This document shows, piece by piece, positions 1 through 64,000 of a DNA stretch of 64,000 nucleotides. Both the position numbers and the translations under genes were made by a program. The notes below the pieces were generated by a model. That model had not been told where the DNA came from. It worked only from the letters and a program-made list of their open reading frames with translations, and made no database searches. This stretch comes from an uncultured virus (IMG/VR IMGVR_UViG_3300009060_000024). Its lineage: Duplodnaviria > Heunggongvirae > Uroviricota > Caudoviricetes. Location of the stretch: IMG/VR virus record IMGVR_UViG_3300009060_000024; one strand, given 5' to 3'. Position 1 is the first letter of the stretch, and every line of letters begins with the position of its first letter.

Positions 1-2
1 AA

Positions 3-73
3 TGCACCAGCAGAGATTCGAACTCTGGAAGCGAGCTTGGAAGGCTCGAATGATACCACTTCATCACTGGTGC
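3..73 (-). tRNA. tRNA-Gly(TCC)
   Basis: Cloverleaf GCACCAG/CTGGTGC-A; anticodon arm CGAGC-CT TCC AA-GCTCG; T-loop TTCGAAT; no encoded CCA. Confidence 0.95.
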
Positions 74-175
74 TTAATGGTGGGTTAGGCCCACCAATCC
101 TGTGACACTCAACCACGTCTGTATTTGGCACACAGCGCGGATGTATTTATGTCATCGCGCCCATTGTGGCGCTAA

Positions 176-247
176 TGGGTCCACTGGGACTCGAACCCAG
201 AACCACTCGGTTATGAGCCGAGGGCTCTACCATTGAGCTATGGACCC
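176..247 (-). tRNA. tRNA with CAT anticodon, probably Ile2 (agmatidine type), possibly Met
   Basis: GGGTCCA/TGGACCC-A acceptor; CTCGG-CT CAT AA-CCGAG; GGG-start acceptor resembles archaeal tRNA-Ile2. Confidence 0.85.
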
Positions 248-320
248 TCTCTGTGCCCACACGCCGTCGTTATCACGTTAGTGCGCGCGGGTAATAAATA
301 TAACGGCGCGGATGTGTTGT

Positions 321-548
321 CTATCGAGTTCTAGCTCGATGCCAGCCTTCTTCCATACCTCTTAGTAGAAGATACATCTCCTTTGAACCGTTACATACAG
401 GGCCAACTGGAGTTATACCATCATCATGTTCGTTTTCAAACAGTCTGTACTTTGATTCTCCCCATGACTCTAGTTCATAGCTTGAGTCATTGCTTTCGTT
501 TATCTCGTCAAGCTTATCTACTATATCAGTCTTACTCAGTCTTGACAT
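321..548 (-). CDS. hypothetical acidic protein
   Basis: 75-aa ORF in tightly packed minus-strand operon. Confidence 0.7.
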   Translation of the reverse strand: MSRLSKTDIVDKLDEINESNDSSYELESWGESKYRLFENEHDDGITPVGPVCNGSKEMYLLLRGMEEGWHRARTR

Positions 549-551
549 ATT

Positions 552-935
552 TTATTCTAAGTTATTCTGTGTGTGGCATTGTTCAACTCTATCATGGAGC
601 ATGTCTGTTGCTACATCTTCCAGGTCCATTCCTGTGTTGTCAGAAATGTTGTTCGCCTCTTTTACAGCCAAATCCTCCATATCTATCTTGTCTAAGTCTC
701 CCTCCTCGCAGTAGAACGGAACCTCAATATTAATGTTAACTAGACAGCTAGAAACATACCAACTCTTACGCCCGTCATCGAAGTCTACCTTCTCCTCTAG
801 ATTAGCTAACGTTTCATCATCAGCCCAGTATTTTGCGTGCGTAGACAGAATGTATTTCTTCTTTTCTATCTCATCGTAGTTTTCTGGTTGCAGATCTTCT
901 GCCCATTTTGTCTCCTCTATATCATCAAGTGTCAT
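552..935 (-). CDS. hypothetical acidic protein
   Basis: 127-aa D/E-rich ORF, operon packing. Confidence 0.75.
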   Translation of the reverse strand: MTLDDIEETKWAEDLQPENYDEIEKKKYILSTHAKYWADDETLANLEEKVDFDDGRKSWYVSSCLVNINIEVPFYCEEGDLDKIDMEDLAVKEANNISDNTGMDLEDVATDMLHDRVEQCHTQNNLE

Positions 936-938
936 TGT

Positions 939-2447
939 CTAGTGCGTCTCCAAGCTAACGTCGCCATTAATGAGTTTGTATCTGTACTCCCCCGCGTTCT
1001 TACTGTACTTCCAGTAACTCTGCCTGAAAGCCATGTTATGGCTAACACCAGTTCGGGTACTGCCGTCATGAGCTGCCATCTCGATGCATTTATCTAGTGC
1101 AACGCAAATGAACTCATCCTTTCGCATGTTGAGGGTTGACTTGTCGATGTATACAGTGTTGGTGTTGTCCTTCCACACCCTCTCGGTTTTACTGTATCCA
1201 GCGCTCACACTCCCATCGAACCCAATCTCCCGAAGGAACCATCGGGCACGTTCGAGGTTTTTAACACGTTTTTTGGTCAGTTCATTGGTGCTGAGTGGAC
1301 GCATCTCCCACTTCATCTCTTGGTCGATTACATCCTCCATGCTGTATATGGAAGAGCTGTCAATAAGGTTTTTGACAGCATCTTCAAAGCTAGAGTCTAT
1401 TACTATGACCCCAGCCTCGTCCATCGCCTTGTCAGACATTTTGTTTTGTTTCATCTGGAAGGAAATCTTTTCATCCTTCAACTGTTCGATGCTCCACTCA
1501 TCCCCGGTAACGTCGGGAATGATCTCCTTGGACCCGAACTTCTCAAGAGCCCTGTCGTCTCCCTTTATGCTATCCAGAGTCCAGTTAACCTCGCGGCGAG
1601 TGAGATCGTCTTTGTCAAACAGATGGTCAAGTGTTAGGCCATCGATCTCTTGCTTGATGGTCTTGTAAACTATGCACGTATCGAGTATGTCGTTGCGTGC
1701 AAAGTTGACATCTAGGTCTTTCTTACTGACAACATTGGTTCGAGTTGCAGTAAGCTTCTCATCAGTTACGTATGCTCCTAGGTTATAGATGCTGGTATGG
1801 AAACGCCATGCATCATTAACCCCAATGCTGTAGTATGCGTTTTCAGTCTCGTAGTTGTAATCGAACTCCTCGTACAGTTCTTCTCCGTTTAGAGTGAGTT
1901 CAATGTCATGGAGCCACGGGATGTACTTTACCAACTTCTTCACCTCATTAACTGTGTGTTGAAGGCCGTCAATGAGATTGTACAGTTCTACCTCGATTGA
2001 ACATCCGTCGAACTCATCGGATGTGTTTAGGACGTTGTAAGACAGTCCAGAACTGTCTAGTTCATGAGTGTCTCCATCAACATTCACCACGGTGTGGTTG
2101 TTGTCGAGATCGACAACGAGAATGTTGTTTTTCGTGTGCCAGATGTTCTTTCCAAAGTTGAAAATCTGGCCACGTCCCATTCGGAACTTCCCGAACTCTT
2201 TATCTTCAATGTCGGAGTCCTTAAGTCCGAACTTCTGGAAGTAGTTTTCTATGTCCTCCTCGGACATTCCCTTGCCGTCATCTTCAACGACGACAGCATC
2301 GGTCTTGATGGAAACATCAACCTTTGACGCTCCGGCGTCAACGGAGTTCATTACAGCTTCAAGAACTGCCTTTTCTACGGTTCCAGCCTGCTTACGCATT
2401 ACGTCGTTTAGCAGACCTTCTGTTGCCTCGAATTGTCGTTTTGGCAT
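939..2447 (-). CDS. GHKL (Hsp90/MORC-like) ATPase
   Basis: EAVMNSVDAGA (N box), EDDGKGM (G1), GKFRMG (G2). Confidence 0.85.
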   Translation of the reverse strand: MPKRQFEATEGLLNDVMRKQAGTVEKAVLEAVMNSVDAGASKVDVSIKTDAVVVEDDGKGMSEEDIENYFQKFGLKDSDIEDKEFGKFRMGRGQIFNFGKNIWHTKNNILVVDLDNNHTVVNVDGDTHELDSSGLSYNVLNTSDEFDGCSIEVELYNLIDGLQHTVNEVKKLVKYIPWLHDIELTLNGEELYEEFDYNYETENAYYSIGVNDAWRFHTSIYNLGAYVTDEKLTATRTNVVSKKDLDVNFARNDILDTCIVYKTIKQEIDGLTLDHLFDKDDLTRREVNWTLDSIKGDDRALEKFGSKEIIPDVTGDEWSIEQLKDEKISFQMKQNKMSDKAMDEAGVIVIDSSFEDAVKNLIDSSSIYSMEDVIDQEMKWEMRPLSTNELTKKRVKNLERARWFLREIGFDGSVSAGYSKTERVWKDNTNTVYIDKSTLNMRKDEFICVALDKCIEMAAHDGSTRTGVSHNMAFRQSYWKYSKNAGEYRYKLINGDVSLETH

Positions 2448-2496
2448 TTGTGTTGCCTCCGGCGAGCAGTTGTGTATAAATATGCTTACTCAGGCA

Positions 2497-2536
2497 AACT
2501 CTCCTGAGGAGTCGAACCCCAGTACTCCAAAAGAGC
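2497..2536 (-). ncRNA. mini-tRNA element t1 (acceptor-like stem plus T arm)
   Basis: GCUCUU-UUGGAGUA-CUGGGG UUCGACU CCUCAG-GAGAGU. Confidence 0.65.
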
Positions 2537-2540
2537 ATTA

Positions 2541-2858
2541 TTAGAACATTGAATATACGTTGTGTGCAGTTACAATGATACCTATAATGAGTAACGTCAA
2601 AGGTATAACAGCAGAGTATCTGTCATCCATGATCCTCCATATAACTAGAAGGACGCCAATTATTAATATTTTGTCTAACAGTAGTCCGAACATTCCATAT
2701 CTGTGCATTAGCATTGCAGGGATTTGATTTCTCTCTGACAACCCCATGTAATGTATACCAGCATATGTGGTAGCCATATCTCCCAAACCGTAAACAGCCG
2801 AAGACACGACGACTATTTTTGTTTGGTTGTCGGATATTGATTTGGCAACTGTGTTCAT
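2541..2858 (-). CDS. small membrane protein (DUF5658-like)
   Basis: GLGDMATTYAG...ERN motif and 3 hydrophobic helices. Confidence 0.65.
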   Translation of the reverse strand: MNTVAKSISDNQTKIVVVSSAVYGLGDMATTYAGIHYMGLSERNQIPAMLMHRYGMFGLLLDKILIIGVLLVIWRIMDDRYSAVIPLTLLIIGIIVTAHNVYSMF

Positions 2859-3179
2859 GTTATGCTCATGGTAATGTACAACAGCAAAAACGCGATAATT
2901 GCAGACAGTACGATGTATGATACAACGATGAATTTGTTTACGGTCCTAATTCTCGACTGCATCTTTGTATCTTACAACGTTAACTAATTCGAGGTGCGAT
3001 CCACCTCCAAACTCGCCATTCATAGCATCTTCTGCATCCTGCTTCTGTTCCCATATGCTGTTTCCACTAGCGCTGGTAAGCATCCTGTTCAGATCTGTGT
3101 TAAGGATGCCGTAGTACACTCTACCACTCATGCGCACCATTCTTCCCGCACACTTCGCATTGCCTGGTCATTGTTTTAA

Positions 3180-3236
3180 CCTTGTTTCGCTGGCACCACC
3201 CAGCTCATCAGGCCGCTTTTGGCTACGGCGACAAAA
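3180..3236 (-). ncRNA. type III hammerhead ribozyme
   Basis: UUUU-GUC^-GCCGU agccaaaa GCGGC-CUGAUGA-GCUGG guggug CCAGC-GAAA-CAAGG; complete core and three stems. Confidence 0.92.
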
Positions 3237-3255
3237 ATGAGTCTTAGTACGTTAT

Positions 3256-3465
3256 TTATATAGTGCTGTCTTCACCTCGTTCATCAAGCTCATCTATTAT
3301 CTGCTCCTTCACTATTACATGCCACACGCTGGCCCTTTGATTTCTCATCAATTTGTTTTGGTCTATGAAATCATCTATCTGTTGCAAATAGTTTCTAAGG
3401 TCATCTGTTTCATGGTCTTCGATCTCTTTATCGTCTATCTTATTTGGTGGCTGTATAGTTGTCAT
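3256..3465 (-). CDS. hypothetical protein
   Basis: 69-aa acidic ORF. Confidence 0.65.
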   Translation of the reverse strand: MTTIQPPNKIDDKEIEDHETDDLRNYLQQIDDFIDQNKLMRNQRASVWHVIVKEQIIDELDERGEDSTI

Positions 3466-3488
3466 ATATACTTTGTTTTTGTTGGTTG

Positions 3489-3746
3489 TTAGATGTACTT
3501 GAATGGGTCTTTGTCCGTGTTGTTCAGTATGTCCTTGAGATGTCTTGCGTCTAGTTCATCTGGATCGGTAGATCGGCTAAGGCTAACATCACCAGCTTTT
3601 TCTCCCCAGTTGCAAGTAGGGCAACCATCTCCACGCATGAACTTTTCGTATGCGTCTTCAGGTTGATCGTCCCACTCAGGAACTTCATGGTGCAGTGAAT
3701 ACACTCCATACGGTTCTCCGCATTTCTTACAGTGTACGTCAGGCAT
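3489..3746 (-). CDS. small Zn-binding protein
   Basis: CKKC and CPTC motifs. Confidence 0.7.
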   Translation of the reverse strand: MPDVHCKKCGEPYGVYSLHHEVPEWDDQPEDAYEKFMRGDGCPTCNWGEKAGDVSLSRSTDPDELDARHLKDILNNTDKDPFKYI

Positions 3747-3892
3747 TATTTACATCTCCTTGATGATGTCAGCGGCAGTGACTCCATCAATACGTTCCGC
3801 CATTCGCATTGCGGCCTCTCCAGAAGTTAGGTTACGGTCAGACTGAAGGCCCTTGGTGTGCTTTACAACTTCGTCAATATCAATGTTTTCAT

Positions 3893-4036
3893 TCATAGTA
3901 CAGTCAGTCCCACAGCAACCCCACACTCACGGCATTCATAAATCTGTTCACTTTCGTATGTTTTGTCGTCAATAAGACTGAAATCGGTGCTGTTACATTC
4001 TGGCGATGGGCATTGTAGGCAATGTATGTCTTTCAT
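3893..4036 (-). CDS. Zn-ribbon microprotein
   Basis: CPSPEC and CREC; start moved to MKDIH, downstream of element t2. Confidence 0.6.
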   Translation of the reverse strand: MKDIHCLQCPSPECNSTDFSLIDDKTYESEQIYECRECGVAVGLTVL

Positions 4037-4067
4037 CTGTGTTTGTGGCAGTAGGATGCCAGCCAAA

Positions 4068-4107
4068 TGCCATTGAGAGAATCGAACTCTCACTATACCA
4101 ATATGGC
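4068..4107 (-). ncRNA. mini-tRNA element t2
   Basis: GCCAU-AUUGGUAUAG-UGAGAG UUCGAUU CUCUCA-AUGGC-A. Confidence 0.8.
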
Positions 4108-4355
4108 TAGTGTTTAGTTTCCGCAGAGATGTAACGGAGGGTGACTAATGCCGATCTGATCCCGTCATGCTCGTACCCGTCCGAATGGACTATTGGATCG
4201 TGGTCGCACCCCTTTGACCAAAAGTCGTCAACAAATATTTGATCGCACTCAAAGCAATAGTATACGTCTGGGGTGGCGGCGGTCTTTCCTTTTTCTTCCT
4301 TCTGGCGTTCTAGCGCCTCTTCTAATCTCCTGATTGCGTGTGGTATATCGTTCAT
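4107..4355 (-). CDS. hypothetical Zn-binding protein
   Basis: CFEC...CDH. Confidence 0.65.
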   Translation of the reverse strand: MNDIPHAIRRLEEALERQKEEKGKTAATPDVYYCFECDQIFVDDFWSKGCDHDPIVHSDGYEHDGIRSALVTLRYISAETKH

Positions 4356-5415
4356 TTATCTGATCCTCCCGTCTGAGGGCGACATCCACCAGCAGCAGAC
4401 TGAGCAGAACGACGGGTCCCTCCCATGAACGCAACGCTTCTTCGTGTCGTTCCGGACAATGGTTCGTTTCACTTCGCTCACGAGTCTCCCTCCTGCGAGG
4501 CGTCCGCAGAGGCTGAGAGTCGCTCAAACCGGATTGAACGAAGCTTGCGATATATCCAACCTTGAGGAGTGTGCATCAATGTGTAATGCTTGAACCATTC
4601 CCACTGGCAAATGAGAGCGTGTTCGCTCACCATCGACCACCCACAGTGACACGTTATCCGAAATCCGATTTCTGCCGACCTTGGGAGTCCGAAAATCCAC
4701 TCTTCCCCTCCTTGTTCAGTATCATTCGTCATCAATACTCATCAAATTTTACCCTGTGTTCGTTTCCATCTCTATCCGTCCACACCAAAACGCCCCCGCT
4801 AAGATCACCGAGACGTAGAGGTCTTTGTTCAGTTCTACCCATCTACTTCACCTCAGATTGTTTAGTTTCCGCTTCTGCTTCACTCACCAATTTCCAATCA
4901 ATAGAGTACGATACCCGATTTTTCAACATTAGTTGCTTAAGGGCTACACGTCCCCTGCGCCCAAATTCCTTAACAACCCTATCCTGCTCAACGGGTTCGT
5001 TATCTATTATAAATTGTTCAACTTCGTCCATCGGTCCATCGCCTCCTTCACGCTCATTTGTCCATATGTCCATTGTGTCCTGTAAGAGTTTCATAATCGC
5101 CGCACATCCATGCAAGGATGCGTTCAGCCTCCTCCTCGTCTTCCCGACGAAGAGATTCGGCTATGTAATGCTCTATGCTTGGATATGGTCTCTGTGTCAT
5201 TCCTACAAGGTCTTCGTTTCGTTTCATGTGTAATATCTACTCTTATCTAACGTCGTTCATCATGAACGATCCTACCATAGACAAAAAACACATGGAACAC
5301 AACACTATAGCAGCATCAACTCCATAATTAAAATACGAATACAATCCAATGATTGTTATACCGAACAGTGCAAATGTAGGACCAAATGCGTTAGGGTTAA
5401 CTATCGGTTCTGGTG

Positions 5416-5739
5416 TCATTTGTTCATCTCTGCTTCTTTGTATGTCTCAAGCCACTCTTTAGCGTCGTCATAGTTATTTCTTGCGGTGATGATTTTACCA
5501 TCGCTCCAAATATCACTGTTGACGCATTTCCAAACGTCATCTTCATTACGCTCTATACTTATTACGCATGTGTCAAACTCCACTATTTCAGCTTTTATTT
5601 GAGGAGTTTGTTTGCCTCTGTCCATGTAAGTGGCTATTGGACAGTCGTTATTAGAGCAATAATGCTGTTTTGGAGCCAGATCATGTGACACTTCTCCCTC
5701 TTCTTGATTGCACAGTGGACAATTAGTTTTAATCACCAT
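5416..5739 (-). CDS. hypothetical protein with N-terminal Zn finger
   Basis: CPLC...CSNNDC. Confidence 0.65.
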   Translation of the reverse strand: MVIKTNCPLCNQEEGEVSHDLAPKQHYCSNNDCPIATYMDRGKQTPQIKAEIVEFDTCVISIERNEDDVWKCVNSDIWSDGKIITARNNYDDAKEWLETYKEAEMNK

Positions 5740-5745
5740 TCTTAA

Positions 5746-5787
5746 TGCCCATCTCCAGAATTGAACTGGAGTTATACCAATATGGGT
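5746..5787 (-). ncRNA. mini-tRNA element t3
   Basis: CCCAU-AUUGGUAUAA-CUCCAG UUCAAUU CUGGAG-AUGGG. Confidence 0.8.
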
Positions 5788-6623
5788 CAGTCTTCGTGAG
5801 GGACAGGTGTTATTCCCTCACTTGTATTATGATCTCTGCTAATGTGTATAAGAACACGTTTTAGAGCGTCGCTTCTGTCACACTCATCATCATACATAAA
5901 GTACACTCCGCATTTGTCACATTTGTATCCATCGACCTTAAACATCGTTGTCCAAAAGATCGACTGCTACACTTTTAGACATGGATTCAATGCCATCAGC
6001 TATGTCTTCATCTCCAGCAACACTAAGGAAAACCTTAGCAGCAGTCATGCATTTGAACGCTTCCATTCTAAGATCGTATATCTCCTGATCTCTCTTTGAT
6101 TCGGTTTCGTCTTTTTCCATGTTGTTTTTGGTATGTTTGTCGTATAGGCACGTGCAGGCGTCGTGTGCCGTTTTGTGTACACAGGTACAAAGACACTTGT
6201 ATATGTCTACGCGGCCTGTGTGGGCTTGTGTGTCGGTGTATCGGGGCTTCGGGACTGCCGACCCCGGTTAGATGTAATTCCTCACGTTGTAGCTTGGACC
6301 TGTGCCAGTCAAAGCAGTGCCCAGATCGATGCCACAACCCTCGCAATTGTCAGTCAGTTCATCTCCGTGAGCGGGTTCGTTGTCAAACCCGCAAAATCTA
6401 CACTTCATTGTCATTGTGTGGTTACACTCCCCATGAAGGGTGCCATTACGTAGTGCTGATCATGAGCGAAGTTAGAATGCTCTATTGCGTCTTCCATTGC
6501 CTCTTTGTCGAGGTCATAATCTTCGTACATGAACTTTTCTTGGCAGCCTGTGCAGATGAAGCCTTTGTATTTAGACATCTTTTCTAACAGTATAACGTGT
6601 GTTGCTTTGTCATTTGTTTCTCC

Positions 6624-6676
6624 GCCTTTTAGCGTTACCCAGCCAGCACCACGAGGAGGTAAGGCTCTTGCTGGCC
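6624..6676 (-). ncRNA. HDV-like self-cleaving ribozyme (minimal) A
   Basis: P1 GGCCAGC/GCUGGCU (G1-U), P2 GCCUU/AAGGC, P3 ACC/GGU, L3 UCCUCGU, P1.1 CC/GG, J4/2 CUAA. Confidence 0.92.
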
Positions 6677-6779
6677 ATAAACTATGTTCGTTATGTGTTA
6701 GTGAGGAGTTCTATAAGCATTATTATGAACCCTGCTAACATCATCACCAATACAATTTCGATTAATATGCAACACATCT

Positions 6780-7289
6780 CTACATAGTCTCAATATTGTC
6801 TATTGAAGTTTCCCATATTGGAACAGCTGCATACCCATTGCCTCTAACGCTTACATCGAAGCGCAGGGCAAGGTACTTATCATCTCTCACATTGAAACCC
6901 TCCCTCTTTTTTGCCATCCTCTTGTACTTACGTTTGACATGATCACTCTGTAGTATGTTGGTTTTCCCAGACTCTAATCCGGGGCCAAATATCAGTCCGA
7001 ATTGGCATGGCCGAAGTTTACCTGTGACTTTGTACTTCTTTGATGTGTATTGTGGAGATTTTTCCGTAACCTCAGCCTCAAATGGAACTCCTTCTGCATC
7101 CATTTTCTTTGACTGAGTGTATGTCTTGTTAGCTCTTGGAGTTCTATCAACTGCCTTTTCAATTGACCTCGCAATCGTTTCGTATTTGTACACTTTCTCC
7201 GCTTTAGTGTACGGAGACTCCAAGAACCTTACTCTGTACTTCTTTTTTGTACCAAGCGTGTAGTACGCTATTTTATCTGACAATGACAT
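6780..7289 (-). CDS. hypothetical basic protein
   Basis: 169-aa K/R-rich ORF. Confidence 0.7.
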   Translation of the reverse strand: MSLSDKIAYYTLGTKKKYRVRFLESPYTKAEKVYKYETIARSIEKAVDRTPRANKTYTQSKKMDAEGVPFEAEVTEKSPQYTSKKYKVTGKLRPCQFGLIFGPGLESGKTNILQSDHVKRKYKRMAKKREGFNVRDDKYLALRFDVSVRGNGYAAVPIWETSIDNIETM

Positions 7290-7291
7290 TT

Positions 7292-7744
7292 TCAGTCTTC
7301 GATCATTGGTTGCATGATTTCATTCCATGTGTCTCCATCGGTGCTTACTTGGTTTATAGGAGCTCCAACTCTACCACACAACCATTTAAACGCCGCTGAC
7401 GAGTCGCTTATCTGGTACTTGTCATGCTGATACGTGTATAAATGTACCATCTCATGCAACAAAGTCATCTTTATCCGATCATCCTGTTCGCACTCTAGGT
7501 ACGATTGGGAGAATCTGAGAAAGGTATACTTCCCACCATCTCGGTAAAAAGCCTTTGCATTAGCGCGTTTTATGCGTGATGAAACTTCGATGAAGTCACA
7601 TTTAATCTCCTCGGGGAACTTTTGTTCGAGATCATCAAACCATTCGTTAAGTTTGTCTTCCCACTTTGAGTGAGGGTAAGTTCTGTACGGATGGTTCGCA
7701 CCGTTATTTTTGTCTGGAACTCCAGTTAAGTCGTGTATTCCCAT
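7292..7744 (-). CDS. SprT-like zinc metalloprotease
   Basis: TLLHEMVHLY motif preceded by a SprT-like beta region. Confidence 0.8.
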   Translation of the reverse strand: MGIHDLTGVPDKNNGANHPYRTYPHSKWEDKLNEWFDDLEQKFPEEIKCDFIEVSSRIKRANAKAFYRDGGKYTFLRFSQSYLECEQDDRIKMTLLHEMVHLYTYQHDKYQISDSSAAFKWLCGRVGAPINQVSTDGDTWNEIMQPMIED

Positions 7745-8538
7745 TATTGATTGATGATCATGGAGAAAACATCTTTTGCCTTCTCCAATTCACCGATTTG
7801 TACAAGGCCTGAAATGTAATCGAACAGTTCGTCTTCACCAGATAGTACAAGTGTTAACTCGACATGTTCAGACTCTCTGTCTTGCTGCTGTTCGTCTTCG
7901 TCGTCATCGTCTTGTTTGTTTATGATTCCTTGGTCAACAGCTTTTTCTATGATCTCGTCTGTGTCTGGCGTTTTCTTGAACCAGTTTTTGAGTTCGTCTT
8001 CGACAAATCTGTCATCTGTCATCCAACCCTTGGCCGTGATTGTACTTGAAACAGTTGAGTGACTCTCATACCCCATGTTATCAGCTATTGCTCTGTATGA
8101 CATGTCTGGGTTGTTGTAATGCCACGCGAGAGTCTCCTGCCTGTCTTCAGATAAGTCGCTGAAGGTTGTGACAGGTGGCCGTCCCATAAGAGTATAATGA
8201 ATGTCTTCATCCTGAAGGATTCTGACAACCTTGTCCTTTGACTCTCCTGAAAGATCGCAGACCTTATCAATCTCCTTGTTGGAGATGTCGGGTCCAAGAC
8301 CGTCCACGTTGCCAGACTGTATACGCTTGAACGCCTTAACGATCCTCATGTAATTGGACATTTCAGGATCGGAAGGTATGACATCTGGGTACACTCGCAT
8401 GATAAGGTCGTCTGTTGACCTCCCCCTGTGAGCAGAGTCGTTCATGCTGTTTATGTGCTGTACAATGCGCTTTCGGACACTTTTAGTCCTTCCACAAGCG
8501 CGGCACTGGTACTGTAACTCAGTCTCGTCTACTGTCAT
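7744..8538 (-). CDS. Zn-finger/HTH transcription regulator
   Basis: CRAC...H...H and SYRAIADNMGYESHSTVS HTH. Confidence 0.7.
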   Translation of the reverse strand: MTVDETELQYQCRACGRTKSVRKRIVQHINSMNDSAHRGRSTDDLIMRVYPDVIPSDPEMSNYMRIVKAFKRIQSGNVDGLGPDISNKEIDKVCDLSGESKDKVVRILQDEDIHYTLMGRPPVTTFSDLSEDRQETLAWHYNNPDMSYRAIADNMGYESHSTVSSTITAKGWMTDDRFVEDELKNWFKKTPDTDEIIEKAVDQGIINKQDDDDEDEQQQDRESEHVELTLVLSGEDELFDYISGLVQIGELEKAKDVFSMIINQ

Positions 8539-8800
8539 TGTTTTGTTCTACGGGTTCTGCTTCTGACTCTTCGTGTGTGTATGCGTTGAACAGTTTGTTT
8601 TGAGCCCCAACGCAAATGATGATAGAATCTCTTGCAAATTCTAACTCATCCCCGTATTCCTCATGTGGAAGGGTATTAATGGCACTTCTGTACTCCTCCA
8701 TCATGTTTTTATTCGACTGAATGAGTGCTATTAACTCATCCTCTGTTAGATTTACTTGATACGTCATTGTTTGATACCATCCTGTTTTCTGGATGGCTGA

Positions 8801-8860
8801 TGGCAGGTTAAGGGAGTTGAACCCATGTTATATGTCCCACCAAACTGGGTAACACCTGCT
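8801..8860 (-). ncRNA. tRNA-like element t4 lacking the anticodon arm
   Basis: GCAGGU/ACCUGC stem; D-like arm CCCA-GUUUGG-UGGG; T arm GGG-UUCAACU-CCC. Confidence 0.7.
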
Positions 8861-8890
8861 ATATAGATAACCGTTATGGCTGTGAGTTAT

Positions 8891-9247
8891 TTAATACTGA
8901 AACTCTAGAATATACTTGATCTTATCTGCTTCGTCGTAAAGCTGTCCTGTGACATCTCCTCGGATGTGGAGTTCTATCGTGTCGTCGCAACCACACTCCT
9001 TGATTTTATTCTCCCCGAAGTAACTCATCAACGCTCCATAAATCTCTAAAGGAGTGTCGCCTTGATACCGTTCAATTGCTTTGCATGACTCATCTATTTC
9101 GTCATACACAGACTGTTCGATGTCTCTGATCTCGTCCTCGCTTTCGTAGTCAGTGTCTTCAATATTTCCAATTGCTGACTTGGCTATCTCTCGACCAGCG
9201 CTGTATGCGGTATGCCGTATCTCGTTTGTGAATGGATTTTCTTTCAT
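8891..9247 (-). CDS. hypothetical acidic protein
   Basis: ORF; start MKENP follows element t5. Confidence 0.7.
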   Translation of the reverse strand: MKENPFTNEIRHTAYSAGREIAKSAIGNIEDTDYESEDEIRDIEQSVYDEIDESCKAIERYQGDTPLEIYGALMSYFGENKIKECGCDDTIELHIRGDVTGQLYDEADKIKYILEFQY

Positions 9248-9258
9248 TTTTACCCCAA

Positions 9259-9300
9259 TGACCATCCTGAGAATTGAACTCAGGCAATACCAGTATGGCT
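9259..9300 (-). ncRNA. mini-tRNA element t5
   Basis: GCCAU-ACUGGUAUUG-CCUGAG UUCAAUU CUCAGG-AUGGU. Confidence 0.8.
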
Positions 9301-9318
9301 AATTCTGTTATACCTGTG

Positions 9319-9723
9319 TCAGTAATGGCTGTGGAACGACTTGTATTCCTCAGTCATAACATCATTATACGCATCTTTGTCTATAGTATAGACAAGCCAC
9401 ACAGAAAACTCTTGCCCGTCCTTTGATTCCCTACTTTCCTCACCATACTCAACATGAGATACTCTACGAAGCTCTATCACACCATCTCGGGCGAGATGTT
9501 TTAGAACAACTGCGGGTTTCGTACTCCATGAAATGTTAGTATCAGCATCCATCCCATGTACTGTAGGGGTGAACTCATGCTTGTTTTCTTCGCGGCATCT
9601 AACATCTATCTGATGCCCAAATCCGTTTACTTCTGTTATCCCAAACTGACCATCTAGCCAGTTAGCCATCTTTTCTCCAACGCTCAATTCTTCTACCTCC
9701 ACTGTTTCTTGTTTATCTGCCAT
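9319..9723 (-). CDS. hypothetical protein
   Basis: ORF; start MADKQ follows element t6. Confidence 0.7.
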   Translation of the reverse strand: MADKQETVEVEELSVGEKMANWLDGQFGITEVNGFGHQIDVRCREENKHEFTPTVHGMDADTNISWSTKPAVVLKHLARDGVIELRRVSHVEYGEESRESKDGQEFSVWLVYTIDKDAYNDVMTEEYKSFHSHY

Positions 9724-9741
9724 TGTTGGGTTTTCGCCCGA

Positions 9742-9783
9742 TGCCCATGATAGGAATTGCACCCATTCGATTCTATTATGGGT
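9742..9783 (-). ncRNA. mini-tRNA element t6 (divergent)
   Basis: CCCAU...AUGGG UGCAAUU CCUAU-C-AUGGG. Confidence 0.6.
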
Positions 9784-9784
9784 A

Positions 9785-10132
9785 TTATGTTCTAGGTATA
9801 ACTAATTCATCGTAGAAAGACCAATCTATATCTTCCACTTCGTCATCTGCTCTCTCCTGTAGTTCTCTATGTTCACTTTCTGCCATTCCAATCGCGTCTA
9901 TTCCTCTTGTTCTAGCGTCAACAAAGAACTCCACCGCTTCTTGTAACATGGTAGAGTGGTAAACCATCTCATGTTCTTTGTCTAGTTCAATTTGTCTCTC
10001 TGTTAGTTCTTCGTCCGATTCGTCTAATTTAACTTGGTGGGTCTCTTCTGCTGTTTCGTCTGGGGGGTAGAATCTGTCCGCTGTCTTTGCTCTCTCCCAA
10101 CATAACCATTTTAGGAACTCGTGTTCGTTCAT
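9785..10132 (-). CDS. hypothetical acidic protein
   Basis: ORF; start MNEHE follows element t7 and a GCAA hairpin. Confidence 0.7.
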   Translation of the reverse strand: MNEHEFLKWLCWERAKTADRFYPPDETAEETHQVKLDESDEELTERQIELDKEHEMVYHSTMLQEAVEFFVDARTRGIDAIGMAESEHRELQERADDEVEDIDWSFYDELVIPRT

Positions 10133-10156
10133 TGTATTGCTGCCCTTGCGGGCGAG

Positions 10157-10199
10157 AGCCATATAGGGAATTGGACCCTATGCTAACACCAGTATGGCT
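10157..10199 (-). ncRNA. mini-tRNA element t7
   Basis: AGCCAU-ACUGGUGUUAGC-AUAGGG UCCAAUU CCCUAU-AUGGCU. Confidence 0.75.
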
Positions 10200-10202
10200 A
10201 AG

Positions 10203-10276
10203 TGCGACAGGTGGGATTTGAACCCACAACCTCAGCCTTATAAGGACTGCACTCTACCTAGTTGAGTTACTGTCGC
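10203..10276 (-). tRNA. tRNA-Ile(TAT)
   Basis: GCGACAG/CTGTCGC-A; CAGTC-CT TAT AA-GGCTG; T-loop TTCAAAT. Confidence 0.9.
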
Positions 10277-11210
10277 CCGAAGATTGTTATTATTCTATTC
10301 TGTCTTATTGCTGGACCCCATTATTTGAGTTGTCTTTGATGCATGGCTTACACGTCCACCAATCTTTACCGCATGACTCGCATGCATCAAATGGAACTCC
10401 GTCAAAATTTGAAACAACTGTGTTACCGCAATGGTGACACTCCCATTTATATTTAACTACATTCGACATAGCTTGCACCTCTTATTACTCCCGTCCAGTT
10501 CTCTTGCTAATGGTACACCACACTTCTCACAGTGTTCTCCCGTTAGCGTGTACTTCTGTGTTATCATTGTTCTGGATTGGTTAGTAAGCTCCTTATGTAT
10601 GACGAAGTTACATCATGACAGTTAACACTCCATGGTTCTTGCATTTGACCTCCATGTTTGTTTTGGTTGTGACTACACCTCCGTCAATCTCAGTTGATCT
10701 GACGGGGAACTCGCTTTTTATTAACTCGTTACCACAGTACGGACAGTATCTGAAGTCGCAAACTCCAGATATTTGTGTGCGTTTATCTGATGACATCTTA
10801 ACGAACCCTCGTAGCCGATTCGATAGCAATTCTCGACAGCGTGATTGATGCTGGAACGCAGAACAGAATCGAAATTGCCATCATCATCATTACAACTGAC
10901 CCGCCGCCAATAACCCTAAGGATGTCAGCGATTATTATTGAAGCTGTTATTACAGGCGCAAGCCCTCCGAAGCTTCCATCTGACATTGGGTTTATCTCCG
11001 TAAGCAGAGGGTATGATGACAGTATCAGTATGTATGCGTTAAACATCAACTGTTCTGCCAGTTGCATTGTCTATCGTGTATAGGTGTTAGTTTTGCCGTG
11101 TTTGGGGCAGATGAACTTTTCTCCCTTTCGGATGCAACGGGCCTCGCAGTTGTTACAGTATCGTGCGCTGTACTCCAGGTCGTTTCCGAACTCCTCTAGG
11201 TCTACCATTG

Positions 11211-11405
11211 TTATAGCTTGAGTTTGGTGATCGAAGCTTCGTCGTCGTCCTCTGCCATCGAAACAATGAGTTCGTACAGGCTCATTGGAAGGTCCGCCTC
11301 TCGGTAGTAGTTACCGCTTTCTGTAACTTCCCCGTGTCCTTCTTTCTCGACACGTTTTTCAGCCTCTTCCTTGTCCGTCTCGAACTCAATTCCTATGGTT
11401 GTCAT
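11211..11405 (-). CDS. hypothetical protein
   Basis: 64-aa acidic ORF directly downstream of ribozyme B. Confidence 0.7.
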   Translation of the reverse strand: MTTIGIEFETDKEEAEKRVEKEGHGEVTESGNYYREADLPMSLYELIVSMAEDDDEASITKLKL

Positions 11406-11416
11406 TCGTGCAGTTG

Positions 11417-11471
11417 ACCTCGTTCAGTGTTAACCGAGGGAAGCTCTGGGAGCTAAGAGGTTACAACCCTC
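11417..11471 (-). ncRNA. HDV-like ribozyme B (variant)
   Basis: P1 GAGGG/CCCUC, P2 ACCUC/GAGGU, P3 AGC/GCU, L3 UCCCAGA, GG, UUAACA, CUGAAC. Confidence 0.7.
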
Positions 11472-11518
11472 GTGTACGTATAATTGTCGCCTGCGCGCAC
11501 AAACGGCGCGCTACCCCT

Positions 11519-11531
11519 TAAATATAACGGC
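11519..11531 (-). promoter_or_regulatory. viral promoter-like motif GCCGTTATATTTA
   Basis: Identical 13-mer also at ~295-307 (-); similar GTCGTTATATTTAAA at ~59545-59559 (-); TATA-like. Confidence 0.55.
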
Positions 11532-11774
11532 ACTGATCGAACAGTTACACGCTGCCTTGTCGTATGTCCTCCTGGGTTAAAACCTCTCCCCCGACTCTCA
11601 CAGCATTGACATCCATGTTTTGTATGGCCGTTTTTTCTGGTCCGTTGTCCATGCTGCTGATCATTTGTTCGTATGCAACTCTTGAATTTGGCCCGTTGCC
11701 AAATCCTATCATGAGGTCCATTCCCTCATCTTCTCCATCGTTTTCGACTGTGTAAAACAGGTACTTAGACATGT

Positions 11775-12062
11775 CTACCCATCCTGATCCTCAGGAATTA
11801 CAGATGCCCACTCGCTGATTTGGAACTCCACCTCTCTCTTTCCACGGGGTGTGAGTGTGTACTCGTTAGACCTTGCATCCTTCTCGGACTTGTCAACGAG
11901 TGACATTTTGACGAGTTCGTCGAGGTTAGGATATAGCCTCCCGTTATTAATCTTGCTCTCGTAGTAATGCTCCAGTTCATCAGCAATCTCCAGTCCGTTA
12001 GGACTGTTTAGCTTTGCGATTGTTCTGATGCAGTCTCGTTGGAATCCGGTTAAGTCGTGCAT
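11775..12062 (-). CDS. PadR-family wHTH regulator (haloarchaeal type)
   Basis: MHDLTGFQRD...GRLYPNLDELV...NEYTLTPRG. Confidence 0.9.
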   Translation of the reverse strand: MHDLTGFQRDCIRTIAKLNSPNGLEIADELEHYYESKINNGRLYPNLDELVKMSLVDKSEKDARSNEYTLTPRGKREVEFQISEWASVIPEDQDG

Positions 12063-12322
12063 TAGAGGTAGTGTTCTTTTGCAGCAGCGTATCCCTTTGC
12101 GAATTGGGGAACGTACTCAAGTGAGCCATCTTCCGTGTAGTTGGCATCTTGAGCTTGCTCTACCACGGTTTCACTGTTCACATCGTACACGCTAAAAACG
12201 TGAAACACGACGTGATCTCGATACTTGAACTCGTGTTCATACACCTCCACATCGGGATTAAAAACGTCCCAGAGTGACGTGTGTACGTTGAGCATTGGTT
12301 GCTCAAATGGTGCGTCGTTCAT
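12062..12322 (-). CDS. hypothetical protein
   Basis: Start MNDAP just downstream of ribozyme C. Confidence 0.7.
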   Translation of the reverse strand: MNDAPFEQPMLNVHTSLWDVFNPDVEVYEHEFKYRDHVVFHVFSVYDVNSETVVEQAQDANYTEDGSLEYVPQFAKGYAAAKEHYL

Positions 12323-12330
12323 TGTGTGCA

Positions 12331-12386
12331 ACTGCATCTTAGTGTTAACCAGAGCCTACCACGAGGAGGTGTGCAGTGCAGGCTCC
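12331..12386 (-). ncRNA. HDV-like ribozyme C
   Basis: P1 GGAGCCU/AGGCUCU, P2 ACUGCA/UGCAGU, P3 ACC/GGU, L3 UCCUCGU, GG, UUAACA, CUAAGA. Confidence 0.9.
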
Positions 12387-12403
12387 GTAAAGAAAGAGTG
12401 TGT

Positions 12404-12661
12404 TTAATCGAACAGGTTGGAACTTTCACACAGTTTAGTGATAGAAACGTTTGACTCCTGCCTTTCATCGCATTTGGTACACCGCCTGAGTATACACTCA
12501 CCGTGATCACGTCTTACAGTACTGTAACTCCATTCGTGCCCGTGTGACGAGCATGGGGGGTGTACTACGACTTCATCTCGTAGACTGTTTTTAAGAGTGA
12601 CATCCTCTCCGCTTTGTAGTTTTTCAAGCTGTTCCTCCGAAATGGTGTATTTGTGTTTCAT
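12404..12661 (-). CDS. hypothetical Zn-binding protein
   Basis: C...GHEW...CTKC. Confidence 0.6.
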   Translation of the reverse strand: MKHKYTISEEQLEKLQSGEDVTLKNSLRDEVVVHPPCSSHGHEWSYSTVRRDHGECILRRCTKCDERQESNVSITKLCESSNLFD

Positions 12662-12677
12662 TGTTTGTTGTGGGTAT

Positions 12678-12947
12678 TCAGCAACTGAACATCGTTCTTC
12701 CCTCTGCGTCGTGGACGAACATAATGTCAGACTCGCATGCCCACTCGAAGTAACCGGGGATGTCACCTCCGATGATGGAGAACACTCTTTCCCCATGATC
12801 GTTGTCGTGATGGTACACTATCTGAGTAACCTCCTCATATGTATACCATTCTGCTTCAGCTCCCCAGTTGTTATCGAGATGTCTGATTCCTACTCGCATG
12901 TACGAATCGTTCCACGGAATGCTGTCAGGCAGTTGGTTTGCTCTCAT
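12678..12947 (-). CDS. hypothetical protein
   Basis: Start MRANQ just downstream of ribozyme D. Confidence 0.65.
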   Translation of the reverse strand: MRANQLPDSIPWNDSYMRVGIRHLDNNWGAEAEWYTYEEVTQIVYHHDNDHGERVFSIIGGDIPGYFEWACESDIMFVHDAEGRTMFSC

Positions 12948-12958
12948 GTGTGCAGTTC

Positions 12959-13010
12959 CCACGTTCAGCGAATCACTCCCAGCTCTTGAAGCTAAGTGGT
13001 ACTAAGGAGC
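12959..13010 (-). ncRNA. HDV-like ribozyme D (variant)
   Basis: P1 GCUCCU/GGGAGU (G1-U), P2 CCAC/GUGG, P3 AGC/GCU, L3 UUCAAGA with compensatory P1.1 UC/GA, UUCG, CUGAAC. Confidence 0.75.
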
Positions 13011-13030
13011 GTGTGATCGTATCGTGTGCG

Positions 13031-13564
13031 TTACATCAGTCCAGAGTCAACCAGTTCTTTAGTAGTGTGATCGTCGCAGACTCTCCTGTGATTTATCTTC
13101 ACCCAGTCTCCAGTTATTATATGGAGGTCTTCTCCACACACTGGGCAGTTTCTGTACATCGATGGCTGGTCATTTCTCCCATGCTGGTTTGCAGCTTTGT
13201 CTATCGCTCGGAGAGCGTTCCTTGGAGATTCGTTAAGTAGAGTGAACAGATCCATGTCAAGCTCTGCCTTGACAAGCCACTTTGTGTAAGCGACATCTTG
13301 ATCTGTCATCCAGTAGCGTTCGAGATTCTCCGTCTGGTACTTTTTCTTCCATCTGGAGTTCTTTTTCTTTTTCTCATAGACGACTGCAACATCGTCTTGA
13401 GCGTCGACCCCGAACACTAACTCTCCATTCTTCTCGTAAACAGATAATCTGGGTATTCGTTCTTCGGTCTTTGGGTAGGCACTCGAACTGCTTGAGGTTT
13501 TGCCACCATTCTTGACCTGCCGTTGAATATCCTCAGATTGATCTGCGAGATCTTTAATGTTCAT
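13031..13564 (-). CDS. hypothetical protein with C-terminal Zn finger
   Basis: CPVC...CDDH. Confidence 0.75.
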   Translation of the reverse strand: MNIKDLADQSEDIQRQVKNGGKTSSSSSAYPKTEERIPRLSVYEKNGELVFGVDAQDDVAVVYEKKKKNSRWKKKYQTENLERYWMTDQDVAYTKWLVKAELDMDLFTLLNESPRNALRAIDKAANQHGRNDQPSMYRNCPVCGEDLHIITGDWVKINHRRVCDDHTTKELVDSGLM

Positions 13565-13576
13565 CGTGCATCGGTT

Positions 13577-13635
13577 TGTGTCCTACGTTTGGTTGATCCA
13601 GCACCAGCTCGGGGAGCTAAGTAGGCACAGGCACC
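13577..13635 (-). ncRNA. HDV-like ribozyme E (variant)
   Basis: P1 GGUGCC/GGUGCU, P2 CCUAC/GUAGG, P3 AGC/GCU, L3 UCCCCGA, GG, CCAAAC. Confidence 0.7.
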
Positions 13636-13781
13636 GTATAATAATGGCACTAAACCCTACTGGTTTTCTGTAGGGATTAGTACCAGTCGGTATCGTATCG
13701 AATACCCACTACTTCTTCAGTCTCGTCATCGAGTTCCCAGACTGCTCTGTCAGTGGGGTGCGATCCGGTTTGGCTCATCGT

Positions 13782-14318
13782 TTACTCGTCGTCCTGTTCC
13801 TCGTCGTCGCTGTAGGCGTCCTCAGCGGCGTCGGACATCGAGCTGTCGTCGTCCTCGTCGTTGCCAGCCTGCTCTGCACGAGCCTGCTTAATGGCGTCGT
13901 TGAGGTCGGACAGCTCGAACTCGGACGCGACGACGTACTGCGCCACGTCCTGCTCGTCGAACCCGAGGAAATCCATGAGCGGAACTGCGCCCTTGGGCTC
14001 CTCGCCGTCCGGTAGCTCGGGAAGGTTGCCGATCACACCTCCGATGTAGTGCGCGAGGTAGATCTGGAAACGGGTGTACCACTCCTCGTGGTTGCCGCTC
14101 GGTGCGAGCTTCTTGAGGCTGGTACGGACAGTACCGTTTTCCTTCGTGACCTCCCACGCGAGGCTGTCGAACCACTCCCAGCCAGAGACATCCTTGTACT
14201 TGTCGTCCCCGTCGGTCGAGTAGACGTTAGCCACGAGGCTCTTGGCCTGTGAGATGTCACTGCCCTGCTGGTCGTTGTTCTGCTCTTCGCCGCCGAGTAG
14301 GTCTTTGACTCCAGACAT
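13782..14318 (-). CDS. very acidic protein with host-like high-GC codons (probably highly expressed, early)
   Basis: Almost exclusively G/C-ending codons, unlike neighbours; first gene after the structured leader. Confidence 0.85.
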   Translation of the reverse strand: MSGVKDLLGGEEQNNDQQGSDISQAKSLVANVYSTDGDDKYKDVSGWEWFDSLAWEVTKENGTVRTSLKKLAPSGNHEEWYTRFQIYLAHYIGGVIGNLPELPDGEEPKGAVPLMDFLGFDEQDVAQYVVASEFELSDLNDAIKQARAEQAGNDEDDDSSMSDAAEDAYSDDEEQDDE

Positions 14319-14324
14319 TGTGCT

Positions 14325-14855
14325 GTCTTGCCGGTTACTTATGGCAGGGGCTCTGACCATTATCCCCTAACGCCTGTTTCCGACTCAAGGCGCTGCTACA
14401 GATGGGTATAAATTCGTCTGTACCGTAACCGGATGCACATTCTTCCCAGCGCAAGCTAATTCGCAGATTTCTTTTCGCTGTATTGGCTCCTTGGATTAAG
14501 CTTCCCTAATTGCACAGCCGCTCCGCTGGAAAAATTCTCGGCGTCATAGCAACTGCTGGGGCATCCCTTTTCATAGGGCGCGCTCCTTCAAGCGTTTAGC
14601 TAATACTGCTCCCACGCAACGCTGGTCGCAGATTCACTTGAACCCTCTGGTTCGCAAGCGCTGGGGCTTACCCGATCCCATCTCTTGGTTATAGCTACCG
14701 CTATGCCGAGATCCCCCTGTCGGACTACAGGGCATTCTACTCGGCGGATGGTCATGTGTCCGCTGTCCAGACCAGTAGGTCGCGGCAGTGTCGCCACTGC
14801 TACTGGTGTATGGCTTACTTCTGTCCGCGCGCGACTGGTTTTCGCTCGCGCGCAG
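14325..14855 (-). ncRNA. large GC-rich structured RNA or leader of unknown class
   Basis: No credible ORF; more than 12 hand-identified helices, including long-range CCGGUUAC/GUAACCGG and GGAUGC-CCCAGC/GCUGGG...GCAUCC. Confidence 0.7.
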
Positions 14856-14875
14856 TTAACAGAACGAGCGCTCGA

Positions 14876-14889
14876 AACTTAAAGCTTTC
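14876..14889 (-). promoter_or_regulatory. haloarchaeal-type promoter (BRE/TATA) GAAAGCTTTAAGTT
   Basis: Purine-rich BRE plus TTTAAG, ~25 nt upstream of the first hairpin of the structured RNA. Confidence 0.65.
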
Positions 14890-15292
14890 TATTTTTCAAA
14901 GCGAAAATTCGAGGTAGAACAATACGTATTGCTTTCTTCCGCCCCCGTAAGGGCGTGTACGTCGAAAATTCAGGCGTTACAACATCGCTGTTCGATGCGC
15001 TACTGAAAACTGCAAGTAGAAGCCTTGTACCCCCTATACACCCCCACTATGGGAAATTGCGCTTGTGGATCATATGTCTGTAGCACCATTAGGATAGACG
15101 TGCAGACGGTATTTTACTCTCTCCCACTCTATTGCATACGGTAGGCAGATGTAATCTCATAAAAAATTCAAACGTCTCTATGGAGAGTGTCAAATAGCGG
15201 TTTTGGGTGCCAATATACGGGCAAAACCGCAACACGGTAGCGTAATGCCGGAAGTGTAAACGTTCTTACCTAGGGTATATAGAGCATTAGAT

Positions 15293-16147
15293 TCAATTAT
15301 CTACCACTTCCCATTCTGATGGATTTTCATCGTTTGCATACTCTAACTTTCCCTCATCTCCCCATCTATCTGTATTGTTGTATGTTGACTCACTAACGTT
15401 CATCCCGTTCTTGCCTATGTGTGACCCTCTAGATATTACAGTTTCGACTCTCTTTATACCGTTTGTCCTTATACATGATCCCATCACACCATCGTATGCA
15501 ACTGCTATTTGTCCGTCTATATCATTGAACAGGTTTAGCACCTTTCTTCTTGGACGAGATCCAACCCACCAATCGTTAGCATATGCAATATTTCTAAACC
15601 TGTCCCAATCATGCTCTAATTTCTTGAATGTGTCTTTCATCATTGCAGATGTACAGAATGAAGCTGTATCGCATATTTCAACCTTGTTTATTTGATCGTC
15701 AATATTATTTTCTTTTATTGATCCCTCAACATACCCAGAACACACGTTGTCGGGGAACTGATCAAGTAACGAGAGCATAACACGTATAATGTATTTACTT
15801 AGCACTATATCGGCCTCTGTCCTTATGACAACATCATAACCCTCATTAAACAATTGCCATTGTTTATCGAATTGAATTGCGGAACACATATTCTCATCGT
15901 TCACTCTTACATCCTTGTTTGGCAGGTTTGCATCTAACAGTATTTGTTTACATTTTTCTATTATTTCATCATCTGCTCTTCTTTTGCCACTGAACTTGTT
16001 TACCGCACCATCTTGTAACAGAACCCAATCTACCTTTTCCTTGTCTACACATTTTTCAAGAGATGATATTGTACTCTCAAGGTAGTCAGGCCTGTTGAAT
16101 GAAATGAGACTAACTGCTATGTCGAGATCGTATAGGTCCGAATACAT
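15293..16147 (-). CDS. glycosyltransferase (GT-A/GT2-like)
   Basis: ISFNRPDYLESTISSL, LLQDG, TEADIV; start uncertain. Confidence 0.8.
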   Translation of the reverse strand: MYSDLYDLDIAVSLISFNRPDYLESTISSLEKCVDKEKVDWVLLQDGAVNKFSGKRRADDEIIEKCKQILLDANLPNKDVRVNDENMCSAIQFDKQWQLFNEGYDVVIRTEADIVLSKYIIRVMLSLLDQFPDNVCSGYVEGSIKENNIDDQINKVEICDTASFCTSAMMKDTFKKLEHDWDRFRNIAYANDWWVGSRPRRKVLNLFNDIDGQIAVAYDGVMGSCIRTNGIKRVETVISRGSHIGKNGMNVSESTYNNTDRWGDEGKLEYANDENPSEWEVVDN

Positions 16148-16184
16148 GGATACATTTATTACTTTGTGTGGCATAAACTTTTCT

Positions 16185-16613
16185 ATGCAGTTGAACATCG
16201 GAAGCGGTCCTGATTATAGAGATGGGTTCATCAATACTGAAAGATTTGTTCATTCGACCCATCACAAAGGAGAGACTGTAACTCCTGATGTAATATCCGA
16301 CGCACACAAACTCCCGTTTAAAGACGCTTCGTTCGATCATGTTAGAATAGCTCATGTGCTTGAACATCTTTATAGACCAATGGACGCTCTAGATGAGATA
16401 TATAGGGTGTGTAAACCAGAGGCTACAGTTCATATAGAGGTCCCAAACGCATCTGTTGTAAACCATGAGCGAGGAGATCACATGTACAGCTGGACAAAGT
16501 GGACTCTCCACAATATATTAAGACACTGCGGGTTTAGTATTGATTCGTTCAAGCAAGAGGGCAATTCAAATGGCCCATCTCAGATAGCAGTTTGTAGCAT
16601 CAATGAAAGGTGA
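16185..16613 (+). CDS. class I SAM-dependent methyltransferase
   Basis: LNIGSG, DAHKLPFKDASFD, HVLEHL, EIYRVCKP. Confidence 0.85.
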   Translation: MQLNIGSGPDYRDGFINTERFVHSTHHKGETVTPDVISDAHKLPFKDASFDHVRIAHVLEHLYRPMDALDEIYRVCKPEATVHIEVPNASVVNHERGDHMYSWTKWTLHNILRHCGFSIDSFKQEGNSNGPSQIAVCSINER

Positions 16614-16889
16614 TTATATGCCCCCATGAGATGCTCCTTGTTTATCTGAGTAGAACGCTGTGGAAATGTTGTTATTTCTAGTGTCTACAACAACAAGGAG
16701 ATCTGGCCCGGGGAACGTTAGTCTAAATCTTATATCAGATGGTTTTGAACCCTGTTCGACAGTCCCTTCCTCCAATGCTTTGCTTACTTCATACCATCCT
16801 ATATGCCTATCTTTCATTTGCTCTTTGAGATGTCTTGTAACTACAAATTGGCTAACGTTTCTTGGAGGTGGCCCGTATGGATTGTTCAT
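16614..16889 (-). CDS. DUF4258-like (RelE-fold) protein
   Basis: TRHLKEQMKDRHI...LLVVVD...ISTAF. Confidence 0.65.
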   Translation of the reverse strand: MNNPYGPPPRNVSQFVVTRHLKEQMKDRHIGWYEVSKALEEGTVEQGSKPSDIRFRLTFPGPDLLVVVDTRNNNISTAFYSDKQGASHGGI

Positions 16890-17164
16890 AGAAGCTCCTC
16901 TATTCTACTAACAACTCCTGATAATCCTATTCTGTGTTTAATATCTTTTGATGGGGTGATGGTTATTTCAACCCTGTATTCAGATATTGTGCCACCTCCC
17001 ATTTTATGGGCAGATACGTTTTCTACTCCAGATGCTTGAGCGGGCATCCTAGCAAGGAGAGATGTAAGACATTTTGATTTTGCAACACGTTCGCTTACTC
17101 CAATGCAGGAGTATTCAAACACTGTACTCTCACCCTCGTTATATGCTTTTATGAACTGAACCAT
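16886..17164 (-). CDS. small basic paralog-family protein
   Basis: beta-alpha-beta-beta pattern shared with the 42-45 kb array. Confidence 0.6.
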   Translation of the reverse strand: MVQFIKAYNEGESTVFEYSCIGVSERVAKSKCLTSLLARMPAQASGVENVSAHKMGGGTISEYRVEITITPSKDIKHRIGLSGVVSRIEELL

Positions 17165-17333
17165 CTGACACGATGTTCGATTTGCAAATATATAAGTGTG
17201 TGTGGTGGTATATAATGCAGTAGCAACACAAGAAAAATGTTCGAGATTCATGATACGTGCAGAAAGTGTGGCAACCCAAAGAAAATACACGGTGTGTGTC
17301 CGTACTGTTACCTACAACAGGAGATGAAGAAAC

Positions 17334-17834
17334 ATGGCATCAACAGATGAAATAAGACAGCACATAAGGGACTTCTCGTTAAACATTGATGAGAATGTTC
17401 CAGAGCATGAACCGAGAGATGAGTTTAATGACGACTTCTACCAACAGGAGCGTAAGGCTGTCATAGAAGCCGCGTCGGGATGTTTTGTCTGTGGCAGAAC
17501 GGAGGACGATCTTAAGAGTGATGATGGATATGGAGAGTATCTAGAAACTCATCACTGGGCTGTTGAATGGTCTCTTTGGAATGCAACAGATGCAGATAAA
17601 CTACAGGAAAGATTCGATAGCTGCGAAACTGATTACTATGGATTCTGTAAGGAGAAAAAAGGTGAGTCAGTAGACCACCCTGGAGACAGACGTAACTTGC
17701 TTGTTCTTTGTCCTAGGCATCACAGGTACTCTCCAGATCCTGGTAAAGGCGGCGGTATACATAACATGCCTGATCCACTCTGGGAGTTTCAAATGTCTAA
17801 AAAAGATGGCTATAACGAATTTGGCGAAGACTAA
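17334..17834 (+). CDS. HNH-like endonuclease
   Basis: CFVCG...LETHH...RNLLVLCPRHH. Confidence 0.7.
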   Translation: MASTDEIRQHIRDFSLNIDENVPEHEPRDEFNDDFYQQERKAVIEAASGCFVCGRTEDDLKSDDGYGEYLETHHWAVEWSLWNATDADKLQERFDSCETDYYGFCKEKKGESVDHPGDRRNLLVLCPRHHRYSPDPGKGGGIHNMPDPLWEFQMSKKDGYNEFGED

Positions 17835-18145
17835 TACTCGTCAATTTTAGATTGTCTTGTATCGCTAACTGCATCTTTTACTTTCTCAGACGTTTCCTTA
17901 GCGGCTTCAGAGATGTCTTTGCCGCTTATTTCTTTAACGTACACCCACCCCACCACAGACGCACAAATAAGATAAACTAACCAATTTGGCACCGGCCCAG
18001 ATATATATGATATGAGCTGCGATATTGAGTGCTGAAAGAACAGGGCAAATAATACTGGAAGAGATCCTGCTTGTTTCTCAAGTTTTCTCAACTTGTGTAT
18101 ATATCGAGTGTTATCGCTGTCGTCATCTCCCATACTATACTTCAC
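17831..18145 (-). CDS. small membrane protein
   Basis: Two hydrophobic segments. Confidence 0.6.
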   Translation of the reverse strand: MKYSMGDDDSDNTRYIHKLRKLEKQAGSLPVLFALFFQHSISQLISYISGPVPNWLVYLICASVVGWVYVKEISGKDISEAAKETSEKVKDAVSDTRQSKIDEY

Positions 18146-18237
18146 AACGCACGATCTATTAACCGTTATGGATCATTAGATTTTACGATGTGTTCAGTTG
18201 GGGTACTTATTTATACTCAGGGCGTATAATTACACCC

Positions 18238-18546
18238 GTGCCAAGAATACTAGAGGCTCATGTTGAGTCAAGACATGGAGAAAGAGGAATAGTGTTTAAT
18301 GTGCGTACTCTTGGAGGTACAGGAGTAACACAGTCTCAAAGAGCAAAGGCGTACATACTAACAAAGTTCCCATCTGCTATAACAGATGTTGCAACAACAC
18401 AAACAGAATTGGCTCCAGGCAGTAGGGGACTGTTAAAGGAATACAATACAGAAATATTTGTGCCACAATCATCCATATCTGAGAACATATCTCTCACTAG
18501 AATCTTAGAAATGGTAAAGAGCAAGGTAAACGATATAACACAATAA
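18238..18546 (+). CDS. small basic paralog-family protein
   Basis: FNVRT..QRAKAYILTKFP..KEYNTEIFVP, like 42709..43005. Confidence 0.65.
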   Translation: MPRILEAHVESRHGERGIVFNVRTLGGTGVTQSQRAKAYILTKFPSAITDVATTQTELAPGSRGLLKEYNTEIFVPQSSISENISLTRILEMVKSKVNDITQ

Positions 18547-18548
18547 CA

Positions 18549-18797
18549 ATGGTAAGACCAAATCAAGTAATAAGTTCAGATACGTCTAAGGGCACTTTAA
18601 CATTCATAATGTTTGGCCGTTCTCCCAAACAAGCCCAGCGCAGAGTTCTTGCTCTTAACTTCCCTGGAAAGTATCTTAGGATGAAAACAGAGGGGAGTGA
18701 TCCAATGAGGTTTGTTGTTGGAACTGAGCAAGTCACAAAGGGAATGGTGAATAGATATGCAGTCACTATAAATGCAAGGGGTATTGGAAGCTCATAA
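18549..18797 (+). CDS. small basic paralog-family protein
   Basis: TFIMFGRSPKQAQRR..NFP..RYAVTI. Confidence 0.6.
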   Translation: MVRPNQVISSDTSKGTLTFIMFGRSPKQAQRRVLALNFPGKYLRMKTEGSDPMRFVVGTEQVTKGMVNRYAVTINARGIGSS

Positions 18798-19267
18798 TGG
18801 ATACTGATAAAAAGTATCTCGATGATAAAATATATGTTGTAATGGCTGGTGAGTACCCACCGCAACGTATTATAGAGGCGAGAAAAAAGATGCACAGGGA
18901 GAGTGTAGAAGACCCAGGCAGTCCCCTTGTAGGACCCGAAGAGCTTCAGTATGAGCCTGCTTCGTCAAGTCAAAGGTTTGGATCAAACGCCACGGTAGAT
19001 GGATGGGTGACTTTCTATGATCCAAAGAAACTCAAACAGGAGAAAGCGTTTAAGCATTACACATTCCCATTCAGAGATGTGAATAAAGACGATGATCCAT
19101 GGGCAGCCTTCCCAGATAAACCCAACTTTAAACAGCATCCAATATGGAAATGGACAAATCCTAATGACGATCCTCACGAAAGCCTAACGTTATCTCCAAG
19201 CATAGGAGTTGGGCAGCCAACAGAATTTCATTGCCATATAAGAAATGGAGAGATTGATTGGATATGA
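18797..19267 (+). CDS. DUF6527-like protein
   Basis: W..N...LTLSPSI...HCHIRNGEIDW. Confidence 0.6.
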   Translation: MDTDKKYLDDKIYVVMAGEYPPQRIIEARKKMHRESVEDPGSPLVGPEELQYEPASSSQRFGSNATVDGWVTFYDPKKLKQEKAFKHYTFPFRDVNKDDDPWAAFPDKPNFKQHPIWKWTNPNDDPHESLTLSPSIGVGQPTEFHCHIRNGEIDWI

Positions 19268-20187
19268 AAGGTAAGAACGTAGTTGTTACTGGTGGTGCAG
19301 GTTTCATAGGATCGAATCTGTGCAATCATCTATGCAAAAATAACAATGTAACAGCGATTGACAATGAATATCTAGGGGACAGAGAGAATCTAGATGACGA
19401 TGTTGAGTTCATATTAGATGATGCTGTTACTGTCAGCATAGATTTCGATGTTGATATACTATTTCATCTTGCGGCTTTGTCATCGTACAAAATGCATGAA
19501 GAATCAACACGCAAAGGGGCTAGAGTTAACATAGAAGGATTCGTTAATTGTGTAGAGGAATGTTCAGATAACGGATGCGACACAGTTGTATATGCAAGCA
19601 CGTCTTCTATATATGGGAGCAGGACATCTCCGTCTAAGGAGAATATTGATGTTTCAGTAAACACAGCGTATGAAGCATCAAAGATGGCACGGGAAAAGTA
19701 TGCAGAATATTACTCTACCCACAGGGGAATGTCAATGGCCGGTATGCGTTTCTTCTCTGTGTATCAGGGCTACGGTGGCAACGAGGAGCATAAAGGAGAG
19801 TTCGCAAACATAATATCTCAGTTCGCAGATGATATATCAAAAAGCAGAAGCCCGGTGATATACGGAGATGGCACTCAGACACGCGACTTTATACACGTTG
19901 ATGACATTGTTAAAGGTCTCGAAGCTGCTGCTGACAATAGTCTTGATGGCATTTATAATCTTGGCACACAAGACACACTCTCATTCAATGAGATTGTTGA
20001 CGAGATAAACAACCAGCTCGGTAAAAACATCACTCCAGAGTATGTAGACAATCCAATACCCGAACACGTATATGTAGAGCATACGATGTCAGATACGTCC
20101 AAGATGGAGATTGATACAGAATGGGAGCCTAAGATAAGCATAGAGCAAGGGATAACTCAGGTATGCGATCACTATAAACATGGTTAA
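19264..20187 (+). CDS. NAD-dependent epimerase/dehydratase
   Basis: VTGGAGFIGS, YEASK, GDGTQTRDFIHV. Confidence 0.95.
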   Translation: MKGKNVVVTGGAGFIGSNLCNHLCKNNNVTAIDNEYLGDRENLDDDVEFILDDAVTVSIDFDVDILFHLAALSSYKMHEESTRKGARVNIEGFVNCVEECSDNGCDTVVYASTSSIYGSRTSPSKENIDVSVNTAYEASKMAREKYAEYYSTHRGMSMAGMRFFSVYQGYGGNEEHKGEFANIISQFADDISKSRSPVIYGDGTQTRDFIHVDDIVKGLEAAADNSLDGIYNLGTQDTLSFNEIVDEINNQLGKNITPEYVDNPIPEHVYVEHTMSDTSKMEIDTEWEPKISIEQGITQVCDHYKHG

Positions 20188-20785
20188 AGGTAAATTAGGT
20201 CTTCCAAGGCCGCTTTTGAATGAAGAGTGCTCTCTTCGTATAACTGCAGAGAATACAGGGAGGCAAACTGAAAATGATCTTCTTGAGGCCATTAAGCATG
20301 CTGGTGAGGGTTATTCATTTACCATAACATCGAGTGGAACAATTGACCATGGTGCAGGAATACCAGACTCTGTGTTTGTAGATGTTGGAAACAACAGAGT
20401 TACATTGAACCAACTCGGAGAGGTTGCTTACTCGTTCTCTAAGGCAACGGGTAAGACAGAGGATGAAATATCGCTTAATGTTACTGGTAAGGTGACGATA
20501 GATTCTATAAGACCTGCAATATTCACAGAGTCATCTGGTGAGCCTAGAATGGTGATAGAGGTTGTGCCGTCTCAAGAGCCATCTCTTGAAGATTTGGCTA
20601 CAATACAGGGTGTAAACGACTCTTTTATAGATGCTGTTTTCGTAGATGGAGGAGTTTTAATAGAGACTAATTATATATCAATTCCATTGACGACTCTTGA
20701 TGATCTAGGAATGGAAATAATAGATATAGGCCTTGGATATGAAAGCATAGCGGTCACATGTGACATAGTGGAGACTGGCATTTGA
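20180..20785 (+). CDS. hypothetical protein (GLPRPL N-terminus)
   Basis: 201-aa ORF; N-terminus resembles 39998..40282. Confidence 0.7.
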   Translation: MVKGKLGLPRPLLNEECSLRITAENTGRQTENDLLEAIKHAGEGYSFTITSSGTIDHGAGIPDSVFVDVGNNRVTLNQLGEVAYSFSKATGKTEDEISLNVTGKVTIDSIRPAIFTESSGEPRMVIEVVPSQEPSLEDLATIQGVNDSFIDAVFVDGGVLIETNYISIPLTTLDDLGMEIIDIGLGYESIAVTCDIVETGI

Positions 20786-20786
20786 T

Positions 20787-20864
20787 GAGATTGGTTTAGA
20801 TTGGTATATTGTGGCGTCAAAGCATAGAGTCGCGTGAACACGGTTAGTACAGGGCTTCAAACGT
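20787..20864 (+). repeat. dispersed 78-bp element, copy 1
   Basis: Aligns ungapped with the reverse complement of 60240..60317 (about 57/78 identical, counted by hand). Confidence 0.8.
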
Positions 20865-20937
20865 CCGTTTTCAAGGGGTAGAGGGCGTAACAACGCCGTT
20901 CGTGGGCCATATTGACGCTACCGAACCCCCGTTACGA

Positions 20938-21984
20938 TCAATCGAGCCCGATGGTTATGTTTCTGTAAGAGATCCCACCACCTCCACCTCCAGATGGAAG
21001 TCTCATGTAGAATGTCCCTATACTCTGATTATTGTTTAGTATAGTCACTACGCTTTCTGTTCCTGTTAGGTACTGTCGTTCTGCCTTAATTTTCCAATCG
21101 CCTATATTTGAAATGGGAACGTGGAAGGACGCATCTCCTGCCGGTGCTGTTGAGAATGATTGGGTGGAGGCAGACCCCTGTGGGCCTATTGCAGATATTG
21201 TAGCGTCTGTTACAGCTATGGGATTGGTTGGCTGAGCTTGGCCAGCTTTTGCAGCATAAACATGCCCCTGAGCCTCGATACCAAAGTAATTATATCCAAC
21301 AGTAACTCCTTTAGTTGGCTGAGATAACGCGGCCTCTCCTGCTGGAAAACCTACGTTATATGGGTTTGTAGCACTGTCCCCAAATGCATGAGACAATGAA
21401 TATGTTGAGGTGCCCATTGAAAATGTCCCTTTTACAAGGGCGTCTATCTTATTTTGTCTTGAGTACGACCATGTTGGCATCGGCCCTCCGCCTGTACCTG
21501 CTCTTCCACCAGCCCCAGCGTTTATTAATTTGAGTTCTCCAGCAGGAAAGCCTACATCATATGGGTTTCCCTGGCTTGTTGTGAATGCTGTTGGTATCGA
21601 ATGGTTTGAAGTTCCTAGGGAGAATGATGTTGTTACAAGCGTATTGAGTTTCTTTTGTCTGGGGAACAACCATGCGTACATGTCCCCGCCACCCGAACCC
21701 GACCTCCCAGAAGAAGATATAGACACATTTGCTTGTTCTCCATTGGGCAGTCCTCCAACATCATATGCTTTGTTGGTGTAAGACACTCCTGTTGGAACTG
21801 TATGAGCTGTTGTGCCCATCGAGAATGTTGTGCGTACTAACGCTTGGTATTTGTTTATTCTCGTCTCTGACCATGCGTTCATAGATCCACCTCCAGTCCC
21901 TTGGCGGCTGGAGGTGGGTACAGATGTTACTGCCTCTGTTTGGAAGACATTATATGGCTGAGATGATGAGTTGCTGAACGACAC
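20938..21984 (-). CDS. putative virion surface protein with three ~57-aa repeats
   Basis: Repeat GGG.M.AW..R..K...LV..TFS(M/L)GT..H....PY.VGFP.GE. Confidence 0.7.
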   Translation of the reverse strand: MSFSNSSSQPYNVFQTEAVTSVPTSSRQGTGGGSMNAWSETRINKYQALVRTTFSMGTTAHTVPTGVSYTNKAYDVGGLPNGEQANVSISSSGRSGSGGGDMYAWLFPRQKKLNTLVTTSFSLGTSNHSIPTAFTTSQGNPYDVGFPAGELKLINAGAGGRAGTGGGPMPTWSYSRQNKIDALVKGTFSMGTSTYSLSHAFGDSATNPYNVGFPAGEAALSQPTKGVTVGYNYFGIEAQGHVYAAKAGQAQPTNPIAVTDATISAIGPQGSASTQSFSTAPAGDASFHVPISNIGDWKIKAERQYLTGTESVVTILNNNQSIGTFYMRLPSGGGGGGISYRNITIGLD

Positions 21985-21989
21985 TTAAA

Positions 21990-22772
21990 TCAACTCCATA
22001 TAGTCAGTATAGACGGTTTAGCGTTTTCCCCTGTAGAATTACTGTGTCCAAATGCATGTGAATCGTATTCTGTGTTTGGGTTTGGAGCAAGAGACAATGA
22101 CAGTACGTCTAACGTTCCAACTTGTTGTTCAGTGGCGCATATTGTTGTCCCCTCAAAATCGACTCTGTTGTTAACGTAACTGCCACTCGAACCCTGGCAT
22201 GAATAAAACAGTACATTTGTACCTGATGTATATATTGATCCATAAGTTGCTAAAGTGTCACCTCCACTCCTTGCTGACATCATGGTTGTGTTTGTAGCAG
22301 ATGTAAATTCGTAGTTATACATATCTACATCAGATTGGTTATACGTTACACTTCCAGAATTTGATAGATTTGATTGGAGTGAATGTATAGCTCTCTCGAG
22401 TTTTGATTGAGGGAATGCGTTTGACGGGCTTTCAACGTTGGTCCAACTGTCTATCACGTCCCAATAACCATTCAAACGAGTTGGGACACTTTGGCTTTGT
22501 TGATAATTATTCGTTCTGTCCATGTATACTACAAACCATCCATCCTGCTTCACTCTTGCTGTTACTGTTCTGGTTGTAGAATTGCCAAAATACGTATCAT
22601 ATGTTATATCGTAATTTGCAACAAACCCGTTGTCATACAGAGTGTAACTGCTTATATTTCCATCTGCAAGGCAATCAGATGCATTTATTGAACTCACACC
22701 ACCGCTATTTATCGCGTTCCAATATGAGATCATCCCCACATTAGATGTGTTAATATCTGGTAGCGTTGCCAT
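21990..22772 (-). CDS. putative virion protein
   Basis: S/T/N-rich, beta-rich 260 aa. Confidence 0.6.
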   Translation of the reverse strand: MATLPDINTSNVGMISYWNAINSGGVSSINASDCLADGNISSYTLYDNGFVANYDITYDTYFGNSTTRTVTARVKQDGWFVVYMDRTNNYQQSQSVPTRLNGYWDVIDSWTNVESPSNAFPQSKLERAIHSLQSNLSNSGSVTYNQSDVDMYNYEFTSATNTTMMSARSGGDTLATYGSIYTSGTNVLFYSCQGSSGSYVNNRVDFEGTTICATEQQVGTLDVLSLSLAPNPNTEYDSHAFGHSNSTGENAKPSILTIWS

Positions 22773-23005
22773 CAGTCAATAAACCCTCCAGTATCATTGA
22801 TTATGTCTATAGCCTTCTCTCTAAGCTCATATCGCTTCATTTCTGTGTATGGCTCACCTCTTATTTTTAACATTCCGATTATCTCTTGTATCTCATTTTC
22901 GTTCAAGTCATCTGATTCGTTTTCAACAGGTACATTTTCTCCCGCGAGTACTCCTTCTGGAGGCTCTGCCAACGGTAGTGACTTTACTATATCTGGATCA
23001 TTCAT
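22772..23005 (-). CDS. hypothetical protein
   Basis: 77-aa ORF coupled to the next gene. Confidence 0.6.
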   Translation of the reverse strand: MNDPDIVKSLPLAEPPEGVLAGENVPVENESDDLNENEIQEIIGMLKIRGEPYTEMKRYELREKAIDIINDTGGFID

Positions 23006-23035
23006 GTGTAGTGTTGTATACTACTTTCACGGTTA

Positions 23036-24388
23036 TTAAACTTGCCCCTCTTGCTCAGCGTGCTGTTCGTACCACCCGTATACATCTCTCCAAATTTCAC
23101 TATCTTCGTTTTCATCTACGATAGTATAATATTGCCTTCTCTGAAGCCACGGTGCCTTTTTATCAGGGTCCTTTGGATGGTTTGGTATGGTCTGGAGTCC
23201 TCTTGACGCAGCTTGTTGCTGGCTTAGAGGCTCTATTAAACGTGGACCTCCCATTTTAGGAACTCGTTTAAGCATGTATATGTACTCTCTAAACGATTCG
23301 TATGTTCCAGTCCTTAGACTAAAGTTAAAGAGTCCATTAACATATGCTAAGTATACGAGTATGTCTTTAAACATTTGGAGTGCGTATGATGGACCCCTGA
23401 ACTTGAGGTAATTACGTATGTAAACACCAGTTCTAGGAAAAGTGGCTGGTGGTTGTGGAGATCCACGCCCTGTGAAAAGGGCCTCCTCACCTCTTTGCTG
23501 TGATGTGAGGTGGCCTCTTGATATTGCTTCACCTATCCCACCCATAACATCTCCAACTATTGTAGGATCTGCCTTAAAGTCTAGATTAAATGGGTTGGGC
23601 CTGTCTGTCATTTGTATTATCTCGAAGTCATACGGAGATCTTGGTCTTACAGTCTTTGTATCTTTCTTACCTACTGTGACCTCCAATTTATCGTTAGATG
23701 TAGCATATGATCTGAGTTGTTTTGGTATGTTAGGGAACTCATTTGCTAATATTTCCTCTTGGGATAGTTCTATCTGCTCCTCTTGTTCTGTTTTCTTCTC
23801 TTCGACCTCTTCCTCCTTAGTTTCTTTTGTTTCTTCCTCAGTTGGTTCTTGCTTCTCTTCCTGACTACTCACATGCTGTTCTAACGTCTGTCTTGGAGCG
23901 TTTCTGTATGAAACCTCCCCAGACATATCTATATATTCAGCTCTCGTTAGATCAAACACTTTCTTGTATTTAGTGTTTTGAACTGAATATGATATGACCT
24001 CTGGCAGCTGACTGTATGGAGCTACGTTTATAGATACGCCAGATGTGTGTTGTTTAAGAGACTCTGATACAACAACGTCTTCACTGTTAACTACGTCGTT
24101 GATCCCCGCCTCCATTATTTTTGAGCCTTGTACAAACTCGTTAGATGCATGCTCATCATTGACCCCCTCCATAGATGAGAATATGATAATGTCGAGAGGG
24201 GTTGTGCCTTCTTGGGCGTCGTCGTTAGCCCACGGACCCACTATAAATATACGTTCTAAAACTAATCTCGTAGCAGCATTTGCTTGCTCCGTGTCTACGT
24301 CCTTTAGAGTATTCTTAACATAGTTAAAGGCGTCTGTTATGGTGTCTTCTACGCCTGGCAGATCGTCCCACTTCCAAATGCCAGCCAT
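23036..24388 (-). CDS. hypothetical protein; degenerate nucleotidyltransferase-like N-terminus, acidic linker, basic C-terminal domain
   Basis: IFIVGPWANDDAQEGTTPLDIII resembles the Pol-beta GS...DxD motif with substitutions. Confidence 0.5.
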   Translation of the reverse strand: MAGIWKWDDLPGVEDTITDAFNYVKNTLKDVDTEQANAATRLVLERIFIVGPWANDDAQEGTTPLDIIIFSSMEGVNDEHASNEFVQGSKIMEAGINDVVNSEDVVVSESLKQHTSGVSINVAPYSQLPEVISYSVQNTKYKKVFDLTRAEYIDMSGEVSYRNAPRQTLEQHVSSQEEKQEPTEEETKETKEEEVEEKKTEQEEQIELSQEEILANEFPNIPKQLRSYATSNDKLEVTVGKKDTKTVRPRSPYDFEIIQMTDRPNPFNLDFKADPTIVGDVMGGIGEAISRGHLTSQQRGEEALFTGRGSPQPPATFPRTGVYIRNYLKFRGPSYALQMFKDILVYLAYVNGLFNFSLRTGTYESFREYIYMLKRVPKMGGPRLIEPLSQQQAASRGLQTIPNHPKDPDKKAPWLQRRQYYTIVDENEDSEIWRDVYGWYEQHAEQEGQV

Positions 24389-25303
24389 CTACTCGTCCTC
24401 TATGTCCATAACCTCACGTACCTGGTCCTCTGAACGGTCGTGTATATACGCGGATATTACTTGTGTGTTTGGCCCGTGTACCAACTGGTGCCGAGCTATC
24501 TCTCCTGGCTCGAATCCAGCCCAGTCGAGGTGAGTAGCTCTTGTGTGCCTCATTGTCTTAGGCATTATATTCTTATTTGAATCTATGCCAGCCTGACGAG
24601 CGTACTTTTTGGACATTTTATATATCGAATCATAGCTTATCCGTCCATGACTTGTTGTGAACAGAGGATGCACAGTCTTTTCTTCGTCCTCTATTTGTTT
24701 TATCTCCTCATGGTCCCCTCTCTCGTACTTGTCCATATACTGGTCAAGTGCTGACTTACAATTATCTTTGAGATTGAACGTTGCTCTGAACTCGTTTCCA
24801 TCTGTTGTGCGTTGCTTCTTGAGGATGGTAAATGTTATAGTGTGTACATCTTCATCCTCGTCATATCCTATATCCTCCTCATTGAGCAGTCTTATCTCTC
24901 CCGGCCTGCGTGCATACTCATACATCAGAAGGAATATTGCCCTATCTCTGTAGTTATATATAGACCCGATGAATTGTTTCCATTCGTCTTCGGTTAAGAA
25001 ATCTCCATGGTCGGTGCTAGGTTTTGGGAGCCACTGCTGCATATGCGTTATATCTCTGTTGTCTCCATGTATTGTATCAAAATAGTATTTTATAGAATTG
25101 AAGTATTGATGGATGCTGCTTGCTTTTATGTCTCCATCCTCATACCTTTCTATCATGTGGTCAACCCATTCCTCTACATCATCTACTGTGGGTTCACCTT
25201 CTCCGATGAAATCCTCTAGGTTTTTGAGTGCAGACATTCGTGTCTTCATGGTGACATCGGACACGTTGTGCTTCGTGCGCTTCTCGTATGTGTCTAGTTT
25301 CAT
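24389..25303 (-). CDS. tyrosine recombinase (Xer/integrase-like)
   Basis: ARRPGEI, K, MRHTRATH, LVH, AY catalytic residues; N-terminal SAM-like domain. Confidence 0.92.
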   Translation of the reverse strand: MKLDTYEKRTKHNVSDVTMKTRMSALKNLEDFIGEGEPTVDDVEEWVDHMIERYEDGDIKASSIHQYFNSIKYYFDTIHGDNRDITHMQQWLPKPSTDHGDFLTEDEWKQFIGSIYNYRDRAIFLLMYEYARRPGEIRLLNEEDIGYDEDEDVHTITFTILKKQRTTDGNEFRATFNLKDNCKSALDQYMDKYERGDHEEIKQIEDEEKTVHPLFTTSHGRISYDSIYKMSKKYARQAGIDSNKNIMPKTMRHTRATHLDWAGFEPGEIARHQLVHGPNTQVISAYIHDRSEDQVREVMDIEDE

Positions 25304-25554
25304 TTATCTCCTCTATTAAGACTGTTTGAGTTGATGACCTTTTCTATTCCTTCGTCATCTGCCGTGTTATATAACTCGGCCAGGCACGTTTCGAGATCCT
25401 CATCGGACATTCCCATCTTTTTGTAAGCTTGTAAGGAGTTTGCAACTTCTCCTCTAAACTCACTTCTCATTATTCCGCGCAGCTCCTTCAATCCCATGCA
25501 GTTATACATAATTAGTCGTCGTTAGACTTAATAGTTGCGCCCGTGTATATGCAC

Positions 25555-26517
25555 ATGATGCCAGATTCGGACTTTCTGCAGGAAAAACCTGAGTACATAG
25601 ATATACTCGAACGTATAATAGATTATGAAGAGAATCATACTCAGGACTGGTTAGAAGGTTATGATTGCACATGGGAGTATGGTGATGTTAGCGCTCATCC
25701 AACCAGGCTAACACAGCTTGAGATAAACGGGTTCATAGAGAAGGCGTACAATAGCAACAATACAACGCAATACGCTCTTACAAACAAGAAAGAGGTAAAG
25801 AGTATTCTTAACAGTGTTGCTGACTCGTTTGACGATGATGGTATAGTTACAAAGTTACATTCGTTCCCATCTGAAGATGGCTTGCCTGACAGATTATTCA
25901 GTAACATAGTTGGGTACGATGACGTTAAGTGGTTACTCAAGAGAGGTATAACAACAGACGACATTACTAACTTTATACTTATAGGAGAAAAAGGAACTGG
26001 AAAGTCCGTATTCCTCACTTCAATGCTCAAGCATTTCAATGACGCTAGGTACGTTGTGGCGTCAGAGGCCACATCTGCAGGCGTTCTAAAAACGCTGTTT
26101 AACGAACTGCCTAAATATTTCTTGGTGGACGAGTTTGACGATATGAAGAAGCAGCATCAGGCTGTATTCTCTTCTTATGCAGAAACAGGCATACTTAGCG
26201 AGACAAAGAACAATAAAAACCGTCAGATCAGAACCAACATAAAAACAATAGCAGCTGCTAACAATAAGAATAATATTAAGGACAATATATTCGACAGATT
26301 CACTCCAATAGAGTTTGAGCCATATACAGAGGAAGAATATAAGGAGGTGTGCTTAGGCGTGTTGCCTAATGAGGAAGGCAAATCGTATGAGGAATCCAAA
26401 CGCATTGCAGATGCTGTTTGGGATTATAAAGGATACGGAGATGTAAGAGCTGCTATACAAGTAGCTCGGCTATCTCACGGCGACCCCGAGAAAGTTGTTA
26501 AGGTTCTGAGTAACTGA
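25555..26517 (+). CDS. wHTH plus AAA+ ATPase (RuvB-like)
   Basis: FSNIVGY, GEKGTGKS, LVDEFD, IAAAN, DRF. Confidence 0.85.
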   Translation: MMPDSDFLQEKPEYIDILERIIDYEENHTQDWLEGYDCTWEYGDVSAHPTRLTQLEINGFIEKAYNSNNTTQYALTNKKEVKSILNSVADSFDDDGIVTKLHSFPSEDGLPDRLFSNIVGYDDVKWLLKRGITTDDITNFILIGEKGTGKSVFLTSMLKHFNDARYVVASEATSAGVLKTLFNELPKYFLVDEFDDMKKQHQAVFSSYAETGILSETKNNKNRQIRTNIKTIAAANNKNNIKDNIFDRFTPIEFEPYTEEEYKEVCLGVLPNEEGKSYEESKRIADAVWDYKGYGDVRAAIQVARLSHGDPEKVVKVLSN

Positions 26518-26526
26518 CTGAAGCCG

Positions 26527-26799
26527 TTACTCCATCGCGGCACGGTAGCGGTCGAGCCACTTCCCTGCCGCAGCCTCGTTGGTATTCTGATTGTACTTGT
26601 TCTGAGCGGCCTGGCTAGTAACGCCATTCTGCCAGTTGGTCTGCACCGTTGCGCTGATGTTGTCTGCCGTCGTACCGAGGAAATCCGCAACTCCAGCACG
26701 GTATGAATCGTTGTTAACGGCGTAATCGACACCGCTTGTCCACTTGTCAGCAGTCGTGTTCTCTGCCCAAGAGTTCTGGGCTTCCTGAGTTGTTGGCAT
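26527..26799 (-). CDS. candidate major nucleoprotein or abundant virion protein (90 aa, helical)
   Basis: Strong G/C-ending codon bias, own upstream TATA, A/N/Q/W-rich helices ending KWLDRYRAAME. Confidence 0.5.
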   Translation of the reverse strand: MPTTQEAQNSWAENTTADKWTSGVDYAVNNDSYRAGVADFLGTTADNISATVQTNWQNGVTSQAAQNKYNQNTNEAAAGKWLDRYRAAME

Positions 26800-26866
26800 T
26801 GTGTTACCCAACTGCGAGTATGTCGCGTGGGTATATATAATTAACCCTTATTTGGAGTGTGTCTGG

Positions 26867-27076
26867 CTATTCCCGCAGGTAGCCGCCTATCCACTTGTCG
26901 AGGTAATCCTGAAGCATGAGAGCCACTCGCTCGTTGTATTTTTCCTCTATCTGTTTGAACTCTTGCCTAACTCTACTCGTCGAGGAATCCTCCTTTGCTT
27001 TCTTCTGGTTCGTCTTTATCCTGTCCGCTTTCCTCCTTCTCGCTTCCTCCAGAAAGTCCGAGGTTCTTGATGGCAT
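26867..27076 (-). CDS. hypothetical basic helical protein
   Basis: 69 aa, overlaps the 3' end of the upstream ORF. Confidence 0.5.
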   Translation of the reverse strand: MPSRTSDFLEEARRRKADRIKTNQKKAKEDSSTSRVRQEFKQIEEKYNERVALMLQDYLDKWIGGYLRE

Positions 27077-27389
27077 CTTGTGTAAGCACGTCTTTGTTTG
27101 TCAAACCTCCGAACATGTCCCCAACTTTATTAACGAACGAGTCATTAATGTCAGATGGGTTAACTCCAAGAGTATTCGACAGAGACATCCTAAATTCGTC
27201 CTTTGCCTTCTGAGTTGTCTCCTTCTCTTTCTCCTCGTCCTCGTTAATCAATGACTCAGCAACCGCGTCGGCCAAGTCAGATGGAACCCCACGCTCATCC
27301 CCATCTTCACCACTTCCACGCAGACGGTCCATTAATGGAGTACGCCTGTCGATAAGTGGGAAAACGGGTCTACTGTCGCTATCTGACAT
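26973..27389 (-). CDS. hypothetical protein (RPVFP..RTPL N-terminus)
   Basis: 138-aa ORF. Confidence 0.65.
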   Translation of the reverse strand: MSDSDSRPVFPLIDRRTPLMDRLRGSGEDGDERGVPSDLADAVAESLINEDEEKEKETTQKAKDEFRMSLSNTLGVNPSDINDSFVNKVGDMFGGLTNKDVLTQDAIKNLGLSGGSEKEESGQDKDEPEESKGGFLDE

Positions 27390-27392
27390 TGT

Positions 27393-27536
27393 TTACTGAT
27401 TGATCTGCTGGATTTTCTGACGTGCCTTGTCAACAGCGTTCTTTCTTTGAGTTGGAAGAACAAATGGCTCGCGGCCTATAACAGCTGGACCAGTTTGATT
27501 GGTTAGTTCTCCGAATATCTTAATATCGTTTGGCAT
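27393..27536 (-). CDS. 47-aa microprotein (not in ORF track)
   Basis: MPNDIKIFGELTNQTGPAVIGREPFVLP...; upstream TATA; tight coupling to the next gene. Confidence 0.5.
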   Translation of the reverse strand: MPNDIKIFGELTNQTGPAVIGREPFVLPTQRKNAVDKARQKIQQINQ

Positions 27537-27591
27537 TACGTAAACTGATTAGACGTGCGTATTAATAAAAGTAGTGGTGGTGGTTACGTAC

Positions 27592-28581
27592 TCATACTCT
27601 CGGTGATATTGTCGTTCCCCATTCTATTTTGTTGAGTATAACGAGCCAAAAAAGGCTCGATGTACATATCATCGCTGCAGTTGTCCAACCTATATCAGGA
27701 ATGCATATAACAACAAATCCAAACAGAGACATTCCCTCTATACTAGACATGTTTCTCAGTCTCTTCTTCCTATTATAACTCCCTGTAAACATTAGGGAGT
27801 TTGAAGCTAGATAGCGCAATAGCATCAGTAATACAAACACAGAAAACACCATCCATCCGCCCCCAAGAGAGTGTATCGCAAGAGTTCCAAATACGAACAT
27901 TGCGAAGTCAAATGCCGTGGCCATCATCTGCGCGTGTTCAGAAACGTATATTGTTGAATCGCCTGCTTGAGAGCCTAATGCTATCAATAGGTTGGATTCG
28001 TCCTGCATTATATCCTTCATCTCTCCAGACACTGCTATCTGGTACATAACCCATACAAACACATACATACACATTATCCAAAACAGTGGTTCTATTGGAC
28101 CTCCAGAGTATAGATAGGCAGAAGCGAATACAGTTGTATGTGCTATTGAGATTGGTATTGATTTGAAGTCGGTTTGTTTGCCGTACATGTTGTACAATAA
28201 CCCTGATGCTATACCAACACATATTGCCAATACAGCCATCATAGAGCTGTGAATACTCCCTTGAGTAAACACGAATATCAGCCACACGACAGTCAATAAA
28301 AACATCCCGGTGACAAACACTCTTGCACTTTGGGGAGATAAAGTTCCTTTATTTAGAGGGTGATGCTTCTTATTCTCGTCCTTTTTGTCGTATCCTTTTG
28401 CCCAGTCCAAATAGCTATTGATCCCATAACCTGCGAGATGGTATAGCAGTCCGAACACAGCCCAGTAAAAAACATTCATGGACAGCACGCTCCCAGTAGC
28501 TATTGAAGCTCCCATTATAGCTGGAACGGTCTCTAATGGAGCTGTATGCGCTCTTGTAAGTTGAAGGTATTGTTTAATCAT
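27592..28581 (-). CDS. UbiA-family prenyltransferase 1
   Basis: YLQLTRAHT, NSYLDWAKGYD...HHPL..G, GEMKDIMQD, many TM helices. Confidence 0.88.
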   Translation of the reverse strand: MIKQYLQLTRAHTAPLETVPAIMGASIATGSVLSMNVFYWAVFGLLYHLAGYGINSYLDWAKGYDKKDENKKHHPLNKGTLSPQSARVFVTGMFLLTVVWLIFVFTQGSIHSSMMAVLAICVGIASGLLYNMYGKQTDFKSIPISIAHTTVFASAYLYSGGPIEPLFWIMCMYVFVWVMYQIAVSGEMKDIMQDESNLLIALGSQAGDSTIYVSEHAQMMATAFDFAMFVFGTLAIHSLGGGWMVFSVFVLLMLLRYLASNSLMFTGSYNRKKRLRNMSSIEGMSLFGFVVICIPDIGWTTAAMICTSSLFWLVILNKIEWGTTISPRV

Positions 28582-28822
28582 CTTTTTGTTTTGTATCTGT
28601 TACTGTAACACATGAGTAGCAGTTTAAGAATTTACCGCATTCTTCACACTCTACATCAGCATTATTTGAATACTGATCGCCCTGGCTAGATTTAGTTCCT
28701 TTTGAATAAAGGTCAAACACTACAGTCTGTTCACACTCTGGGCATTGAACAACAAGTATTGAGTCTGCCCCATTCTGTTCATTTATATCTGTTATCATCC
28801 ACTCGTCGTAGTAATCAACCAT
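28574..28822 (-). CDS. Zn-ribbon protein
   Basis: CPEC, CEEC. Confidence 0.65.
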   Translation of the reverse strand: MVDYYDEWMITDINEQNGADSILVVQCPECEQTVVFDLYSKGTKSSQGDQYSNNADVECEECGKFLNCYSCVTVTDTKQKDD

Positions 28823-28825
28823 TTT

Positions 28826-29086
28826 CTATTCGTTTGGTTTATATTTCTTTCTGTGTACAGATAGTACTGGGTATACAAACGCTCCACACCGTCCACATCG
28901 GGACTTCTCAGATCTGTAACTTTCAACAGTCCCTCCGTTCATTGGACCCCAATCATCTGATTTGATTGACGGTTCCATTACTACTATACCCTTCTGACAG
29001 CATGGGCATGGAGCCACAACAAAACCCTCTGGGTTTGATTCTGCTGCAATATCTGTCAACGTATCCTTTTGTTCATCGGAAAGCAA
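28826..29086 (-). CDS. Zn-ribbon protein
   Basis: CPCC, CGRC. Confidence 0.6.
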   Translation of the reverse strand: MLSDEQKDTLTDIAAESNPEGFVVAPCPCCQKGIVVMEPSIKSDDWGPMNGGTVESYRSEKSRCGRCGAFVYPVLSVHRKKYKPNE

Positions 29087-29428
29087 TGTTATATCTCCAT
29101 TGATAAATGAGGCTTTGGAGCCTTTAATATTTCGTAGCCGTCAACGTCATCTCCCTCGGACAGTATTTTGCTTATAAGCTTTTGTTTATCGTCGTGCTTC
29201 AATATTTTGTTCTCTCCTATTGCTATCCATTCTGTTCTCATAAGTATCTGTCCTTTGGCACTAGATAATTTCCTTTCTTCTCGTAATCGGTTATGGTTTT
29301 GTTCCATGGAAGGATGTATGATGTTCCAATGAGTATCGATCCTTCAGGTGGGTCGCCATGCCGTCCTACGTGAGGCATACAAGCGTGTACATCTTGGGGG
29401 GATATAAACTTTGCCCACACTGACTACT

Positions 29429-29935
29429 CTATGGAGGGTAAAGACCTGTACGTGCTTCAGACCATTCGAGAGTGAAAGAGTAGTCAGCAGATCCCCCGGC
29501 TTGATTTGTTACAAGTGCCCTAATAGAATATGATGGTGGAATCAGAAACTGAGCACCTGGAACTGTAACAGGGGTTGTTCCCTTTTGACCTGCTGCAATC
29601 AGTTCTTGTCCAAATGATGTGCCCCCTGAGTACGTGCCACTATAACCAAATTCAGACTGTGCAGAATTTGATTTGTCAAATCTAATGTTTGTACCAGGTA
29701 TAAGTGTCCCTATGCTTGTTATAGTGGGGTTCCTTAACAACTCAACATACGCTTTCCCCTCTGCCGCTATTGCAACTGTGTCAAGAGACACCATGACCCC
29801 CGATCCAGATGGGTTTCTGAATGCGAACTGGGATGTGTCCCCCCGGGCTGCTAGGTTAAAGAATCTTGTCCTCCTATACGATCTCCCTTCTTGAAGATTT
29901 ACTTCTGATGCAGTTGTCTGTCCTGTCCCAACCAT
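29429..29935 (-). CDS. putative virion jelly-roll-like protein
   Basis: F.NP.GSGV...NPTI.S.GT motif shared with the adjacent paralog. Confidence 0.6.
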   Translation of the reverse strand: MVGTGQTTASEVNLQEGRSYRRTRFFNLAARGDTSQFAFRNPSGSGVMVSLDTVAIAAEGKAYVELLRNPTITSIGTLIPGTNIRFDKSNSAQSEFGYSGTYSGGTSFGQELIAAGQKGTTPVTVPGAQFLIPPSYSIRALVTNQAGGSADYSFTLEWSEARTGLYPP

Positions 29936-30597
29936 TATACATTAACCTCCTCGTCCCATACTATCTCAAGTTCTATGTCGTATGTTTTTCCTGAATTATT
30001 GTATACTTGTAGAGACATTGAATTTCCCTGCTCGATCTCTTTGTATGGAGCCTGAACTGATTTTCCCAATGCCCTGTCTAACTTCCCAGCTGGAGATACG
30101 TACACCTCTGTGTCTGATCCGACTGTAAATGTTGCGCCATACCCCGTGTTTGACGTGGACGAATCAGCAGCTCCAATATTCTGGTTTATAGCTGTTAAAG
30201 AGGTCCCCTGAGATGATATTGTTGGGTTTTTAGATGTTGTTAGAGTTGCATCCCCCGCTATCGTGAATGTCACAACCGCAATCGTGTACGTAACACCAGA
30301 TCCAGCAGGATTTGAAAAGGTCATATTAACTGTTGTATTATCTGGAATGTTAGGGTAAACATGATGCACCGCATACCTTCTCCCCTGTGACAGAGCAAGT
30401 GTACTCCTGTCTGTTGTTATAAACGCCTCCCCGAAAGTGCCAACTAGTGACTGCAATTGAGACAGTATATTAGATTGGGTTGTTTCTGTTGCTACTTTAT
30501 CTCTTATCTGCTGGAGTATAGAAGTTATACTGGGTGTTCCAGACAGTGCATCTAGTATCTTTCTTAGATAGTTAGATATTTCTCTATCGCTACTCAT
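29935..30597 (-). CDS. putative virion protein, paralog of 29429..29935
   Basis: Helical N-terminus plus FSNPAGSGV...NPTISSQGT. Confidence 0.6.
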   Translation of the reverse strand: MSSDREISNYLRKILDALSGTPSITSILQQIRDKVATETTQSNILSQLQSLVGTFGEAFITTDRSTLALSQGRRYAVHHVYPNIPDNTTVNMTFSNPAGSGVTYTIAVVTFTIAGDATLTTSKNPTISSQGTSLTAINQNIGAADSSTSNTGYGATFTVGSDTEVYVSPAGKLDRALGKSVQAPYKEIEQGNSMSLQVYNNSGKTYDIELEIVWDEEVNV

Positions 30598-31084
30598 TTA
30601 CTGTCCCTTCAACTCTTACAACACTGAACTCAATCGGTTCTCTTGCACGTATATCAGCGTCAAACATTTCAGTGAACGTGTAACCAGACACTCCAACAAC
30701 ATATGACCCGCTTGGAGTGTCATATGCACTCACATGTTCAAGCTCGTCTGATATAGATGATAGATTGGCGTATGAATCATCAACCACATATCTATCGTCT
30801 ACATAAATGGTGACATCGAAGTTAGGAGAATCTGCCACGGCTAAGAAGTTATGCATCTCACCGTTTCCGTGAATTGGCAGTGTGTCTTGGTCAGTATCAG
30901 ATGGTTCGGGGGTGAACTGTGTGTTCTTTATTACGTTTTTCTGCTGAAGGAAGAACACACGTTCCTCTTGTTCTTCAGCTTCTACTACAGTATCTTGAAC
31001 ATTGTCCCTCCTCATCTCCTCTATGAGTATTAGATTTGTAACAAAATCTCCCTTAACCTTATTTGCTATTTCTTCATCGTTCAT
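30590..31084 (-). CDS. hypothetical acidic protein
   Basis: 164-aa ORF. Confidence 0.65.
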   Translation of the reverse strand: MNDEEIANKVKGDFVTNLILIEEMRRDNVQDTVVEAEEQEERVFFLQQKNVIKNTQFTPEPSDTDQDTLPIHGNGEMHNFLAVADSPNFDVTIYVDDRYVVDDSYANLSSISDELEHVSAYDTPSGSYVVGVSGYTFTEMFDADIRAREPIEFSVVRVEGTVNE

Positions 31085-31238
31085 TTCTTAATCACCTCCA
31101 CAGATTCTATCCTCCCCTCCTCATCTCTTATCACTTCAGTAACCTCAACTGTGTTTTCATCTTCTTTTGATCCGCCTGAAATCTCTATCAAAGTATTGAG
31201 TATTGGCCAGGGCCAAATCCCAAGCGGTCCCCCTATCA

Positions 31239-31676
31239 TCAGTAACCACTCGAAGGCGTCCTTTTCTTTATAGCTTCTGGGGATATTAATGCTTTTTGTT
31301 TCAAGTCTTGTGGTGGCTCCTCATCGAGGTACGCATATGTGAACATATACGCGGTAGCTCTCGCCACCTCTGGAGAAAGTCCATCAGATCCATTCCTCCC
31401 CCAAAGCATTTGCATTGCCATTATTCGAGGCGGTCTTGCATTGAACAGGGCACATGATCCCTTCGGTGCTATCTTGCCGGGGTTGGGGTCTTCTTTAGCA
31501 GACACCATATCGCATTTCCCAGTGTCTGTGTTGTAGTGATTGCAATTAGCACATCTGAAACTCTTAAGGTAACTATTGTTTACGTAATACGCTTGTCCTT
31601 TTGTGAACTTTCCAGCTTGATCTCTCAATCGCCTAAGTTTCCCTGCCATTTTTACCATGTTAGTATAGAACGTCAC
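31239..31676 (-). CDS. HiPIP-like 4-Cys domain protein
   Basis: RCANCNHY...CDMV...IAPKGSCALF. Confidence 0.6.
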   Translation of the reverse strand: MTFYTNMVKMAGKLRRLRDQAGKFTKGQAYYVNNSYLKSFRCANCNHYNTDTGKCDMVSAKEDPNPGKIAPKGSCALFNARPPRIMAMQMLWGRNGSDGLSPEVARATAYMFTYAYLDEEPPQDLKQKALISPEAIKKRTPSSGY

Positions 31677-31687
31677 CGCGTATAAAA

Positions 31688-32305
31688 TTATCTACTCAAC
31701 CTTTGTTCTTTCTCAAGAAAATCATCAACGTATTGTAGTCCTTCTCTTGTATTTATTGACGCATGCACTCTTTTAACAACCCATCCAAACGGCCTCCTCA
31801 GACCTCTCTTGGCATCCACGTTTCCAGCCTTTACTGCGTTTGCTATAGCCTGAGGGTTGTTATCTGCGTCTATGAGGTTATAGCTTGAGTCAACCTGAAA
31901 CACATTATGTGCATCAGAGTTTCCAAGCTCTATTGTGTTCATTGACCCTTCGTACTGAAGCTTTCCTCCGTTATACTTCTCGTTAATATTGATACCTCTC
32001 TTATTCATTTCCCATTGGGCGGTTTTTCTTATATTGACCTTTGATCTTCTTCGTGGGTGTGCAAAGAATCTAAGTCCTTGATCTGGATAGCTTACTATGT
32101 GAACCTCTGGGGATATATTCTCTGTGTGTTCTATACCATTGAGTATAGTCAGTTCATCATCCTGTACGTTTGCCATCTTGTCATGTCCCACAAACCCAAC
32201 AGCATCATATCCAAATAGTTTGTATGCTCTAAGCATTCTTTTGCGTTTGCTACGACTGTCCCAAGATACCATGGGGTCGTGGGCGTGCAAGTCTACTTTA
32301 AGCAT
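31688..32305 (-). CDS. PHP-family phosphoesterase
   Basis: DLHAH, HD, GIE, AHP, NSDAH. Confidence 0.85.
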   Translation of the reverse strand: MLKVDLHAHDPMVSWDSRSKRKRMLRAYKLFGYDAVGFVGHDKMANVQDDELTILNGIEHTENISPEVHIVSYPDQGLRFFAHPRRRSKVNIRKTAQWEMNKRGININEKYNGGKLQYEGSMNTIELGNSDAHNVFQVDSSYNLIDADNNPQAIANAVKAGNVDAKRGLRRPFGWVVKRVHASINTREGLQYVDDFLEKEQRLSR

Positions 32306-32949
32306 TAAAACCTATCTCCATTGAGTACCTGCTGTATATACCCCCTGTCCGTTTCAGGTCCAAAAGGCATGTGTCTCTGGGACTTATACACGTAAGCCTC
32401 AGGCACAAATTTAACATCTCCTATCTTCTGCATCTTTCTACGTAACTTCATTTCTTCCTCGTAGAACATCTGAACTCGGTTTTGCTGGTTTATATCCGTA
32501 TTGAACCCACCAACACGGTCAAATGCTTCAGTTTTAAATGCTGAGTTGTTTCCTTGGAGATTTGTGAATCTTTTGTACGTGTTATTTGCAAACAGTCTGA
32601 TGTGCCACATCCATTTCTGTGGATAGCACGGTCCTTGAGTTGCAACAACATTATCATCTTCGTAGAAGGGCCTTGTTATCTCATCGGCCCACCAGCTAGG
32701 GTATATATCCCCAGCGTCGGCGCATAATATTATATCAGCGTCATAATTTTCAACTCCGTATATCCTAGCATTTAATTTCCCTCTTGGAACGTTAACGACC
32801 TCATCTGCATAGCTACGTGCTATATCTCTTGTCCCATCATCAGAGTCCGAGTCAAGGACTATAGTCTCTCCTTGACCCTCAAGAGATTTTAGAGTGTCCT
32901 CTATGTAGTTTGCCTCATCTAATGTGCATATGTGTATTTGTTCTTTCAT
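32305..32949 (-). CDS. GT2 glycosyltransferase
   Basis: DSDSDDGT, ADAG, GNNSAF...VGGF. Confidence 0.88.
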   Translation of the reverse strand: MKEQIHICTLDEANYIEDTLKSLEGQGETIVLDSDSDDGTRDIARSYADEVVNVPRGKLNARIYGVENYDADIILCADAGDIYPSWWADEITRPFYEDDNVVATQGPCYPQKWMWHIRLFANNTYKRFTNLQGNNSAFKTEAFDRVGGFNTDINQQNRVQMFYEEEMKLRRKMQKIGDVKFVPEAYVYKSQRHMPFGPETDRGYIQQVLNGDRF

Positions 32950-33581
32950 CAGTATTCAGATTTCCAATGTATATCGGTCTTTCCTCCCAATTCATCATCG
33001 TACTCATTGAACCACATCCATCTAAACTGCTGCACTCCTTGTCTTGCAGAAACGTCATTGGCGAACACATGTCTTGCTGGTTGGAGCCATGCAGAGAGTT
33101 CCTTGTGTGTGCAGAAATGGACCTCATCTTTGACCTCGAAACAAGTTGTATGCACCTGCTCTTTAGTGCGCTTCCAAAAAGCAGGTTGATGTGTAACTCG
33201 TGGTATATCTAATCTTCCGCCAGTCTCAGATATATACTGCTTTGAATATGATCCGTTGTCGGGTCCGTATTCTTTAGTCACCTCAACATACGCTGTAGGA
33301 TCATTTCTAAACCCGAGGTTCAGGAGTTTGTCCTCGGCATCACTCATTGTGCCCTTGATCTTGCCGGAGAACAGCTTATTGTATGGGATGTTTATTGAAG
33401 GGTAATACTTGAGTCTGGCTTTCTGTAACTCGTTCCCACGCCTAAGAGCATCCCTAACCTGAAGCTGCTTAATATCCTGTCTATGTACAACCGGCTTCCT
33501 TGTATCAGACAAGAATCTGGATTTTATCCCCCTGTCCCTACTGGTCCAGAGTTTTATCTTGTCTTTTACGGGGGTTCCCAT
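32949..33581 (-). CDS. hypothetical basic protein
   Basis: 210 aa; H.E...P..H motif also in 36833..37309. Confidence 0.65.
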   Translation of the reverse strand: MGTPVKDKIKLWTSRDRGIKSRFLSDTRKPVVHRQDIKQLQVRDALRRGNELQKARLKYYPSINIPYNKLFSGKIKGTMSDAEDKLLNLGFRNDPTAYVEVTKEYGPDNGSYSKQYISETGGRLDIPRVTHQPAFWKRTKEQVHTTCFEVKDEVHFCTHKELSAWLQPARHVFANDVSARQGVQQFRWMWFNEYDDELGGKTDIHWKSEY

Positions 33582-33843
33582 ACTGTATCCAATATGCCGT
33601 CCGGGGGTTTTATTTTACCGGGTCAAGACCTCTTGTACTGTTGGTAATTTGCGTGTATGTTATCCTCTATTTGCTTCTCCATTATATCAGACATGGGAGC
33701 TACCATGTTCTTGCAGAACTCATCGAATGACATATTGTCATCTGAGAACTCACTGAACATTTCAACATACTTCGATTCTATTTTTAGTTCTATCGGCTCA
33801 TCTTCATCGCCTACGTTTAATTGAACGTTTGTGTATGACATTA

Positions 33844-34638
33844 TTATACAGCCTTTGACTGTGTTGTTAATGTTCCCTGAGTATTTACAACATTGTAAAG
33901 AGCCTGTTCCTCAGATGGCGTTATAACTCTGTTGTATATCGTCACGTCACTTATCGCTCCATGGTAGTGATAACTGTTGTTATACTGCTTTCCTATCATA
34001 TTGCTATGACTGCCAGATGATAATGCGTTGCTGAATGTTGATGTCTGAGATCCGTTTACATAAACTGCCCAGTTATCATTACTTGAATCATACGTCACCA
34101 TTACTCTAGTCCATTGATTCGCGCTTATTGTACCCACGCCCTGATGCCATGTCCCATTTGTCCACACGTCTATACTCCCGCTAGTAGACTCGTCAACGTC
34201 AACAATAAATCTAACGTCCGCCCTCAAAACAATGAATCTCATGTGGCTACTTACTGTTGCTGGGCGTGCCCAGAAAGAAACTGAAAATGAGCTTGTAGGA
34301 GAAACAAGCCCACTTGGCAGGCTGATGTAATCGTCAACTCCGTCAAGACTCCACGATGTCACGCCTAATGGAGCTGGCGTTGTTCCAGTTCCGCTTGGGC
34401 CTGCCCCATTATTAGATGTCGCGTTGTAGCCATTCCCAGAGAAATCATACCCTGTAGTGCCACTTGTCTCCTGAAACAACCAATATGCAACTAATGAACT
34501 TGAATACAGAGGGCTTACAGTTCCATAACCCTGTCTGATTGTAGATGCATTATTATATGCAGTGTGATTTGTATTCTCGTGTACGACTCCACTCTCAGAC
34601 GCAGCGTTATTAAAGTCTGTTGATGTGAATTGTACCAT
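33844..34638 (-). CDS. LamG/concanavalin A-like domain protein (receptor-binding candidate)
   Basis: LVAYWLF.E.SGT...LDGVDDYI...SFSVSFW...VYVNG...G.ISDV.IYNR. Confidence 0.88.
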   Translation of the reverse strand: MVQFTSTDFNNAASESGVVHENTNHTAYNNASTIRQGYGTVSPLYSSSLVAYWLFQETSGTTGYDFSGNGYNATSNNGAGPSGTGTTPAPLGVTSWSLDGVDDYISLPSGLVSPTSSFSVSFWARPATVSSHMRFIVLRADVRFIVDVDESTSGSIDVWTNGTWHQGVGTISANQWTRVMVTYDSSNDNWAVYVNGSQTSTFSNALSSGSHSNMIGKQYNNSYHYHGAISDVTIYNRVITPSEEQALYNVVNTQGTLTTQSKAV

Positions 34639-34979
34639 TATGGGTTAACTCCATGGTTTTGTATTCCCTTGAGTATAGTGTTATCTGCATCGGATGGGTT
34701 TATTTTCCAATTATGAATCTGGGTTGCCAATGGAGTCACTGTTATTGGACCTGTTACAGATGCATAATTTGTAACTGTTGACGGAGGTCCAATACTCATC
34801 TCTATCGAAACAGATCCAGAACCGTTAAACGAATTTGATGTAGTATAAGACGTTTTTCCATCTACGAGGGGTATAGTATCAGATACCCCAGATGGCTGTT
34901 CGTTTATTGTTATAGATTCTCCACCAGAGTTTGATTGTATGTTAACACCGCCAAACTTAACTGTGTACGATGCCATCAC
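34638..34979 (-). CDS. putative virion protein
   Basis: S/T/G-rich, coupled to the LamG gene. Confidence 0.55.
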   Translation of the reverse strand: MMASYTVKFGGVNIQSNSGGESITINEQPSGVSDTIPLVDGKTSYTTSNSFNGSGSVSIEMSIGPPSTVTNYASVTGPITVTPLATQIHNWKINPSDADNTILKGIQNHGVNP

Positions 34980-35383
34980 AGCACCTCTGGCACATTACCA
35001 TTTTTAGATTCCACTGTCCATTGAGGACATGCTCCCCCAATTGTATCATCATGTGTACACAGGTGGTATCGTATCATGTACCATTCAGAGTCGGATACAA
35101 CATCTGATTCAATACTCCTTATAAGACTGTTCTTGTCAATAGTTTCGTCAAATCTATGCATTGATCTCCAGTAAGTTATCTGCGACTGTCCTTGATTTAC
35201 AGAAGTTGTGGCACTTATCCAGTCGAGAGCCCATTTTGACATCCTGCCACTGTACTTACTCAATATATTATTGTCCGTTCTTGTTTTAAGCACGCTTGGA
35301 TATGGAGATGATGGGCTGGGTGTGTTTTTTGATGATGTACTCCTCTTGTCGCTTGCTATCATTTCTACTGCGTGGAGTGACAT
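34976..35383 (-). CDS. hypothetical protein
   Basis: YHLCTHD...CP.W motif. Confidence 0.6.
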   Translation of the reverse strand: MSLHAVEMIASDKRSTSSKNTPSPSSPYPSVLKTRTDNNILSKYSGRMSKWALDWISATTSVNQGQSQITYWRSMHRFDETIDKNSLIRSIESDVVSDSEWYMIRYHLCTHDDTIGGACPQWTVESKNGNVPEVL

Positions 35384-35398
35384 TGTTCAACCATATTT

Positions 35399-36442
35399 TT
35401 ATGCAGCCAGAGTGGCTATGCTCCCACTACTGTTTATCGCCTTTAATGAACTGTCTGCACTGTCTGTATACACCTTCCATCCTGAGGATGGTGGTGTTGG
35501 AGTGCTTGCAGACAAGTATCCAACGGATGTTGGAACTCTCATGTGGGACGACTGAACACCACCAGCACCATTGGATTCTGAATATATCTCAGCTACTGTA
35601 CTCCCGTCTAAGTTGAATTGGTATGCTTGTGTCGATCCAGATGTTGACGCACTTGTGACTGGCATATCCACAAGACCAACAGATCCAGAATCTTGTGATA
35701 TTGCAAGAGTTCCAGTTTCAATACCAGCAGAGAATTTCTGTTGTCCTGTCCATGTTGGAGTTATGCCAAGGTCAAGCTCCCTGTTGCTTATTCCATTCTG
35801 AGCAACGTTAATTTGAACAGATGATCCTAATGATCCTGTTCCTCCTCCACTAAGCGCACTACCAGCTGTAACTCCTAGTGTGTCATATTGGAGGTGGCTA
35901 TTCTGTACATTTCCAGAGCTTCCATCATACACAACACTCCCATTGCGATCAGTTATATTTCCTATCGATCTTATACCTCCCCCAAAGTCCTGTCTTGTTG
36001 ACCAGCTGAACGTTTTTGACGTGTCAACAAGAGATGGGACTATACCAGATTGCTGAACTCTCAAGTCACCAGCACCTGATATTGTAATTGCACTCCCTTC
36101 TATATTTGTTAGCTGTTTCGTGTTGGCTATATCGCCAGAGAGTGCATGCAGGTATTCTATTGAAACGTTATTGGCAGCTGTACCTAATGACGATCCTCCT
36201 TGGTTTGGACCACTGTGGTTGTGTATCGGTATCCCTGACGATCCTCCAAGAGCGGTAAACTGAGATCCATTCCCATGGTACACCGTGCCTCCAACAGTTA
36301 TCACAGCACCTTTCTCGTTCTTTGCCTCGTTTAGCGAGTTATAATTGGGAGTTACTAAGAGCGCTCCCGGGCGGAGTTCTTCACCACTCTGTTCATTTGA
36401 GTGGTCGTGTGGACCTTGTGGGCTTCCAAAACCACCACTCAT
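35399..36442 (-). CDS. fibre or spike-like virion protein
   Basis: G/S-rich; HDH/HNH motifs; TWTGQQKF; LSGGG. Confidence 0.65.
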   Translation of the reverse strand: MSGGFGSPQGPHDHSNEQSGEELRPGALLVTPNYNSLNEAKNEKGAVITVGGTVYHGNGSQFTALGGSSGIPIHNHSGPNQGGSSLGTAANNVSIEYLHALSGDIANTKQLTNIEGSAITISGAGDLRVQQSGIVPSLVDTSKTFSWSTRQDFGGGIRSIGNITDRNGSVVYDGSSGNVQNSHLQYDTLGVTAGSALSGGGTGSLGSSVQINVAQNGISNRELDLGITPTWTGQQKFSAGIETGTLAISQDSGSVGLVDMPVTSASTSGSTQAYQFNLDGSTVAEIYSESNGAGGVQSSHMRVPTSVGYLSASTPTPPSSGWKVYTDSADSSLKAINSSGSIATLAA

Positions 36443-36780
36443 TTTACCATCTCCCCTGTTATGCTTCCAGATGCTGATTTAACCAATTGATCTGACTGGT
36501 TAACAGCTCTGAACTCTATGTCCCTGTTACTTACATTGACTCCTTTTCTTCCAAATTTGTATGGCTCCTCTGTCACGTATAGCTGATCGTTATTATCATG
36601 GTCGTATATCTCTATTCTTAGCCCTGCGTGCGGGATGCCTTTTCCATCCCGTATTCCAGCTCTTTGTATGTCGAATCTGCATCCTATTGGAGGGGTGAAC
36701 CTAGCAATCTGGAACTTTTCACCTTTCTTCAAGTCCCGATTGTAGAATCTGAAATCCTCTGTGACGTTATCCATCACCAT
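36439..36780 (-). CDS. hypothetical beta-rich protein
   Basis: 113-aa ORF. Confidence 0.6.
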   Translation of the reverse strand: MVMDNVTEDFRFYNRDLKKGEKFQIARFTPPIGCRFDIQRAGIRDGKGIPHAGLRIEIYDHDNNDQLYVTEEPYKFGRKGVNVSNRDIEFRAVNQSDQLVKSASGSITGEMVK

Positions 36781-36832
36781 GTAAGCTTAGTTGACCCCCG
36801 ACGCTAATAAAAGTTACTCGAACAGTTGAGAT

Positions 36833-37309
36833 CTATACTAGTGGATCTGGCGACCAAGACGAATCCATAGGGTGCGCATCGTAGCTTAAATCTGACTCGG
36901 CAACACTCACAAATATACGCTGTCCAGCTCCATAGTTAACATCTACATTGTGTATATGCTGACTTGGATCTGTAATAGAGAGTGCTTCTCTGTGAACTTC
37001 CCATTGAAGCCCAACAGTGCCGTTGTGCATTACAGCCCTTGCACGTCCATGAACCTGAGTCTGGTGATGTTCAAGCTTTCCAGATTCTAGTATTTCTCCC
37101 GGTTCCATTGCATTGATCATAGTGCCAGTCTCCTTGTATGCAATCGGCCATCCAACTATGAACCCGGCTTTTGCGAGTTCGTGGTTGACGCCTTGTATGT
37201 CTGTTGTTGGCATCCATACAGATGGCTCATCTTTGGGGTATGGCCTTTTTACAGCAAGGCACCTTAATTTTAGGAACTCTTTATCTGCCTCCTTTACTAT
37301 ATCGTTCAT
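36833..37309 (-). CDS. hypothetical protein
   Basis: QVHGR...HRE...P..H. Confidence 0.6.
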   Translation of the reverse strand: MNDIVKEADKEFLKLRCLAVKRPYPKDEPSVWMPTTDIQGVNHELAKAGFIVGWPIAYKETGTMINAMEPGEILESGKLEHHQTQVHGRARAVMHNGTVGLQWEVHREALSITDPSQHIHNVDVNYGAGQRIFVSVAESDLSYDAHPMDSSWSPDPLV

Positions 37310-37502
37310 TGTTTTGAGAGGAGTTGCATTGCCTCCCCCTGAAGTTTGTACACAGTATCCGCATCTACTCCTGTTTGTTCGGCAATCATCGTACCGTCGT
37401 TAGACAGTAAGCTTGAACAATCTCCAAACCCATTTGTCTCAAGTGGAGTGAAATGAGTTTTTATTGATGGAAGCTTCCTGACTGAAACGCGATTGCCGTT
37501 AT

Positions 37503-37814
37503 TCAGTTTCCCGAGCTACCCGAATGCTGCTTGTTGTACTGACCGGCGAAATCCAGTATCTGCTTGATTGTTCCATGTGAAAGGTCTGTTCCGGCGTACC
37601 CTCCGAGAAGGTGAAGAACCATCATGATGGTCCCCGATCCAGCTCCAAGGTGCTCAAGTGTTGCAACAACTGCAACGGCAAGACCCACAACGAGTCCCTC
37701 CACGAGCTTCTGGATGCTGAACCCTTCTCCAGCTCTCATGGACTTCCACCAGTTATACACTGCCCAGACTAATGCTCCTCCGAACCACACAGCTATTGCG
37801 GTATAGTCTAACAT
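37503..37814 (-). CDS. small 3-TM membrane protein
   Basis: Three hydrophobic helices. Confidence 0.65.
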   Translation of the reverse strand: MLDYTAIAVWFGGALVWAVYNWWKSMRAGEGFSIQKLVEGLVVGLAVAVVATLEHLGAGSGTIMMVLHLLGGYAGTDLSHGTIKQILDFAGQYNKQHSGSSGN

Positions 37815-38017
37815 ACCATTTTCAAATATACACCACAACACTTTAAAGCTATCTCATTCGTCTCTCCACGGAGAGTTATGCTATACGTGTGGTTTGGCAC
37901 GGTGTTGGTGATACGTCGTCCATAGAAGCGTCACACGGGCGTGTGTGCCCGTCTTTGTGTGGCCGCCGGGGTTGGCCCACACGCAACTGAAACGCCCACA
38001 CGACGCCATACAAGCGC

Positions 38018-38959
38018 CTACCGGATGAAATACTCTGTTAAGAAAGGAATCACAAATGAAAGCATCACTCCGGCATAGTACCACATCCAGCTCGGGTGGT
38101 TTCCAGTTCGGCTATCTATCTTGTGAGGATTAACAGCCATGTGGTATAGCATAAATAGGCAGAATGGTATTATAAGTAACATGGAAGATAAGTCTCTGGG
38201 TACAATGTTCATTGAAATACCGAAAGACATAACAGCTATCATCATGAACATCGACCCAGAAGCTATTACAGATACTCCTTTAACACCGTACATTACCACA
38301 AATGTCTTTATATTATGAGATGCGTCCACCTCTCTGTCAATTATATCTGCCGAGTTTTGGAAACCTAGGACGTAGAAGAACATGAACAGCCCCAGAGTCC
38401 ACGGCAATGCACTATACACATTTCCATACGCTGACCAAACTACTGGAAAGCTCAACAGTCCTCTGCTTACAGCTTGCCATGGTATACTTATCCTTCTCTC
38501 TTTAGCTCTTATAGGACCAAGATTATAAAACACGCCGAAGAATATTGTGACAGTCATCATCATACCAAACTGAGTGTCTACCATGTAAGCTCTACCAAGA
38601 GATATTAGTATCAGTATCCAAGCCAGCGTTCTAGCCTCGTCAACTGACACAAGCCCGGACGGTATCGGCCTGTTTCTTTTATGCTCTGTTTTGGCATCCA
38701 TATCAGCATCTTCTGCCATGTTAAGGGTTTGAGATGCTCCATGTGCAAGAGCCACTGTTACAGTTGCAAACACAACATTTGCCCAATTTGAAATTATACC
38801 ATGTATATTGTTATGATAGTAGAAAAAGAATAGAGATCCAAACAGGAACGCTACAGACATTCCTACCGTACTTGCTGGCTTTGTAAGGTCTATATACGCT
38901 CTTATTCTCTCTGGTACAATGCTTGTTCTACTGTAACTCTCCCCTAGACCCCATTTCAT
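38018..38959 (-). CDS. UbiA-family prenyltransferase 2
   Basis: YIDLTKP, NMAEDADMD...RNRPIPSG, DIIDREVD. Confidence 0.92.
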   Translation of the reverse strand: MKWGLGESYSRTSIVPERIRAYIDLTKPASTVGMSVAFLFGSLFFFYYHNNIHGIISNWANVVFATVTVALAHGASQTLNMAEDADMDAKTEHKRNRPIPSGLVSVDEARTLAWILILISLGRAYMVDTQFGMMMTVTIFFGVFYNLGPIRAKERRISIPWQAVSRGLLSFPVVWSAYGNVYSALPWTLGLFMFFYVLGFQNSADIIDREVDASHNIKTFVVMYGVKGVSVIASGSMFMMIAVMSFGISMNIVPRDLSSMLLIIPFCLFMLYHMAVNPHKIDSRTGNHPSWMWYYAGVMLSFVIPFLTEYFIR

Positions 38960-39254
38960 TTGTTAGACACCTGAAGCAATGAGCTTCATCTTACACAATG
39001 TACGAAACCACGGTATAAAAAAGTGCCTTGTCCGAGTTATGAGTCACTTTTTATTCGATCCTTTACCTCCGAGCATGTAATCAGCCATTTGCTGGCTTAT
39101 AGGAAAGTTGATCCCATTGGCTCTGTCCCTGCATGCTTTACGTTTTATTTCTGCCTTCCTTTGGTCTGATGGTTGCTGACCAAAGAAATTGCCTATACCG
39201 TTAATCCAGTCATTTGCCCATTGGCTATTCTCACAGTAACTTATGAACTCTTGC

Positions 39255-39566
39255 TTATTCACTTTCTACATCCTCATTTACAACCCAGTCATTTCCATCT
39301 TCCCAATGGACCTCTTCTACTGGCACATGCTCTTTGCACCCATAACAAAACGTCTTATCGTACCATGTTGGATCTCGTGCTATTGACTTTGGCAACTCGC
39401 CTGTCATTGTTGTTTTGACTCCACACTTATCGTGAATGTACGATTTCCTTGGCCTCTGTTCAAACTCAGATTCGTGTTCCTCCCCTATTACTGGATAGTT
39501 CTCATATTGCCCATCTTCATCTTTCTCGCCGTAATCAAAGTTGGTTTTGCGTGGGTCTTCTGCCAT
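39255..39566 (-). CDS. Zn-binding hypothetical protein
   Basis: YIHDKCG...ARDP.WY..TFCYGC. Confidence 0.7.
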   Translation of the reverse strand: MAEDPRKTNFDYGEKDEDGQYENYPVIGEEHESEFEQRPRKSYIHDKCGVKTTMTGELPKSIARDPTWYDKTFCYGCKEHVPVEEVHWEDGNDWVVNEDVESE

Positions 39567-39961
39567 TATTTTTTACCTCGTATAGGATTTGGAACTGTCA
39601 CATATTTATCTTCTGCATTTAATTTTATACTGTGCAGATGATCACTGTACCACTTCGGTATATTTCCATCCTTAGCTATATAAGTTGATACTTTGTACAT
39701 ATTAAGAACTCCAATGAGACCTCTGTTAATTCCATATACACCAGTCTCATATCTTCCTCTTCGTACAGGAGATGCATCAAGATTTGTTGATGACAACATA
39801 CCCATCTCTTTTGTTGTCATACGCTCCATGACTGCATATGATGTTATTATTGCGTAATTTGTGTGTTCTTCAATGCTTTGAGGGTTTTTTGTTAGAGCCT
39901 TTCTGTATAGAACTCTTCCCCTCGATACATCGCCGTTTTCTATATCTTGTTTTATACTCAT
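39566..39961 (-). CDS. hypothetical protein
   Basis: 131-aa ORF. Confidence 0.6.
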   Translation of the reverse strand: MSIKQDIENGDVSRGRVLYRKALTKNPQSIEEHTNYAIITSYAVMERMTTKEMGMLSSTNLDASPVRRGRYETGVYGINRGLIGVLNMYKVSTYIAKDGNIPKWYSDHLHSIKLNAEDKYVTVPNPIRGKK

Positions 39962-39997
39962 TTTAATTTTATGTTGTTCTTGTGTCTTCTGCCATTG

Positions 39998-40282
39998 TCA
40001 CTCAAATCCGACTTGAAACCCGACAACATCAACAGTCGATACAGCTTCAGCATCGTCTGCAAGACTGTCTAGATCGTCTAGAGAAACAACATCCATACCG
40101 GTGCTTATCCCGTATGTATCCACCCTCTTATCCAACTCAACAGACACTTTTGTCCATCCAACATCGTGGAGACTGCGCTCAAACGATTTAGGGTCGAGAT
40201 ACGCGCTCTGCGCTGTCATAAGCAATACAACATCTCCTGTGGCAAGTGGCCTTGGAAGGCCAGCGAATTTTCCTTTTGGCAT
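39998..40282 (-). CDS. hypothetical protein (GLPRPL N-terminus)
   Basis: 94-aa ORF. Confidence 0.65.
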   Translation of the reverse strand: MPKGKFAGLPRPLATGDVVLLMTAQSAYLDPKSFERSLHDVGWTKVSVELDKRVDTYGISTGMDVVSLDDLDSLADDAEAVSTVDVVGFQVGFE

Positions 40283-40283
40283 T

Positions 40284-40889
40284 TTAATCTTTGTTACCGT
40301 AATCTGCTTGTTTCCAGTTCTGTGGGATGCTTCCCTTCTGAACGTTACTATTTGGGTTTTGCTCTATCTTACTTCTCACCTGTTGGAATAGTTGGTGGTG
40401 ATGTGTTTCGTCTTTGATTATCTCATTGATGACAGGCTCAAATCCTGGGTATCCCACTTGTTTTGCGTAAGATGCTATCTCGGGGTATGTGTCCATGGCA
40501 TCCTGCTCTGCTTCTTCAAGAGCGGACGCGGCTTGTCTTGTGTCGAGGTATTGCCCTGTCGGGTTGAGTTCATCAAACACCATGTGCATCTGTGTAGACG
40601 TTTGTGGTGCCCCGCCAGCTCTAGTAATCATAACCGAAAACTTGTGGAGGTGGTCGAACTCGTCGTTAGCGGCATACCTCATGTGTTCACCAAGAGTCTG
40701 AGCGTATGGACCACTCAGATTATACGACTCGGACACATAATTAATTATCGCTTCTGCTTCAGACGTGTGTGCATCTTGAAGCATGTTTATGAGTCTCTGG
40801 TTTGGTGAACCAGTATCTCTTGGGAATGATTTATTGTTTCCTACGAACGGTCCAAACGGCCTCTTATTTGCGAATGGCCTTCTTGGCAT
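40284..40889 (-). CDS. ferritin-like (bacterioferritin/DPS-like) di-iron protein with basic N-terminal extension
   Basis: E..A...Y, DEFDH, AEQDA..Y, DETHH. Confidence 0.85.
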   Translation of the reverse strand: MPRRPFANKRPFGPFVGNNKSFPRDTGSPNQRLINMLQDAHTSEAEAIINYVSESYNLSGPYAQTLGEHMRYAANDEFDHLHKFSVMITRAGGAPQTSTQMHMVFDELNPTGQYLDTRQAASALEEAEQDAMDTYPEIASYAKQVGYPGFEPVINEIIKDETHHHQLFQQVRSKIEQNPNSNVQKGSIPQNWKQADYGNKD

Positions 40890-41160
40890 TGTTATACTTT
40901 AGACGATATTTTTCTCAAGGCAAATGGTATTGGTCATCCAAATGTCCATTTTTATCTCCTAAACACCATGTAAATGGGGTAATCTGTACCCCCCGTGTTT
41001 GGTTTACCTCCGTATGAAAACGCTATCAACGACCATCCTTCTGAAAGGCGAGTGCTTATTACTTTTTCTGCTTCATTTCTGTACTCTGAATTTTCAATTA
41101 TTACCTCATCTCCAGGATGTGCCAACGCACTGTCAACTATGTCCTTTGGTCTTTTTACCA

Positions 41161-41592
41161 TTATTGCGTGTCCATTATAATCGTTCTAATCCCAACACTA
41201 TGCGACTCTGTACTGAGTGTTCTTTCTATCACGTTTGCTATCTTATGGAGTTGTGAATCTTGCACCGGTAGTGAGTCTCCACGTAACGACACTACGACGG
41301 CTTGGTTATTAAAGGGTTTGGCTGATGTTCTCCCGCTACGTTCGTATGATATGCGAGGATGGCCAGATACCTTATCGTATACTTTCTCTTTAAATGTGCT
41401 AGATTCTACCGTCCGGGGTAGGGTGGCTACGTGGCTATCTAACACGAAAAGTACGTTCAAAGCAGACTTTGGTTTGTTGGGCATTGTCGTTCCATGCACA
41501 CCCAACTGAACCTTTTCTCCCGTGCCTCTAGACATGTCTATGTCCATGAAAGGGCCAACAGGACGATGCTTTGCCAGTGGCCTGTTAACCAT
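41161..41592 (-). CDS. small basic protein (RPL..RPVGPF N-terminus)
   Basis: 143-aa ORF. Confidence 0.65.
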   Translation of the reverse strand: MVNRPLAKHRPVGPFMDIDMSRGTGEKVQLGVHGTTMPNKPKSALNVLFVLDSHVATLPRTVESSTFKEKVYDKVSGHPRISYERSGRTSAKPFNNQAVVVSLRGDSLPVQDSQLHKIANVIERTLSTESHSVGIRTIIMDTQ

Positions 41593-41593
41593 T

Positions 41594-41944
41594 TTACACT
41601 CCTATTGCGTTTCTAACTTTATCTCCAGGGCTTAATACAGCAGCAACAACTTCAACATGCTGAGCTTCAACACCCCTGCTTTTGAACTTTCTCTTGAGTA
41701 TCTCCCCCACACGTTGTGCGTTATCTGTGCTTACATGAGATACGTTGGTTATGAACCCAACCTGAGGAGGTCTGTCTTTAACTGTTACGTTGCGTGTATA
41801 CAGCCCTATTTCATTTCTGTTCATCGTCTCGTTAAACAATCTTTCCAGTTCTCCATCCCCCATCTCAGATAATGGAGCGTAACTCCCCTTGAAGAGTATA
41901 TGGAACTCTATTCTCCTGTCTACGAACGGTCTTTTATTTTCCAT
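41594..41944 (-). CDS. small basic protein (KRPF N-terminus)
   Basis: 116-aa ORF. Confidence 0.65.
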   Translation of the reverse strand: MENKRPFVDRRIEFHILFKGSYAPLSEMGDGELERLFNETMNRNEIGLYTRNVTVKDRPPQVGFITNVSHVSTDNAQRVGEILKRKFKSRGVEAQHVEVVAAVLSPGDKVRNAIGV

Positions 41945-44901
41945 CAGTCACTCACAACGTCTACGGTTATTATTCTCCTGTGTGTAAGTAAGAATCTGTG
42001 GCCTTTCTTCACAGGAGAAGACCTTACGTTCTTGATCGTCGTTATTCTGTCCAATTCTCCTTTTGTGATGTTGTTCAACGCATCCTCTATTGTTGGAACG
42101 GCACCTGCAGAAACAATAGCTCTCGCCCTTGCTCTATTTTCCCATGTTATCTTTGGAGCAACAGTAGGACCGTCAAGCACCACCTTAACAGTTTTCACTC
42201 CATCATTTTGCTCTACCGACATTGTTTCTGATACTATTCTCATGGTTTTAGTGGTGTTGGTATGTTTCTGTCCTCCACCTTTACTTTAGCCCTCCATGTA
42301 GTTGATGTCCTTCTCTTTGTGAGTGGCTTAAGACTCTCTATTGTTATCTTCTGCCTGAAGTAGTCTACTGTTGACGGAGGTGCTTCAAACTTTGATGTGA
42401 ATCTAGCAGTTTCCTTTGCCCACGAATCTACTGTTATAGTATGCATCTCATACGAATCATGTCTGTCTATAGTATGGGTGACAACTTTAAACCCGAGATT
42501 AACTCCGCTGACTGGATTTATCCCGTTTATGGTAGAAGTTACAAAGTATGTAACTGCTCCTGTAACATTTCCTTTACCAGCGTATCCAAGAGGCCCTCTT
42601 GGTATCTTGTCAACGTTATTCTCCAAGAAGTCTCTCACCGGACGTTTTTTAGACGCCGCTTTTCGTATACGGCTACCGTCAGGCGCATGGATACGATCAA
42701 GAACCATTCTATGTCATCTGATTAGTATTCAACGATCCTGATTTAGGTGGCATCTCAGATGGTTGCATGTTGCTTATCGGAACGAACACGTCAACCTCAT
42801 AATTATTGAATGGTCCAGCTATCTTGTTTATCTTCCTAACTCCAAGGACGACCATGTTGTTTGCCTTTGCAGGGAACTTAAGAGCTACTTGAGGGATCGC
42901 AAGAGTCTTAGCTGACCCTTCTGATGTACCCCTCTGCCTGATCGTTAGTCTTATCCCTTTCTTGCCGTTACGTGTGAACTCCTGAGTGTTTACTACTTTT
43001 CCCATCTTTTGCTTCCGAGTTTTAGTATGTCGTCATGTGGTTTATTACTTCCGGTGCCTTGTGATGATCATTTCATCACAGAAAGAGTTACATCATAGTC
43101 ATTCATAAGATTGCCAGATTCTACCTTATCCGACTTTGATATTATCACTTCAGATGGCTCAAATGGGTTTTTTATCCTCACAAATGCCCTTCCTTTTGCT
43201 TTCGCCGACGTTTCGGACATTGCCTTTATCTTAAGCTCGTATGTTAGAGTTTTACTCCCTCCTATCTTCTTCTTTATGTACTCAGGAGTTATCTTCGATA
43301 TTTCCTTTGTGAGTGTATCGACTATACCTCCCTCGGAAGGTTTCTTTGACCCTGTGTATATTCTCTTCACCTGTATTCCTGGGAACGCTGTTTCATCCGC
43401 CATCATTTCCTCACTCCCAATGTCACAGTATATACATTCCCCACAGATATTTGGTTCGATCTTTTTACATGGAGTGTTTCAATCATTGATGGCTCAAAGA
43501 AGTTTTTTGCCCTAACATACATTTTCCCTCTGGTAACAGATCCTCTCTGCGTAAGCCCTTTTATATTGAGAGTGTATATTAACTCCGATTTTCCTGCAAA
43601 CCTTTTTTGGAGTAACGATGGAGTGATTGATTCTATCCCTTCTTCAATAGGCATCATATATTCGCCCTCTTTGTCCCTCATCATGCTTCCTCTTGTATCA
43701 ACACTTACCACCTCAACATTAGGGAACATCGGGGCAGTTGGCACTTTATACCCTCACTCCAACAGCTACATTGTACACGTTTGCAACAGCTCCGTGTTTG
43801 ATCTCTTGAACAGCTACAAACTCTGTATTTCTTGGTATTGTGTTGTAGTTTAGTGCTGCATATCTTCTACCGCGCCTCATTGCAACGCCTTTGGCAGGCG
43901 CTCTAACTATCATGTCAAACACAACATCCTCTTCAGATGGTATGTTATGATTTCCCTGAATGAAGTCTCCAGAGTTTACATAGCCATCATTCACACTCTC
44001 GAATATGCGTTCATGTGCAACCCCTTCTAGACGAACACCAACCACAGGGATGCGGAACCTCATTTGCACGCCCCTACTTTCTCACTCCAACAGCAACAGA
44101 GTATTTACCGGATGATATTTTCTCTGAGTTTACAATATTTACCATAGTTGGCTCAAAGAAGTTCTTTGCCCTCACATACGCCTTTGCCCTTACATTTGCA
44201 CCATGTTGACTCACCGCGTCAACGTTCATGGTGTAAACAAGCACAGACTCTCCAGCGAATCTGTCCCGAAGAGACTTTGGAGTGATGGTCTTTATACCCT
44301 CCTCGATGGGCTGCATAGACGGCCCCCCCTGCATCTCAGTGACTGACGATTTCGTGTCTACTCTAGTGACCGTTATACCGGGGAATATGTTTGCTTCTGT
44401 CATTGTTTTATCTCTGTTTTAATCGTGTACGAATACTTTGACTTCGTATGTATCTCTTACTAACCTAGTCTTTACCACATTCACGTCTTGTATATTATAC
44501 TCATCTGTGAGTATTGAAGTGAATCCAGACGCTGACTCAAAGAACGCTTCGGCCTCAGCTACATTGCTAAGGGGAGAATCGACGTTGACAGTATATAACG
44601 TTCCGTTATGTGCTTGCTCTGTATTCACAATACTTACAGATGTGTCAACAGGAGCGTAGTCTTTGGCGACCTTTACTATCGCAGCTCCAACCATGCCTAT
44701 TCCAACACCTCCCCCAATATTACGATTCTTCATCTTTGGGGCGGCGTTCTTTATAGCTTTGCCTGGAGTGTTACGGATGTCCGACGCTTTTTTGTCTGCC
44801 TTATTAATCACTCTCCTCCATATGGGTTCTCTGTCGAGGAGCTTCCTTATAGGTCCGCTTGGAGGGTCTCCGCCCATGTTATTTTTATTCATCTTTGGCA
44901 T
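41944..44901 (-). other. tandem array of 8 paralogous small proteins (41944-42243, 42240-42707, 42709-43005, 43068-43406, 43403-43744, 43746-44069, 44074-44403, 44419-44901)
   Basis: Shared Y/F-x-h-x-h-x-A...A..(R/K)A..(Y/F)...KN.F.P....h....Y.V.V.V; three copies share FP.I.V..V/I...EG.K.ITP..L...FAG.S.L.Y. Confidence 0.85.
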
Positions 44902-44903
44902 TG

Positions 44904-45239
44904 TTATACGTACTGCTGAGACATCTTCTCTGCGTTGCGTTGTTGCCGTCCTGCCTCGCCGTTCACCTGCCCAGTTCCGAGGACAGACTTCTTGCCAACA
45001 CTAAGACCACTCGTTCCAAACAGCCTTCCTCTGATAGGACCGCTTGGGAATACGAGTGTTGCCATTGGCCCATTCGCTATTGTTATGCCTATTCCGTCTT
45101 TCTGGAGATATACAAGCTTGTTGCCGAACTCTCCAGTTCGAGACCATCCGTCAGTTTGGAATTGTTTTACCACGTCACTAAACGGTCTGTTTTCTCTCTT
45201 AAAAACAGACGTTCCGAAGTTGATGTTTAATCCTGGCAT
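44904..45239 (-). CDS. small basic protein (RPF/GPIRG motifs)
   Basis: 111-aa ORF. Confidence 0.65.
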   Translation of the reverse strand: MPGLNINFGTSVFKRENRPFSDVVKQFQTDGWSRTGEFGNKLVYLQKDGIGITIANGPMATLVFPSGPIRGRLFGTSGLSVGKKSVLGTGQVNGEAGRQQRNAEKMSQQYV

Positions 45240-45521
45240 TTATAGATTCTTGAATAATGTTCCGTTTGCTTTGTCAGCTGCCTGCTTCACATGGTCGAAA
45301 ACCGTGCCTTGAGCAGCTTTCCTAACCGGCTCCATGGCCCTCTGAGATGCGTTTTCTGCAAGCTTCTCCGGGGTCCTGTTCTCTGATATGGACCTGTCTA
45401 AGTGGTCAAGTATATTTCTCCTCACTCCTTTATCAACCACTCTCGGCCTGTCTTTTAGCATCCTAACAACGTGGGGTTTAACGAGAGGATCACTCCCATT
45501 ATTACCACTGTTAGCGGCCAT
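45240..45521 (-). CDS. small basic helical protein
   Basis: 93-aa ORF, first gene after an upstream TATA. Confidence 0.65.
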   Translation of the reverse strand: MAANSGNNGSDPLVKPHVVRMLKDRPRVVDKGVRRNILDHLDRSISENRTPEKLAENASQRAMEPVRKAAQGTVFDHVKQAADKANGTLFKNL

Positions 45522-45568
45522 ATTGGTAACAACGGGGTTTGGTTATAAATAAGTTGTGGGGACGCATC

Positions 45569-45883
45569 TCATTTAACAAGTAAGTACCTGATCTCGTCGC
45601 CCACGGTATCTCCTAATATGTACACGTCTTGGTTCAGCGTACTCATTGCAACAGATATTGTGTCCCCATGATACAGAGGGAACGCCGTTGACGAATCTAT
45701 ATTATTATCCCAAGCTATGTATATGGTGCCAGAATTTGAATTGTCTGCCCGCAGTACCCATTCATCTCCATCTGCACTAAATGGAATACTGTAGACTTCA
45801 TTTGCTGTTCCTATGGTGAACGATCCATATCCTGTGCCTTTTGTATACGGTCTTCTCTTGCCAGTTGTGTCTGTTGATCCCAT
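45569..45883 (-). CDS. putative minor virion beta-sandwich protein
   Basis: AD..N...IYI...PL..GD.I shared with the next gene. Confidence 0.65.
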   Translation of the reverse strand: MGSTDTTGKRRPYTKGTGYGSFTIGTANEVYSIPFSADGDEWVLRADNSNSGTIYIAWDNNIDSSTAFPLYHGDTISVAMSTLNQDVYILGDTVGDEIRYLLVK

Positions 45884-45885
45884 TG

Positions 45886-46545
45886 TTATATCATTCCAAG
45901 TAAGTCAACTTGCTGTCCTGATGATGATGACGCCATGTAGAGCTGCTCCTGCCTGAGGTCTATATCAACGTCTATCGAATCTCCTGGCCCAAGAACATAA
46001 CCAGAATCTGGTTCCACGCCATCGTTTCCTATGTATATATCATCTGTGTTTGTTGGGTCTGCTTCTATGAACAGAGACTTAGATGCTATATTTGCACTGT
46101 CAGATCCTGGTACGACAACCTCTGGCTCATCAGCATTAGATATTGCGTTGGTTCCAGAAACTGTTATTTGGCTTAATGGCTGAGTGTAGTTAGCTATGTC
46201 GTAAACAGCTGAAAGTTGTAACGCCTGTATCTCGGCTATTACAGCAAGAAGTTGTTGCTGATTAAGCGTGTTAAGCTGGTTGAATCCAGGTATATTGATG
46301 TTTAATGATCTGTTCCTAGTATACGCTTTTGGATTTCTTCCTTTCTTTTCAAGATACTGTGGATTAGGCTCCAAAATGCTCATTACACTTTGGAACTCAT
46401 TTGCGAGACCTTGCGGAGGGTTGGTTCCTGTTGTCTCGCTTGCCCATCTTGCGACACCTTCTGCTTCTTTCTGAGCCCCGGTCTTTCCTCTCAATCTCTC
46501 ATCTGTTGCTTGGTCGTATGATACGTAATCGCTTTGTTTTGGCAT
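45886..46545 (-). CDS. putative minor virion protein
   Basis: C-terminal ADPTNTDDIYIG...LGPGDSI. Confidence 0.65.
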   Translation of the reverse strand: MPKQSDYVSYDQATDERLRGKTGAQKEAEGVARWASETTGTNPPQGLANEFQSVMSILEPNPQYLEKKGRNPKAYTRNRSLNINIPGFNQLNTLNQQQLLAVIAEIQALQLSAVYDIANYTQPLSQITVSGTNAISNADEPEVVVPGSDSANIASKSLFIEADPTNTDDIYIGNDGVEPDSGYVLGPGDSIDVDIDLRQEQLYMASSSSGQQVDLLGMI

Positions 46546-48092
46546 TATATCATCTCCATCGCCTTGCTAAGATCAGGTTCCCCCCATCCGAACCTGGCGT
46601 CAAACCCTTTGTTTGTGAGCCCAAACCCAATCTTATTAACTGTAGTGATGTGAGGTGGGCTAGATGCCTGCTCAAGCACATACTTTATCTCCTCTGTCTG
46701 CATTGCCCCTCGGGGACCCCTTGTCTGAGATCTCGATTGAGATGACTGTGTTCCCTTGCCGTATTTACGCACAGCCTCTGACTGCATAAGAGTTACCATG
46801 CCTGCTATCAGAGGAGATGCATGGCTAGTTCCTGCAGTGCTTCCCATTATGCCATAACTCTCATCTTTGATCTCATATCCGTTTTTACCTCCCCAATATA
46901 CGTACTTTGGAATCCTAACTGAAACGTTTGGTTTTGGATCGGCTATCGGCGCACAATCTCCTCTCCCATGACTACTGTATATTTGAATCTCCTTCCCGTT
47001 ACTCATCATAGCACCAACTGCTATGAGCTGCTCAAGAGAGTTTGTGCCAGTCACGGCATTGGTCAATCCACTTGGCCTGTGTCCACACTGACGAGCTTCG
47101 TTACCAGCAGCGTAAACACTTGTTATTCCAGACTCTGAATTTGCTATTTTGATTATGTCGTTCTGAACAGTGTCGCAGAACGCTTCTTTTGGCCTCCCAG
47201 AGCAGAGTGGCGTTCCATAACTGTGGTTTGTTACAACCGGCTTGTTTAGGTTAAGCCCCAGTAGCCAGTCCCACGCATGCGCGATGATGTCGCTACGTAT
47301 TTGGTCCTTCGAGTCAGTTACACGTATTAGGATTATGTCTGCGTCTGGGGCCACCCCGTTAAATGGCACTCCGTTGCTTGTGTTAGCAAGAGCCGCACCT
47401 GATGTCATTGTTCCATGTCCTTCAGAAGGTGCCCACACAGACTGAGTATCTCCACCGTGATACTTATGGATTATCCTGCTCTGGTCAAACAAATCCTTAC
47501 TGAATCCAGTGTCAAACACAGCGCAGATTGCGTTTTCTCCACGAGTGTGATTTTGCCACACGTTAGGAATGCCAAGAGCGTTTATTATGTCTTCGAGGTT
47601 GTACTTCTGAGACTTTGCCGACTCTGTTTGAATTGACGATTCTCCCGACACGTCAACCCTAAGATTCTGAGGTCCAAAATCTGCTAACGACTCAACAAAG
47701 TCAACCCTTGTTACACCCTCTACATTTCTAACGTATGTCTTTAACGCATCTGTTGCAGCAACAGAAGGTATTGTTGCAGACATAACCTCTGATCCGCCTT
47801 TCCTTGCTTGCTGTATCTGTGAAATGCTCTGATCTATCTTGTTTGATACAGTTGATGTTGTGTTGTTCTTTATTGTGTTGAGTATGTCCTCTATCTTCGA
47901 CGCTGGTTCGGCTGTGATTATCGGTGCGTTCTGGAGTTTTTTCGGAGTAAATCCAAGTCTGTCTAACTCTGACACAACAGCACTCTGTTTATCAAAGTCA
48001 GAAACTCTCACCATTATCATGTTTCTCAGCTCAGCATATTGGTGAGGTCCTCCCGAAGTCATGCGCGCAACAGTATTTCGTATTACTGGCAT
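46545..48092 (-). CDS. S8 subtilisin-like serine protease with prodomain
   Basis: VFDTG (D), GHGTMT (H), AAGN, GTSHASP (S); no signal peptide. Confidence 0.95.
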   Translation of the reverse strand: MPVIRNTVARMTSGGPHQYAELRNMIMVRVSDFDKQSAVVSELDRLGFTPKKLQNAPIITAEPASKIEDILNTIKNNTTSTVSNKIDQSISQIQQARKGGSEVMSATIPSVAATDALKTYVRNVEGVTRVDFVESLADFGPQNLRVDVSGESSIQTESAKSQKYNLEDIINALGIPNVWQNHTRGENAICAVFDTGFSKDLFDQSRIIHKYHGGDTQSVWAPSEGHGTMTSGAALANTSNGVPFNGVAPDADIILIRVTDSKDQIRSDIIAHAWDWLLGLNLNKPVVTNHSYGTPLCSGRPKEAFCDTVQNDIIKIANSESGITSVYAAGNEARQCGHRPSGLTNAVTGTNSLEQLIAVGAMMSNGKEIQIYSSHGRGDCAPIADPKPNVSVRIPKYVYWGGKNGYEIKDESYGIMGSTAGTSHASPLIAGMVTLMQSEAVRKYGKGTQSSQSRSQTRGPRGAMQTEEIKYVLEQASSPPHITTVNKIGFGLTNKGFDARFGWGEPDLSKAMEMI

Positions 48093-48099
48093 CTGTACC

Positions 48100-48770
48100 T
48101 AAATACTATACCCATACATATAATATTTACTACACCCCCTATAATCTCTACACATAACAGATCTCTTTATCTCTTATGAGTTTTTATTTTATGTCTAGAC
48201 GGTCTAGGTTAGTATAATATTACTGTTATAACATGTATGGTAGCAAGGTATATAAGTGAGTATAGAGTATGTGTTACTGGATGCCACACAGTGGCTGTTC
48301 GTGCCAGCATATGGCGTTTTAAGGCGTCTCGCAGATCGTCTTCGTGACATTACATCTGTGTGGCATCCATCGCCCCCCACGCAACATCCCCTCCGGGGTG
48401 CCTCAGATTGAGGCATCCTTTTCGAGAACTTGATGGCAGCTGTGGCTATTCGTCTAGGAGATGCATCTCAACACACCGGTTTTGCGATAGAGTCCTACCC
48501 AACGACCTATACAGAGCCTATGTCCAGTCCTACCCATCTGCCTACCTCATCAGCCTACCCCCTCCACTCCAAAACGTATATATGTTGGCCTTACCTACGT
48601 AGGCTCGCACCTGACACAGAAGGCACGAATGACGAAAACCTGCAACACCATTCTGGTAAAACGCCGCATGGATATGAGTAGGCTCACGATAGGAGATGTC
48701 CTCATGGGTAGGTTTTTAGAGTGTGTCTGTAGGGACACGGTAGATGACGGGTGGGGAAAACCTACTCAAA
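48100..48770. other. candidate replication origin or control region
   Basis: AT-rich tract, 13-bp inverted repeat, CCTA(C/T) repeats converging on palindrome CCTACGTAGG; between divergent operons. Confidence 0.55.
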
Positions 48771-48816
48771 ATCGAGAGATCAAAATACATGATAAACCCT
48801 AGGAGGGGGTGAACGA

Positions 48817-50085
48817 ATGCCTGCACAATTACCAGCTGTATGCTCTGCATGTCACGAGCCTCTTGGAGAACCAGAAGATGAGGTTGAAGGCCCAGAAGAA
48901 GACAAGCCAGATGCCCACTTCAAGATACAGATAAGAAGCGACGGCGAGCAGAGGATGCAATGCCGCGAAACTGGACAGTTGAGCAAGCCTCTTGGACCGG
49001 ACGATGACGATTACCCCCACGACAAATTCGGATCTGAACCAGAACAAGAGCAAGAGAATGTAGAACAGGAAGGCCAAACACATCAGTCTGACACACCTAA
49101 TAAGCAGGGTCAGGTATATGACTTCAAGGAAGACAAATCACCAATTGATTTACTCCAAGAGGTTGTAACAAACCCTAGCTATGGGTTAGACGATGATCAA
49201 ATAAACGAGATAAGAGCTTGGGCGCTGGATTACGACGGACAGCTCCCACCAGACACATTAGAAGACATAGCAGCTCTTATGGAGGGGGTGCAAAAACAGA
49301 CAGCTCAGTTAATGAAGCAGAGGTACGAGCTTAAACTCAATAAGTGGATGGCTGAGCAGCAGTCTGGTGACAGAGGTCCTTCCATTGGCATGTCAAATCC
49401 GTTTGTACGCAGTAACAGTACAAGGATACGTACCCCCGATCCGTCTGTTGGGCCATCGAGAGAGTCTATGATGCAGGCTCAACAGATGGGGCCGCCAGAT
49501 TCGGCCGCTGGCCCATCAAACAGTGACGCTAGAGGATCTCCTGACGATGGCCCCAACAGGCGTGAGAAGAGGAGAAAGGGCAGGCGTCAAGCCGCGTCAA
49601 ATGCGTTTGACACAATGGCAAACAAAGCGGCTGAAAACATAGGCGAGCAGATGGGCACAAACTATGGGAGAGGACAGGACATTGCATTTAGAGTTCTTGA
49701 GGCCAAGGCTCAAAAAGACCCAGATTGGTTCCTTGAAAAAGCACAACAGATTGAGGAGAACTTAGGAATATCAATATGGGACATATTCGAGTCATCGGAT
49801 GCTAAAAAGAGTGAGCAAAACACATCAAGAAGCCAGCCTTCTGTTGATAACGAATCAGATGCCGCTCTTCAAGCAGCAATGAACAGGCCTCCCCAAACAA
49901 ACGGACACAGTAAACCAATACAATCACAACCACCTCAGAATAACGATAATATAAACGGCCAAACAGACGAGATATGGGAAGATGAACAGATGGACGAATT
50001 TGACGACATGTTTGATGACGACATTGAGGATCAAGACCATCAAACAGAAGATGACGAATTTGAGCAAATATTCGGTGATCAATAA
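48817..50085 (+). CDS. hypothetical acidic, partly disordered protein with N-terminal Zn site
   Basis: CSAC; GGAGG SD; D/E-rich C-terminus. Confidence 0.75.
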   Translation: MPAQLPAVCSACHEPLGEPEDEVEGPEEDKPDAHFKIQIRSDGEQRMQCRETGQLSKPLGPDDDDYPHDKFGSEPEQEQENVEQEGQTHQSDTPNKQGQVYDFKEDKSPIDLLQEVVTNPSYGLDDDQINEIRAWALDYDGQLPPDTLEDIAALMEGVQKQTAQLMKQRYELKLNKWMAEQQSGDRGPSIGMSNPFVRSNSTRIRTPDPSVGPSRESMMQAQQMGPPDSAAGPSNSDARGSPDDGPNRREKRRKGRRQAASNAFDTMANKAAENIGEQMGTNYGRGQDIAFRVLEAKAQKDPDWFLEKAQQIEENLGISIWDIFESSDAKKSEQNTSRSQPSVDNESDAALQAAMNRPPQTNGHSKPIQSQPPQNNDNINGQTDEIWEDEQMDEFDDMFDDDIEDQDHQTEDDEFEQIFGDQ

Positions 50086-50438
50086 TGGGATTACTCGACG
50101 GTAACGGCGGGGCTATGAATGACAGAATAGCAGATATACTTGTTAACGTGTTTGACAAGTACGGTATAGACCCAGGAGAGTTAAATGAGAAGATGGACAG
50201 CACCATCGATCTTGTATCAGATCTAAAGCCGTTTCTAGACACCCTGGAAGAGCGCTCCCGTGACCTCACTGACGATATTAAGAGCGTTGAAGATGATATA
50301 AACAACCTTAGAGAATCTACGGAACAATTCAATTTGGTTGCATCAGATCTAAGTGACGATATACAAGAGCTAAACAGAACAATGTCTAATCTTAATAGTA
50401 TGATCGAAGAAGCGGCAGAATCCAAGGGGGATAACTAA
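50085..50438 (+). CDS. coiled-coil protein
   Basis: Heptad pattern. Confidence 0.7.
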   Translation: MGLLDGNGGAMNDRIADILVNVFDKYGIDPGELNEKMDSTIDLVSDLKPFLDTLEERSRDLTDDIKSVEDDINNLRESTEQFNLVASDLSDDIQELNRTMSNLNSMIEEAAESKGDN

Positions 50439-51679
50439 TGACGTGGGCAGTGCTCAGTATTAACAACAAAGGAGGCACTGGTAAGAGTACTGTTACAAAA
50501 ACTCTATCATACGCTCTTCGTGACGAGGGGTATGATGTTGGTGTCATGGATGCTGACATAGATTCAGCAAACCTTGCATCTCGAATGGGATGTGAGGACA
50601 AAGTTACATTTACCGGAGATCATATAATCGAACCCGTTGAACATGACGGAATGAAGATTTACTCCATGGAAAATGCGTTTAGTGAGTCAACGTTCTCACA
50701 AAGCGGGGAGTTCATGGGCGAAGTAATCCACTCCATGATAAATGATTCAAACTGGGGGGATCTGGATTATATGGTAGTTGATTGCCCTCCCGGTTCTTCT
50801 GACGTGTTTGACCAATTAGTGAAGGGGTTAAGGCCGTCTATATTGGGTGCTATATCGGTTGGGATTTCAGATGCAGTTGAAGACACTGCACGACTGGTGA
50901 AAGTGTGTAACCACAACTGGGTTCCTATTATAGGGTTCGTAGAGAACATGAGGGGCATAGTCGCCTTCGACAAGCCGGTTTCTGTTGACAATGAGGGCAA
51001 GGAGAAGACTATTTACCCGTTCGGAAACGGCAAAATAGAGAGGTACGCTGAACAAATCAATGGTAATTACGTAGGCGATATACCCCTTTGTGTACACGGC
51101 TCCAGTATCAATGACCATGCCGACGACACTGTTGCAAATATGGTAAAGGCGGTAGAAGATGCCAGCCCGCCAGAGTTACCAGATGACAACACTGGGAGTG
51201 TGTCTTTCATAAAGAATGTGTGGGGTACAATAAAGGAAGGAATGCAAATGATCAATGATAACTACAATGTCGAGGGGATACAAAACAAGTTCGGAGTCAA
51301 AGGCCGCGATCCTCTGGTCATCTCATTGAAGCTAACCGACGCTGGTGGAATAGCTGGCATTTTCGATGAGATCATACTCACTGTTAACAACGGTGAAATA
51401 AAGATAATGAGGCCGTCGTCTGCGAAGCGCAAAGGGTTGTCAATGGAGGGACGGATGGAGATAACGAGTCAAGACCTGCATGATGCTGTTGTAGGTGAGA
51501 AGAAGGTGATGAGATCTGTTACCGGGGAGATCACAACAGAACCCTATTCCATAACAAAGGCTGTTCAGATGGGAGACGCTAAGATCGAAGGCGACAAAAC
51601 AGTTAACAGATTGGCAGTGCTGGATAAGATAATGTCAGAAGTTGTCGATCCAGACGAGATAAGCAAAGCGGCTGAGTGA
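50438..51679 (+). CDS. Mrp/NBP35-like P-loop NTPase fused to an SCP2-like domain
   Basis: KGGTGKS, DADID, WGDLDYMVVDCPPG, GFVENM; C-terminal AVQMGDAKIEGD. Confidence 0.8.
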   Translation: MTWAVLSINNKGGTGKSTVTKTLSYALRDEGYDVGVMDADIDSANLASRMGCEDKVTFTGDHIIEPVEHDGMKIYSMENAFSESTFSQSGEFMGEVIHSMINDSNWGDLDYMVVDCPPGSSDVFDQLVKGLRPSILGAISVGISDAVEDTARLVKVCNHNWVPIIGFVENMRGIVAFDKPVSVDNEGKEKTIYPFGNGKIERYAEQINGNYVGDIPLCVHGSSINDHADDTVANMVKAVEDASPPELPDDNTGSVSFIKNVWGTIKEGMQMINDNYNVEGIQNKFGVKGRDPLVISLKLTDAGGIAGIFDEIILTVNNGEIKIMRPSSAKRKGLSMEGRMEITSQDLHDAVVGEKKVMRSVTGEITTEPYSITKAVQMGDAKIEGDKTVNRLAVLDKIMSEVVDPDEISKAAE

Positions 51680-51680
51680 T

Positions 51681-51908
51681 TTACGGGTTTGACGTTACAT
51701 CAACGTCATACAGAGTAAACCCGGGTATTGAGCTTTTTCCAGCACTCTGTATAGATGCAACAGATGCGCCACTAAGAGACTTTAGCCTTGCGTTTATCTT
51801 TGCCCTTTGCTTAGCCACCGTCTGGGACACAGCTGGTATCCTGAACACAGTGTGCTGTTTTCCGTTCCTCTGGTACGACTGTTCTACAACTCCGAATATT
51901 TGTGGCAT
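51681..51908 (-). CDS. small basic paralog-family protein
   Basis: FRIPAVSQTVAKQRAK...YDVDV. Confidence 0.65.
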   Translation of the reverse strand: MPQIFGVVEQSYQRNGKQHTVFRIPAVSQTVAKQRAKINARLKSLSGASVASIQSAGKSSIPGFTLYDVDVTSNP

Positions 51909-51919
51909 TTATGTATCAC

Positions 51920-52147
51920 CTAAATAAGTCTGCTTACGATTGTTCCAGGTCTCCACTCATCTACCGCCCTGTCCAACTTGTCTTTTCCATGCTCTTTTGC
52001 CATGTGTTTGGCTACAGGCTCAAGCAGGTGCCCCTCTTTGACCAGCATGTGGAACGTCTTTAAATCATCTTTCTTCATTTCGTCCCACTGTATGTCTGTC
52101 CCGAGTATTTCATTCACCTCGCCGGACAGATCTGCTTTGGTAGCCAT
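51920..52147 (-). CDS. hypothetical protein
   Basis: TKADL...NEILGTDIQW..MKKDDL. Confidence 0.65.
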   Translation of the reverse strand: MATKADLSGEVNEILGTDIQWDEMKKDDLKTFHMLVKEGHLLEPVAKHMAKEHGKDKLDRAVDEWRPGTIVSRLI

Positions 52148-52234
52148 ACAGTTTTATGTTCGGGGGTACACATACATAAATGTGGTGCGACGTTAGAACG
52201 TCTCACAGAAACAACGGAGAGACACCAAAACAAA

Positions 52235-54223
52235 ATGGCATACAACCCTTACGCATCTCAGTCAACGTCACAAGTACAGACGACAAAAAGTACCAGTAGC
52301 GGGTCTATTACAGACCTTACAGTACAGCTTACAGAAACACCTGGAGATCTAAAGATACACTACAGCGTTTCTGGACACCTCGCGGCAAGTATCAATAACG
52401 CACTTGGAACAAACACGACCACAGCTCATTTGGTTGTAACTCTTTCAGGACTGGACAATTTCAAGAGGGCTATAAACAGTAAAGTCTCGTCTGCCCTTTC
52501 AAGTACAACAGGAGTGCCTTCACAATTTTGGGGGAAGGTTGGCGGTGGAGGCTCAATAGGAGGGTCTGTGCCTCGGTCAAGTATATTTGAGAAATCTAAA
52601 CCTCTGGACATAGCAACTGGTGTTCTTCCGGGCACAATAACAAGCACATCTGCCATCGCAGGTAGTCAGGCTAAAACAACAAAGCTGGGACAGGTATCTG
52701 GAAAGTCTACATTGACCGGAGACATAGAAACAACATTTACACCTATAACAATCCCAGTTCCATCTGGTACTAACCTGTCTGACATAATACCACAAGGAGC
52801 ATTGCCAACAATAGAGATTAAAGTAAAGCCAAAGAACCTGTTTTATGTAGTCAGTCAGGGCAACCCCAAACTCACATTCAAATTGTCGCCCGATCTGTTC
52901 ATAAAGACAGAGAATATAAGCAACTATAACTGCACACAGTTATATAAGAGTGTGAGTGGGAACATAGACAGCATAAAATCAAATGTTAACAACCTCGAAT
53001 CAAACATCAACAGCGAGTTAACAACAGCTAAGAATATACGCGACAAGCTTACTAGCGTGGGATCTGGTAAGAGGCTGCATCAACTAAGTATACAGGATGT
53101 TGCAAGCTTAGGCACTAACGAGCTTCAAAACATCAAAACACAGGCACAAGGACTCACGGACCATTCATCTGATATAAACAGGTATGAATCTACCATCAGT
53201 AACATCAAAACCAGTGTGGCTAATGTGGGCCTTGGAAGATGCAATATAACATTCTCTCAGGACTTATCGTCGTTAGACAAGAAGTTAAAGTCCCTCTCAA
53301 ACAAAACAAGCACGGTAAAAGACATTAAGAGCAATGTCGAATCGCTACTCACAAATGTGTCTTCGATAAGCTGCGGTCAAGAATATCCAAACGTACAGCA
53401 GGAGATCCATAACATAACACGGGAGTTCCACAACCTGAACCAATCATCAGCATCTGATATTAAGAAACTCGTAAAAAACATTGACGACACGATAAACTCT
53501 ATCAATACAAATTCAAACATTTCATCGACCTGCGCATCAAAGTTCCTGTCCGATTTGCACACTATACGCAACGAGGTCCAACAGAAGTCAACCACATCAA
53601 CGTCTGGGGCGCTTACATGCTCAGATATACCTTCAAAGTACAGGAGTCCTCTAAGAGGCACTGTTGACACAGTTAAGAACCAGTATGCCAAGCTCAAGCC
53701 AATACAGAGGACGCCTCAAAAGAGGGACCAACTCAAACAGGAGCTTCAAAACGAGATAAGCGCGATAAATAACAACGTTGACTCAAACAACCCGTGCAAA
53801 TCGCAGTTACTCAGTCAAGGACACAACGCCCTTAGCCTTCTTAACTCACTCCCGGTACAGTCTAAGCAGCAACTTCCGTGCAGTGATAGATTCTCATCTG
53901 TGAACAAAGACATACAAAATTACCGCAACACAATAAACAATCTCAGCGCTCCCATAACTCCAAAAGAGTTCCAACAAGTGTCAACGCAGGGTAGCAACGT
54001 TGTGAACAGAATACGGAGTGACGTACCGGCTACAAGCGGATGCCGCACACAATTACTCCAAGAAGTACACTCACTTACTCAAAGGGCGAGTAGACTCACG
54101 GCACGTGTGCGTACAGTTACAGGCGGTTCGTCCTCACGGTCACAAAAACAAAATCAGCAAATACATCAGCTTCTTGGCCAGATACAAGGACTGATAAACT
54201 CATCGCCGCAGACAAGCGGTTAG
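52235..54223 (+). CDS. large S/T/N-rich protein with Cys-bracketed helical repeats (spike/envelope candidate)
   Basis: Four (S/T/N/P)C...helical...C units; non-acidic. Confidence 0.65.
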   Translation: MAYNPYASQSTSQVQTTKSTSSGSITDLTVQLTETPGDLKIHYSVSGHLAASINNALGTNTTTAHLVVTLSGLDNFKRAINSKVSSALSSTTGVPSQFWGKVGGGGSIGGSVPRSSIFEKSKPLDIATGVLPGTITSTSAIAGSQAKTTKLGQVSGKSTLTGDIETTFTPITIPVPSGTNLSDIIPQGALPTIEIKVKPKNLFYVVSQGNPKLTFKLSPDLFIKTENISNYNCTQLYKSVSGNIDSIKSNVNNLESNINSELTTAKNIRDKLTSVGSGKRLHQLSIQDVASLGTNELQNIKTQAQGLTDHSSDINRYESTISNIKTSVANVGLGRCNITFSQDLSSLDKKLKSLSNKTSTVKDIKSNVESLLTNVSSISCGQEYPNVQQEIHNITREFHNLNQSSASDIKKLVKNIDDTINSINTNSNISSTCASKFLSDLHTIRNEVQQKSTTSTSGALTCSDIPSKYRSPLRGTVDTVKNQYAKLKPIQRTPQKRDQLKQELQNEISAINNNVDSNNPCKSQLLSQGHNALSLLNSLPVQSKQQLPCSDRFSSVNKDIQNYRNTINNLSAPITPKEFQQVSTQGSNVVNRIRSDVPATSGCRTQLLQEVHSLTQRASRLTARVRTVTGGSSSRSQKQNQQIHQLLGQIQGLINSSPQTSG

Positions 54224-54408
54224 GTGAGCATATCGCTGTTCACGTCTTCTATTAACGACTCCAGTTCGTCTCCCTTTCTGTCCTTAAGGAATTTAACGCT
54301 TTGTTTTAACACAGCCGACTCGCTCCCAAACACATTTGACATCCTCTCGATCCAATTAGAGAGTCCTTCTTCATCATCTGGAACGTACAGCGTGAATTTA
54401 TCTGTCAT
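54220..54408 (-). CDS. ribbon-helix-helix-like regulator
   Basis: KFTLYVPDD...GSESAVLKQSV. Confidence 0.6.
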   Translation of the reverse strand: MTDKFTLYVPDDEEGLSNWIERMSNVFGSESAVLKQSVKFLKDRKGDELESLIEDVNSDMLT

Positions 54409-54551
54409 GCTTCGGTTGAGTGTTATATTTGCTACTATTTAACCACGTCGCCAAAACTCACCATATCACGCCATGAGGTATACCGACCCACGGTACTTAC
54501 ACAGGTTTAAGTGTAGTCGTCGCATTACTCGTAACTGGAGGAACCGAAATA

Positions 54552-54857
54552 ATGCCGCACATGCTTGGAGAAAACTTCCTTCCAGAATCCGTCCAATCTA
54601 GGCGACGGCAATTCAGGGAGAAGGTTAACAATCTCCGGCAGCCGATCAAAAACTTCAGGGAGAACACAGTTCCCGGACCCAATGTAGTTGGGAAAGCAGA
54701 ATCTCAGCTGCAGGGACTCAAGAACCAGTTCTTCAGTAGAGAGGGGGTTCTTAGCCGTATTAAGAGCTTCCGTTCACAACAGTCTGGAAGTGGCTCGGGC
54801 AGTAGCTCGCAGACACAATCCCAGTCTGGAAGCCAACCAAACACACCTTCAACATAA
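54552..54857 (+). CDS. small basic virion-associated protein
   Basis: R/K-rich, directly upstream of the capsid candidate. Confidence 0.6.
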   Translation: MPHMLGENFLPESVQSRRRQFREKVNNLRQPIKNFRENTVPGPNVVGKAESQLQGLKNQFFSREGVLSRIKSFRSQQSGSGSGSSSQTQSQSGSQPNTPST

Positions 54858-54869
54858 CACAAACTAACA

Positions 54870-55601
54870 ATGTCAGCATCGCCATCTAGCGTACCTCTGG
54901 ACATCTCAAGCACGCTCCAGAACCCAGGTGGAAATTTCACACTCGCACTCCACAGCGACGAGTTCCCAACACAACCGTTCAACCCCCAGGAGGCACAGCT
55001 GTTCCAAGATCAGCTCAACAGCCTCTATGCCGAGCTTGACAGTTCGATTCTCAAGCAGGCGTTCTCTGCACGTGCGGACGTTATCGCAAAGACTGCGACG
55101 TTCGCAAAGGCCCAATTAGACGGTAAGGTTTTCGCCGGCGTTAACGCTGGCGACAACCAGATTGGATTCACTCCAATCCGCCCAGGGCAGATCAGGTCTG
55201 ACCCGGCAACGGGCAACCCCGTCAACGACTGGTATTTCACTCCTTCGAGTGTCGGGTGGAACGACTGGATCGGAAACGGCGCGGGCAACGATTATGCGTT
55301 CGGCGCGAATCAAGTAAGTGTCGTGTTCGGCTTCGTCGATCAGGACGTTACGTCTGAGGCAAGCGCCCTCAACGTTGACTCCTTTGGACGGAACATGGAC
55401 ATGCTTCCGTACAACCTGAGCGACTCGCAGCTCAAGGACAATCAGAACAGTCTTATCTACCAGCCTCTCCCAACCCTCATTGGACAGGAGAACGACAACG
55501 TTCACGTCAGACTCCGGTACGACAGGCAGGCTGAATCACAGCCTCGCCTTCTCGGATTCACATTCGCGCTTGGTGGATTCCTCAACAACGAGGACTACTA
55601 A
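54870..55601 (+). CDS. candidate major capsid protein (jelly-roll-like)
   Basis: Strong C-ending codon bias; helical N-terminus plus beta-rich C-terminus; central in a compact operon. Confidence 0.55.
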   Translation: MSASPSSVPLDISSTLQNPGGNFTLALHSDEFPTQPFNPQEAQLFQDQLNSLYAELDSSILKQAFSARADVIAKTATFAKAQLDGKVFAGVNAGDNQIGFTPIRPGQIRSDPATGNPVNDWYFTPSSVGWNDWIGNGAGNDYAFGANQVSVVFGFVDQDVTSEASALNVDSFGRNMDMLPYNLSDSQLKDNQNSLIYQPLPTLIGQENDNVHVRLRYDRQAESQPRLLGFTFALGGFLNNEDY

Positions 55602-55621
55602 ACACTTAGAGGTGTAGAATA

Positions 55622-55909
55622 ATGCCAGCACCAACACCACTCGTAGCACGGTCAGGACAGCTGCAAGAGACTGACCATGTTAGCGGGCCGAACTCCTACG
55701 CTACAGGCGGTTTCAGCGTTAGGACAAACATCGGAAGAGTAGACAATCAAATTGTCGAGGGTGACAATGCGACATATGAGTTCCGCGCATCTGTTGCAGA
55801 CAACAATGCAATCGTTGTATCTGCATACAGTCAATCAACTGGAACCGAAGTCGCTGCCAACACGGACCTCTCTGGCGTAACCGTGACGTACACTGCGTTC
55901 ATGCAGTAA
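55622..55909 (+). CDS. putative structural protein
   Basis: GAGGTG SD; SYATGG...EVAANTDLS. Confidence 0.65.
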   Translation: MPAPTPLVARSGQLQETDHVSGPNSYATGGFSVRTNIGRVDNQIVEGDNATYEFRASVADNNAIVVSAYSQSTGTEVAANTDLSGVTVTYTAFMQ

Positions 55910-55959
55910 TCGTCACGCAACCCTCCAATTGGCAAACAACACACACAACAATTGCCAAG

Positions 55960-56736
55960 ATGAATCCAGAACAAAGAGATACAAGACTTCTTCAGACAGG
56001 CGACAGAGTAGGACTGAAGTTCAACTCTGGGTGGCTGTTTCTCCAGGTTATCGGAACCGAGTATGTAGAGCTTAAGCCTTGGATTCTCATGAACGAGAAT
56101 CAGAACAGGGCAGCAATAGCTCCACAAACTGCAGGTTACGACGCCGACGAGATTCAGGACCCACTCTCACGAGACCTTCTAGAACCAAACAAGGACAGGC
56201 GGGATGAGGTATTCCAGATTCTGTATGGTGTAGCTCCATCCAGGATGCAGGTGTTCAGACTTTACGGACGTAACCGTAATACGGCACTGGAGAATTATGA
56301 CGCTCCGGGAGATCCTGCGGCATATCTTAACGGATTCGACAGTCCGTATGACAACCCGTCGTCTGTATCTGAACTGTTTTACGTTAATGCAATGTCTCCA
56401 CTCAGGCTTCAAGCCTACAACCCGATGGACGAAGCCAAAGAGGCAAGACTGTCATTCCACGTAAACAAACTCAGGTACAATGTCATTACAAATGAGAATC
56501 TCATGAAGGCTATGCTTCAGGGACAGACACCTGCAAAGCTTACAATGATGGGAGATGGAGTATCTAACTCCGACGAACTTGACGTTCCCGATTGGATCAA
56601 CGAGGCGTTTGGAGACAACATCTACTCAACTAATGAGATACTCACGTACAATGGCGGGAGCAGTGGCAGTGGGGGAAGTAACCCACAGCAAGGGCCACTC
56701 CAACAGAACATATTATCAGGAGGCACTGGGCAATAA
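55960..56736 (+). CDS. putative structural protein
   Basis: 258 aa in the capsid operon; SPYDNPS. Confidence 0.6.
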   Translation: MNPEQRDTRLLQTGDRVGLKFNSGWLFLQVIGTEYVELKPWILMNENQNRAAIAPQTAGYDADEIQDPLSRDLLEPNKDRRDEVFQILYGVAPSRMQVFRLYGRNRNTALENYDAPGDPAAYLNGFDSPYDNPSSVSELFYVNAMSPLRLQAYNPMDEAKEARLSFHVNKLRYNVITNENLMKAMLQGQTPAKLTMMGDGVSNSDELDVPDWINEAFGDNIYSTNEILTYNGGSSGSGGSNPQQGPLQQNILSGGTGQ

Positions 56737-57209
56737 TGCCTCGTGATTCAGAGACCCAATACGAGCAGGATAGGCTTGGCAACGAAAAAGCCAAGCTTGA
56801 CGAACTCCGCGCCCAAGAGGGTAACAGCGGACTTGGGACAAGTGACGGTATAGTAAACATCGGGTCTGCGGATACAGGAGTTTACAAGACCGCTTACTCT
56901 ATCCCGACACACGCATCAAGAGTAATAGCTGTTCAGGTGTGGGGATTCAACAGTGTTGGTTCGGGTAACAACACCTTCACACTTGGAGAGGCAACACTAA
57001 ACGGAACTGGAAGCATAGTATCAACAACTCAGCGCTCTGTTCCAATAGCAGTTGGATCGGGAAGTACGAGAGTTGAGACGTACAAGGGCTTGCCGTTTAC
57101 AAAGGCAATCGCGGTCAGTTCAGAGTTCCAAGGTCAGGTTGGAGTTGCTGTAATATCTGACCATGACCGCGAAGACGACACAGCTGTTGAAGTTACTCAG
57201 ACGCCATAG
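56736..57209 (+). CDS. putative structural beta-sandwich protein
   Basis: 157 aa, beta-rich. Confidence 0.55.
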   Translation: MPRDSETQYEQDRLGNEKAKLDELRAQEGNSGLGTSDGIVNIGSADTGVYKTAYSIPTHASRVIAVQVWGFNSVGSGNNTFTLGEATLNGTGSIVSTTQRSVPIAVGSGSTRVETYKGLPFTKAIAVSSEFQGQVGVAVISDHDREDDTAVEVTQTP

Positions 57210-57298
57210 TAACATCGGCATCTGAACAACTGCCTTTTTGGCATCGGTAGTTTTATTTTATAGTCGTTCCTAACGTCGGTAGGAGCGTAAAACAAACA

Positions 57299-58570
57299 AT
57301 GCGCATTCTCTGGCACAGTGCCGCACCTTGGGTCAACACTGGATATGGACATTGCACAAGAGAGATCGTCACGAGACTTCAGAAAAGAGGACACGATATT
57401 GCTGTCAAGCCACTTGGAGCTGTTACTAAAGGACCGTTCTGGTGGCATGGTGAGGAATCACCAGTAGAATTAGATGAGCCTATAAAGATTTATGATGCGG
57501 GTCAGGCATTTGGTTTGGATACCACCACTGACAACTTCTCAGATTTTAACGCTGATCTTTACTTCACTCATTTCGATACATGGATTGGGCCAGCTCGTAA
57601 TACAATCCCCAACATGGGAATACCATATGCGAGCTATGTGATCGTTGATCACTACCCAGTTCCAAATGCTGTTGTGGAGCAAGTCCAAAACGCACAAAGA
57701 GTAGTCGCAATGTCTCAATATGGCAAGGCGGCTCTGAGAGAGAAAGGAACACCATCGAGAACTATAACTCACGGCATAGACCCCGATGTTCAAAAGCCAT
57801 TAACGGGCGATGACAAACCATCTGTCATACACACTCAAGACGAATCAGGTGAGATTAAGGACGTAGACCTCGATGAAACATTCGTTGTTGGTATGGTAGC
57901 AGCTAACCATGGAGACAGGAAACATATACCTGGTCACATGGAGGCATTTAAAATGGTGCTGAGAGAGATTGATGAAGATGCCATAATGTACATCCATACA
58001 GATGCCAACCCGAACGAAGGGCATAACCTAAATGAGGTGAGGAAAGAGATAGGTCTTCCTCAAGAGAATGTAGTGTGGCCCAGTAATGAAATGTACCATG
58101 GAATATCTGACTCAATGCTTAACAAATGGTACAATTCGTTCGACGTGTTCGTAAATTGTTCGTATGGAGAATCGTGGGGCATGTGCGTCACAGAAGCCAT
58201 GGCTGCTGGACTGCCAGTGATTGTATCTAACTTCAGTTCAATGCCAGAGCAGATAACTAACGACGACAATAATCTAGAAGATATTACAATCACAGGACCT
58301 AGAACATATGGGGGCATAAAAGAGGCTGATCACGGCATAGCTGTCGATCCTGTCGTCGGAGTGTTCAGAGCAAGAGTTTCTGCAAAGCAGTTCATAGTAC
58401 ATCCCAAGGACATAAAGGATGCCATAATGTACTATTACAACAACCCAGACATTGCACATGAGCATGGCGAAAAGGCTAGGGAATACGCTGTCAACAATTA
58501 CACATGGGAGGATCATGTAGTGCCAAAATTCGATAAGATGTTCAGTGATATGGAGGCTGAATTACAATGA
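57299..58570 (+). CDS. GT4 (GT-B) glycosyltransferase
   Basis: TGYG, HGID, ESWGMCVTEAMAAGLPVI. Confidence 0.92.
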   Translation: MRILWHSAAPWVNTGYGHCTREIVTRLQKRGHDIAVKPLGAVTKGPFWWHGEESPVELDEPIKIYDAGQAFGLDTTTDNFSDFNADLYFTHFDTWIGPARNTIPNMGIPYASYVIVDHYPVPNAVVEQVQNAQRVVAMSQYGKAALREKGTPSRTITHGIDPDVQKPLTGDDKPSVIHTQDESGEIKDVDLDETFVVGMVAANHGDRKHIPGHMEAFKMVLREIDEDAIMYIHTDANPNEGHNLNEVRKEIGLPQENVVWPSNEMYHGISDSMLNKWYNSFDVFVNCSYGESWGMCVTEAMAAGLPVIVSNFSSMPEQITNDDNNLEDITITGPRTYGGIKEADHGIAVDPVVGVFRARVSAKQFIVHPKDIKDAIMYYYNNPDIAHEHGEKAREYAVNNYTWEDHVVPKFDKMFSDMEAELQ

Positions 58571-59517
58571 AACTCGCTCTAATAGCGTTCGACGCTCTGG
58601 ACCCACGGGTGATATACTCAAACAGGAACAACCTCCCTAACTTTGATGAGCTTCTAGATAATTCGATGCATGGAAAATGGAAAACTCCAGGCCACACAAT
58701 ACCATCTTTCACAGCCACTCTAACGGGGAGACAATATAACGTATTCAATTTCCATTGGGATGAGGGCGAAGGAGGATACCAAAGACACAGACAGACGGGG
58801 TTCAAGTATCTGTGGGAGATGACAGATGCGTCGATGACACTTCTTAATATACCAGTTCTATACCCACCTGAAGATATAAACGGTGTGATGGTATCAAGCA
58901 TGCTGTGCCCAGATGATCTAGCAACGTCTAATCTCGCGCTACCCAAAGACGTTCAGTCAATGCTTAACGACATGGAGTATATACACGAGGTTAGAGCGGA
59001 TAAAGTGTTTGACGATCTGGGAGCTGAAGGTATGCTTGACCTGCTTAAACAAACATCAAAGAAGAGGACAGAGGCAGCATACAAACTTATCGACAGTTAC
59101 GATAACGATCTGTTCTATGGTGTGTGGACATCTACCGATAGATGGTTCCACAGAGGCCACACACATGGAGTAGATTACTTCCCAATGTACGAGGACGCTG
59201 ATGAACAGCTTGGAAAAATGATGGATAAAATACCCGATGACATACCAACGGTAGTATTCAGTGATCATGGGTTTGCCCACTATCCATCAGATAACGCTGT
59301 TCATACTGGGCATATGTATGACGGGTTCTACGCCATAAAGAACGACAGTATGCCAAACCACAGAGATGACACAGCTTCGATATTCGACCTACTCCCAACA
59401 GTTGTTAACTATCTGGGGGGCGATATACCATCAGCTTGCCAAGGCAGAATGTTATTCCATACAGATGACCAAGATGACCAAATAAAGCAGAGGTTAGATG
59501 ACTTAGGATACTTGTAA
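58567..59517 (+). CDS. alkaline-phosphatase-superfamily phosphodiesterase
   Basis: AFDALD, TIPSFTATLTG, DRWFH, SDHGF, RLDDLGYL. Confidence 0.88.
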   Translation: MKLALIAFDALDPRVIYSNRNNLPNFDELLDNSMHGKWKTPGHTIPSFTATLTGRQYNVFNFHWDEGEGGYQRHRQTGFKYLWEMTDASMTLLNIPVLYPPEDINGVMVSSMLCPDDLATSNLALPKDVQSMLNDMEYIHEVRADKVFDDLGAEGMLDLLKQTSKKRTEAAYKLIDSYDNDLFYGVWTSTDRWFHRGHTHGVDYFPMYEDADEQLGKMMDKIPDDIPTVVFSDHGFAHYPSDNAVHTGHMYDGFYAIKNDSMPNHRDDTASIFDLLPTVVNYLGGDIPSACQGRMLFHTDDQDDQIKQRLDDLGYL

Positions 59518-59581
59518 CATACATTTTTGCGAGTGTGCAGTACGTTTAAATATAACGACCCCGTGTATGCTAGTGTAGAAC

Positions 59582-59731
59582 ATGCCAGCTATACATGGTG
59601 GAGTCTCAGATGAGATGCTAGAGGCTATTGACGAACACATGGTGGGACACGACGGCATTGAAGAAAGGAAAAATGCCGTCGAGTACGCACTCGAATACAC
59701 ATTATACAACAAGTACGGTATAGAACTGTGA
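59582..59731 (+). CDS. small RHH-like protein (not in ORF track)
   Basis: MPAIHGGVSDEMLEAIDE...AVEYALE; upstream TTTAAAT. Confidence 0.5.
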   Translation: MPAIHGGVSDEMLEAIDEHMVGHDGIEERKNAVEYALEYTLYNKYGIEL

Positions 59732-59737
59732 AGGTAA

Positions 59738-60184
59738 ATGGCTGCAGACAGTCATAAAATAAGGCCGCATCAGGTAGATGAAACTCCGACAAGATCAAAA
59801 CTAACGAACCTGTTACTTCTGTTCAAAAAGCATGATGACCTAGAGATAGACGACATAATACAGGCTGAGTATGGAGAGGATCATTTCGGGGGTCATGTGT
59901 ACGGAGACGGAAACGGAGAACACGACCCATCATCAATGGACAACAACGACGACTTACAACATAACAACGACCAAGCAAGGCCAGAATACTGGTACGACAA
60001 GATAGAGGACACAGTAGAGGAAAATGAGGAGAGATCAGTAAACAATTCTAATGTTATACGGCGTTTGCAGTTTAAACTAGATACAGTTGACTACAGAACG
60101 GTATGGGTTATGAGAATACTTACAGGCGTACTCTTTGCGATCATAGCTGATATGATCATAAAAACGTTTCCCAGCGTTCTATAG
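59738..60184 (+). CDS. C-terminally membrane-anchored protein
   Basis: Acidic body plus hydrophobic C-terminal helix. Confidence 0.65.
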   Translation: MAADSHKIRPHQVDETPTRSKLTNLLLLFKKHDDLEIDDIIQAEYGEDHFGGHVYGDGNGEHDPSSMDNNDDLQHNNDQARPEYWYDKIEDTVEENEERSVNNSNVIRRLQFKLDTVDYRTVWVMRILTGVLFAIIADMIIKTFPSVL

Positions 60185-60239
60185 TACCGCTACAGACGGC
60201 ACAGACGGGTAGTATAGGCCCCGAGACGCCCGTTTTCTT

Positions 60240-60317
60240 ACGTCTCAAGCCTTCTACACGCCCCGTCCACACGACCCTATGCTTTCGTGCCATAACATAG
60301 GCATGTAAACCAATCTC
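60240..60317 (-). repeat. dispersed 78-bp element, copy 2 (inverted)
   Basis: Homologous to 20787..20864. Confidence 0.8.
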
Positions 60318-60323
60318 TATTAC

Positions 60324-60605
60324 TCACCGTATATCTCTTACTATATCATCAATAGAATTAGAAACATCAACCATATCAACATCTCCTAAGAACCCTGTTT
60401 GATTTTCTTTCCATGACATTGTAAATTTGCTCACATAACAATCGTCGTTTTCACATTCCCATTTAGAATCTGATAACTGAGTTCCAACACACGCACATTT
60501 CGGACATGCCTTATCTACACCTGGACTTTTCTCTACATGTCTGCTAGATTCATTGTTTTGTATGCTGCTGCTTGTTCCGTCGTCTATTAGGTCTTTTATC
60601 GTCAT
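60324..60605 (-). CDS. Zn-ribbon protein
   Basis: CPKC...CENDDC; paralog of the next gene. Confidence 0.7.
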   Translation of the reverse strand: MTIKDLIDDGTSSSIQNNESSRHVEKSPGVDKACPKCACVGTQLSDSKWECENDDCYVSKFTMSWKENQTGFLGDVDMVDVSNSIDDIVRDIR

Positions 60606-60814
60606 GTTGTATCATTTGTTGGTGATAGAGTAAAAGTGGTAGCATCGCAATCTTCATTGAGGCAAGAATAATAGTAATGTCTCTCCTCTGTGTTTCTCAT
60701 TCTACACTGTGGACACATTACATTACCACTGTAACATGTTTTTGGCTTATCGAGCCAAGACGATGCATCCTCTTTTTCTGAAGATGCGTCATCTACTAAG
60801 TCTTTAACTCCCAT
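60602..60814 (-). CDS. Zn-ribbon protein
   Basis: CPQC...CLNEDC; start moved out of tRNA-Gln. Confidence 0.7.
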   Translation of the reverse strand: MGVKDLVDDASSEKEDASSWLDKPKTCYSGNVMCPQCRMRNTEERHYYYSCLNEDCDATTFTLSPTNDTT

Positions 60815-60823
60815 AATTACATA

Positions 60824-60896
60824 TAGTCCCGTAGAGATTCGAACTCTAGTCCTCGGCTCCAAAGGCCGATGTGATTGGCCGCTACACCACGGGACT
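60824..60896 (-). tRNA. tRNA-Gln(TTG)
   Basis: AGTCCCG/CGGGACT-A; TCGGC-CT TTG GA-GCCGA. Confidence 0.95.
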
Positions 60897-60900
60897 CAGA

Positions 60901-60989
60901 CGGCAGGACTGGGATTTGAACCCAGAGTGGAGTCATTACCTCCGGCTGGTTCTCAAGACCAGTGCATTGCCAGATTCTGCCATCCTGCC
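60901..60989 (-). tRNA. tRNA-Ser(TGA)
   Basis: Long variable arm; CTGGT-CT TGA GA-ACCAG; G73. Confidence 0.95.
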
Positions 60990-61055
60990 ACATATTATTT
61001 TAACTCTTTGTTAGCATCTCTATATACACGACCACACTAATAAATTTTGTGCGTG

Positions 61056-61328
61056 TTATGCGTCATTGTGTTGGTCTACCATTGGTATGCTCCTTTCTTC
61101 ATCCTTTGGTATTGGGTTTCCGTCTTGGTCGAGCATTATTGTGTCATCTGGGACGTTAGTGCGTTTATACACTGTACGTCTCCCGCATTCAAAGCACTTC
61201 ATGACAGGAACGTCATCGTACTTTTTGTTTATCCATATTACCCGCATACAATCATTATGCATGCAGTAGTATGGGATCTCTTCTTGTTGCGTCTTTACAG
61301 ATCTGCTGTATGTATCGTTATGTCTCAT
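61056..61328 (-). CDS. Zn-ribbon protein
   Basis: CMHNDC, CFEC. Confidence 0.65.
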   Translation of the reverse strand: MRHNDTYSRSVKTQQEEIPYYCMHNDCMRVIWINKKYDDVPVMKCFECGRRTVYKRTNVPDDTIMLDQDGNPIPKDEERSIPMVDQHNDA

Positions 61329-61476
61329 TCGTACCCCCAATTATCATCTTCTGGCTCTTCCTCCGACCATCCACATTGCACACATATTTGTTTGTCCAAT
61401 AATGCACTTCGGTTAAAATGGCCGCAATTAGGACACGTCCAGCGGTTGTATGTTTCAACCATTTAATCACCTCCAA

Positions 61477-61549
61477 AGCTACCAGAGGGATTTGAACCCC
61501 CGACAACATCCTTACAAGGGACGCGCTCTACCAACTGAGCCATGGTAGC
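61477..61549 (-). tRNA. tRNA-Thr(TGT)
   Basis: CGTCC-CT TGT AA-GGATG; U73. Confidence 0.95.
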
Positions 61550-61554
61550 ACTCA

Positions 61555-61627
61555 CGGACATGACGAGACTCGAACTCGCGATCTAGAGGTTAGGAACCTC
61601 TCGCCTTGTCCACTAGGCCACATGTCC
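61555..61627 (-). tRNA. tRNA-Arg(CCT)
   Basis: AGAGG-TT CCT AA-CCTCT. Confidence 0.95.
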
Positions 61628-61763
61628 AAATGGCTGCTTAGGGCAGCCAATCCGACTACGGGTGCGTATTGTGACGATCATATCTCAACCCTCACTGACC
61701 AGGCAAGGGTGCATCTGTTCCTTGCTCTCCCCTCTATTTAATATTGCGCCGAGGAGGCGCAAG

Positions 61764-61837
61764 CGCCTGCCCGAGGAATCGAACCTCGAACCTTCTGGGT
61801 AACAGCCAGATGCTCTACCAGGTTGAGCTAGGCAGGC
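61764..61837 (-). tRNA. tRNA-Asn(GTT)
   Basis: TCTGG-CT GTT AC-CCAGA; G73. Confidence 0.95.
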
Positions 61838-62079
61838 TTATAGGGGATTTTATGCCTCCCCCACAGAGCATCGGCACTCCAACACGCCACCATTACACAA
61901 TTTGTGAATCCTGATGTTAAGTTCAGGCTTCACCATCCCACGTGTCAATTGTCCCGACGAATCAACCTATCGAATGAGGTCTACGTTGTTGTGTACTCTA
62001 TCTTCCGTGATATGATACGAGTTATGGTAGCAGGTAAGCTCTCGCTCGCGTGTCAATGTGGCATGTTTTACATGCCGAG

Positions 62080-62152
62080 TGGACCACCTCGGATTTGAAC
62101 CGAGATCTGCACGTCCCAAACGTGCAATGATACCAAGGTACACCAGTGGTCC
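62080..62152 (-). tRNA. tRNA-Pro(TGG)
   Basis: GCACG-TT TGG GA-CGTGC. Confidence 0.93.
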
Positions 62153-62155
62153 AAA

Positions 62156-62268
62156 TGGGAGTGGGAGGGATCGAACCCCCGTCACAGATGTCATGATTGA
62201 GTTAGCGACATATGGCAATTTTGTTTGATGCTCACCATTACTGTGACATTCCATTAAATTACACTCCC
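62156..62268 (-). ncRNA. atypical tRNA-like RNA (~113 nt)
   Basis: Acceptor GGGAGTG/CACTCCC-A and T arm GGGGG-TTCGATC-CCTCC, but the anticodon arm is replaced by a branched insert. Confidence 0.7.
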
Positions 62269-62421
62269 TCGTTTATCGCTTCTATTAACGTTTTTTCAAA
62301 CGACGATTTAGTTACTCCGGGGCATTGTGGACAGATGATTACATCTTGATCACGAGGATATACGACCCTGTAGAAGTCGTCGCTTATGTAACCTCCACAG
62401 TTCTCGCACTCGTGTGACACA

Positions 62422-63279
62422 CTATGACTTTAGGGAACGTGGTTTTATAATTCTTTCGGGTAGTGTTATACGATTCTCATCGTTCGGGAATCGTGGAGGT
62501 ATCATCCAACTTTGTTTTATGCCACATTCCCAGTTAGATGTTATCTTCATTGGGTAATGGTTATCTAAATATATGTTAACAGTATCTGTGTTAACGATGG
62601 TCGAGTCTAGATAACCCATAGACATTATACAGTCTGTTATATGCTCCTCAGACTCATCATGCGGAGAGCCTTCATAATGGTCAACGTTACTCCAGTCTAT
62701 ATCATAGTCATCAAAATCTTCCCAATGAATACGCTCTGCCATTTCAGAGTCATCCGAGTCTGTCCACATATAGAACAACCCATCTCTTGCACTTAGATAC
62801 ATGTATCCATTCTTCTTATCCCCCATCCCCTTATCATAGTCGTTAATAAAATCGCTTATGAAGGAGAAATCGTTGGTAATTTTAACAGATGTGTCTAGAT
62901 CAGGAACTTGATCTGGGACACCTGATACTTGGTCAGGATCTGTCATTGGGAACTTATATTCCCTGTTGTCTGCATCAAGCTGAAGTTTATATAATTTCCC
63001 GGCAGATTGTACTATCTCGAACGTAACAGTATCATCGTTCACACTCGAAACGTAATCTATGATTCTGCTAACGTCTATGCCAATACGTGGAAACTCTCCA
63101 ACTTCCCACACCTCCATCGACTCGGATGGTATAAACGCTGCTTGAAGTGCAGTGTTTGACATTTCATTAACTCTTATAACCATCCCTTTTTCACTCATGT
63201 TTATGAGTAACTCATCTCTGTACTCATTGAGTGAATTGAATACATCATACAGCCTGTCCGCTTGTATCTCCATTTTCAT
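62422..63279 (-). CDS. pcn: PCNA-like sliding clamp (divergent)
   Basis: DELLINMSEKGMVIR...ALQAAFIP...IGIDVSRI; DTVNIYLDNHYPMKI...WMIPPR. Confidence 0.8.
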   Translation of the reverse strand: MKMEIQADRLYDVFNSLNEYRDELLINMSEKGMVIRVNEMSNTALQAAFIPSESMEVWEVGEFPRIGIDVSRIIDYVSSVNDDTVTFEIVQSAGKLYKLQLDADNREYKFPMTDPDQVSGVPDQVPDLDTSVKITNDFSFISDFINDYDKGMGDKKNGYMYLSARDGLFYMWTDSDDSEMAERIHWEDFDDYDIDWSNVDHYEGSPHDESEEHITDCIMSMGYLDSTIVNTDTVNIYLDNHYPMKITSNWECGIKQSWMIPPRFPNDENRITLPERIIKPRSLKS

Positions 63280-63554
63280 TTATGATCTAGCCAATTGTCT
63301 GCTGTTACGTTTGTCTTTCCGTTACTACCGTTTGAACTCTTCTCAAGGTCTATGTCAGTCTCTTCTATAACATAGTCTGCCATGAGTGTTTCCAACACCT
63401 TTATTCTCCTCTCTATATTTTCCATTCTCTTATCATACTCTACTACAAGTTTATACATCCTCTTAAGCCTTTCGTCATCTGTCTGTGCTTCGTCAACGTC
63501 ATCTGGAGTAGTTTCGTCTTTATCTCCAGTGTCAACTATATCATCTAGTCCCAT
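63276..63554 (-). CDS. coiled-coil hypothetical protein
   Basis: 92-aa ORF. Confidence 0.65.
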   Translation of the reverse strand: MGLDDIVDTGDKDETTPDDVDEAQTDDERLKRMYKLVVEYDKRMENIERRIKVLETLMADYVIEETDIDLEKSSNGSNGKTNVTADNWLDHK

Positions 63555-63982
63555 TTATTACTCGTGGGCTGTTTATTGTTGTTCCATTCTCTGCCACTGT
63601 TAACAAGCGACGAAACTGCGTCGTCAACCGATGTTGTAATGGCATCAGAATGATACTCTAAGAACACGGGTATGTCATCCTTGCTCGATTCATCTGTAAG
63701 AAGCACTGATGGTATCCCAAGGGAATAAGCTACATGATTCTCGTAGTACGTTCCACATGTATTGAATGGTTCTATAACCCGCATCAGTATTCCGTCACTG
63801 TCCTTAACAGCGTTTTTACATACTTCTGGGATTGATTTTCGGTCTTCGTGTTTGCACAGATTTATTGGGTTGATCCAATCAATACTTGGGTACCTGTCTA
63901 TTATGTCCTCTCTCCATTCGTTAGCGTATTCTATGCTTTCAACCGCGTCAACTGGGCCTGCAAGGTAGTACATTTTATCCAT
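63545..63982 (-). CDS. nucleoside 2-deoxyribosyltransferase-like protein
   Basis: YYLAGP...WRE...INP...SDGIL...GTYYE...AYSLGIP. Confidence 0.8.
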   Translation of the reverse strand: MDKMYYLAGPVDAVESIEYANEWREDIIDRYPSIDWINPINLCKHEDRKSIPEVCKNAVKDSDGILMRVIEPFNTCGTYYENHVAYSLGIPSVLLTDESSKDDIPVFLEYHSDAITTSVDDAVSSLVNSGREWNNNKQPTSNKWD

Positions 63983-64000
63983 TGTTATTTGTTGTTCAGC

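Follow-up and report, generated by a model that had tools for sequence, protein, structure and literature searches.

For animal mitochondria, RNA processing at tRNAs is described by the tRNA punctuation model, and mascRNA is known as a released tRNA-like product. Minimal HDV-like ribozymes reportedly occur in phages, as is said to have been found by Riccitelli et al. 2014. Multiple hammerhead ribozymes flank prophage genes and have been proposed to process long phage transcripts (Perreault et al. 2011, PMC3088659). In the haloviruses HF1 and HF2, a hammerhead (HHphage) is located 13 nt before the start codon of the early operon, and a mapped 5' end lies at most 3 nt from its cleavage site (PMC3088659). 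Gut Caudoviricetes phages carry theta ribozymes, which belong to the minimal HDV-like class (Kienbeck et al. 2024, PMC10879173). In vitro activity has been demonstrated for P4-less HDV-like ribozymes, and 526 non-tRNA theta ribozymes are mostly intergenic and sense to the neighbouring genes; about 99% of the ribozymes of that study are found in bacteriophages, and the word 'archaea' is absent from its main text (PMC10879173). In Haloferax volcanii, tRNase Z and RNase P cleave a t-element upstream of 5S rRNA in vivo (PMC4326828), and t-elements are also present in plant mitochondria (Forner et al. 2007, PMC1920247).

Here we describe a stretch of 64,000 nt from the IMG/VR virus record IMGVR_UViG_3300009060_000024, which was analysed as a whole and is referred to as the window. 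Between 2.4 and 13.7 kb, its minus strand carries five HDV-like ribozymes, one hammerhead, six mini-tRNAs, one larger tRNA-like element and a tRNA-Ile(UAU) (Table 1). We consider it likely that these constitute an inter-cistron RNA-processing system on a mobile element of a halophile, in which multi-gene RNAs are cut. As in HF1 and HF2, a ribozyme is found a few nucleotides before a start codon within an early-type polycistronic array of a halophile element, and the hypothesis is that of Perreault et al. 2011 (PMC3088659), namely that long transcripts are converted into operon-length or gene-length mRNAs. However, HHphage is a core-insertion variant, whereas the window hammerhead is a canonical type III ribozyme, and, unlike in the system as described there, it is a minority device (one of 13 or more) mixed with HDV-like ribozymes and t-elements.

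The HDV-like elements have the nested double pseudoknot (P1/P1.1/P2/P3) without P4 and the catalytic C at the first position of J4/2 in common with drz-Mtgn-type and theta ribozymes. In contrast to theta ribozymes as presented in the main text of PMC10879173, the carrier is a halophile and probably archaeal, the elements are placed 7–17 nt before start codons, and none of them abuts the 3' end of a tRNA, which is the defining arrangement of theta. Compared with the main text of that paper, the 6-bp-P1 subtype may be a variant. Like t-elements and punctuating tRNAs, the mini-tRNAs are non-decoding tRNA-like folds at mRNA or rRNA borders, the known ones being substrates of tRNase Z and RNase P, and they share the T-arm motif GGUUCRANYCC with t-elements. 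Unlike the t-elements in the accounts cited, they occur six to nine per mobile element in one operon, are 39–48 nt long with a short UGG linker in place of the D and anticodon arms, and are interleaved with self-cleaving ribozymes.

Each ingredient has a precedent. The original prediction knew of no description of such a system; hammerhead-based operon processing (PMC3088659), t-elements and minimal HDV-like ribozymes of phages have been published, and it is for the mixture and its density that no description was found in the literature consulted. Novelty lies in the dense mixture, in the occurrence of the HDV-like class on a probable archaeal element and in how regularly the devices are placed, and the array provides a clear natural test case for what such ribozymes do.

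Table 1. RNA elements and gene array in the window
Feature	Coordinates	Strand	Properties and support
Co-oriented gene array	939..14360	-	~45 mostly small, acidic genes; ORF maps, Pfam, pI
HDV-like ribozyme	13582..13635	-	6-bp P1, without P4; predicted 5'-OH end 13635
HDV-like ribozyme	12959..13010	-	6-bp P1, without P4; predicted 5' end 13010; strict descriptor, nhmmer, A3
HDV-like ribozyme	12331..12386	-	7-bp P1, canonical ACCUCCUCGUGGU core, without P4; predicted 5' end 12386
HDV-like ribozyme	11417..11471	-	6-position P1 with one U-U mismatch; predicted 5' end 11471
tRNA-Ile(UAU)	10203..10276	-	Rfam 69.8 bits, ARAGORN; mini-tRNA starts 3 nt later
Mini-tRNA (t-element)	10157..10199	-	R1 46.6 bits, E = 3.3e-11; descriptor; weak Rfam mascRNA match
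Mini-tRNA (t-element)	9744..9782	-	R1 38.3 bits, E = 1.3e-8; descriptor; start 2 nt past stop codon
Mini-tRNA (t-element)	9261..9299	-	R1 50.9 bits; descriptor
Larger tRNA-like element	8803..8859	-	Without anticodon arm; single fold, z = -1.71
HDV-like ribozyme	6624..6676	-	7-bp P1, canonical core, linker GGGUAACGCUAA; predicted 5' end 6676
Mini-tRNA (t-element)	5748..5786	-	R1 49.7 bits; descriptor; begins directly past TGA stop
Mini-tRNA (t-element)	4069..4107	-	R1 50.5 bits; descriptor
Type III hammerhead	3180..3236	-	Predicted cut after GUC, between 3230 and 3229; new 5' end 3229
Mini-tRNA, second subclass	2498..2536	-	R1 23.8 bits, E = 4.6e-4; descriptor; linker UGGAGUAC, T loop UUCGACU

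Architecture of the gene array

The array includes genes for PadR-like, SprT-like and CxxC proteins and for a 502-aa HATPase_c_3 protein (Pfam, ORF maps), and 19 of 21 array proteins have a pI below 6. The element classes and minus-strand positions of the original prediction were all recovered, as was its claim that most longer gaps hold a device: by manual reading of the gene map with a cut-off of 45 nt, 13 of the 15 minus-strand gaps of at least 45 nt between 2448 and 14360 contain one, the two device-free gaps being 6267-6121 and 4477-4356, of which the latter is uncertain in its coding status. The devices delimit about 15 segments of 1–8 genes each, at odds with the gene-by-gene cutting into gene-sized mRNAs that had been proposed.

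In the window and its relatives taken together, the elements are found on the sense strand only (HDV-like 16/16, hammerhead 4/4, mini-tRNA 35/35) and precisely between genes (HDV-like 16/16, mini-tRNA 34/35), with just 1 of 55 inside an ORF. The 3' end of the HDV-like ribozymes is followed by an ATG after 7–17 nt in 15 of 16 cases, and their G1 lies 17–32 nt past the previous stop codon in 12 of 16. Mini-tRNAs often start 0–4 nt past a stop codon, and the median distance to the next ATG is 31.5 nt. A start soon past a stop codon is a tendency of the mini-tRNAs, 20 of 35 beginning within 19 nt of it.

Predicted self-cleaving ribozymes

All five HDV-like ribozymes originally predicted were recovered. 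A strict nested-double-pseudoknot descriptor, composed after the elements had been seen, matches four minus-strand sites in the window (13635, 13010, 12386 and 6676) and one chance-like site on the plus strand, compared with a mean of 0.15 matches per 64-kb strand in 60 dinucleotide shuffles and 5 matches in 2.69 Mb of unrelated IMG/VR loci. The element at 11471 is matched by a relaxed descriptor only, in which one P1 mismatch is allowed (nhmmer E = 2.5e-9; row of alignment A3). An nhmmer HDV profile recovers exactly these five from the window, each on the minus strand, and 1.35 Mb of background yields no match. The six 5' ends predicted for the ribozymes, including the hammerhead, agree with the descriptors to the nucleotide. 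Searches with Rfam models also gave matches starting exactly at 6676 (RF00094, 40.6 bits, E = 0.0045, gathering score 50; drz-agam-1, 31.4 bits) and at 12386 (RF02682, 30.5 bits, gathering score 44), but all HDV matches remained below the gathering scores.

Two of the five are imperfect, namely 11471 with its P1 mismatch and 13635 with three G-U pairs in P1 and the atypical J4/2 CAAAC, the least canonical J4/2 of the five; all four helices of 13635 pair in alignment A3 (nhmmer E = 5.4e-8). In 13010, L3 is UUCAAGA and P1.1 is the compensatory variant GA/UC, 12386 shows P1 covariation in alignment A4, and 6676 is also in A4. The ribozyme ends 12 nt upstream of ATG 13564 for 13635, 7 nt upstream of ATG 12947 for 13010 (counting from the extended P2 end 12955), 8 nt upstream of ATG 12322 for 12386 and 11 nt upstream of ATG 11405 for 11471.

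Covariation supports every predicted helix, including both HDV pseudoknots. In the 6-bp-P1 set (A3), 99.3% of 137 cells are paired, compared with 32–48% in slid controls, a percentage that, as in the other alignments reported here, is inflated by the choice of most sequences with a pairing-demanding descriptor; both sides change in 10 of 16 pairs, across P1, P2, P3 and P1.1. P1 of the 7-bp-P1 set (A4) is 100% paired, with both sides changing in 6 of 7 pairs. The first J4/2 position is an invariant C in the aligned sets, L3 follows the pattern U-N-C-N-N-G, with which P1.1 covaries (UCC/GG, UUC/GA, UGC/GC), and the base at -1 of the cleavage site is a pyrimidine in 16/16. Subtype 2 combines the 6-bp P1 with J1/2 UAGUA and J4/2 GCUGAAC, and the 7-bp-P1 core CCUCCYCGUGGU...GGKUAACRCUAA recurs unchanged on 8 unrelated viral contigs of IMG/VR, whose GC content spans 26–59%.

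The predicted type III hammerhead is likewise recovered, with a single descriptor match in the window (3236-3180), compared with zero in 2.69 Mb of background. Its core (CUGAUGA...GAAA) and GUC cleavage triplet are intact, and Rfam Hammerhead_3 (RF00008) aligns over the full length, though at 28.2 bits with a gathering score of 48.5. Together with its relatives, 95.2% of cells are paired and four pairs change on both sides, with covariation in stems I and II.

tRNA-like elements

Seven anticodon-less tRNA-like elements and one true tRNA had been predicted, the latter being tRNA-Ile(UAU). A covariance model for mini-tRNAs, R1, retrieves six from the window (E<1e-3), which all lie between 2.5 and 10.2 kb of the minus strand. 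True tRNAs are matched by R1 only at E>0.05, and the background maximum is 17.3 bits (833 kb) compared with 24–52 bits within the family. Acceptor stem and T arm form a stack of 11–12 bp; at 10157..10199, for instance, a 7-bp acceptor stem, the UGG-bearing linker and a 5-bp T arm are present. In the alignment, pairing reaches 98.2%, double-sided changes are seen in 9 of 10 pairs, and covariation scores 0.919 versus 0.202 for shuffles. The sequence is free to vary except for the T loop and the UGG. The conserved UGG of the linker mimics the D loop, which suggests that selection acts on a full tRNA elbow. Mini-tRNA 4069..4107 overlaps a TAG stop codon by one base, the codon's final base serving as the first paired base of the element. 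The second-subclass element at 2498..2536 lies just upstream of the HATPase gene, a position kept in relatives L237 and L238.

The seventh, at 8803..8859, is a single instance and the weakest of the seven, its assignment coming from a single fold. The fold comprises a 6-bp acceptor stem plus two hairpins, one D-like and the other a T hairpin (UUCAACU), and a further hairpin follows the element at 8797-8776; R1, Rfam tRNA and ARAGORN gave no match to it.

Relatives and carrier

The relatives, HATPase-linked contigs from hypersaline settings with 38–76% protein identity, carry the same three classes (11 HDV-like ribozymes, 3 hammerheads and 29 mini-tRNAs at E<0.01), again on the gene strand and between genes. 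The elements are conserved structured RNAs in these relatives. The original labels 'viral' and 'early' are not substantiated: neither Pfam nor PHROGs gave a capsid, portal or terminase match in the window or in a related 1.2-Mb assembly, and the carrier is probably a mobile element of a halophilic and probably archaeal host. The sole candidate host assembly, an incomplete genome assigned by binning only, encodes RNase Z (322 bits), and archaeal RNase P RNA was not detected in it.

Proposed processing of multi-gene transcripts

From the placement of the elements, the processing of long transcripts is plausible; cleavage, transcription across the gaps, the participating enzymes and the effects on expression are what we infer. 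The gene array would be transcribed through the gaps and the resulting multi-gene RNAs cut at two kinds of signal. In favour of this, the 5' strand of P1 is under selection, so that transcription has to begin upstream of each ribozyme, and both the short distance from stop codon to G1 and the rarity of TATA-like motifs near -26 to -33 point the same way. The five P4-less HDV-like ribozymes and the hammerhead would self-cleave at their own 5' edge, leaving the upstream RNA with a 2',3'-cyclic phosphate end shortly past its stop codon, while the downstream mRNA would carry a 5'-OH and open with the compactly folded ribozyme, after which only 7–17 nt of leader remain before the AUG. Host tRNase Z, and possibly RNase P, would recognise the mini-tRNAs, placing the 3' end of the upstream message just past its stop codon and freeing the downstream one with a 5'-phosphate. 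At 4107, RNase P cleavage would truncate the stop codon, because the acceptor stem takes in its last base. The ends of the about 15 RNA segments could then set stability and translation per segment. The 'three independent chemistries' of the original prediction are overstated, since HDV-like and hammerhead ribozymes share one, giving a 2',3'-cyclic phosphate and a 5'-OH, and RNase P and tRNase Z both act by hydrolysis.

It is unlikely, though the best placed of the alternatives, that every segment is transcribed from a promoter of its own, located across the end of the gene upstream. In that case the ribozymes and t-elements would be 5'-leader modules and not cutters of long polycistronic RNAs: they would shorten a brief triphosphorylated leader, leaving a 5'-OH or 5'-P end, or promote translation in an IRES-like manner. 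Many cleavage sites are directly preceded by AT-rich tracts, 11471 has a TATA-like TTATAT 56 nt upstream, the tight spacing to the AUG fits a leader role, and HDV-like ribozymes are described as promoting translation initiation in R2 and L1Tc elements (PMC6765202). However, the TATA-like motif has no fixed distance and occurs near -26 to -33 at 1 of 16 HDV-like sites (in a motif check narrower than a full archaeal promoter scan), the short distance from stop codon to G1 leaves little promoter room outside the upstream ORF, and the mini-tRNA starts so close to stop codons tie these elements to the upstream message.

We give somewhat less credence still to the mini-tRNAs being functional products or 3'-terminal structures instead of mainly cleavage signals, whether as retained tRNA-like 3' ends stabilising the upstream mRNA, as substrates for CCA addition or as released small RNAs titrating host tRNA-binding factors. 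Their start right past stop codons with a median of 31.5 nt to the next ATG, the D-loop-like UGG, the non-detection of RNase P RNA in the incomplete host assembly and the analogy with mascRNA would fit such a role. Against it, mini-tRNAs and self-cleaving ribozymes take turns in gaps of the same kind, which points to the same cutting task for both, and the free variation outside the T loop and UGG gives no sign of a sequence-specific product. RNase P and tRNase Z moreover both cut similar t-elements efficiently in Haloferax (PMC4326828). A selfish or recently spread set of repeats, made up of small mobile RNA or DNA modules with no processing function for the carrier, is very improbable: several copies per contig have similar cores, and HDV subtypes are mixed at homologous positions downstream of a 250–277-aa protein family in the relatives, but the strict strand bias, the near-absence from ORFs and the fixed spacing to start codons speak against it, and the helices are widely diverged with compensation, whereas recent copies would be near-identical.

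An array of RNA devices between co-oriented genes

About 45 co-oriented, mostly small genes occupy the minus strand from position 14360 down to the 502-aa HATPase_c_3 gene at 2447–939 (ORF maps, Pfam), and by our own count from the gene map of this strand, 13 of the 15 gaps of at least 45 nt hold a device, that is, a predicted HDV-like ribozyme, hammerhead, mini-tRNA or other tRNA-like element (see table). The two device-free gaps are 6267–6121 and 4477–4356, the coding status of the latter being uncertain. The five HDV-like ribozymes and the type III hammerhead of the original prediction were all located on the minus strand with descriptors and a profile, and the six ribozyme 5' ends proposed there coincide with the descriptor cleavage sites in every case (6/6). 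Likewise, the seven anticodon-less tRNA-like elements and one tRNA could be recovered, as six mini-tRNAs (t-elements consisting of an acceptor stem and a T arm), one larger element and tRNA-Ile(UAU). The mRNAs would not be uniformly gene-sized, as proposed in the original prediction, since the devices divide the array into approximately 15 segments of 1–8 genes each.

Predicted RNA devices in the minus-strand gene array
Feature	Position	Strand	Remark
HDV-like ribozyme	13635–13582	minus	
HDV-like ribozyme	13010–12959	minus	
HDV-like ribozyme	12386–12331	minus	
HDV-like ribozyme	11471–11417	minus	
HDV-like ribozyme	6676–6624	minus	
Type III hammerhead	3236–3180	minus	cut before 3229
tRNA-Ile(UAU)	10276–10203	minus	
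Mini-tRNA	10199–10157	minus	
Mini-tRNA	9782–9744	minus	
Mini-tRNA	9299–9261	minus	
Mini-tRNA	5786–5748	minus	
Mini-tRNA	4107–4069	minus	
Mini-tRNA	2536–2498	minus	
Larger tRNA-like element	8859–8803	minus	without anticodon arm

HDV-like ribozymes of the minimal class

The HDV descriptor specifies a nested double pseudoknot in which P1 opens with G and has 6–7 bp, P3 has 3 bp, L3 fits U-N-N-N-N-G and P1.1 is complementary to it, P2 has 4 bp or more, and J4/2 contains a C. In the window, four matches lie on the minus and one on the plus strand, at a chance rate of 0.15 per strand (60 dinucleotide shuffles). Short-motif scans of IMG/VR yielded more than 230 loci, which were ruled out as chance matches, as these 2.69 Mb of unrelated sequence contain five descriptor matches, the same rate as the shuffles, and none with the family motif; the loci were reused as the background set. 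Element 11471, the fifth, passes the descriptor only with one P1 mismatch, and two of the five window elements are imperfect. With a family sequence profile, exactly five elements are recovered from the window, each of them on the minus strand, and 1.35 Mb of background has zero matches. The descriptors were written after the elements had been seen, and hence the shuffle and background rates measure specificity and not blind discovery.

At gathering thresholds, Rfam reports only tRNAs in the window. Permissive searches give an RF00094 match starting exactly at 6676 (40.6 bits versus a gathering score of 50) and an RF02682 match starting exactly at 12386 (30.5 versus 44 bits); the best RF01787 score in the window is 31.4 versus 37 and the best HDV-family score in a relative is 41 versus 44, leaving the HDV-like elements below every gathering threshold of the Rfam HDV families. 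The minus-strand Rfam check suggested with the original prediction is thus borne out for the HDV-family starts at 6676 and 12386 and for a hammerhead alignment, but not at the level of gathering scores. The Rfam HDV models contain P4 and cannot encode pseudoknots.

The stems P1, P2 and P3 and a 2-bp P1.1, formed between L3 and the bases after P1, pair and covary. A combined alignment (A2) put members with a P1 of 6 and 7 bp out of register and was split accordingly into A3 (6-bp P1, nine sequences) and A4 (7-bp P1, five sequences). In A3, 99.3% of 137 cells are paired and 10 of 16 pairs, located in P1, P2, P3 and P1.1, have changed on both sides; slid partners pair in only 32–48% of cells, and the covariation score is 0.696 versus 0.218 after shuffling. 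P1 is 100% paired in A4, with six of its seven pairs changed on both sides, and P2 reads 48% because the MAFFT columns lose its register, per-sequence parsing giving a P2 of 5–8 bp in the members of A4. Most rows were chosen by a descriptor that demands pairing, so the paired percentages are inflated; free of this selection are the diversity of compensated pairs, the elements recovered by the profile alone (11471 and L280:1060, in a related locus) and the placement data. The P1.1/L3 covariants UCC/GG, UUC/GA and UGC/GC are hard to explain by means other than an HDV fold.

The first position of J4/2 is an invariant C in both alignments, L3 is U-N-C-N-N-G in all parsed members, and position 1 is G and position −1 a pyrimidine at 16 of 16 HDV-like sites; at the level of sequence, the elements have the catalytic C, the L3 and the cleavage site 5' of position 1 of an HDV-like ribozyme. 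Past P1.1, GUAAC-GCUAA or UU(AA)C-GCUGAAC leads straight into P2, with J1.1/4 joined directly to J4/2, and judged from these junctions the window elements are of the minimal class without P4. This class, described as lacking "the P4 domain", is known from metagenomes and gut Caudoviricetes phages, and members are active in vitro, according to PMC10879173. The 7-bp-P1 core of the window occurs exactly on eight IMG/VR viral contigs with a GC content of 26–59%, which identifies the HDV-like elements as new members of a known viral class; these eight contigs have zero mini-tRNAs. Theta ribozymes, in contrast, are defined by cleavage about 5 nt or less from a tRNA gene's 3' end. None of the HDV-like elements adjoins a tRNA or mini-tRNA, the nearest pair (11417 and 10276) lying more than 1 kb apart, which sets them apart from theta ribozymes as so defined. 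In many HDV-like elements (window 12959–13582 and related loci) the 3' strand of P2 reads GAGG, GGGG or CAGG followed by AAA, 7–17 nt before AUG, and could at the same time serve as a Shine-Dalgarno-like site, which folding of the ribozyme would mask or expose.

A type III hammerhead

The hammerhead descriptor matches once in the window and has zero matches in the 2.69 Mb of background. The sequence GUC/GCCGU...GCGGC CUGAUGA GCUGG...CCAGC GAAAC contains the core CUGANGA...GAAA and an NUH triplet, with stems I and II loop-capped and stem III open, as in type III hammerheads. The element is absent from the Rfam report at E<10 in a 13.5-kb scan; when a short stretch is searched, RF00008 (Hammerhead_3) gives a full-length alignment in which both the core CUGAUGA...GAAA and the triplet GUC are preserved. 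Its score of 28.2 bits is below the gathering score of 48.5. Across relatives, stems I and II show compensatory changes: in the alignment of four sequences 95.2% of cells are paired, compared with 40–50% for slid partners, and four pairs, three of them in stem I, have changed on both sides. Just past the hammerhead, at 3171–2946 (minus strand), a 16-codon CxxC ORF (ATG at 3171) overlaps a 64-aa ORF in another frame (ATG at 3140); the pair could represent one small zinc-finger gene that is split or frameshifted, or both overlapping ORFs could be real.

Mini-tRNAs and other tRNA-like elements

Six sites in the window, each on the minus strand, match the covariance model for the mini-tRNAs (R1) at E<1e-3; for true tRNAs, E is above 0.05. 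Scores are 24–52 bits within the family, and the highest value in 833 kb of loci that are unrelated or only distantly related is 17.3 bits. The elements have the architecture of t-elements, with an acceptor stem of 5–7 bp coaxial with the T arm (T stem of 5–6 bp), a tRNA-type T loop, U[UCG]C[AG]ANN, closed by an invariant G-C pair (41/41), and no anticodon. In the 41-row alignment fitted to R1, 98.2% of cells are paired and nine of ten pairs have changed on both sides; the covariation score is 0.919 versus 0.202 after shuffling, and slid partners pair in 36–54%. Short GC hairpins lie between mini-tRNAs and the next start codon (GCCC-GCAA-GGGC near 10150 and GGG-CGAAAA-CCC near 9732).

In Haloferax, t-elements are processed in vivo by both tRNase Z and RNase P (PMC4326828), and mRNA ends in plant mitochondria are marked by t-elements (PMC1920247). 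RNase Z is present (322 bits) in the candidate host, a related 1.2-Mb assembly labelled Nanosalina, and an archaeal RNase P RNA was not found in this assembly, which is an incomplete genome linked to the element by binning only. At mini-tRNA 4107, an RNase P cut would take off the last base of the stop codon. Two tRNA matches are of unusual length, namely 62156–62268 (minus strand) in the window and 18715–18872 (plus strand) in the related locus L238. In the window copy (30.4 bits; fold z = −2.54), the acceptor stem, D arm and T arm match and the anticodon region is 63 nt long, versus 18 nt in the model; it could be a tRNA-like RNA of another kind or an intron-bearing tRNA, the latter being consistent with an archaeal host.

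Relatives and nature of the carrier

The HATPase protein has hundreds of homologs of 36–52% identity, many on contigs of 80–110 kb; the source contig of the window is about 79.7 kb long. No match for the window was found by megablast against phages, tblastn with the HATPase protein gave only 25%-identity matches in Acinetobacter phage records, and single-protein scans of IMG/VR revealed no close relatives. Related loci were instead drawn from metagenome contigs, a genome collection and IMG/VR with an alignment of 30 HATPase proteins. Their close clade (38–76% identity) consists of hypersaline-type records, including a scaffold labeled Candidatus Nanosalina J07AB43.

All three device classes recur in this clade on the gene strand: 11 HDV-like elements (10 distinct in sequence), 3 hammerheads and 29 mini-tRNAs at E<0.01 were found, and, with the window counted in, 16/16, 4/4 and 35/35 of the respective elements are on the sense strand. 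At least one device is present in 14 of 20 non-duplicate close-clade loci, at least two classes in six and all three in two (L238 and L242). No devices were found in distant HATPase loci (25–37% identity). In the Nanosalina-labelled assembly, all nine mini-tRNA matches are on one strand within 41 kb of one 112-kb scaffold, and hence the devices belong to the element and are not general to the host genome. HDV-like elements of four related loci (L242 7034, L244 2842, L280 3659 and L243 5105) follow homologous genes of 250–277 aa (24–66% identity); the ribozyme subtype differs and the position is conserved, the device having been exchanged or having diverged.

The window proteins are acidic (19 of 21 with pI<6; D+E 19.5% versus K+R 11.3%), which together with the hypersaline-type relatives would fit a salt-in halophile. 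The gene content comprises an integrase, an MCM/clamp-loader-like ATPase, an HNH nuclease, ten tRNA matches and many ORFans. No capsid, portal or terminase gene was detected with Pfam or PHROGs in the window or in the Nanosalina-labelled assembly; one protein is a weak tail-fibre-like lead (language-model score 0.92), and an Atlas search with the 662-aa protein was uninformative on virus hallmarks. The related 112-kb scaffold encodes a PolB with a LAGLIDADG insert, a dCTP deaminase, a DNA methylase, an integrase and fibre-like proteins, with no core cellular genes among 59 ORFs of at least 180 aa, and looks like a mobile replicon. Based on the acidic proteome, the hypersaline relatives and the gene content, the carrier is probably a large mobile element, a putative virus, of a halophilic archaeon. 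An integrated provirus is not supported, as the GC content is uniform (0.41–0.50) and att-like repeats are absent. At 43068–44403 (minus strand), four tandem paralogous genes of about 110 aa each coincide with repeated DNA segments (families D2 and D16).

Placement of the devices and a model for transcript processing

In the window and its relatives, the HDV-like elements (16/16) and hammerheads (4/4) are intergenic, as are 34 of 35 mini-tRNAs. The HDV-like elements are found a median of 24 nt from the previous stop codon, and 15 of 16 end 7–17 nt (median 11.5) before the ATG of an ORF of 30 aa or more. Of the mini-tRNAs, 20 of 35 start no more than 19 nt after a stop codon, several at 0–4 nt, and the median distance to the next ATG is 31.5 nt. 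Thus, ribozymes are placed close to the start codon that follows them, and mini-tRNAs close to the stop codon that precedes them. Because the predicted cut of either ribozyme type is at its 5' edge, almost all of the fold would remain on the downstream RNA.

The 5' strand of P1 is under selection and must therefore be transcribed. Moreover, only 17–32 nt separate the previous stop codon from G1 in 12 of 16 HDV-like cases, and a TATA-like motif near −26 to −33 is present at only 1 of 16 sites. Together, these three features argue indirectly for read-through transcription, and it is fairly likely that multi-gene transcripts are processed at the gaps between cistrons. The ribozymes would generate structured, short-leader 5' ends with a 5'-OH, and the t-elements would recruit the host tRNase Z and possibly RNase P, setting ends next to stop codons. 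There is precedent in the haloviruses HF1 and HF2, where a hammerhead is located 13 nt before the start codon of an early operon and a 5' end has been mapped no more than 3 nt from where it cleaves, and prophage genes flanked by multiple hammerheads are also described (PMC3088659).

A more far-reaching reading, which we put forward tentatively and consider rather less probable than processing as such, is that of a modular punctuation code, carried by a mobile element of halophilic archaea, in which the devices divide the labor. Self-cleaving ribozymes of two folds would write the 5' ends, and compact t-elements would write the 3' ends via the borrowed host tRNase Z. Internal cistrons would become near-leaderless mRNAs that begin with the 5'-OH of a folded ribozyme and have a leader of 7–17 nt after it; such mRNAs would be suited to leaderless-type initiation in archaea and protected from decay that depends on the 5' end. 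A single promoter, or a few, could in this way give rise to about 15 differently fated messages, without host mRNA-specific endonucleases.

Relation to known systems

A 2019 review (PMC6765202) regards the roles of self-cleaving ribozymes as largely elusive, be it in bacteria, in archaea or in their viruses, and the processing of polycistronic transcripts by ribozymes is only "suggested". The original prediction knew of no description of a system like this one; this stands for the dense, mixed arrangement, but each of its ingredients and the ribozyme processing of phage operons have already been published. A limited literature search found no description of a compact mini-tRNA family reused within one operon, of two ribozyme folds densely interleaved with t-elements, or of complementary placement rules for ribozymes and mini-tRNAs. 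The same limited search returned no paper on HDV-like ribozymes in an archaeal or halophile element or virus, although the supplementary lists of theta ribozymes may hold cases.

In the locus and its relatives, three device classes with 13 or more members come together in one operon, and the stereotyped placement relative to stop and start codons makes exact RNA ends predictable and testable, in which lies the value of the locus: 5'-OH ends at 13635, 13010, 12386, 11471, 6676 and 3229, and tRNase Z ends one base past each discriminator base, predicted at 10155, 9742, 9259, 8801, 5746, 4067 and 2496. If this is borne out, ribozymes and tRNA mimics would be interchangeable operon punctuation, HDV-like ribozymes would be extended to archaeal mobile elements, and the system would supply compact, salt-adapted processing parts for archaeal genetics. 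The punctuation code, if correct, would allow the ribozyme processing long suspected for phage and prophage operons to be read directly from anatomy for the first time, and would be the first report of HDV-like ribozymes in an archaeal system.

Other features of the operon

The long gap at 6121–6267 (minus strand), which has no recognized device, contains a GC-rich hairpin (CGGGG...CCCCG) and a second hairpin, and may separate two transcription units, as a boundary of terminator and promoter. At the operon head, an ORF-free stretch of about 930 nt with a higher GC content (14361–15292, minus strand) has zero Rfam matches and zero similarity in related loci; its part 14361–14900 folds better than shuffles (z = −2.68), and the stretch could be a structured RNA of a new type or a leader. 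Finally, two minus-strand hairpins have similar AGAAAAC(C)A loops, one (13675–13655) between a stop codon and HDV-like element 13635 and the other (8797–8776) directly after the larger tRNA-like element.

What the first reader, a model, noticed from the sequence alone, without database searches (positions are those of the whole stretch)
2497..10199. Family of seven ~40-60-nt anticodon-less mini-tRNAs between genes
Seen at 2497, 4068, 5746, 8801, 9259, 9742 and 10157. The consensus is (G/C)CCAU-A(U/C)UGGU(A/G)U..-[6-bp stem]-UUCRAUU-[stem]-AUGG(C/U/G), with fully covarying T-stems. They keep an acceptor-like stem, a D-loop-like UGGU and a T-loop, which together make the tRNA elbow. Several are followed by a small hairpin and then AUG (GCCC-GCAA-GGGC, CCAUCC/GGAUGG, UGGCA/UGCCA). 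Established: Haloferax tRNase Z cleaves a short tRNA-like element to mature 5S rRNA, and t-elements process plant mitochondrial mRNAs. Inference: host RNase P/Z sites that release hairpin-capped mRNAs, or tRNA-mimic decoys.
Basis: partly seen in the sequence, partly recalled or inferred. Interest (0 to 1): 0.85.

Follow-up and report, generated by a model that had tools for sequence, protein, structure and literature searches.

The report
Viral mini-tRNA cutting signals between genes
A salt-adapted virus places tiny tRNA look-alikes, the same kind that Haloferax cells use as cutting marks for tRNA-trimming enzymes, between its small genes, apparently to chop one long transcript into separate messages.

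Summary
All seven elements are real. They lie on the minus strand, in gaps of one co-oriented gene train.

- **Core family:** five elements (4069-4107, 5748-5786, 9261-9299, 9744-9782, 10158-10198) form a tight 39-41-nt family. It has a 5-6-bp acceptor stem, a D-loop-like AYUGGU linker and a covarying T arm. The pattern gives 5 matches against 0.00 expected.
- **Outliers:** two elements (2498-2536, 8803-8859) are tRNA-like but diverge from the family.
- **Relatives:** a syntenic metagenomic relative keeps the elements with compensatory changes and shuffles them at gene-cassette borders. The motif also turns up in unrelated marine, gut and other phage contigs. None of 41 pattern matches in 596 Gb of cellular genomes has a paired T stem.
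- **Closest known:** primers in Haloferax papers show that the H. volcanii 5S-rRNA "t-element", which RNase P and tRNase Z process in vivo, starts ACCGAU-AUUGGUAU and ends AUCGGU-A. That is the same plan and the same linker.
- **Context:** other gaps in the same gene train hold sub-threshold HDV-like and hammerhead ribozyme candidates, and genuine tRNAs directly precede ORFs.

The best reading is t-element punctuation of a polycistronic transcript. This is inferred, because no RNA data exist. I class it as a new viral, multi-copy variant of a known kind.

The parts
10158..10198 (-). mini-tRNA (t-element) e10157. A 6-bp acceptor stem is possible (10157-10199). It lies 3 nt after tRNA-Ile.
   Evidence: 47.2 bits; 40 bits
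9744..9782 (-). mini-tRNA e9742. Linker AAUAGAAU, T loop UGCAAUU.
   Evidence: (48.6 bits); a 92%-identical copy lies in the relative at L075:3565-3603
9261..9299 (-). mini-tRNA e9259
   Evidence: (57.6 bits)
8803..8859 (-). 57-nt divergent tRNA-like element e8801: acceptor stem, D arm and T arm, no anticodon arm.
   Evidence: the fold in context gives acceptor, D and T arms. The models match only the T arm. A canonical 39-nt mini lies before the matching downstream hairpin in the relative.
5748..5786 (-). mini-tRNA e5746. The UGA stop of the upstream ORF abuts it.
   Evidence: (56.5 bits)
4069..4107 (-). mini-tRNA e4068. The upstream ORF's UAG stop shares its G with acceptor position 1.
   Evidence: (55.8 bits); ortholog L078:1114-1152
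2498..2536 (-). Divergent mini-tRNA-like element e2497, a probable member.
   Evidence: 13.5 bits, E 0.28; 13.8 bits, partial
10202..10276 (-). tRNA-Ile(UAU), directly upstream of e10157
   Evidence: 69.8 bits
10142..10153 (-). hairpin GCCC-GCAA-GGGC between e10157 and the next AUG
9728..9739 (-). hairpin GGG-CGAAAA-CCC after e9742
8776..8797 (-). hairpin GCCAUCC-AGAAAACA-GGAUGGU after e8801, conserved in the relative
4046..4061 (-). hairpin UGGCA-UCCUAC-UGCCA after e4068, conserved in L078 and in the relative
6606..6678 (-). HDV-like self-cleaving ribozyme candidate in gap 6579-6779
   Evidence: RF00094 40.6 bits (gathering 50), E 0.0026. The ortholog in the relative has a compensatory change in P1.
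12330..12386 (-). Minimal HDV-like ribozyme candidate. Its P2 3' strand holds an AUG at the end of gap 12338-12403 (the start of the next ORF as I called it).
   Evidence: RF02682 30.5 bits (gathering 44), E 0.011; conserved in the relative
3179..3237 (-). Type III hammerhead ribozyme candidate in gap 3141-3255
   Evidence: RF00008 full length, 28.2 bits (gathering 48.5), E 1.6e-4 in a 141-base search only. The core CUGAUGA..GAAA..GUC and three stems were read by eye.
11417..11472 (-). Nested double-pseudoknot motif (P1, P2 and hairpin AGCUC-NNN-GAGCU) with HDV-like topology, copy 1
12958..13011 (-). The same motif, copy 2
13582..13636 (-). The same motif, copy 3

Best explanation
The elements are viral t-elements. 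A t-element is a minimal tRNA mimic made of acceptor stem, D-loop-like linker and T arm, which together form the tRNA elbow on a 10-13-bp stacked helix. They are transcribed as part of a long minus-strand polycistronic RNA and are recognised by the host's tRNA-end enzymes. tRNase Z cuts just 3' of the element. That releases the downstream message with a short leader, which in four cases starts with a small protective hairpin. RNase P may cut at the 5' edge and define the 3' end of the upstream message. The virus therefore punctuates its gene train much as mitochondria do with tRNAs. In other gaps of the same train it appears to use self-cleaving ribozymes for the same purpose. Because the elements are repeated, they also mark the borders at which gene cassettes have been exchanged between related viruses.

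Shown: the fold, its covariation, its placement, its spread in viruses, and its likeness to the Haloferax t-element at both ends.

Inferred: that the fold is transcribed and cut, by which enzymes, and what follows for the messages.
For: 1. Structure under selection.
- In the window's own lineage there are 11 distinct sequences. 95.9% of cells are paired against 72.4% in shuffles, and 29 cells change on both sides against 9.4, with 0 of 500 shuffles reaching this.
- RNAalifold predicts the same structure on its own.
- Across all lineages there are 45 distinct sequences. 92.7% of cells are paired, and 126 cells change on both sides against 44.3, again 0 of 500.

2. tRNA mimicry.
- The T loop keeps U54, C56 and A58.
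- The linker AUUGGUA reads like a D loop without its stem (by eye, against the window's tRNA-Thr).
- Acceptor plus T stem is 10-13 bp, mostly 11-12, in 35 distinct sequences.

3. Same kind as a tested element.
- Primer itele1 (PMC4326828, Table 1) and primers crtI#6iPCRdo and crtI#6iPCRup (PMC7521656, supplementary Table 7) show that the H. volcanii t-element begins ACCGAU-AUUGGUAU-GG and ends AUCGGU-A.

4. Context.
- All seven lie in gaps of one gene train.
- e10157 follows tRNA-Ile by 3 nt.
- Real tRNA-Thr and tRNA-Gln are followed within 3-10 nt by ORF starts, and tRNA-Pro and tRNA-Asn by hairpins.
- 13 of the 18 gaps of 25 nt or more between 2.4 and 14 kb hold a structured element: 7 minis, 1 hammerhead candidate, 2 HDV-like candidates and 3 copies of a pseudoknot motif.

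5. Virus-specific and widespread.
- 6 of 10 pattern matches in IMG/VR have a fully paired T stem.
- 53 of 96 matches in metagenomes do.
- 0 of 41 matches in 596 Gb of cellular genomes do.
- In 17 of 20 elements from 18 loci outside the window, the neighbouring ORFs run the same way as the element.
Against: - No RNA evidence at all: no RNA run is listed for this DNA, so neither transcription nor cleavage is shown.
- I did not see the middle of the Haloferax t-element. The likeness rests on 21 nt at its 5' end and 10 nt at its 3' end, read from primers. The two primary papers (Holzle 2008, Holzle 2012) are not held.
- The acceptor stem has only 5-6 bp.
- At 3 sites the upstream ORF's UAG shares its G with acceptor position 1: window 4107-4109, and relative M 2501 and M 5341. 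An RNase P cut there would leave a message without a complete stop codon. That argues for tRNase Z acting alone, or for decay of the upstream part.
- The near-invariant CCAU/AUGG stem is not explained by enzymes that read shape. Part of that invariance was imposed by my search patterns.
- Two of the seven sites are not recovered by either model.
- Three of the seven lack a downstream hairpin.
- The host is unknown.
- The ribozyme candidates all score below Rfam's gathering thresholds.
Confidence: 0.6

Rival explanations
1. The excised ~40-nt minis are themselves the product. On this reading they are abundant tRNA-elbow mimics that soak up or mislead a host factor, such as RNase P, the CCA-adding enzyme, a T-loop modification enzyme or a tRNA-directed defence nuclease. 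Alternatively they serve as small regulatory RNAs. Cutting them out of the transcript would then be only the means of making them.
For: - Five to seven copies lie in 8 kb of one transcript.
- The elbow-forming nucleotides are strongly conserved.
- The stem sequence CCAU/AUGG is conserved beyond what shape-reading enzymes would need.
- A complete 197-kb gut phage carries three clustered copies.
Against: - The elements have no anticodon arm, so anticodon nucleases cannot be the target.
- This reading does not explain why each element sits just before a gene start, with a hairpin in four cases, or why ribozyme candidates occupy equivalent gaps.
- No partner protein is conserved beside the elements in the loci examined.
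Confidence: 0.13
2. The elements act mainly at the DNA level, as cassette-border repeats. They would be short conserved sequences at which related viruses recombine and shuffle small genes. In this they would resemble the promoter-stem-loop repeats of T4-type phages or the folded attC sites of integrons (both comparisons recalled, not checked here). The tRNA likeness would then be a leftover of their origin.
For: - In the syntenic relative, the copy of e9742 (92% identical over exactly 39 nt) has unrelated flanks. It is joined to the hairpin and gene that follow e4068 in the window.
- The window carries three extra 'mini plus gene' units, between 8.8 and 10.2 kb, that the relative lacks at that place.
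- The relative's tRNA(UAU) is not followed by a mini.
- A tyrosine recombinase gene lies at 24389-25303.
Against: - Plain recombination repeats need no compensatory stem changes, and they need no tRNA-specific loop and linker.
- In 17 of the 20 outside elements checked (18 loci) the neighbouring ORFs run the same way as the element.
- The same plan serves as an RNA processing signal in Haloferax.
- Shuffling can be a by-product of any repeat, so the two readings can both hold.
Confidence: 0.12
3. The elements are archaeal promoters, like the intergenic repeats of halovirus HF2. The AU-rich part of the linker would act as the TATA box, and transcription would start near the element's 3' edge.
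For: - HF2 intergenic repeats carry promoters (PMC8707807, abstract and passages).
- In e4068 and e5746 the linker holds UAUA about 25 nt before the element's 3' end (read by eye).
Against: - The supposed TATA stretch is not conserved. It reads UAUAG, UAUAA, UAUUG, GUUAG and AAUCG in the five copies.
- Promoter function does not predict covarying stems or a tRNA T loop.
- The HF2 repeat motifs quoted in the paper are different sequences.
Confidence: 0.04
4. The elements are decaying tRNA pseudogenes with no present function.
For: - e8801 looks like a tRNA that has lost its anticodon arm.
- The window holds tRNA genes.
Against: - The family is kept with compensatory changes in a relative of 65-85% nucleotide identity and in unrelated viruses.
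- There are five copies against 0.00 expected.
- All copies show the same precise 39-41-nt plan.
Confidence: 0.03

Closest known systems
Haloferax volcanii t-element (the tRNA-like structure upstream of 5S rRNA, used by the Marchfelder laboratory to flank crRNAs)
   Same: The plan is the same at both ends. An acceptor-type stem (ACCGAU/AUCGGU against NCCAU/AUGGN) is followed directly by the identical linker AUUGGUAU, with an unpaired base after the 3' strand. The literature passages I read state that tRNase Z cuts it to make the 5S rRNA 5' end, and that RNase P and tRNase Z release an RNA placed between two copies in vivo.
   Different: The Haloferax element is cellular and lies in an rRNA operon. 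The elements here are viral, number five to seven per 8 kb, lie between protein genes, are often followed by a hairpin, and have stems that vary between copies. I did not see the middle of the Haloferax element, and the primary papers are not held.
t-elements of plant mitochondria
   Same: Both are tRNA-like structures with a conserved T arm whose ends coincide with mRNA 5' and 3' ends, and both are proposed targets of RNase Z and RNase P. Some plant t-elements leave messages without a stop codon (PMC1920247, passages). That parallels the UAG that overlaps three elements here.
   Different: The plant elements are organellar, cloverleaf-like and few per genome. No sequence relation to them was tested.
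tRNA punctuation of animal mitochondrial transcripts and tRNA-mRNA co-transcripts (recalled)
   Same: The logic is the same: tRNA-shaped units between genes define where the transcript is cut.
   Different: In those cases the units are working tRNAs. Here most units have no anticodon arm.
mascRNA / MEN-beta tRNA-like RNA (Rfam RF01684)
   Same: It is a tRNA-like unit cut out of a longer RNA by RNase P and RNase Z (recalled). e10157 gives a weak match to the model.
   Different: The match is 19.2 bits against a gathering score of 42.5, with E 4.2. The family is eukaryotic and keeps an anticodon-like arm.
Theta ribozymes: minimal HDV-like ribozymes beside phage tRNAs (PMC10879173)
   Same: They are small HDV-like ribozymes used by phages for RNA end formation (abstract and passages). 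The window holds two sub-threshold minimal HDV-like candidates in the same gene train.
   Different: Theta ribozymes are reported only from gut Caudoviricetes and lie next to tRNAs. The candidates here lie between protein genes of a probably salt-adapted virus, and their self-cleavage is untested.

Membership tests
t-element (tRNA-like processing element of the Haloferax 5S type) | tRNA-like fold with an acceptor stem and a T arm that bears the tRNA T-loop consensus | tested here: met
   Five copies score 40-58 bits to structure models. Covariation is shown. The loop is U[UCG]CRAUU, with C56 and A58 invariant.
t-element (tRNA-like processing element of the Haloferax 5S type) | Sequence and plan match the H. 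volcanii element | tested here: inconclusive
   The 5' 21 nt and the 3' 10 nt, read from published primers, match in plan and share the linker AUUGGUAU. I did not see the middle, and no Haloferax genome could be fetched.
t-element (tRNA-like processing element of the Haloferax 5S type) | Cleaved by tRNase Z and/or RNase P | not testable with these tools
   This needs enzyme assays.
t-element (tRNA-like processing element of the Haloferax 5S type) | The ends of neighbouring RNAs coincide with the element's borders | not testable with these tools
   No RNA run is listed for this DNA.
canonical tRNA (Rfam RF00005) | Cloverleaf with an anticodon arm, called by tRNA finders | tested here: not met
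   ARAGORN tRNAs, none at the seven sites. Rfam gives no tRNA match there, either at gathering score or at E up to 10.
mascRNA-menRNA (Rfam RF01684) | Score at or above the gathering threshold | tested here: not met
   The best match is e10157, at 19.2 bits against 42.5.
HF2-type intergenic repeat promoters | A conserved AT-rich TATA-like motif at a fixed place in the repeat | tested here: not met
   The candidate stretch differs in all five copies. I know the HF2 motifs only from passages of PMC8707807.
HDV-like self-cleaving ribozymes (context elements) | Score at or above Rfam's gathering threshold; nested double pseudoknot with a catalytic C | tested here: inconclusive
   The scores are 40.6 bits against 50 and 30.5 against 44. 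P1, P3 and L3 are present, and P1 changes in a compensatory way in the relative. Self-cleavage is untested.
Hammerhead type III (context element) | Score at or above Rfam's gathering threshold; conserved core and three stems | tested here: inconclusive
   The match is full length at 28.2 bits against 48.5. All core nucleotides and three stems were read by eye. The run over 7.9 kb did not list it.

The most novel reading that the evidence does not exclude
A probably haloarchaeal virus runs a 'punctuated operon'. Nearly every gap in an early gene train would carry one of several interchangeable RNA-cutting modules: t-elements for host tRNase Z and RNase P, minimal HDV-like ribozymes, a hammerhead, and an HDV-topology pseudoknot variant. 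The same modules would double as borders for gene-cassette exchange. The t-element module would also be an undescribed RNA family spread across phages of marine, gut and soil habitats, which would make tRNA-enzyme-dependent mRNA punctuation a general viral strategy.
Probability: 0.35. Interest if true: 0.8.

Novelty: new variant of a known kind. Interest (0 to 1): 0.68.

Why it matters
If the elements are cut as proposed, this virus shows how a compact genome turns one long transcript into many defined messages. It needs no promoter before each gene, because it borrows the host's tRNA-trimming enzymes and mixes them with self-cleaving RNAs.

- It would extend t-elements from one cellular rRNA operon and plant organelles to viruses.
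- It would give a ready set of natural, sequence-diverse processing cassettes for Haloferax genetics, where a single t-element is already used as a tool.
- It would define an RNA family absent from Rfam that occurs in unrelated phages.
- It would offer a testable link between RNA-processing repeats and the shuffling of small viral genes.

Tried and rejected
- **Whole genome.** None is held for this window.
- **Close relatives among named phages.** Megablast of 2300-10500 gave no match. tblastn of three window proteins gave only two distant Acinetobacter-phage hits for one of them.
- **Protein-guided search of IMG/VR.** Two window proteins brought no relative.
- **Earlier scan notes.** There are none for this genome or sequence. 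A word search gave two single mini-tRNA cases in other phages, used only as leads.
- **RNA evidence.** No RNA holder is listed.
- **BLAST of one element against phages and plasmids at E up to 10.** It hit mostly T arms of ordinary tRNAs. The two hits I looked at, Pseudomonas phage ZY21 'tRNA-OTHER' and crAss-like cr10_1, are full-size odd tRNAs and not minis.
- **First IMG/VR pattern.** Of 11 loci only L009 was a real mini. Three were full tRNAs whose anticodon arm happened to match the pattern.
- **Fetching the Haloferax 23S-5S spacer.** This failed.
- **Start codon in the acceptor strand.** I considered whether the AUG in the 3' acceptor strand starts the next gene. It is in frame with the next ORF in only some copies, about what chance gives, so I rejected the idea.
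- **Promoter reading.** Rejected (see the rival explanations).
- **Literature.** Searches found no paper describing multi-copy tRNA-like processing elements in phages or archaeal viruses.

Full report
**What is there.** The genes between about 0.3 and 16 kb all read on the minus strand, so I read the seven sites on that strand.

Five sites share one plan. They are 4069-4107, 5748-5786, 9261-9299, 9744-9782 and 10158-10198. The plan has five parts:
- a 5-bp stem NCCAU/AUGGN, which can be 6 bp in the last site;
- a 9-13-nt linker that begins A-Y-U-G-G-U (AAUAGAAU in one copy);
- a 5-6-bp stem that differs in every copy but is always complementary;
- a 7-nt loop U[UCG]CRAUU;
- the 3' strand of the first stem directly, or after one base.

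The loop is the tRNA T loop. The linker reads like a D loop (A14, U16, U17, G18, G19, U20, A21) without its stem. I made that comparison by eye against the window's own tRNA-Thr. The unit is therefore a tRNA reduced to its acceptor/T-arm helix and its elbow.

The site at 2498-2536 has the same plan with a different stem sequence and one extra base. The site at 8803-8859 is 57 nt long and still has a D arm, but like the others it has no anticodon arm.

**More than chance.**
- A pattern holding only the conserved letters matches the five copies and nothing else in the window. The expectation is 0.00 in 100 shuffles.
- Model R1 was built from the five copies plus one outside copy. With filters off it gave 37 matches at E up to 10. 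The five score 47-58 bits. The best sequence outside the training set is 2498-2536, at 13.5 bits and E 0.28. For 8803-8859 only the T arm matches, at 9.7 bits.
- Model R2, built from 48 sequences of many lineages, gave the same picture. The five score 40-55 bits, and the next hit is 17.4 bits on the T arm of tRNA-Asn.

I therefore treat five as a firm family and two as divergent tRNA-like elements of the same style. ARAGORN and Rfam at gathering score call none of the seven.

**Relatives.**

*Close relatives.* No named phage is close, and protein-guided searches of IMG/VR found no relative. Searching by the motif itself worked.
- One metagenome contig is syntenic with the window at 65-85% nucleotide identity, in the opposite orientation. 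It is held as L074 and L075, which I merged in a script and call M here.
- M carries four minis.
- Two further short contigs, L078 and L095, carry one mini each.
- In this lineage there are 11 distinct sequences. They pair in 95.9% of cells against 72.4% in shuffles, and 29 cells change on both sides against 9.4. None of 500 shuffles reaches either value.
- RNAalifold, without being given a structure, returns the same fold.

*Other viral lineages.* The motif also occurs in unrelated viral contigs.
- In IMG/VR, 6 of 10 pattern matches have a fully paired 5-bp T stem.
- In metagenome contigs, 53 of 96 matches do, giving 27 distinct cores.
- In 596 Gb of bacterial and archaeal genomes, 0 of 41 matches do.
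- One caution applies here. The metagenome pattern fixed both closing letters of the T stem, and the other pattern fixed one, so four or fewer pairs were free to vary.
- Over all lineages there are 45 distinct sequences with 92.7% of cells paired. 126 cells change on both sides against 44.3, with 0 of 500 shuffles reaching that.
- These alignments were fitted to the model, and the stem CCAU/AUGG was demanded by my patterns. Only the T stem and the first acceptor pair are fair tests.
- One copy the patterns did not select sits in a 197-kb gut phage. Its acceptor is CCCUG/CAGGG, which shows that this stem can covary too.
- Complete phage records hold 3 copies (197 kb) and 1 copy (69 kb). The window's five to seven copies in 8 kb is the densest case I saw.
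- In 17 of 20 elements from 18 outside loci the neighbouring ORFs run the same way as the element. Eleven of the 20 lie clear of any ORF call of 60 aa or more.
- Acceptor plus T stem adds up to 10-13 bp in 35 distinct sequences: 5 at 10, 12 at 11, 10 at 12 and 8 at 13. The linker is most often 10 nt, in 17 of the 35.

**The closest known thing.** Passages of three papers from one laboratory describe a tRNA-like "t-element" upstream of the 5S rRNA of Haloferax volcanii. tRNase Z cuts it to make the 5S 5' end. When two copies flank a crRNA, RNase P and tRNase Z release that RNA in vivo (PMC4326828, PMC4946936 and PMC3296008).

The element's sequence is not printed, but primers reveal its ends.
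- Primer itele1 starts at the first base of the downstream t-element (PMC4326828, Table 1, and the cloning text).
- Primer crtI#6iPCRdo joins a spacer to that same start.
- Primer crtI#6iPCRup joins the reverse complement of the spacer and of the 8-nt handle to the last ten bases of the upstream t-element (PMC7521656, supplementary Table 7).

Read this way, the Haloferax element begins ACCGAU-AUUGGUAU-GG and ends AUCGGU-A. That is a 6-bp acceptor stem, the very linker of e4068 and e5746, and one unpaired base after the stem. The stretch before the 3' strand ends in UUG, which would fit a T stem lying directly against the acceptor strand, as in the minis.

I did not see the middle of the element. 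The primary papers are not held, and I could not fetch a Haloferax genome. This link is therefore strong at the ends and open in the middle.

Plant mitochondrial t-elements are the other established case. Their ends coincide with mapped mRNA ends, and some leave messages cut inside the reading frame (PMC1920247, passages).

**Context in the window.**
- All seven elements lie in gaps of the gene train.
- e10157 follows tRNA-Ile(UAU) by three bases.
- The upstream ORF's stop codon abuts or overlaps several elements. UAG shares its G with position 1 at 4107-4109 and at two elements of the relative. UGA abuts 5786. UAA lies two bases before 9782.
- Four elements are followed by a small hairpin and then an AUG 9-36 nt after the element.
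- In the tRNA cluster at 60.8-62.3 kb, tRNA-Thr and tRNA-Gln are followed within 3-10 nt by a ribosome-binding site or a start codon. tRNA-Pro and tRNA-Asn are followed by hairpins. Real tRNAs and minis therefore occupy the same kind of place.

Other gaps of the same train hold candidates for self-cleaving RNAs.
- An HDV-like match lies at 6606-6678, with 40.6 bits against a gathering score of 50 and E 0.0026.
- A minimal HDV-like match lies at 12330-12386, with 30.5 bits against 44 and E 0.011.
- Both HDV-like candidates are kept in the relative, the first with a compensatory change in P1.
- A full-length type III hammerhead match lies at 3179-3237, with 28.2 bits against 48.5. Its E of 1.6e-4 holds only for a 141-base search, and the 7.9-kb run did not list it.
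- Three gaps share a further motif with HDV-like topology (P1, P2 and a hairpin AGCUC-NNN-GAGCU). Four sequences pair in 98.4% of cells, with 12 cells changed on both sides. I derived that structure from the same sequences, which favours it.

In all, 13 of the 18 gaps of 25 nt or more between 2.4 and 14 kb hold one of these elements. Five gaps are unassigned, and some of those may be coding.

**How it most likely works.** The train is transcribed as long RNAs. Each mini folds into a tRNA-like top half. tRNase Z cuts after the unpaired base that follows the 3' strand, so the next message starts there with a 5' phosphate. The hairpin, where present, would shield that end (inference).

RNase P may cut before position 1. 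Where UAG overlaps the element, that cut would remove the last base of the stop codon. Either those messages are translated before cutting, or they end without a stop as some plant mitochondrial ones do, or only tRNase Z acts and the mini stays on the upstream message as a structured 3' end. I cannot decide between these.

The ribozyme candidates would do the same job without host enzymes. The folds, their covariation and their placement are shown. Transcription, cutting and its consequences are inferred.

**Cassette borders.**
- In the relative, the copy of e9742 is 92% identical over exactly its 39 nt but has unrelated flanks. It is joined to the hairpin and gene that follow e4068 in the window.
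- The element at the position of e5746 is most like e9259.
- The place of e8801 holds a canonical mini.
- The window has three extra mini-plus-gene units between 8.8 and 10.2 kb.
- The relative's tRNA(UAU) lacks the mini that follows tRNA-Ile in the window.

The repeats therefore sit where gene content differs. This could be a by-product of repetition or a second role.

**Host.** The host is unknown. The predicted proteins of the gene train are acidic, with D+E at 18.6% and K+R at 11.1%. Some families hint at archaea, for example DUF63 and an MCM-like ATPase. The element also matches a Haloferax one. A haloarchaeal virus is likely but not shown. The other lineages that carry the motif include a human-gut phage and marine contigs, so the family is not confined to archaeal viruses.

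**Novelty.** Three things appear not to be in print: their use in many copies by a virus between protein genes, their mixing with ribozyme candidates, and their presence as a recognisable family in unrelated phages. Rfam 15 has no family for them.

**Verdict.** The processing-site reading is the best one, at about 0.6. I class it as a new viral variant of a known kind, with interest 0.68.

Noticed in passing
window 6606-6678 (-) and 12330-12386 (-): Two sub-threshold HDV-like ribozyme candidates lie between protein genes. Both are conserved in the syntenic relative. The P2 3' strand of the second holds an AUG at the end of gap 12338-12403, the start of the next ORF as I called it.
   Followed up: partly
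window 3179-3237 (-): A type III hammerhead candidate has a complete core and three stems, but it scores below Rfam's gathering threshold. It was listed only when a 141-base stretch was searched.
   Followed up: partly
window 11417-11472, 12958-13011, 13582-13636 (-); L074:1680-1760: A repeated nested double-pseudoknot motif has an invariant hairpin AGCUC-NNN-GAGCU and a joining strand like that of the minimal HDV-like candidate. P1 and P2 covary. It may be a variant HDV-like ribozyme, and Rfam does not match it.
   Followed up: partly
window 60824-62268 (-): In this tRNA cluster, tRNA-Thr and tRNA-Gln are followed within 3-10 nt by a ribosome-binding site or start codon. tRNA-Pro and tRNA-Asn are followed by GC hairpins.
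   Followed up: partly
window 62156-62268 (-): A 113-nt tRNA-like sequence (RF00005, 30.4 bits) has an insert of about 45 nt in the anticodon region. It may be an intron-bearing tRNA, which would fit an archaeal host.
   Followed up: no
window gaps ending at 2448, 11406, 12338 and 12797: Many start codons are preceded by a similar short leader, roughly UGCACA(C)AAUG or CAACACAAAUG. It could be a shared initiation context.
   Followed up: no
L002:2988-3057, L007:2973-3047 (and L008): Phage tRNAs in tRNA arrays have an anticodon arm that reads CCCAU-AUUGGU-AUGGG. ARAGORN reports them as 'tRNA-???' with a two-letter anticodon. The same letters form the stem and linker of the minis.
   Followed up: no
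L018:60-130, 1975-2040, 2298-2365 (197-kb gut phage): Each of the three minis is preceded by a conserved stretch of about 25 nt (GUCUGUGAAGAUAGYGUUGAUUU-like). The repeated unit in that phage is therefore longer than the mini.
   Followed up: no
L013, L019, L063, L071, L073, L076 (marine-type contigs): A single mini lies 12-17 nt after a promoter-like AT box (CTTATAAAAAATG or AGTATAAATATG) and about 30 nt before an AUG. In these contigs it looks like a 5'-leader element.
   Followed up: no
L074 about 2090-2190 (relative M): The relative's tRNA(UAU) is followed by CUUAG-GA-AUGGUC where the window has a whole mini. That reads like a precise absence of the element, leaving only the flanking letters.
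   Followed up: partly
window 24389-25303 (-), 27592-28581 (-), 38018-38959 (-): The same window holds a tyrosine integrase gene and two UbiA-type prenyltransferase genes.
   Followed up: no

What the first reader, a model, noticed from the sequence alone, without database searches (positions are those of the whole stretch)
3180..3236. Complete type III hammerhead ribozyme in an intergenic spacer
Seen: GUC cleavage triplet, stem I GCCGU/GCGGC, core CUGAUGA, stem II GCUGG/CCAGC, GAAA and stem III UUUUGU/ACAAGG. Loop I (agCCAaaa) and loop II (gUGGug) are complementary, as expected for the tertiary contact of fast natural hammerheads. It lies 20 nt past a stop codon and just before small ORFs. 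Predicted cut is between 3230 and 3229.
Basis: partly seen in the sequence, partly recalled or inferred. Interest (0 to 1): 0.75.

Follow-up and report, generated by a model that had tools for sequence, protein, structure and literature searches.

The report
Hammerhead ribozyme between small archaeal genes
A complete, strongly conserved self-cutting hammerhead RNA lies between two small genes of an uncultured salt-loving nano-archaeon, beside ribozymes of a second class placed the same way, so it most likely cuts a multi-gene transcript into separate messages.

Summary
The minus strand at 3236..3180 carries a full type III hammerhead: GUC site, CUGAUGA, GAAA, G10.1-C11.1, A15.1-U16.1, and stems of 5, 5 and 6 bp. 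The cut is predicted between 3230 and 3229.

Rfam Hammerhead_3 scores only 28.2 bits against a gathering cut-off of 48.5. The whole-window scans miss it. A strict descriptor matched 0 of 400 shuffled windows.

The strongest evidence is conservation. A metagenome contig, L001, has a neighbouring ATPase 76% identical in protein. It carries the same 55 nt at 100% identity, while flanking genes are 70-87% identical in DNA. A different small ORF is inserted on each side of the element. There is no covariation and no RNA evidence.

The host is a Nanohaloarchaeota-like genome. The same gene array holds two minimal HDV-like ribozymes (6676..6624 and 12386..12330). Relatives in three other loci have compensatory P1 and P2 changes. 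In 10 of 11 placements, including both hammerheads, the ribozyme lies 16-26 nt after a stop codon. All 11 lie close to the next ATG.

Best reading: an intercistronic mRNA-processing ribozyme, and a new member of a known kind. Saltern and halovirus hammerheads were described in 2011.

The parts
3180..3236 (-). Complete type III hammerhead ribozyme (57 nt). The 55-nt block 3182-3236 is identical in locus L001.
   Evidence: Sequence. Rfam RF00008 scores 28.2 bits over model positions 1-54 of 54. Descriptor scans. Shuffles. blastn: 100% over 55 nt.
3229..3230 (-). Predicted scissile bond, 3' of C17 (3230) and 5' of G1.1 (3229). The GUC triplet is 3232-3230.
   Evidence: Follows from the hammerhead numbering applied to the sequence and the Rfam alignment. 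It has not been tested experimentally.
3212..3229 (-). Stem I (GCCGU/GCGGC, 5 bp including a closing U.G) with the 8-nt loop I AGCCAAAA.
   Evidence: Present in the minimum-free-energy fold. Sequence.
3205..3211 (-). Catalytic core strand C3-A9, CUGAUGA.
3189..3204 (-). Stem II (GCUGG/CCAGC, 5 bp, starting with G10.1-C11.1) with the 6-nt loop II GUGGUG.
   Evidence: Present in the minimum-free-energy fold. Sequence.
3180..3188 (-). G12 A13 A14, followed by the stem III 3' strand ACAAGG. That strand pairs with UUUUGU at 3236-3231.
   Evidence: In L001 stem III is only 4 contiguous bp.
3256..3465 (-). Upstream co-oriented 69-aa ORF. It is present in the window but absent from L001 and from a variant contig of run X1. 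Its stop codon ends 19 nt before the ribozyme.
   Evidence: One search shows a joint 3236->3477 that skips 240 nt.
3121..3171 (-). First downstream ORF, 16 codons. Its ATG lies 8 nt after the ribozyme and its stop overlaps the start of the next gene.
   Evidence: Whether it is actually coding was not shown.
2946..3131 (-). Downstream small gene (about 61 aa from the ATG at 3131). It is homologous to the 58-aa ORF at L001 1039-1215.
   Evidence: blastn 70%. blastp 60% over 58 aa.
3489..3746 (-). Conserved 85-aa zinc-finger ORF. In L001 it directly precedes the hammerhead.
   Evidence: 93% aa identity to L001 and 73-78% to L004, L006, L008 and L009.
6624..6676 (-). Minimal HDV-like ribozyme no. 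1 in the same gene array (context element).
   Evidence: RF00094 scores 40.6 bits against a cut-off of 50. 7-bp P1 and 5-bp P2. Model R1.
12330..12386 (-). Minimal HDV-like ribozyme no. 2 in the same gene array (context element).
   Evidence: RF02682 scores 30.5 bits against a cut-off of 44. 7-bp P1 and 6-bp P2.

Best explanation
The element is a genuine cis-acting type III hammerhead ribozyme. It is encoded on the minus strand of a Nanohaloarchaeota-like genome, inside a long array of co-oriented small genes.

Proposed mechanism:
1. When the array is transcribed as a polycistronic RNA, the hammerhead folds. Stems I and II form as local hairpins. A weak stem III is formed by the U-rich 5' flank and ACAAGG.
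2. The RNA cuts itself after C17, between 3230 and 3229.
3. The upstream cistron is released with a 2',3'-cyclic phosphate.
4. The downstream cistrons keep a 5'-OH end. That end carries most of the folded ribozyme, placed 8 nt (window) or 4 nt (L001) before the next start codon.
5. The short, weak stem III lets the products part.

The effect is to uncouple the fate of neighbouring messages and give the downstream message a defined, structured 5' end.

What is shown: the sequence anatomy, the improbability of a chance match, the perfect conservation, and the stop-ribozyme-start placement shared with HDV-like ribozymes in the same array.

What is inferred: transcription through the site, cleavage itself, and the consequence for mRNA stability or translation.
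For: (1) All invariant hammerhead positions and the three-helix junction are present.

(2) The strict descriptor matched 0 of 400 shuffles and the relaxed one 9 of 400. The relaxed type I/III scan over the window plus 80 loci, about 0.6 Mb on both strands, found only this site and its L001 homologue.

(3) L001 carries the same 55 nt at 100% identity. Surrounding alignable DNA is 87%, 83%, 77% and 70% identical. At the best flank identity, 0.87^55 is about 5e-4. Both loops are conserved as well.

(4) The flanks are rearranged around an unchanged element. There is a 69-aa ORF upstream only in the window and a 68-aa ORF downstream only in L001. A variant contig in run X1 shows the L001-type junction exactly at 3236.

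(5) All neighbouring ORFs from about 321 to 16198 run on the same strand.

(6) The same array holds two HDV-like ribozymes. Relatives in L006, L007 and L008 all have a 7-bp P1 and a 5-8 bp P2 of different sequence. In 10 of 11 ribozyme placements tabulated, including both hammerheads, the ribozyme lies 16-26 nt after a stop codon. The first ATG lies from 8 nt inside the 3' end to 11 nt after it in all 11. In 8 of 11 an ORF of at least 30 aa starts within 12 nt. A type III hammerhead, like an HDV-like ribozyme, cuts near its own 5' end, so both leave the ribozyme on the downstream RNA.

(7) There is precedent. Perreault et al. 2011 (PMC3088659, passages read) describe saltern hammerheads. They also describe one in haloviruses HF1 and HF2 that lies 13 nt before a start codon, with a transcript 5' end mapped within 3 nt of the cut site.
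Against: - The Rfam score is below the curated cut-off: 28.2 bits here and 29.7 bits in L001, against 48.5.
- The hit does not survive the filters in larger searches.
- Only two copies are known and they are identical, so no base pair is supported by covariation. One recent transfer of the 55-nt piece could mimic selection.
- The fold is no more stable than shuffles: z = -0.58, and 53 of 200 shuffles fold at least as well.
- The loop-loop pairing is not significant.
- Stem III is weak. In L001 it is interrupted after 4 bp.
- A run of five T lies just 5' of the cut site (3237-3233). From general knowledge of archaeal transcription, not tested here, such a run could terminate transcripts before the ribozyme is made. 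A TATA-like box at 3262-3253 could also start transcripts near the cut site, which would leave the ribozyme without its stem III 5' strand.
- Syntenic loci L004, L006, L008 and L009 have no hammerhead after the conserved 85-aa ORF.
Confidence: 0.72

Rival explanations
1. The 55-nt block is conserved for a DNA-level reason and its likeness to a hammerhead is incidental. Possible reasons are a recombination or cassette-junction site, a protein-binding site, or a promoter or terminator region. No RNA cleavage would occur.
For: Whole small ORFs are gained or lost directly at both edges of the block. A T5 run and a TATA-like box lie immediately upstream. There is no covariation, no RNA evidence, and the Rfam score is below the cut-off.
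Against: A DNA site has no reason to carry every invariant hammerhead nucleotide in the right order together with three helices. The strict descriptor matched 0 of 400 shuffles. The same positional niche is filled elsewhere by HDV-like ribozymes with compensatory changes, which points to an RNA-level function for that niche.
Confidence: 0.1
2. The hammerhead is active but serves RNA circularisation or the mobility of an RNA or gene cassette, not mRNA punctuation. For example, the segment between an upstream HDV-like cut (about 6676) and the hammerhead cut (3230) would carry 5'-OH and 2',3'-cyclic phosphate ends. An archaeal RtcB-type ligase could join such ends. The ligase point is general knowledge and was not tested here.
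For: There are several self-cleaving ribozymes on one strand. ORF content differs next to the ribozyme.
Against: There is only one hammerhead in 64 kb. The repeat finder was not run, so no flanking repeat or second matching ribozyme marks out a unit. No reverse transcriptase appeared among the 30 larger proteins scanned against Pfam or the 35 scanned against PHROGs. The nearest integrase, at 24389-25303, is 21 kb away. No circular junction data exist.
Confidence: 0.08
3. The hammerhead is a conditional switch. Cleavage, or the release of the stem III 3' strand AAGG (a weak Shine-Dalgarno-like stretch 8 nt before the ATG), would respond to salt, Mg2+ or a factor, and so would tune translation of the downstream ORFs.
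For: The stem III 3' strand overlaps AAGGU just upstream of the ATG at 3171. Perreault et al. 2011 raised salt-dependent control for saltern hammerheads (passages read).
Against: The core is fully consensus, whereas the salt-dependent saltern variants have core insertions. L001 has no AAGG at that place. No aptamer-like extension is present.
Confidence: 0.1

Closest known systems
Hammerhead ribozyme, type III (Rfam RF00008, clan CL00010)
   Same: The core is CUGAUGA ... GAAA, with a GUC cleavage triplet, G10.1-C11.1 and A15.1-U16.1. Stems I and II are capped by loops and stem III is open.
   Different: The score is 28.2 bits, below the family's 48.5-bit gathering cut-off. The stems and loops are unlike the model consensus. 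The element sits in an archaeal gene array, not in a viroid, satellite or repeat element.
Saltern and halovirus hammerheads: HHmeta, and HHphage of HF1/HF2 (Perreault et al. 2011, PMC3088659; passages read)
   Same: Hypersaline archaeal setting. The ribozyme lies a few nucleotides before a start codon at the head of downstream cistrons. The paper also notes one saltern example with a typical consensus core.
   Different: HHmeta and HHphage carry a short insertion next to C3. This element has none (the scan allowing insertions of 0-2 nt placed it at 0). The host lineage here is Nanohaloarchaeota-like and not a haloarchaeal tailed virus. Strings from this element were not found in the 11 supplementary files held for that paper. 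Gapped alignments there could hide a match.
Bacterial and prophage hammerheads that flank genes (Perreault et al. 2011)
   Same: Intercistronic placement beside small genes of unknown function. Several ribozymes lie in one gene block.
   Different: Those are mostly type II or type I and sit near integrases. Here a type III hammerhead shares the block with HDV-like ribozymes. The 53 IMG/VR contigs with the same stem II letters appear, by eye, to be mostly type I and are unrelated elsewhere.
Minimal HDV-like ribozymes: the F. prausnitzii type (RF02682) and the theta ribozymes of gut phages (PMC10879173; abstract and passages read)
   Same: The neighbouring elements at 6676..6624 and 12386..12330 have a 7-bp P1, a 3-bp P3 with a C-rich L3, GG for P1.1, a vestigial P4 and CUAA before the P2 3' strand. 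They occupy the same stop-ribozyme-start niche as the hammerhead.
   Different: This is a different fold and catalytic core from the hammerhead. These copies are not next to tRNAs, and they are in an archaeal lineage.

Membership tests
Hammerhead ribozyme (type III) | Invariant core C3 U4 G5 A6 N7 G8 A9 and G12 A13 A14 | tested here: met
   CUGAUGA at 3211-3205 and GAA at 3188-3186.
Hammerhead ribozyme (type III) | A15.1-U16.1 pair and a cleavage-site nucleotide H17 that is not G | tested here: met
   A3185 pairs with U3231, and C3230 is position 17 (GUC triplet).
Hammerhead ribozyme (type III) | Three helices around the core, with stems I and II closed by loops and stem III open | tested here: met
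   Stems of 5, 5 and 6 bp. Stems I and II appear in the minimum-free-energy fold.
Hammerhead ribozyme (type III) | Score at or above Rfam's gathering threshold for RF00008 | tested here: not met
   28.2 bits in the window and 29.7 bits in L001, against 48.5. The element is not listed in the larger scans. This is a curated score cut-off, not a structural feature.
Hammerhead ribozyme (type III) | [quoted passage not shown] | tested here: inconclusive
   A 4-bp GCCA/UGGU pairing is possible at -4.1 kcal/mol, but about 20% of random loop pairs do as well. Both loops are identical in L001.
Hammerhead ribozyme (type III) | Helices supported by compensatory changes among homologues | tested here: inconclusive
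   Only two copies were found and they are identical in stems I and II. In stem III one G.U becomes A-U and one G.U becomes U-U.
Hammerhead ribozyme (type III) | Site-specific self-cleavage that gives 2',3'-cyclic phosphate and 5'-OH ends | not testable with these tools
   This needs an in vitro cleavage assay or end-specific RNA sequencing.
Saltern variant hammerheads (HHmeta/HHphage type) | Short insertion in the core next to C3 and stem I | tested here: not met
   Stem I abuts C3 directly. The feature is as described in PMC3088659.
HDV-like ribozyme (neighbouring elements, not the finding itself) | Nested double pseudoknot: 7-bp P1, P2, 3-bp P3 with a C-rich L3, GG for P1.1, and C in J4/2 | tested here: met
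   All 5 of 5 copies (window 6676 and 12386; L006, L007, L008) have a full P1 and a 5-8 bp P2 of different sequence. Rfam scores of 30.5-41 bits are below the cut-offs of 44 and 50.

The most novel reading that the evidence does not exclude
Nanohaloarchaeota-like genomes use two unrelated self-cleaving ribozyme classes, hammerhead and minimal HDV-like, as interchangeable 'stop-ribozyme-start' punctuation in long arrays of very small genes. Each cistron would then become its own message, with a 5'-OH end capped by the ribozyme. The conserved ribozyme modules would also mark the points where small-gene cassettes are gained and lost.

As far as I recall, HDV-like ribozymes have not been described in Archaea. 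I could not confirm this from a paper, because the two reviews I tried are not held.
Probability: 0.3. Interest if true: 0.7.

Novelty: new member of a known kind. Interest (0 to 1): 0.5.

Why it matters
Hammerheads are known in all domains of life, but their cellular roles outside viroids and repeat elements are mostly unproven.

Here the genomic logic is unusually clear. The ribozyme is perfectly conserved between diverged genomes and is wedged between a stop codon and a start codon. In neighbouring and syntenic intercistronic gaps its place is taken by a ribozyme of another class.

This makes the idea of ribozymes as operon punctuation directly testable in a DPANN archaeon that accumulates salt in its cytoplasm, where even Mg-poor, high-monovalent-ion catalysis is plausible. 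It also gives a starting set (one descriptor and model R1) for surveying ribozymes in Nanohaloarchaeota.

Tried and rejected
- **Whole genome:** none is held for this window.
- **GTDB relatives:** they could not be searched because no locus maps to a held genome.
- **Genome contigs:** scans with the ATPase and with the Mrp protein found no relatives.
- **'phages' collection:**
  - No DNA match for 2000-5000 or for the 71-nt element.
  - Only 25% protein matches for the ATPase.
- **IMG/VR (viral contigs):**
  - No exact match to the 33-nt stem I/core string.
  - No match to a pattern that keeps the loops and core but frees the stems.
  - No relatives of the ATPase or of the 69-aa ORF.
  - Two contigs with relatives of the 85-aa ORF (L134, L135). 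They have no hammerhead or R1 match; the best RF00008 score was 11.7 bits.
  - 53 contigs share the stem II letters. By eye they appear to be mostly type I hammerheads, and they are otherwise unrelated.
- **Rfam at E<=1 over 11 related loci (68 kb):** nothing was listed, not even the L001 hammerhead. A blank at that search size therefore means little.
- **Type II hammerhead scan:** nothing in the window, and two weak hits in L034.
- **Sequencing runs:** no RNA holder was listed, so transcription and RNA ends could not be examined. Run X2 holds only small identical pieces.
- **Virus hallmarks:** PHROGs gave only matches to families of unknown function or weak ones for 35 proteins, so virus versus chromosome was not settled by that route.
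- **Earlier notes of this scan:** nothing by place, sequence or words.
- **Literature:**
  - No paper holds both 'hammerhead' and 'nanohaloarchae'.
  - Two reviews on HDV-like ribozymes are not held.
  - Four papers searched for 'archaea' and the theta-ribozyme paper say nothing on HDV-like ribozymes in archaea.
- **Idea considered and dropped:** the conserved stretch at 10457-10567 might be an RNA. Its third-position variation shows that it is a 35-aa zinc-ribbon ORF.

Full report
**1. What is there**

Read on the minus strand, 3236..3180 is:
UUUUGU-C / GCCGU-AGCCAAAA-GCGGC / CUGAUGA / GCUGG-GUGGUG-CCAGC / GAA-ACAAGG.

This is a textbook type III hammerhead:
- GUC triplet with C17 at 3230.
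- Stem I of 5 bp and stem II of 5 bp, the latter starting with G10.1-C11.1.
- Core strands CUGAUGA and GAA.
- An A15.1-U16.1 pair that opens a 6-bp stem III. Two of its pairs are G.U.

**2. Is it more than chance?**

- Rfam's default scan of the window lists only ten tRNA matches.
- The permissive whole-window scan also omits the site.
- A 221-nt scan gives Hammerhead_3 at 28.2 bits over the full model, with E = 2.5e-4. The curated cut-off is 48.5.
- The core pattern occurs once, against 0.05 expected.
- My three-stem descriptor matches 9 of 400 dinucleotide shuffles in relaxed form and 0 of 400 in strict form.
- The relaxed scan over the window plus 80 fetched loci found only this site and one homologue.
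- The fold is not unusually stable (z = -0.58).
- The loop I/loop II pairing (4 bp) is matched by about 20% of random loop pairs. Neither of these last two points adds weight.

At the scale of a scan over very many windows, the score alone would not be decisive. Conservation is what decides.

**3. Conservation**

The downstream 502-aa GHKL-type ATPase (2447..939; Pfam HATPase_c_3) has many metagenomic relatives. An alignment of 48 of them retrieved 80 metagenome loci.

L001 has an ATPase 76% identical in protein. It holds the same hammerhead at 777-831: 55 of 55 nt are identical. Flanking alignable DNA is 87%, 83%, 77% and 70% identical. Rfam gives 29.7 bits there.

The surroundings differ between the two genomes:
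- In L001 the conserved 85-aa zinc-finger ORF ends 16 nt before the ribozyme.
- In the window an extra 69-aa ORF (3465..3256) lies between them.
- After the ribozyme, L001 has an extra 68-aa ORF. The window has only a 16-codon ORF before the shared 58-64-aa gene.
- Contigs of a DNA run that probably includes the source sample show the L001-type junction exactly at 3236.

So a discrete 55-nt module, loops included, is held constant while whole small ORFs come and go on both sides.

There are limits to this evidence. Only two copies exist and they are identical, so there is no covariation. Stem III is weaker in L001 (4 bp, then a U-U). More distant syntenic loci (L004, L006, L008, L009) have no hammerhead after the 85-aa ORF.

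**4. Host and setting**

The proteins are strikingly acidic. The ATPase is 40% identical to a protein of Candidatus Nanosalina sp. J07AB43. The Mrp-type ATPase at 50438-51679 is 59% identical to one from a 'Candidatus Nanohaloarchaea archaeon' MAG. The window also encodes:
- two UbiA prenyltransferases, a subtilase and glycosyltransferases;
- an integrase and an MCM-like ATPase;
- nine to ten tRNAs.

No virus hallmark was detected. I read the window as a Nanohaloarchaeota-like chromosome. A mobile island at 0.3-16 kb is not excluded. Every plausible gene from about 321 to 16198 is on the minus strand, so the hammerhead is in the sense orientation.

**5. Other ribozymes in the same array**

The permissive Rfam scan also flagged HDV-like matches on the minus strand at 6606-6678 (40.6 bits) and 12330-12386 (30.5 bits). 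A simple descriptor then found the same kind of element in L006, L007 and L008. Rfam scores there are 41, 32.5 and 34.5 bits.

All five share ACCUCCYCGUGGU, and after P1 they share GG(G/U)UAAC(G/A)-CUAA. Their 7-bp P1 and 5-8-bp P2 helices have five different sequences, and all are fully paired. That is the compensatory pattern expected of a real minimal HDV-like ribozyme.

A model built from them (R1) also picks up weaker elements:
- a divergent form 10 nt before the ATPase start codon in L006, L008 and L009;
- a possible one at window 11475..11412.

**6. Shared placement**

I tabulated 11 ribozyme placements: 2 hammerhead, 5 clear HDV-like and 4 weaker ones.
- In 10 of 11 the ribozyme begins 16-26 nt after the stop codon of a co-oriented ORF of at least 30 aa. 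The exception, the doubtful 11475 element, lies 69 nt after one.
- In all 11 the first ATG lies from 8 nt inside the ribozyme's 3' end to 11 nt after it.
- In 8 of 11 an ORF of at least 30 aa starts within 12 nt.

A type III hammerhead cuts seven or so nucleotides from its 5' edge, and an HDV-like ribozyme cuts at its 5' edge. In both cases the downstream message keeps the folded ribozyme as its leader. This equivalence is my main reason to assign the hammerhead an intercistronic processing role.

**7. Mechanism and its status**

- Shown: the anatomy, the non-random occurrence, the conservation and the placement.
- Inferred: read-through transcription, cleavage after C3230, release of the 7-nt-paired upstream product, and a 5'-OH, ribozyme-led downstream mRNA.
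- Open: a T5 run (3237-3233) and a TATA-like box (3262-3253) just upstream might end or start transcripts there. This would change how often the full ribozyme is made.

**8. What is known already**

Perreault et al. 2011 (PMC3088659; passages read) report:
- at least three archaeal hammerheads;
- several hammerheads from saltern viral metagenomes, one of them with a consensus core;
- a variant in haloviruses HF1 and HF2 that lies 13 nt before a helicase start codon, with a mapped 5' end within 3 nt of the cut;
- pseudoknotted loop contacts in about 40% of hammerheads;
- frequent weak stems III.

A later halovirus paper still lists that hammerhead's function as open (PMC7230728, one passage). 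No paper in the library pairs 'hammerhead' with 'nanohaloarchae'. Strings of this element are absent from the 11 held supplements of the 2011 paper, with the caveat that gapped alignments could hide them.

The finding is therefore a new member of a known kind. The added value is its context.

**9. Verdict**

- This is a real hammerhead candidate of good quality. I put the chance that it is a functional ribozyme at about 0.8.
- The reading as intercistronic processing, taken as a whole, gets 0.72.
- Interest is 0.5. A hammerhead in a halophilic archaeon is not surprising in itself. The perfectly conserved module, and its apparent interchangeability with a covarying HDV-like family in a DPANN lineage, is worth a bench test and a survey.

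Noticed in passing
window 6624-6676 (-) and 12330-12386 (-): Two minimal HDV-like ribozymes on the same strand as the hammerhead. Each has a 7-bp P1, a 3-bp P3 with L3 UCCUCGU, GG for P1.1, almost no P4, and CUAA before the P2 3' strand. Their Rfam scores are below the cut-offs (40.6 and 30.5 bits).
   Followed up: yes
L006:2034-2093, L007:884-944, L008:2639-2698 (+): Homologous HDV-like ribozymes in related Nanohaloarchaeota-like contigs. Their P1 and P2 sequences are different but fully paired. Each lies 22-25 nt after a stop codon and close to the next ATG.
   Followed up: yes
L006:4933-4994, L008:4933-4994, L009:1318-1379 (+): A divergent HDV-like element scoring 15-20 bits with model R1: P1 CCCUCAC/GUGAGGG, L3 UUGCCGU, CUAA. 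It lies 10 nt before the start codon of the GHKL ATPase. It starts with C instead of the usual G, so it is uncertain.
   Followed up: partly
window 11412-11475 (-): A weak R1 match (14.3 bits) with possible P1 CGAGGG/CCCUCG, P2 ACCUC/GAGGU and GGUUAACACUGAA. It lies 6 nt before the ATG of a 64-aa ORF. It may be a third, divergent HDV-like ribozyme.
   Followed up: partly
window 2448-2531 (-) and L001:1666-1750: An approximately 85-nt block just upstream of the ATPase start codon is nearly identical in the two genomes. It contains a tRNA T-arm-like GGTTCGACTCC and a TTTATA box. It could be a promoter region, an old attachment site, or a decayed copy of the HDV-like element seen at this place in L006, L008 and L009.
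   Followed up: no
window 62156-62268 (-): A 113-nt match to the tRNA model (30.4 bits, just above the cut-off) that ARAGORN does not call. It may be an intron-bearing archaeal tRNA. It sits at the end of a run of seven tRNA genes at 60.8-62.2 kb.
   Followed up: no
window 10457-10567 (-) and L004, L006-L009, L011, L013, L014: A roughly 35-aa zinc-ribbon ORF conserved at 62-74% identity. In the other loci it sits just upstream of the ATPase, but in the window it lies about 8 kb away. Its third-position variation shows that it is coding and not an RNA.
   Followed up: partly
L081-L133 (IMG/VR): 53 viral contigs carry a hammerhead core with the same stem II letters (GCUGG/CCAGC), nearly all with a 7-nt loop. 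By eye, most have a hairpin stem III after GAAAC, which is the type I layout. They form a separate phage hammerhead group.
   Followed up: partly
window 1-16200: A long one-strand array of very small, acidic ORFs, often with CxxC motifs. It also holds a SprT-like protein (7292-7744) and a GHKL ATPase. Small ORFs are gained and lost between close relatives.
   Followed up: partly
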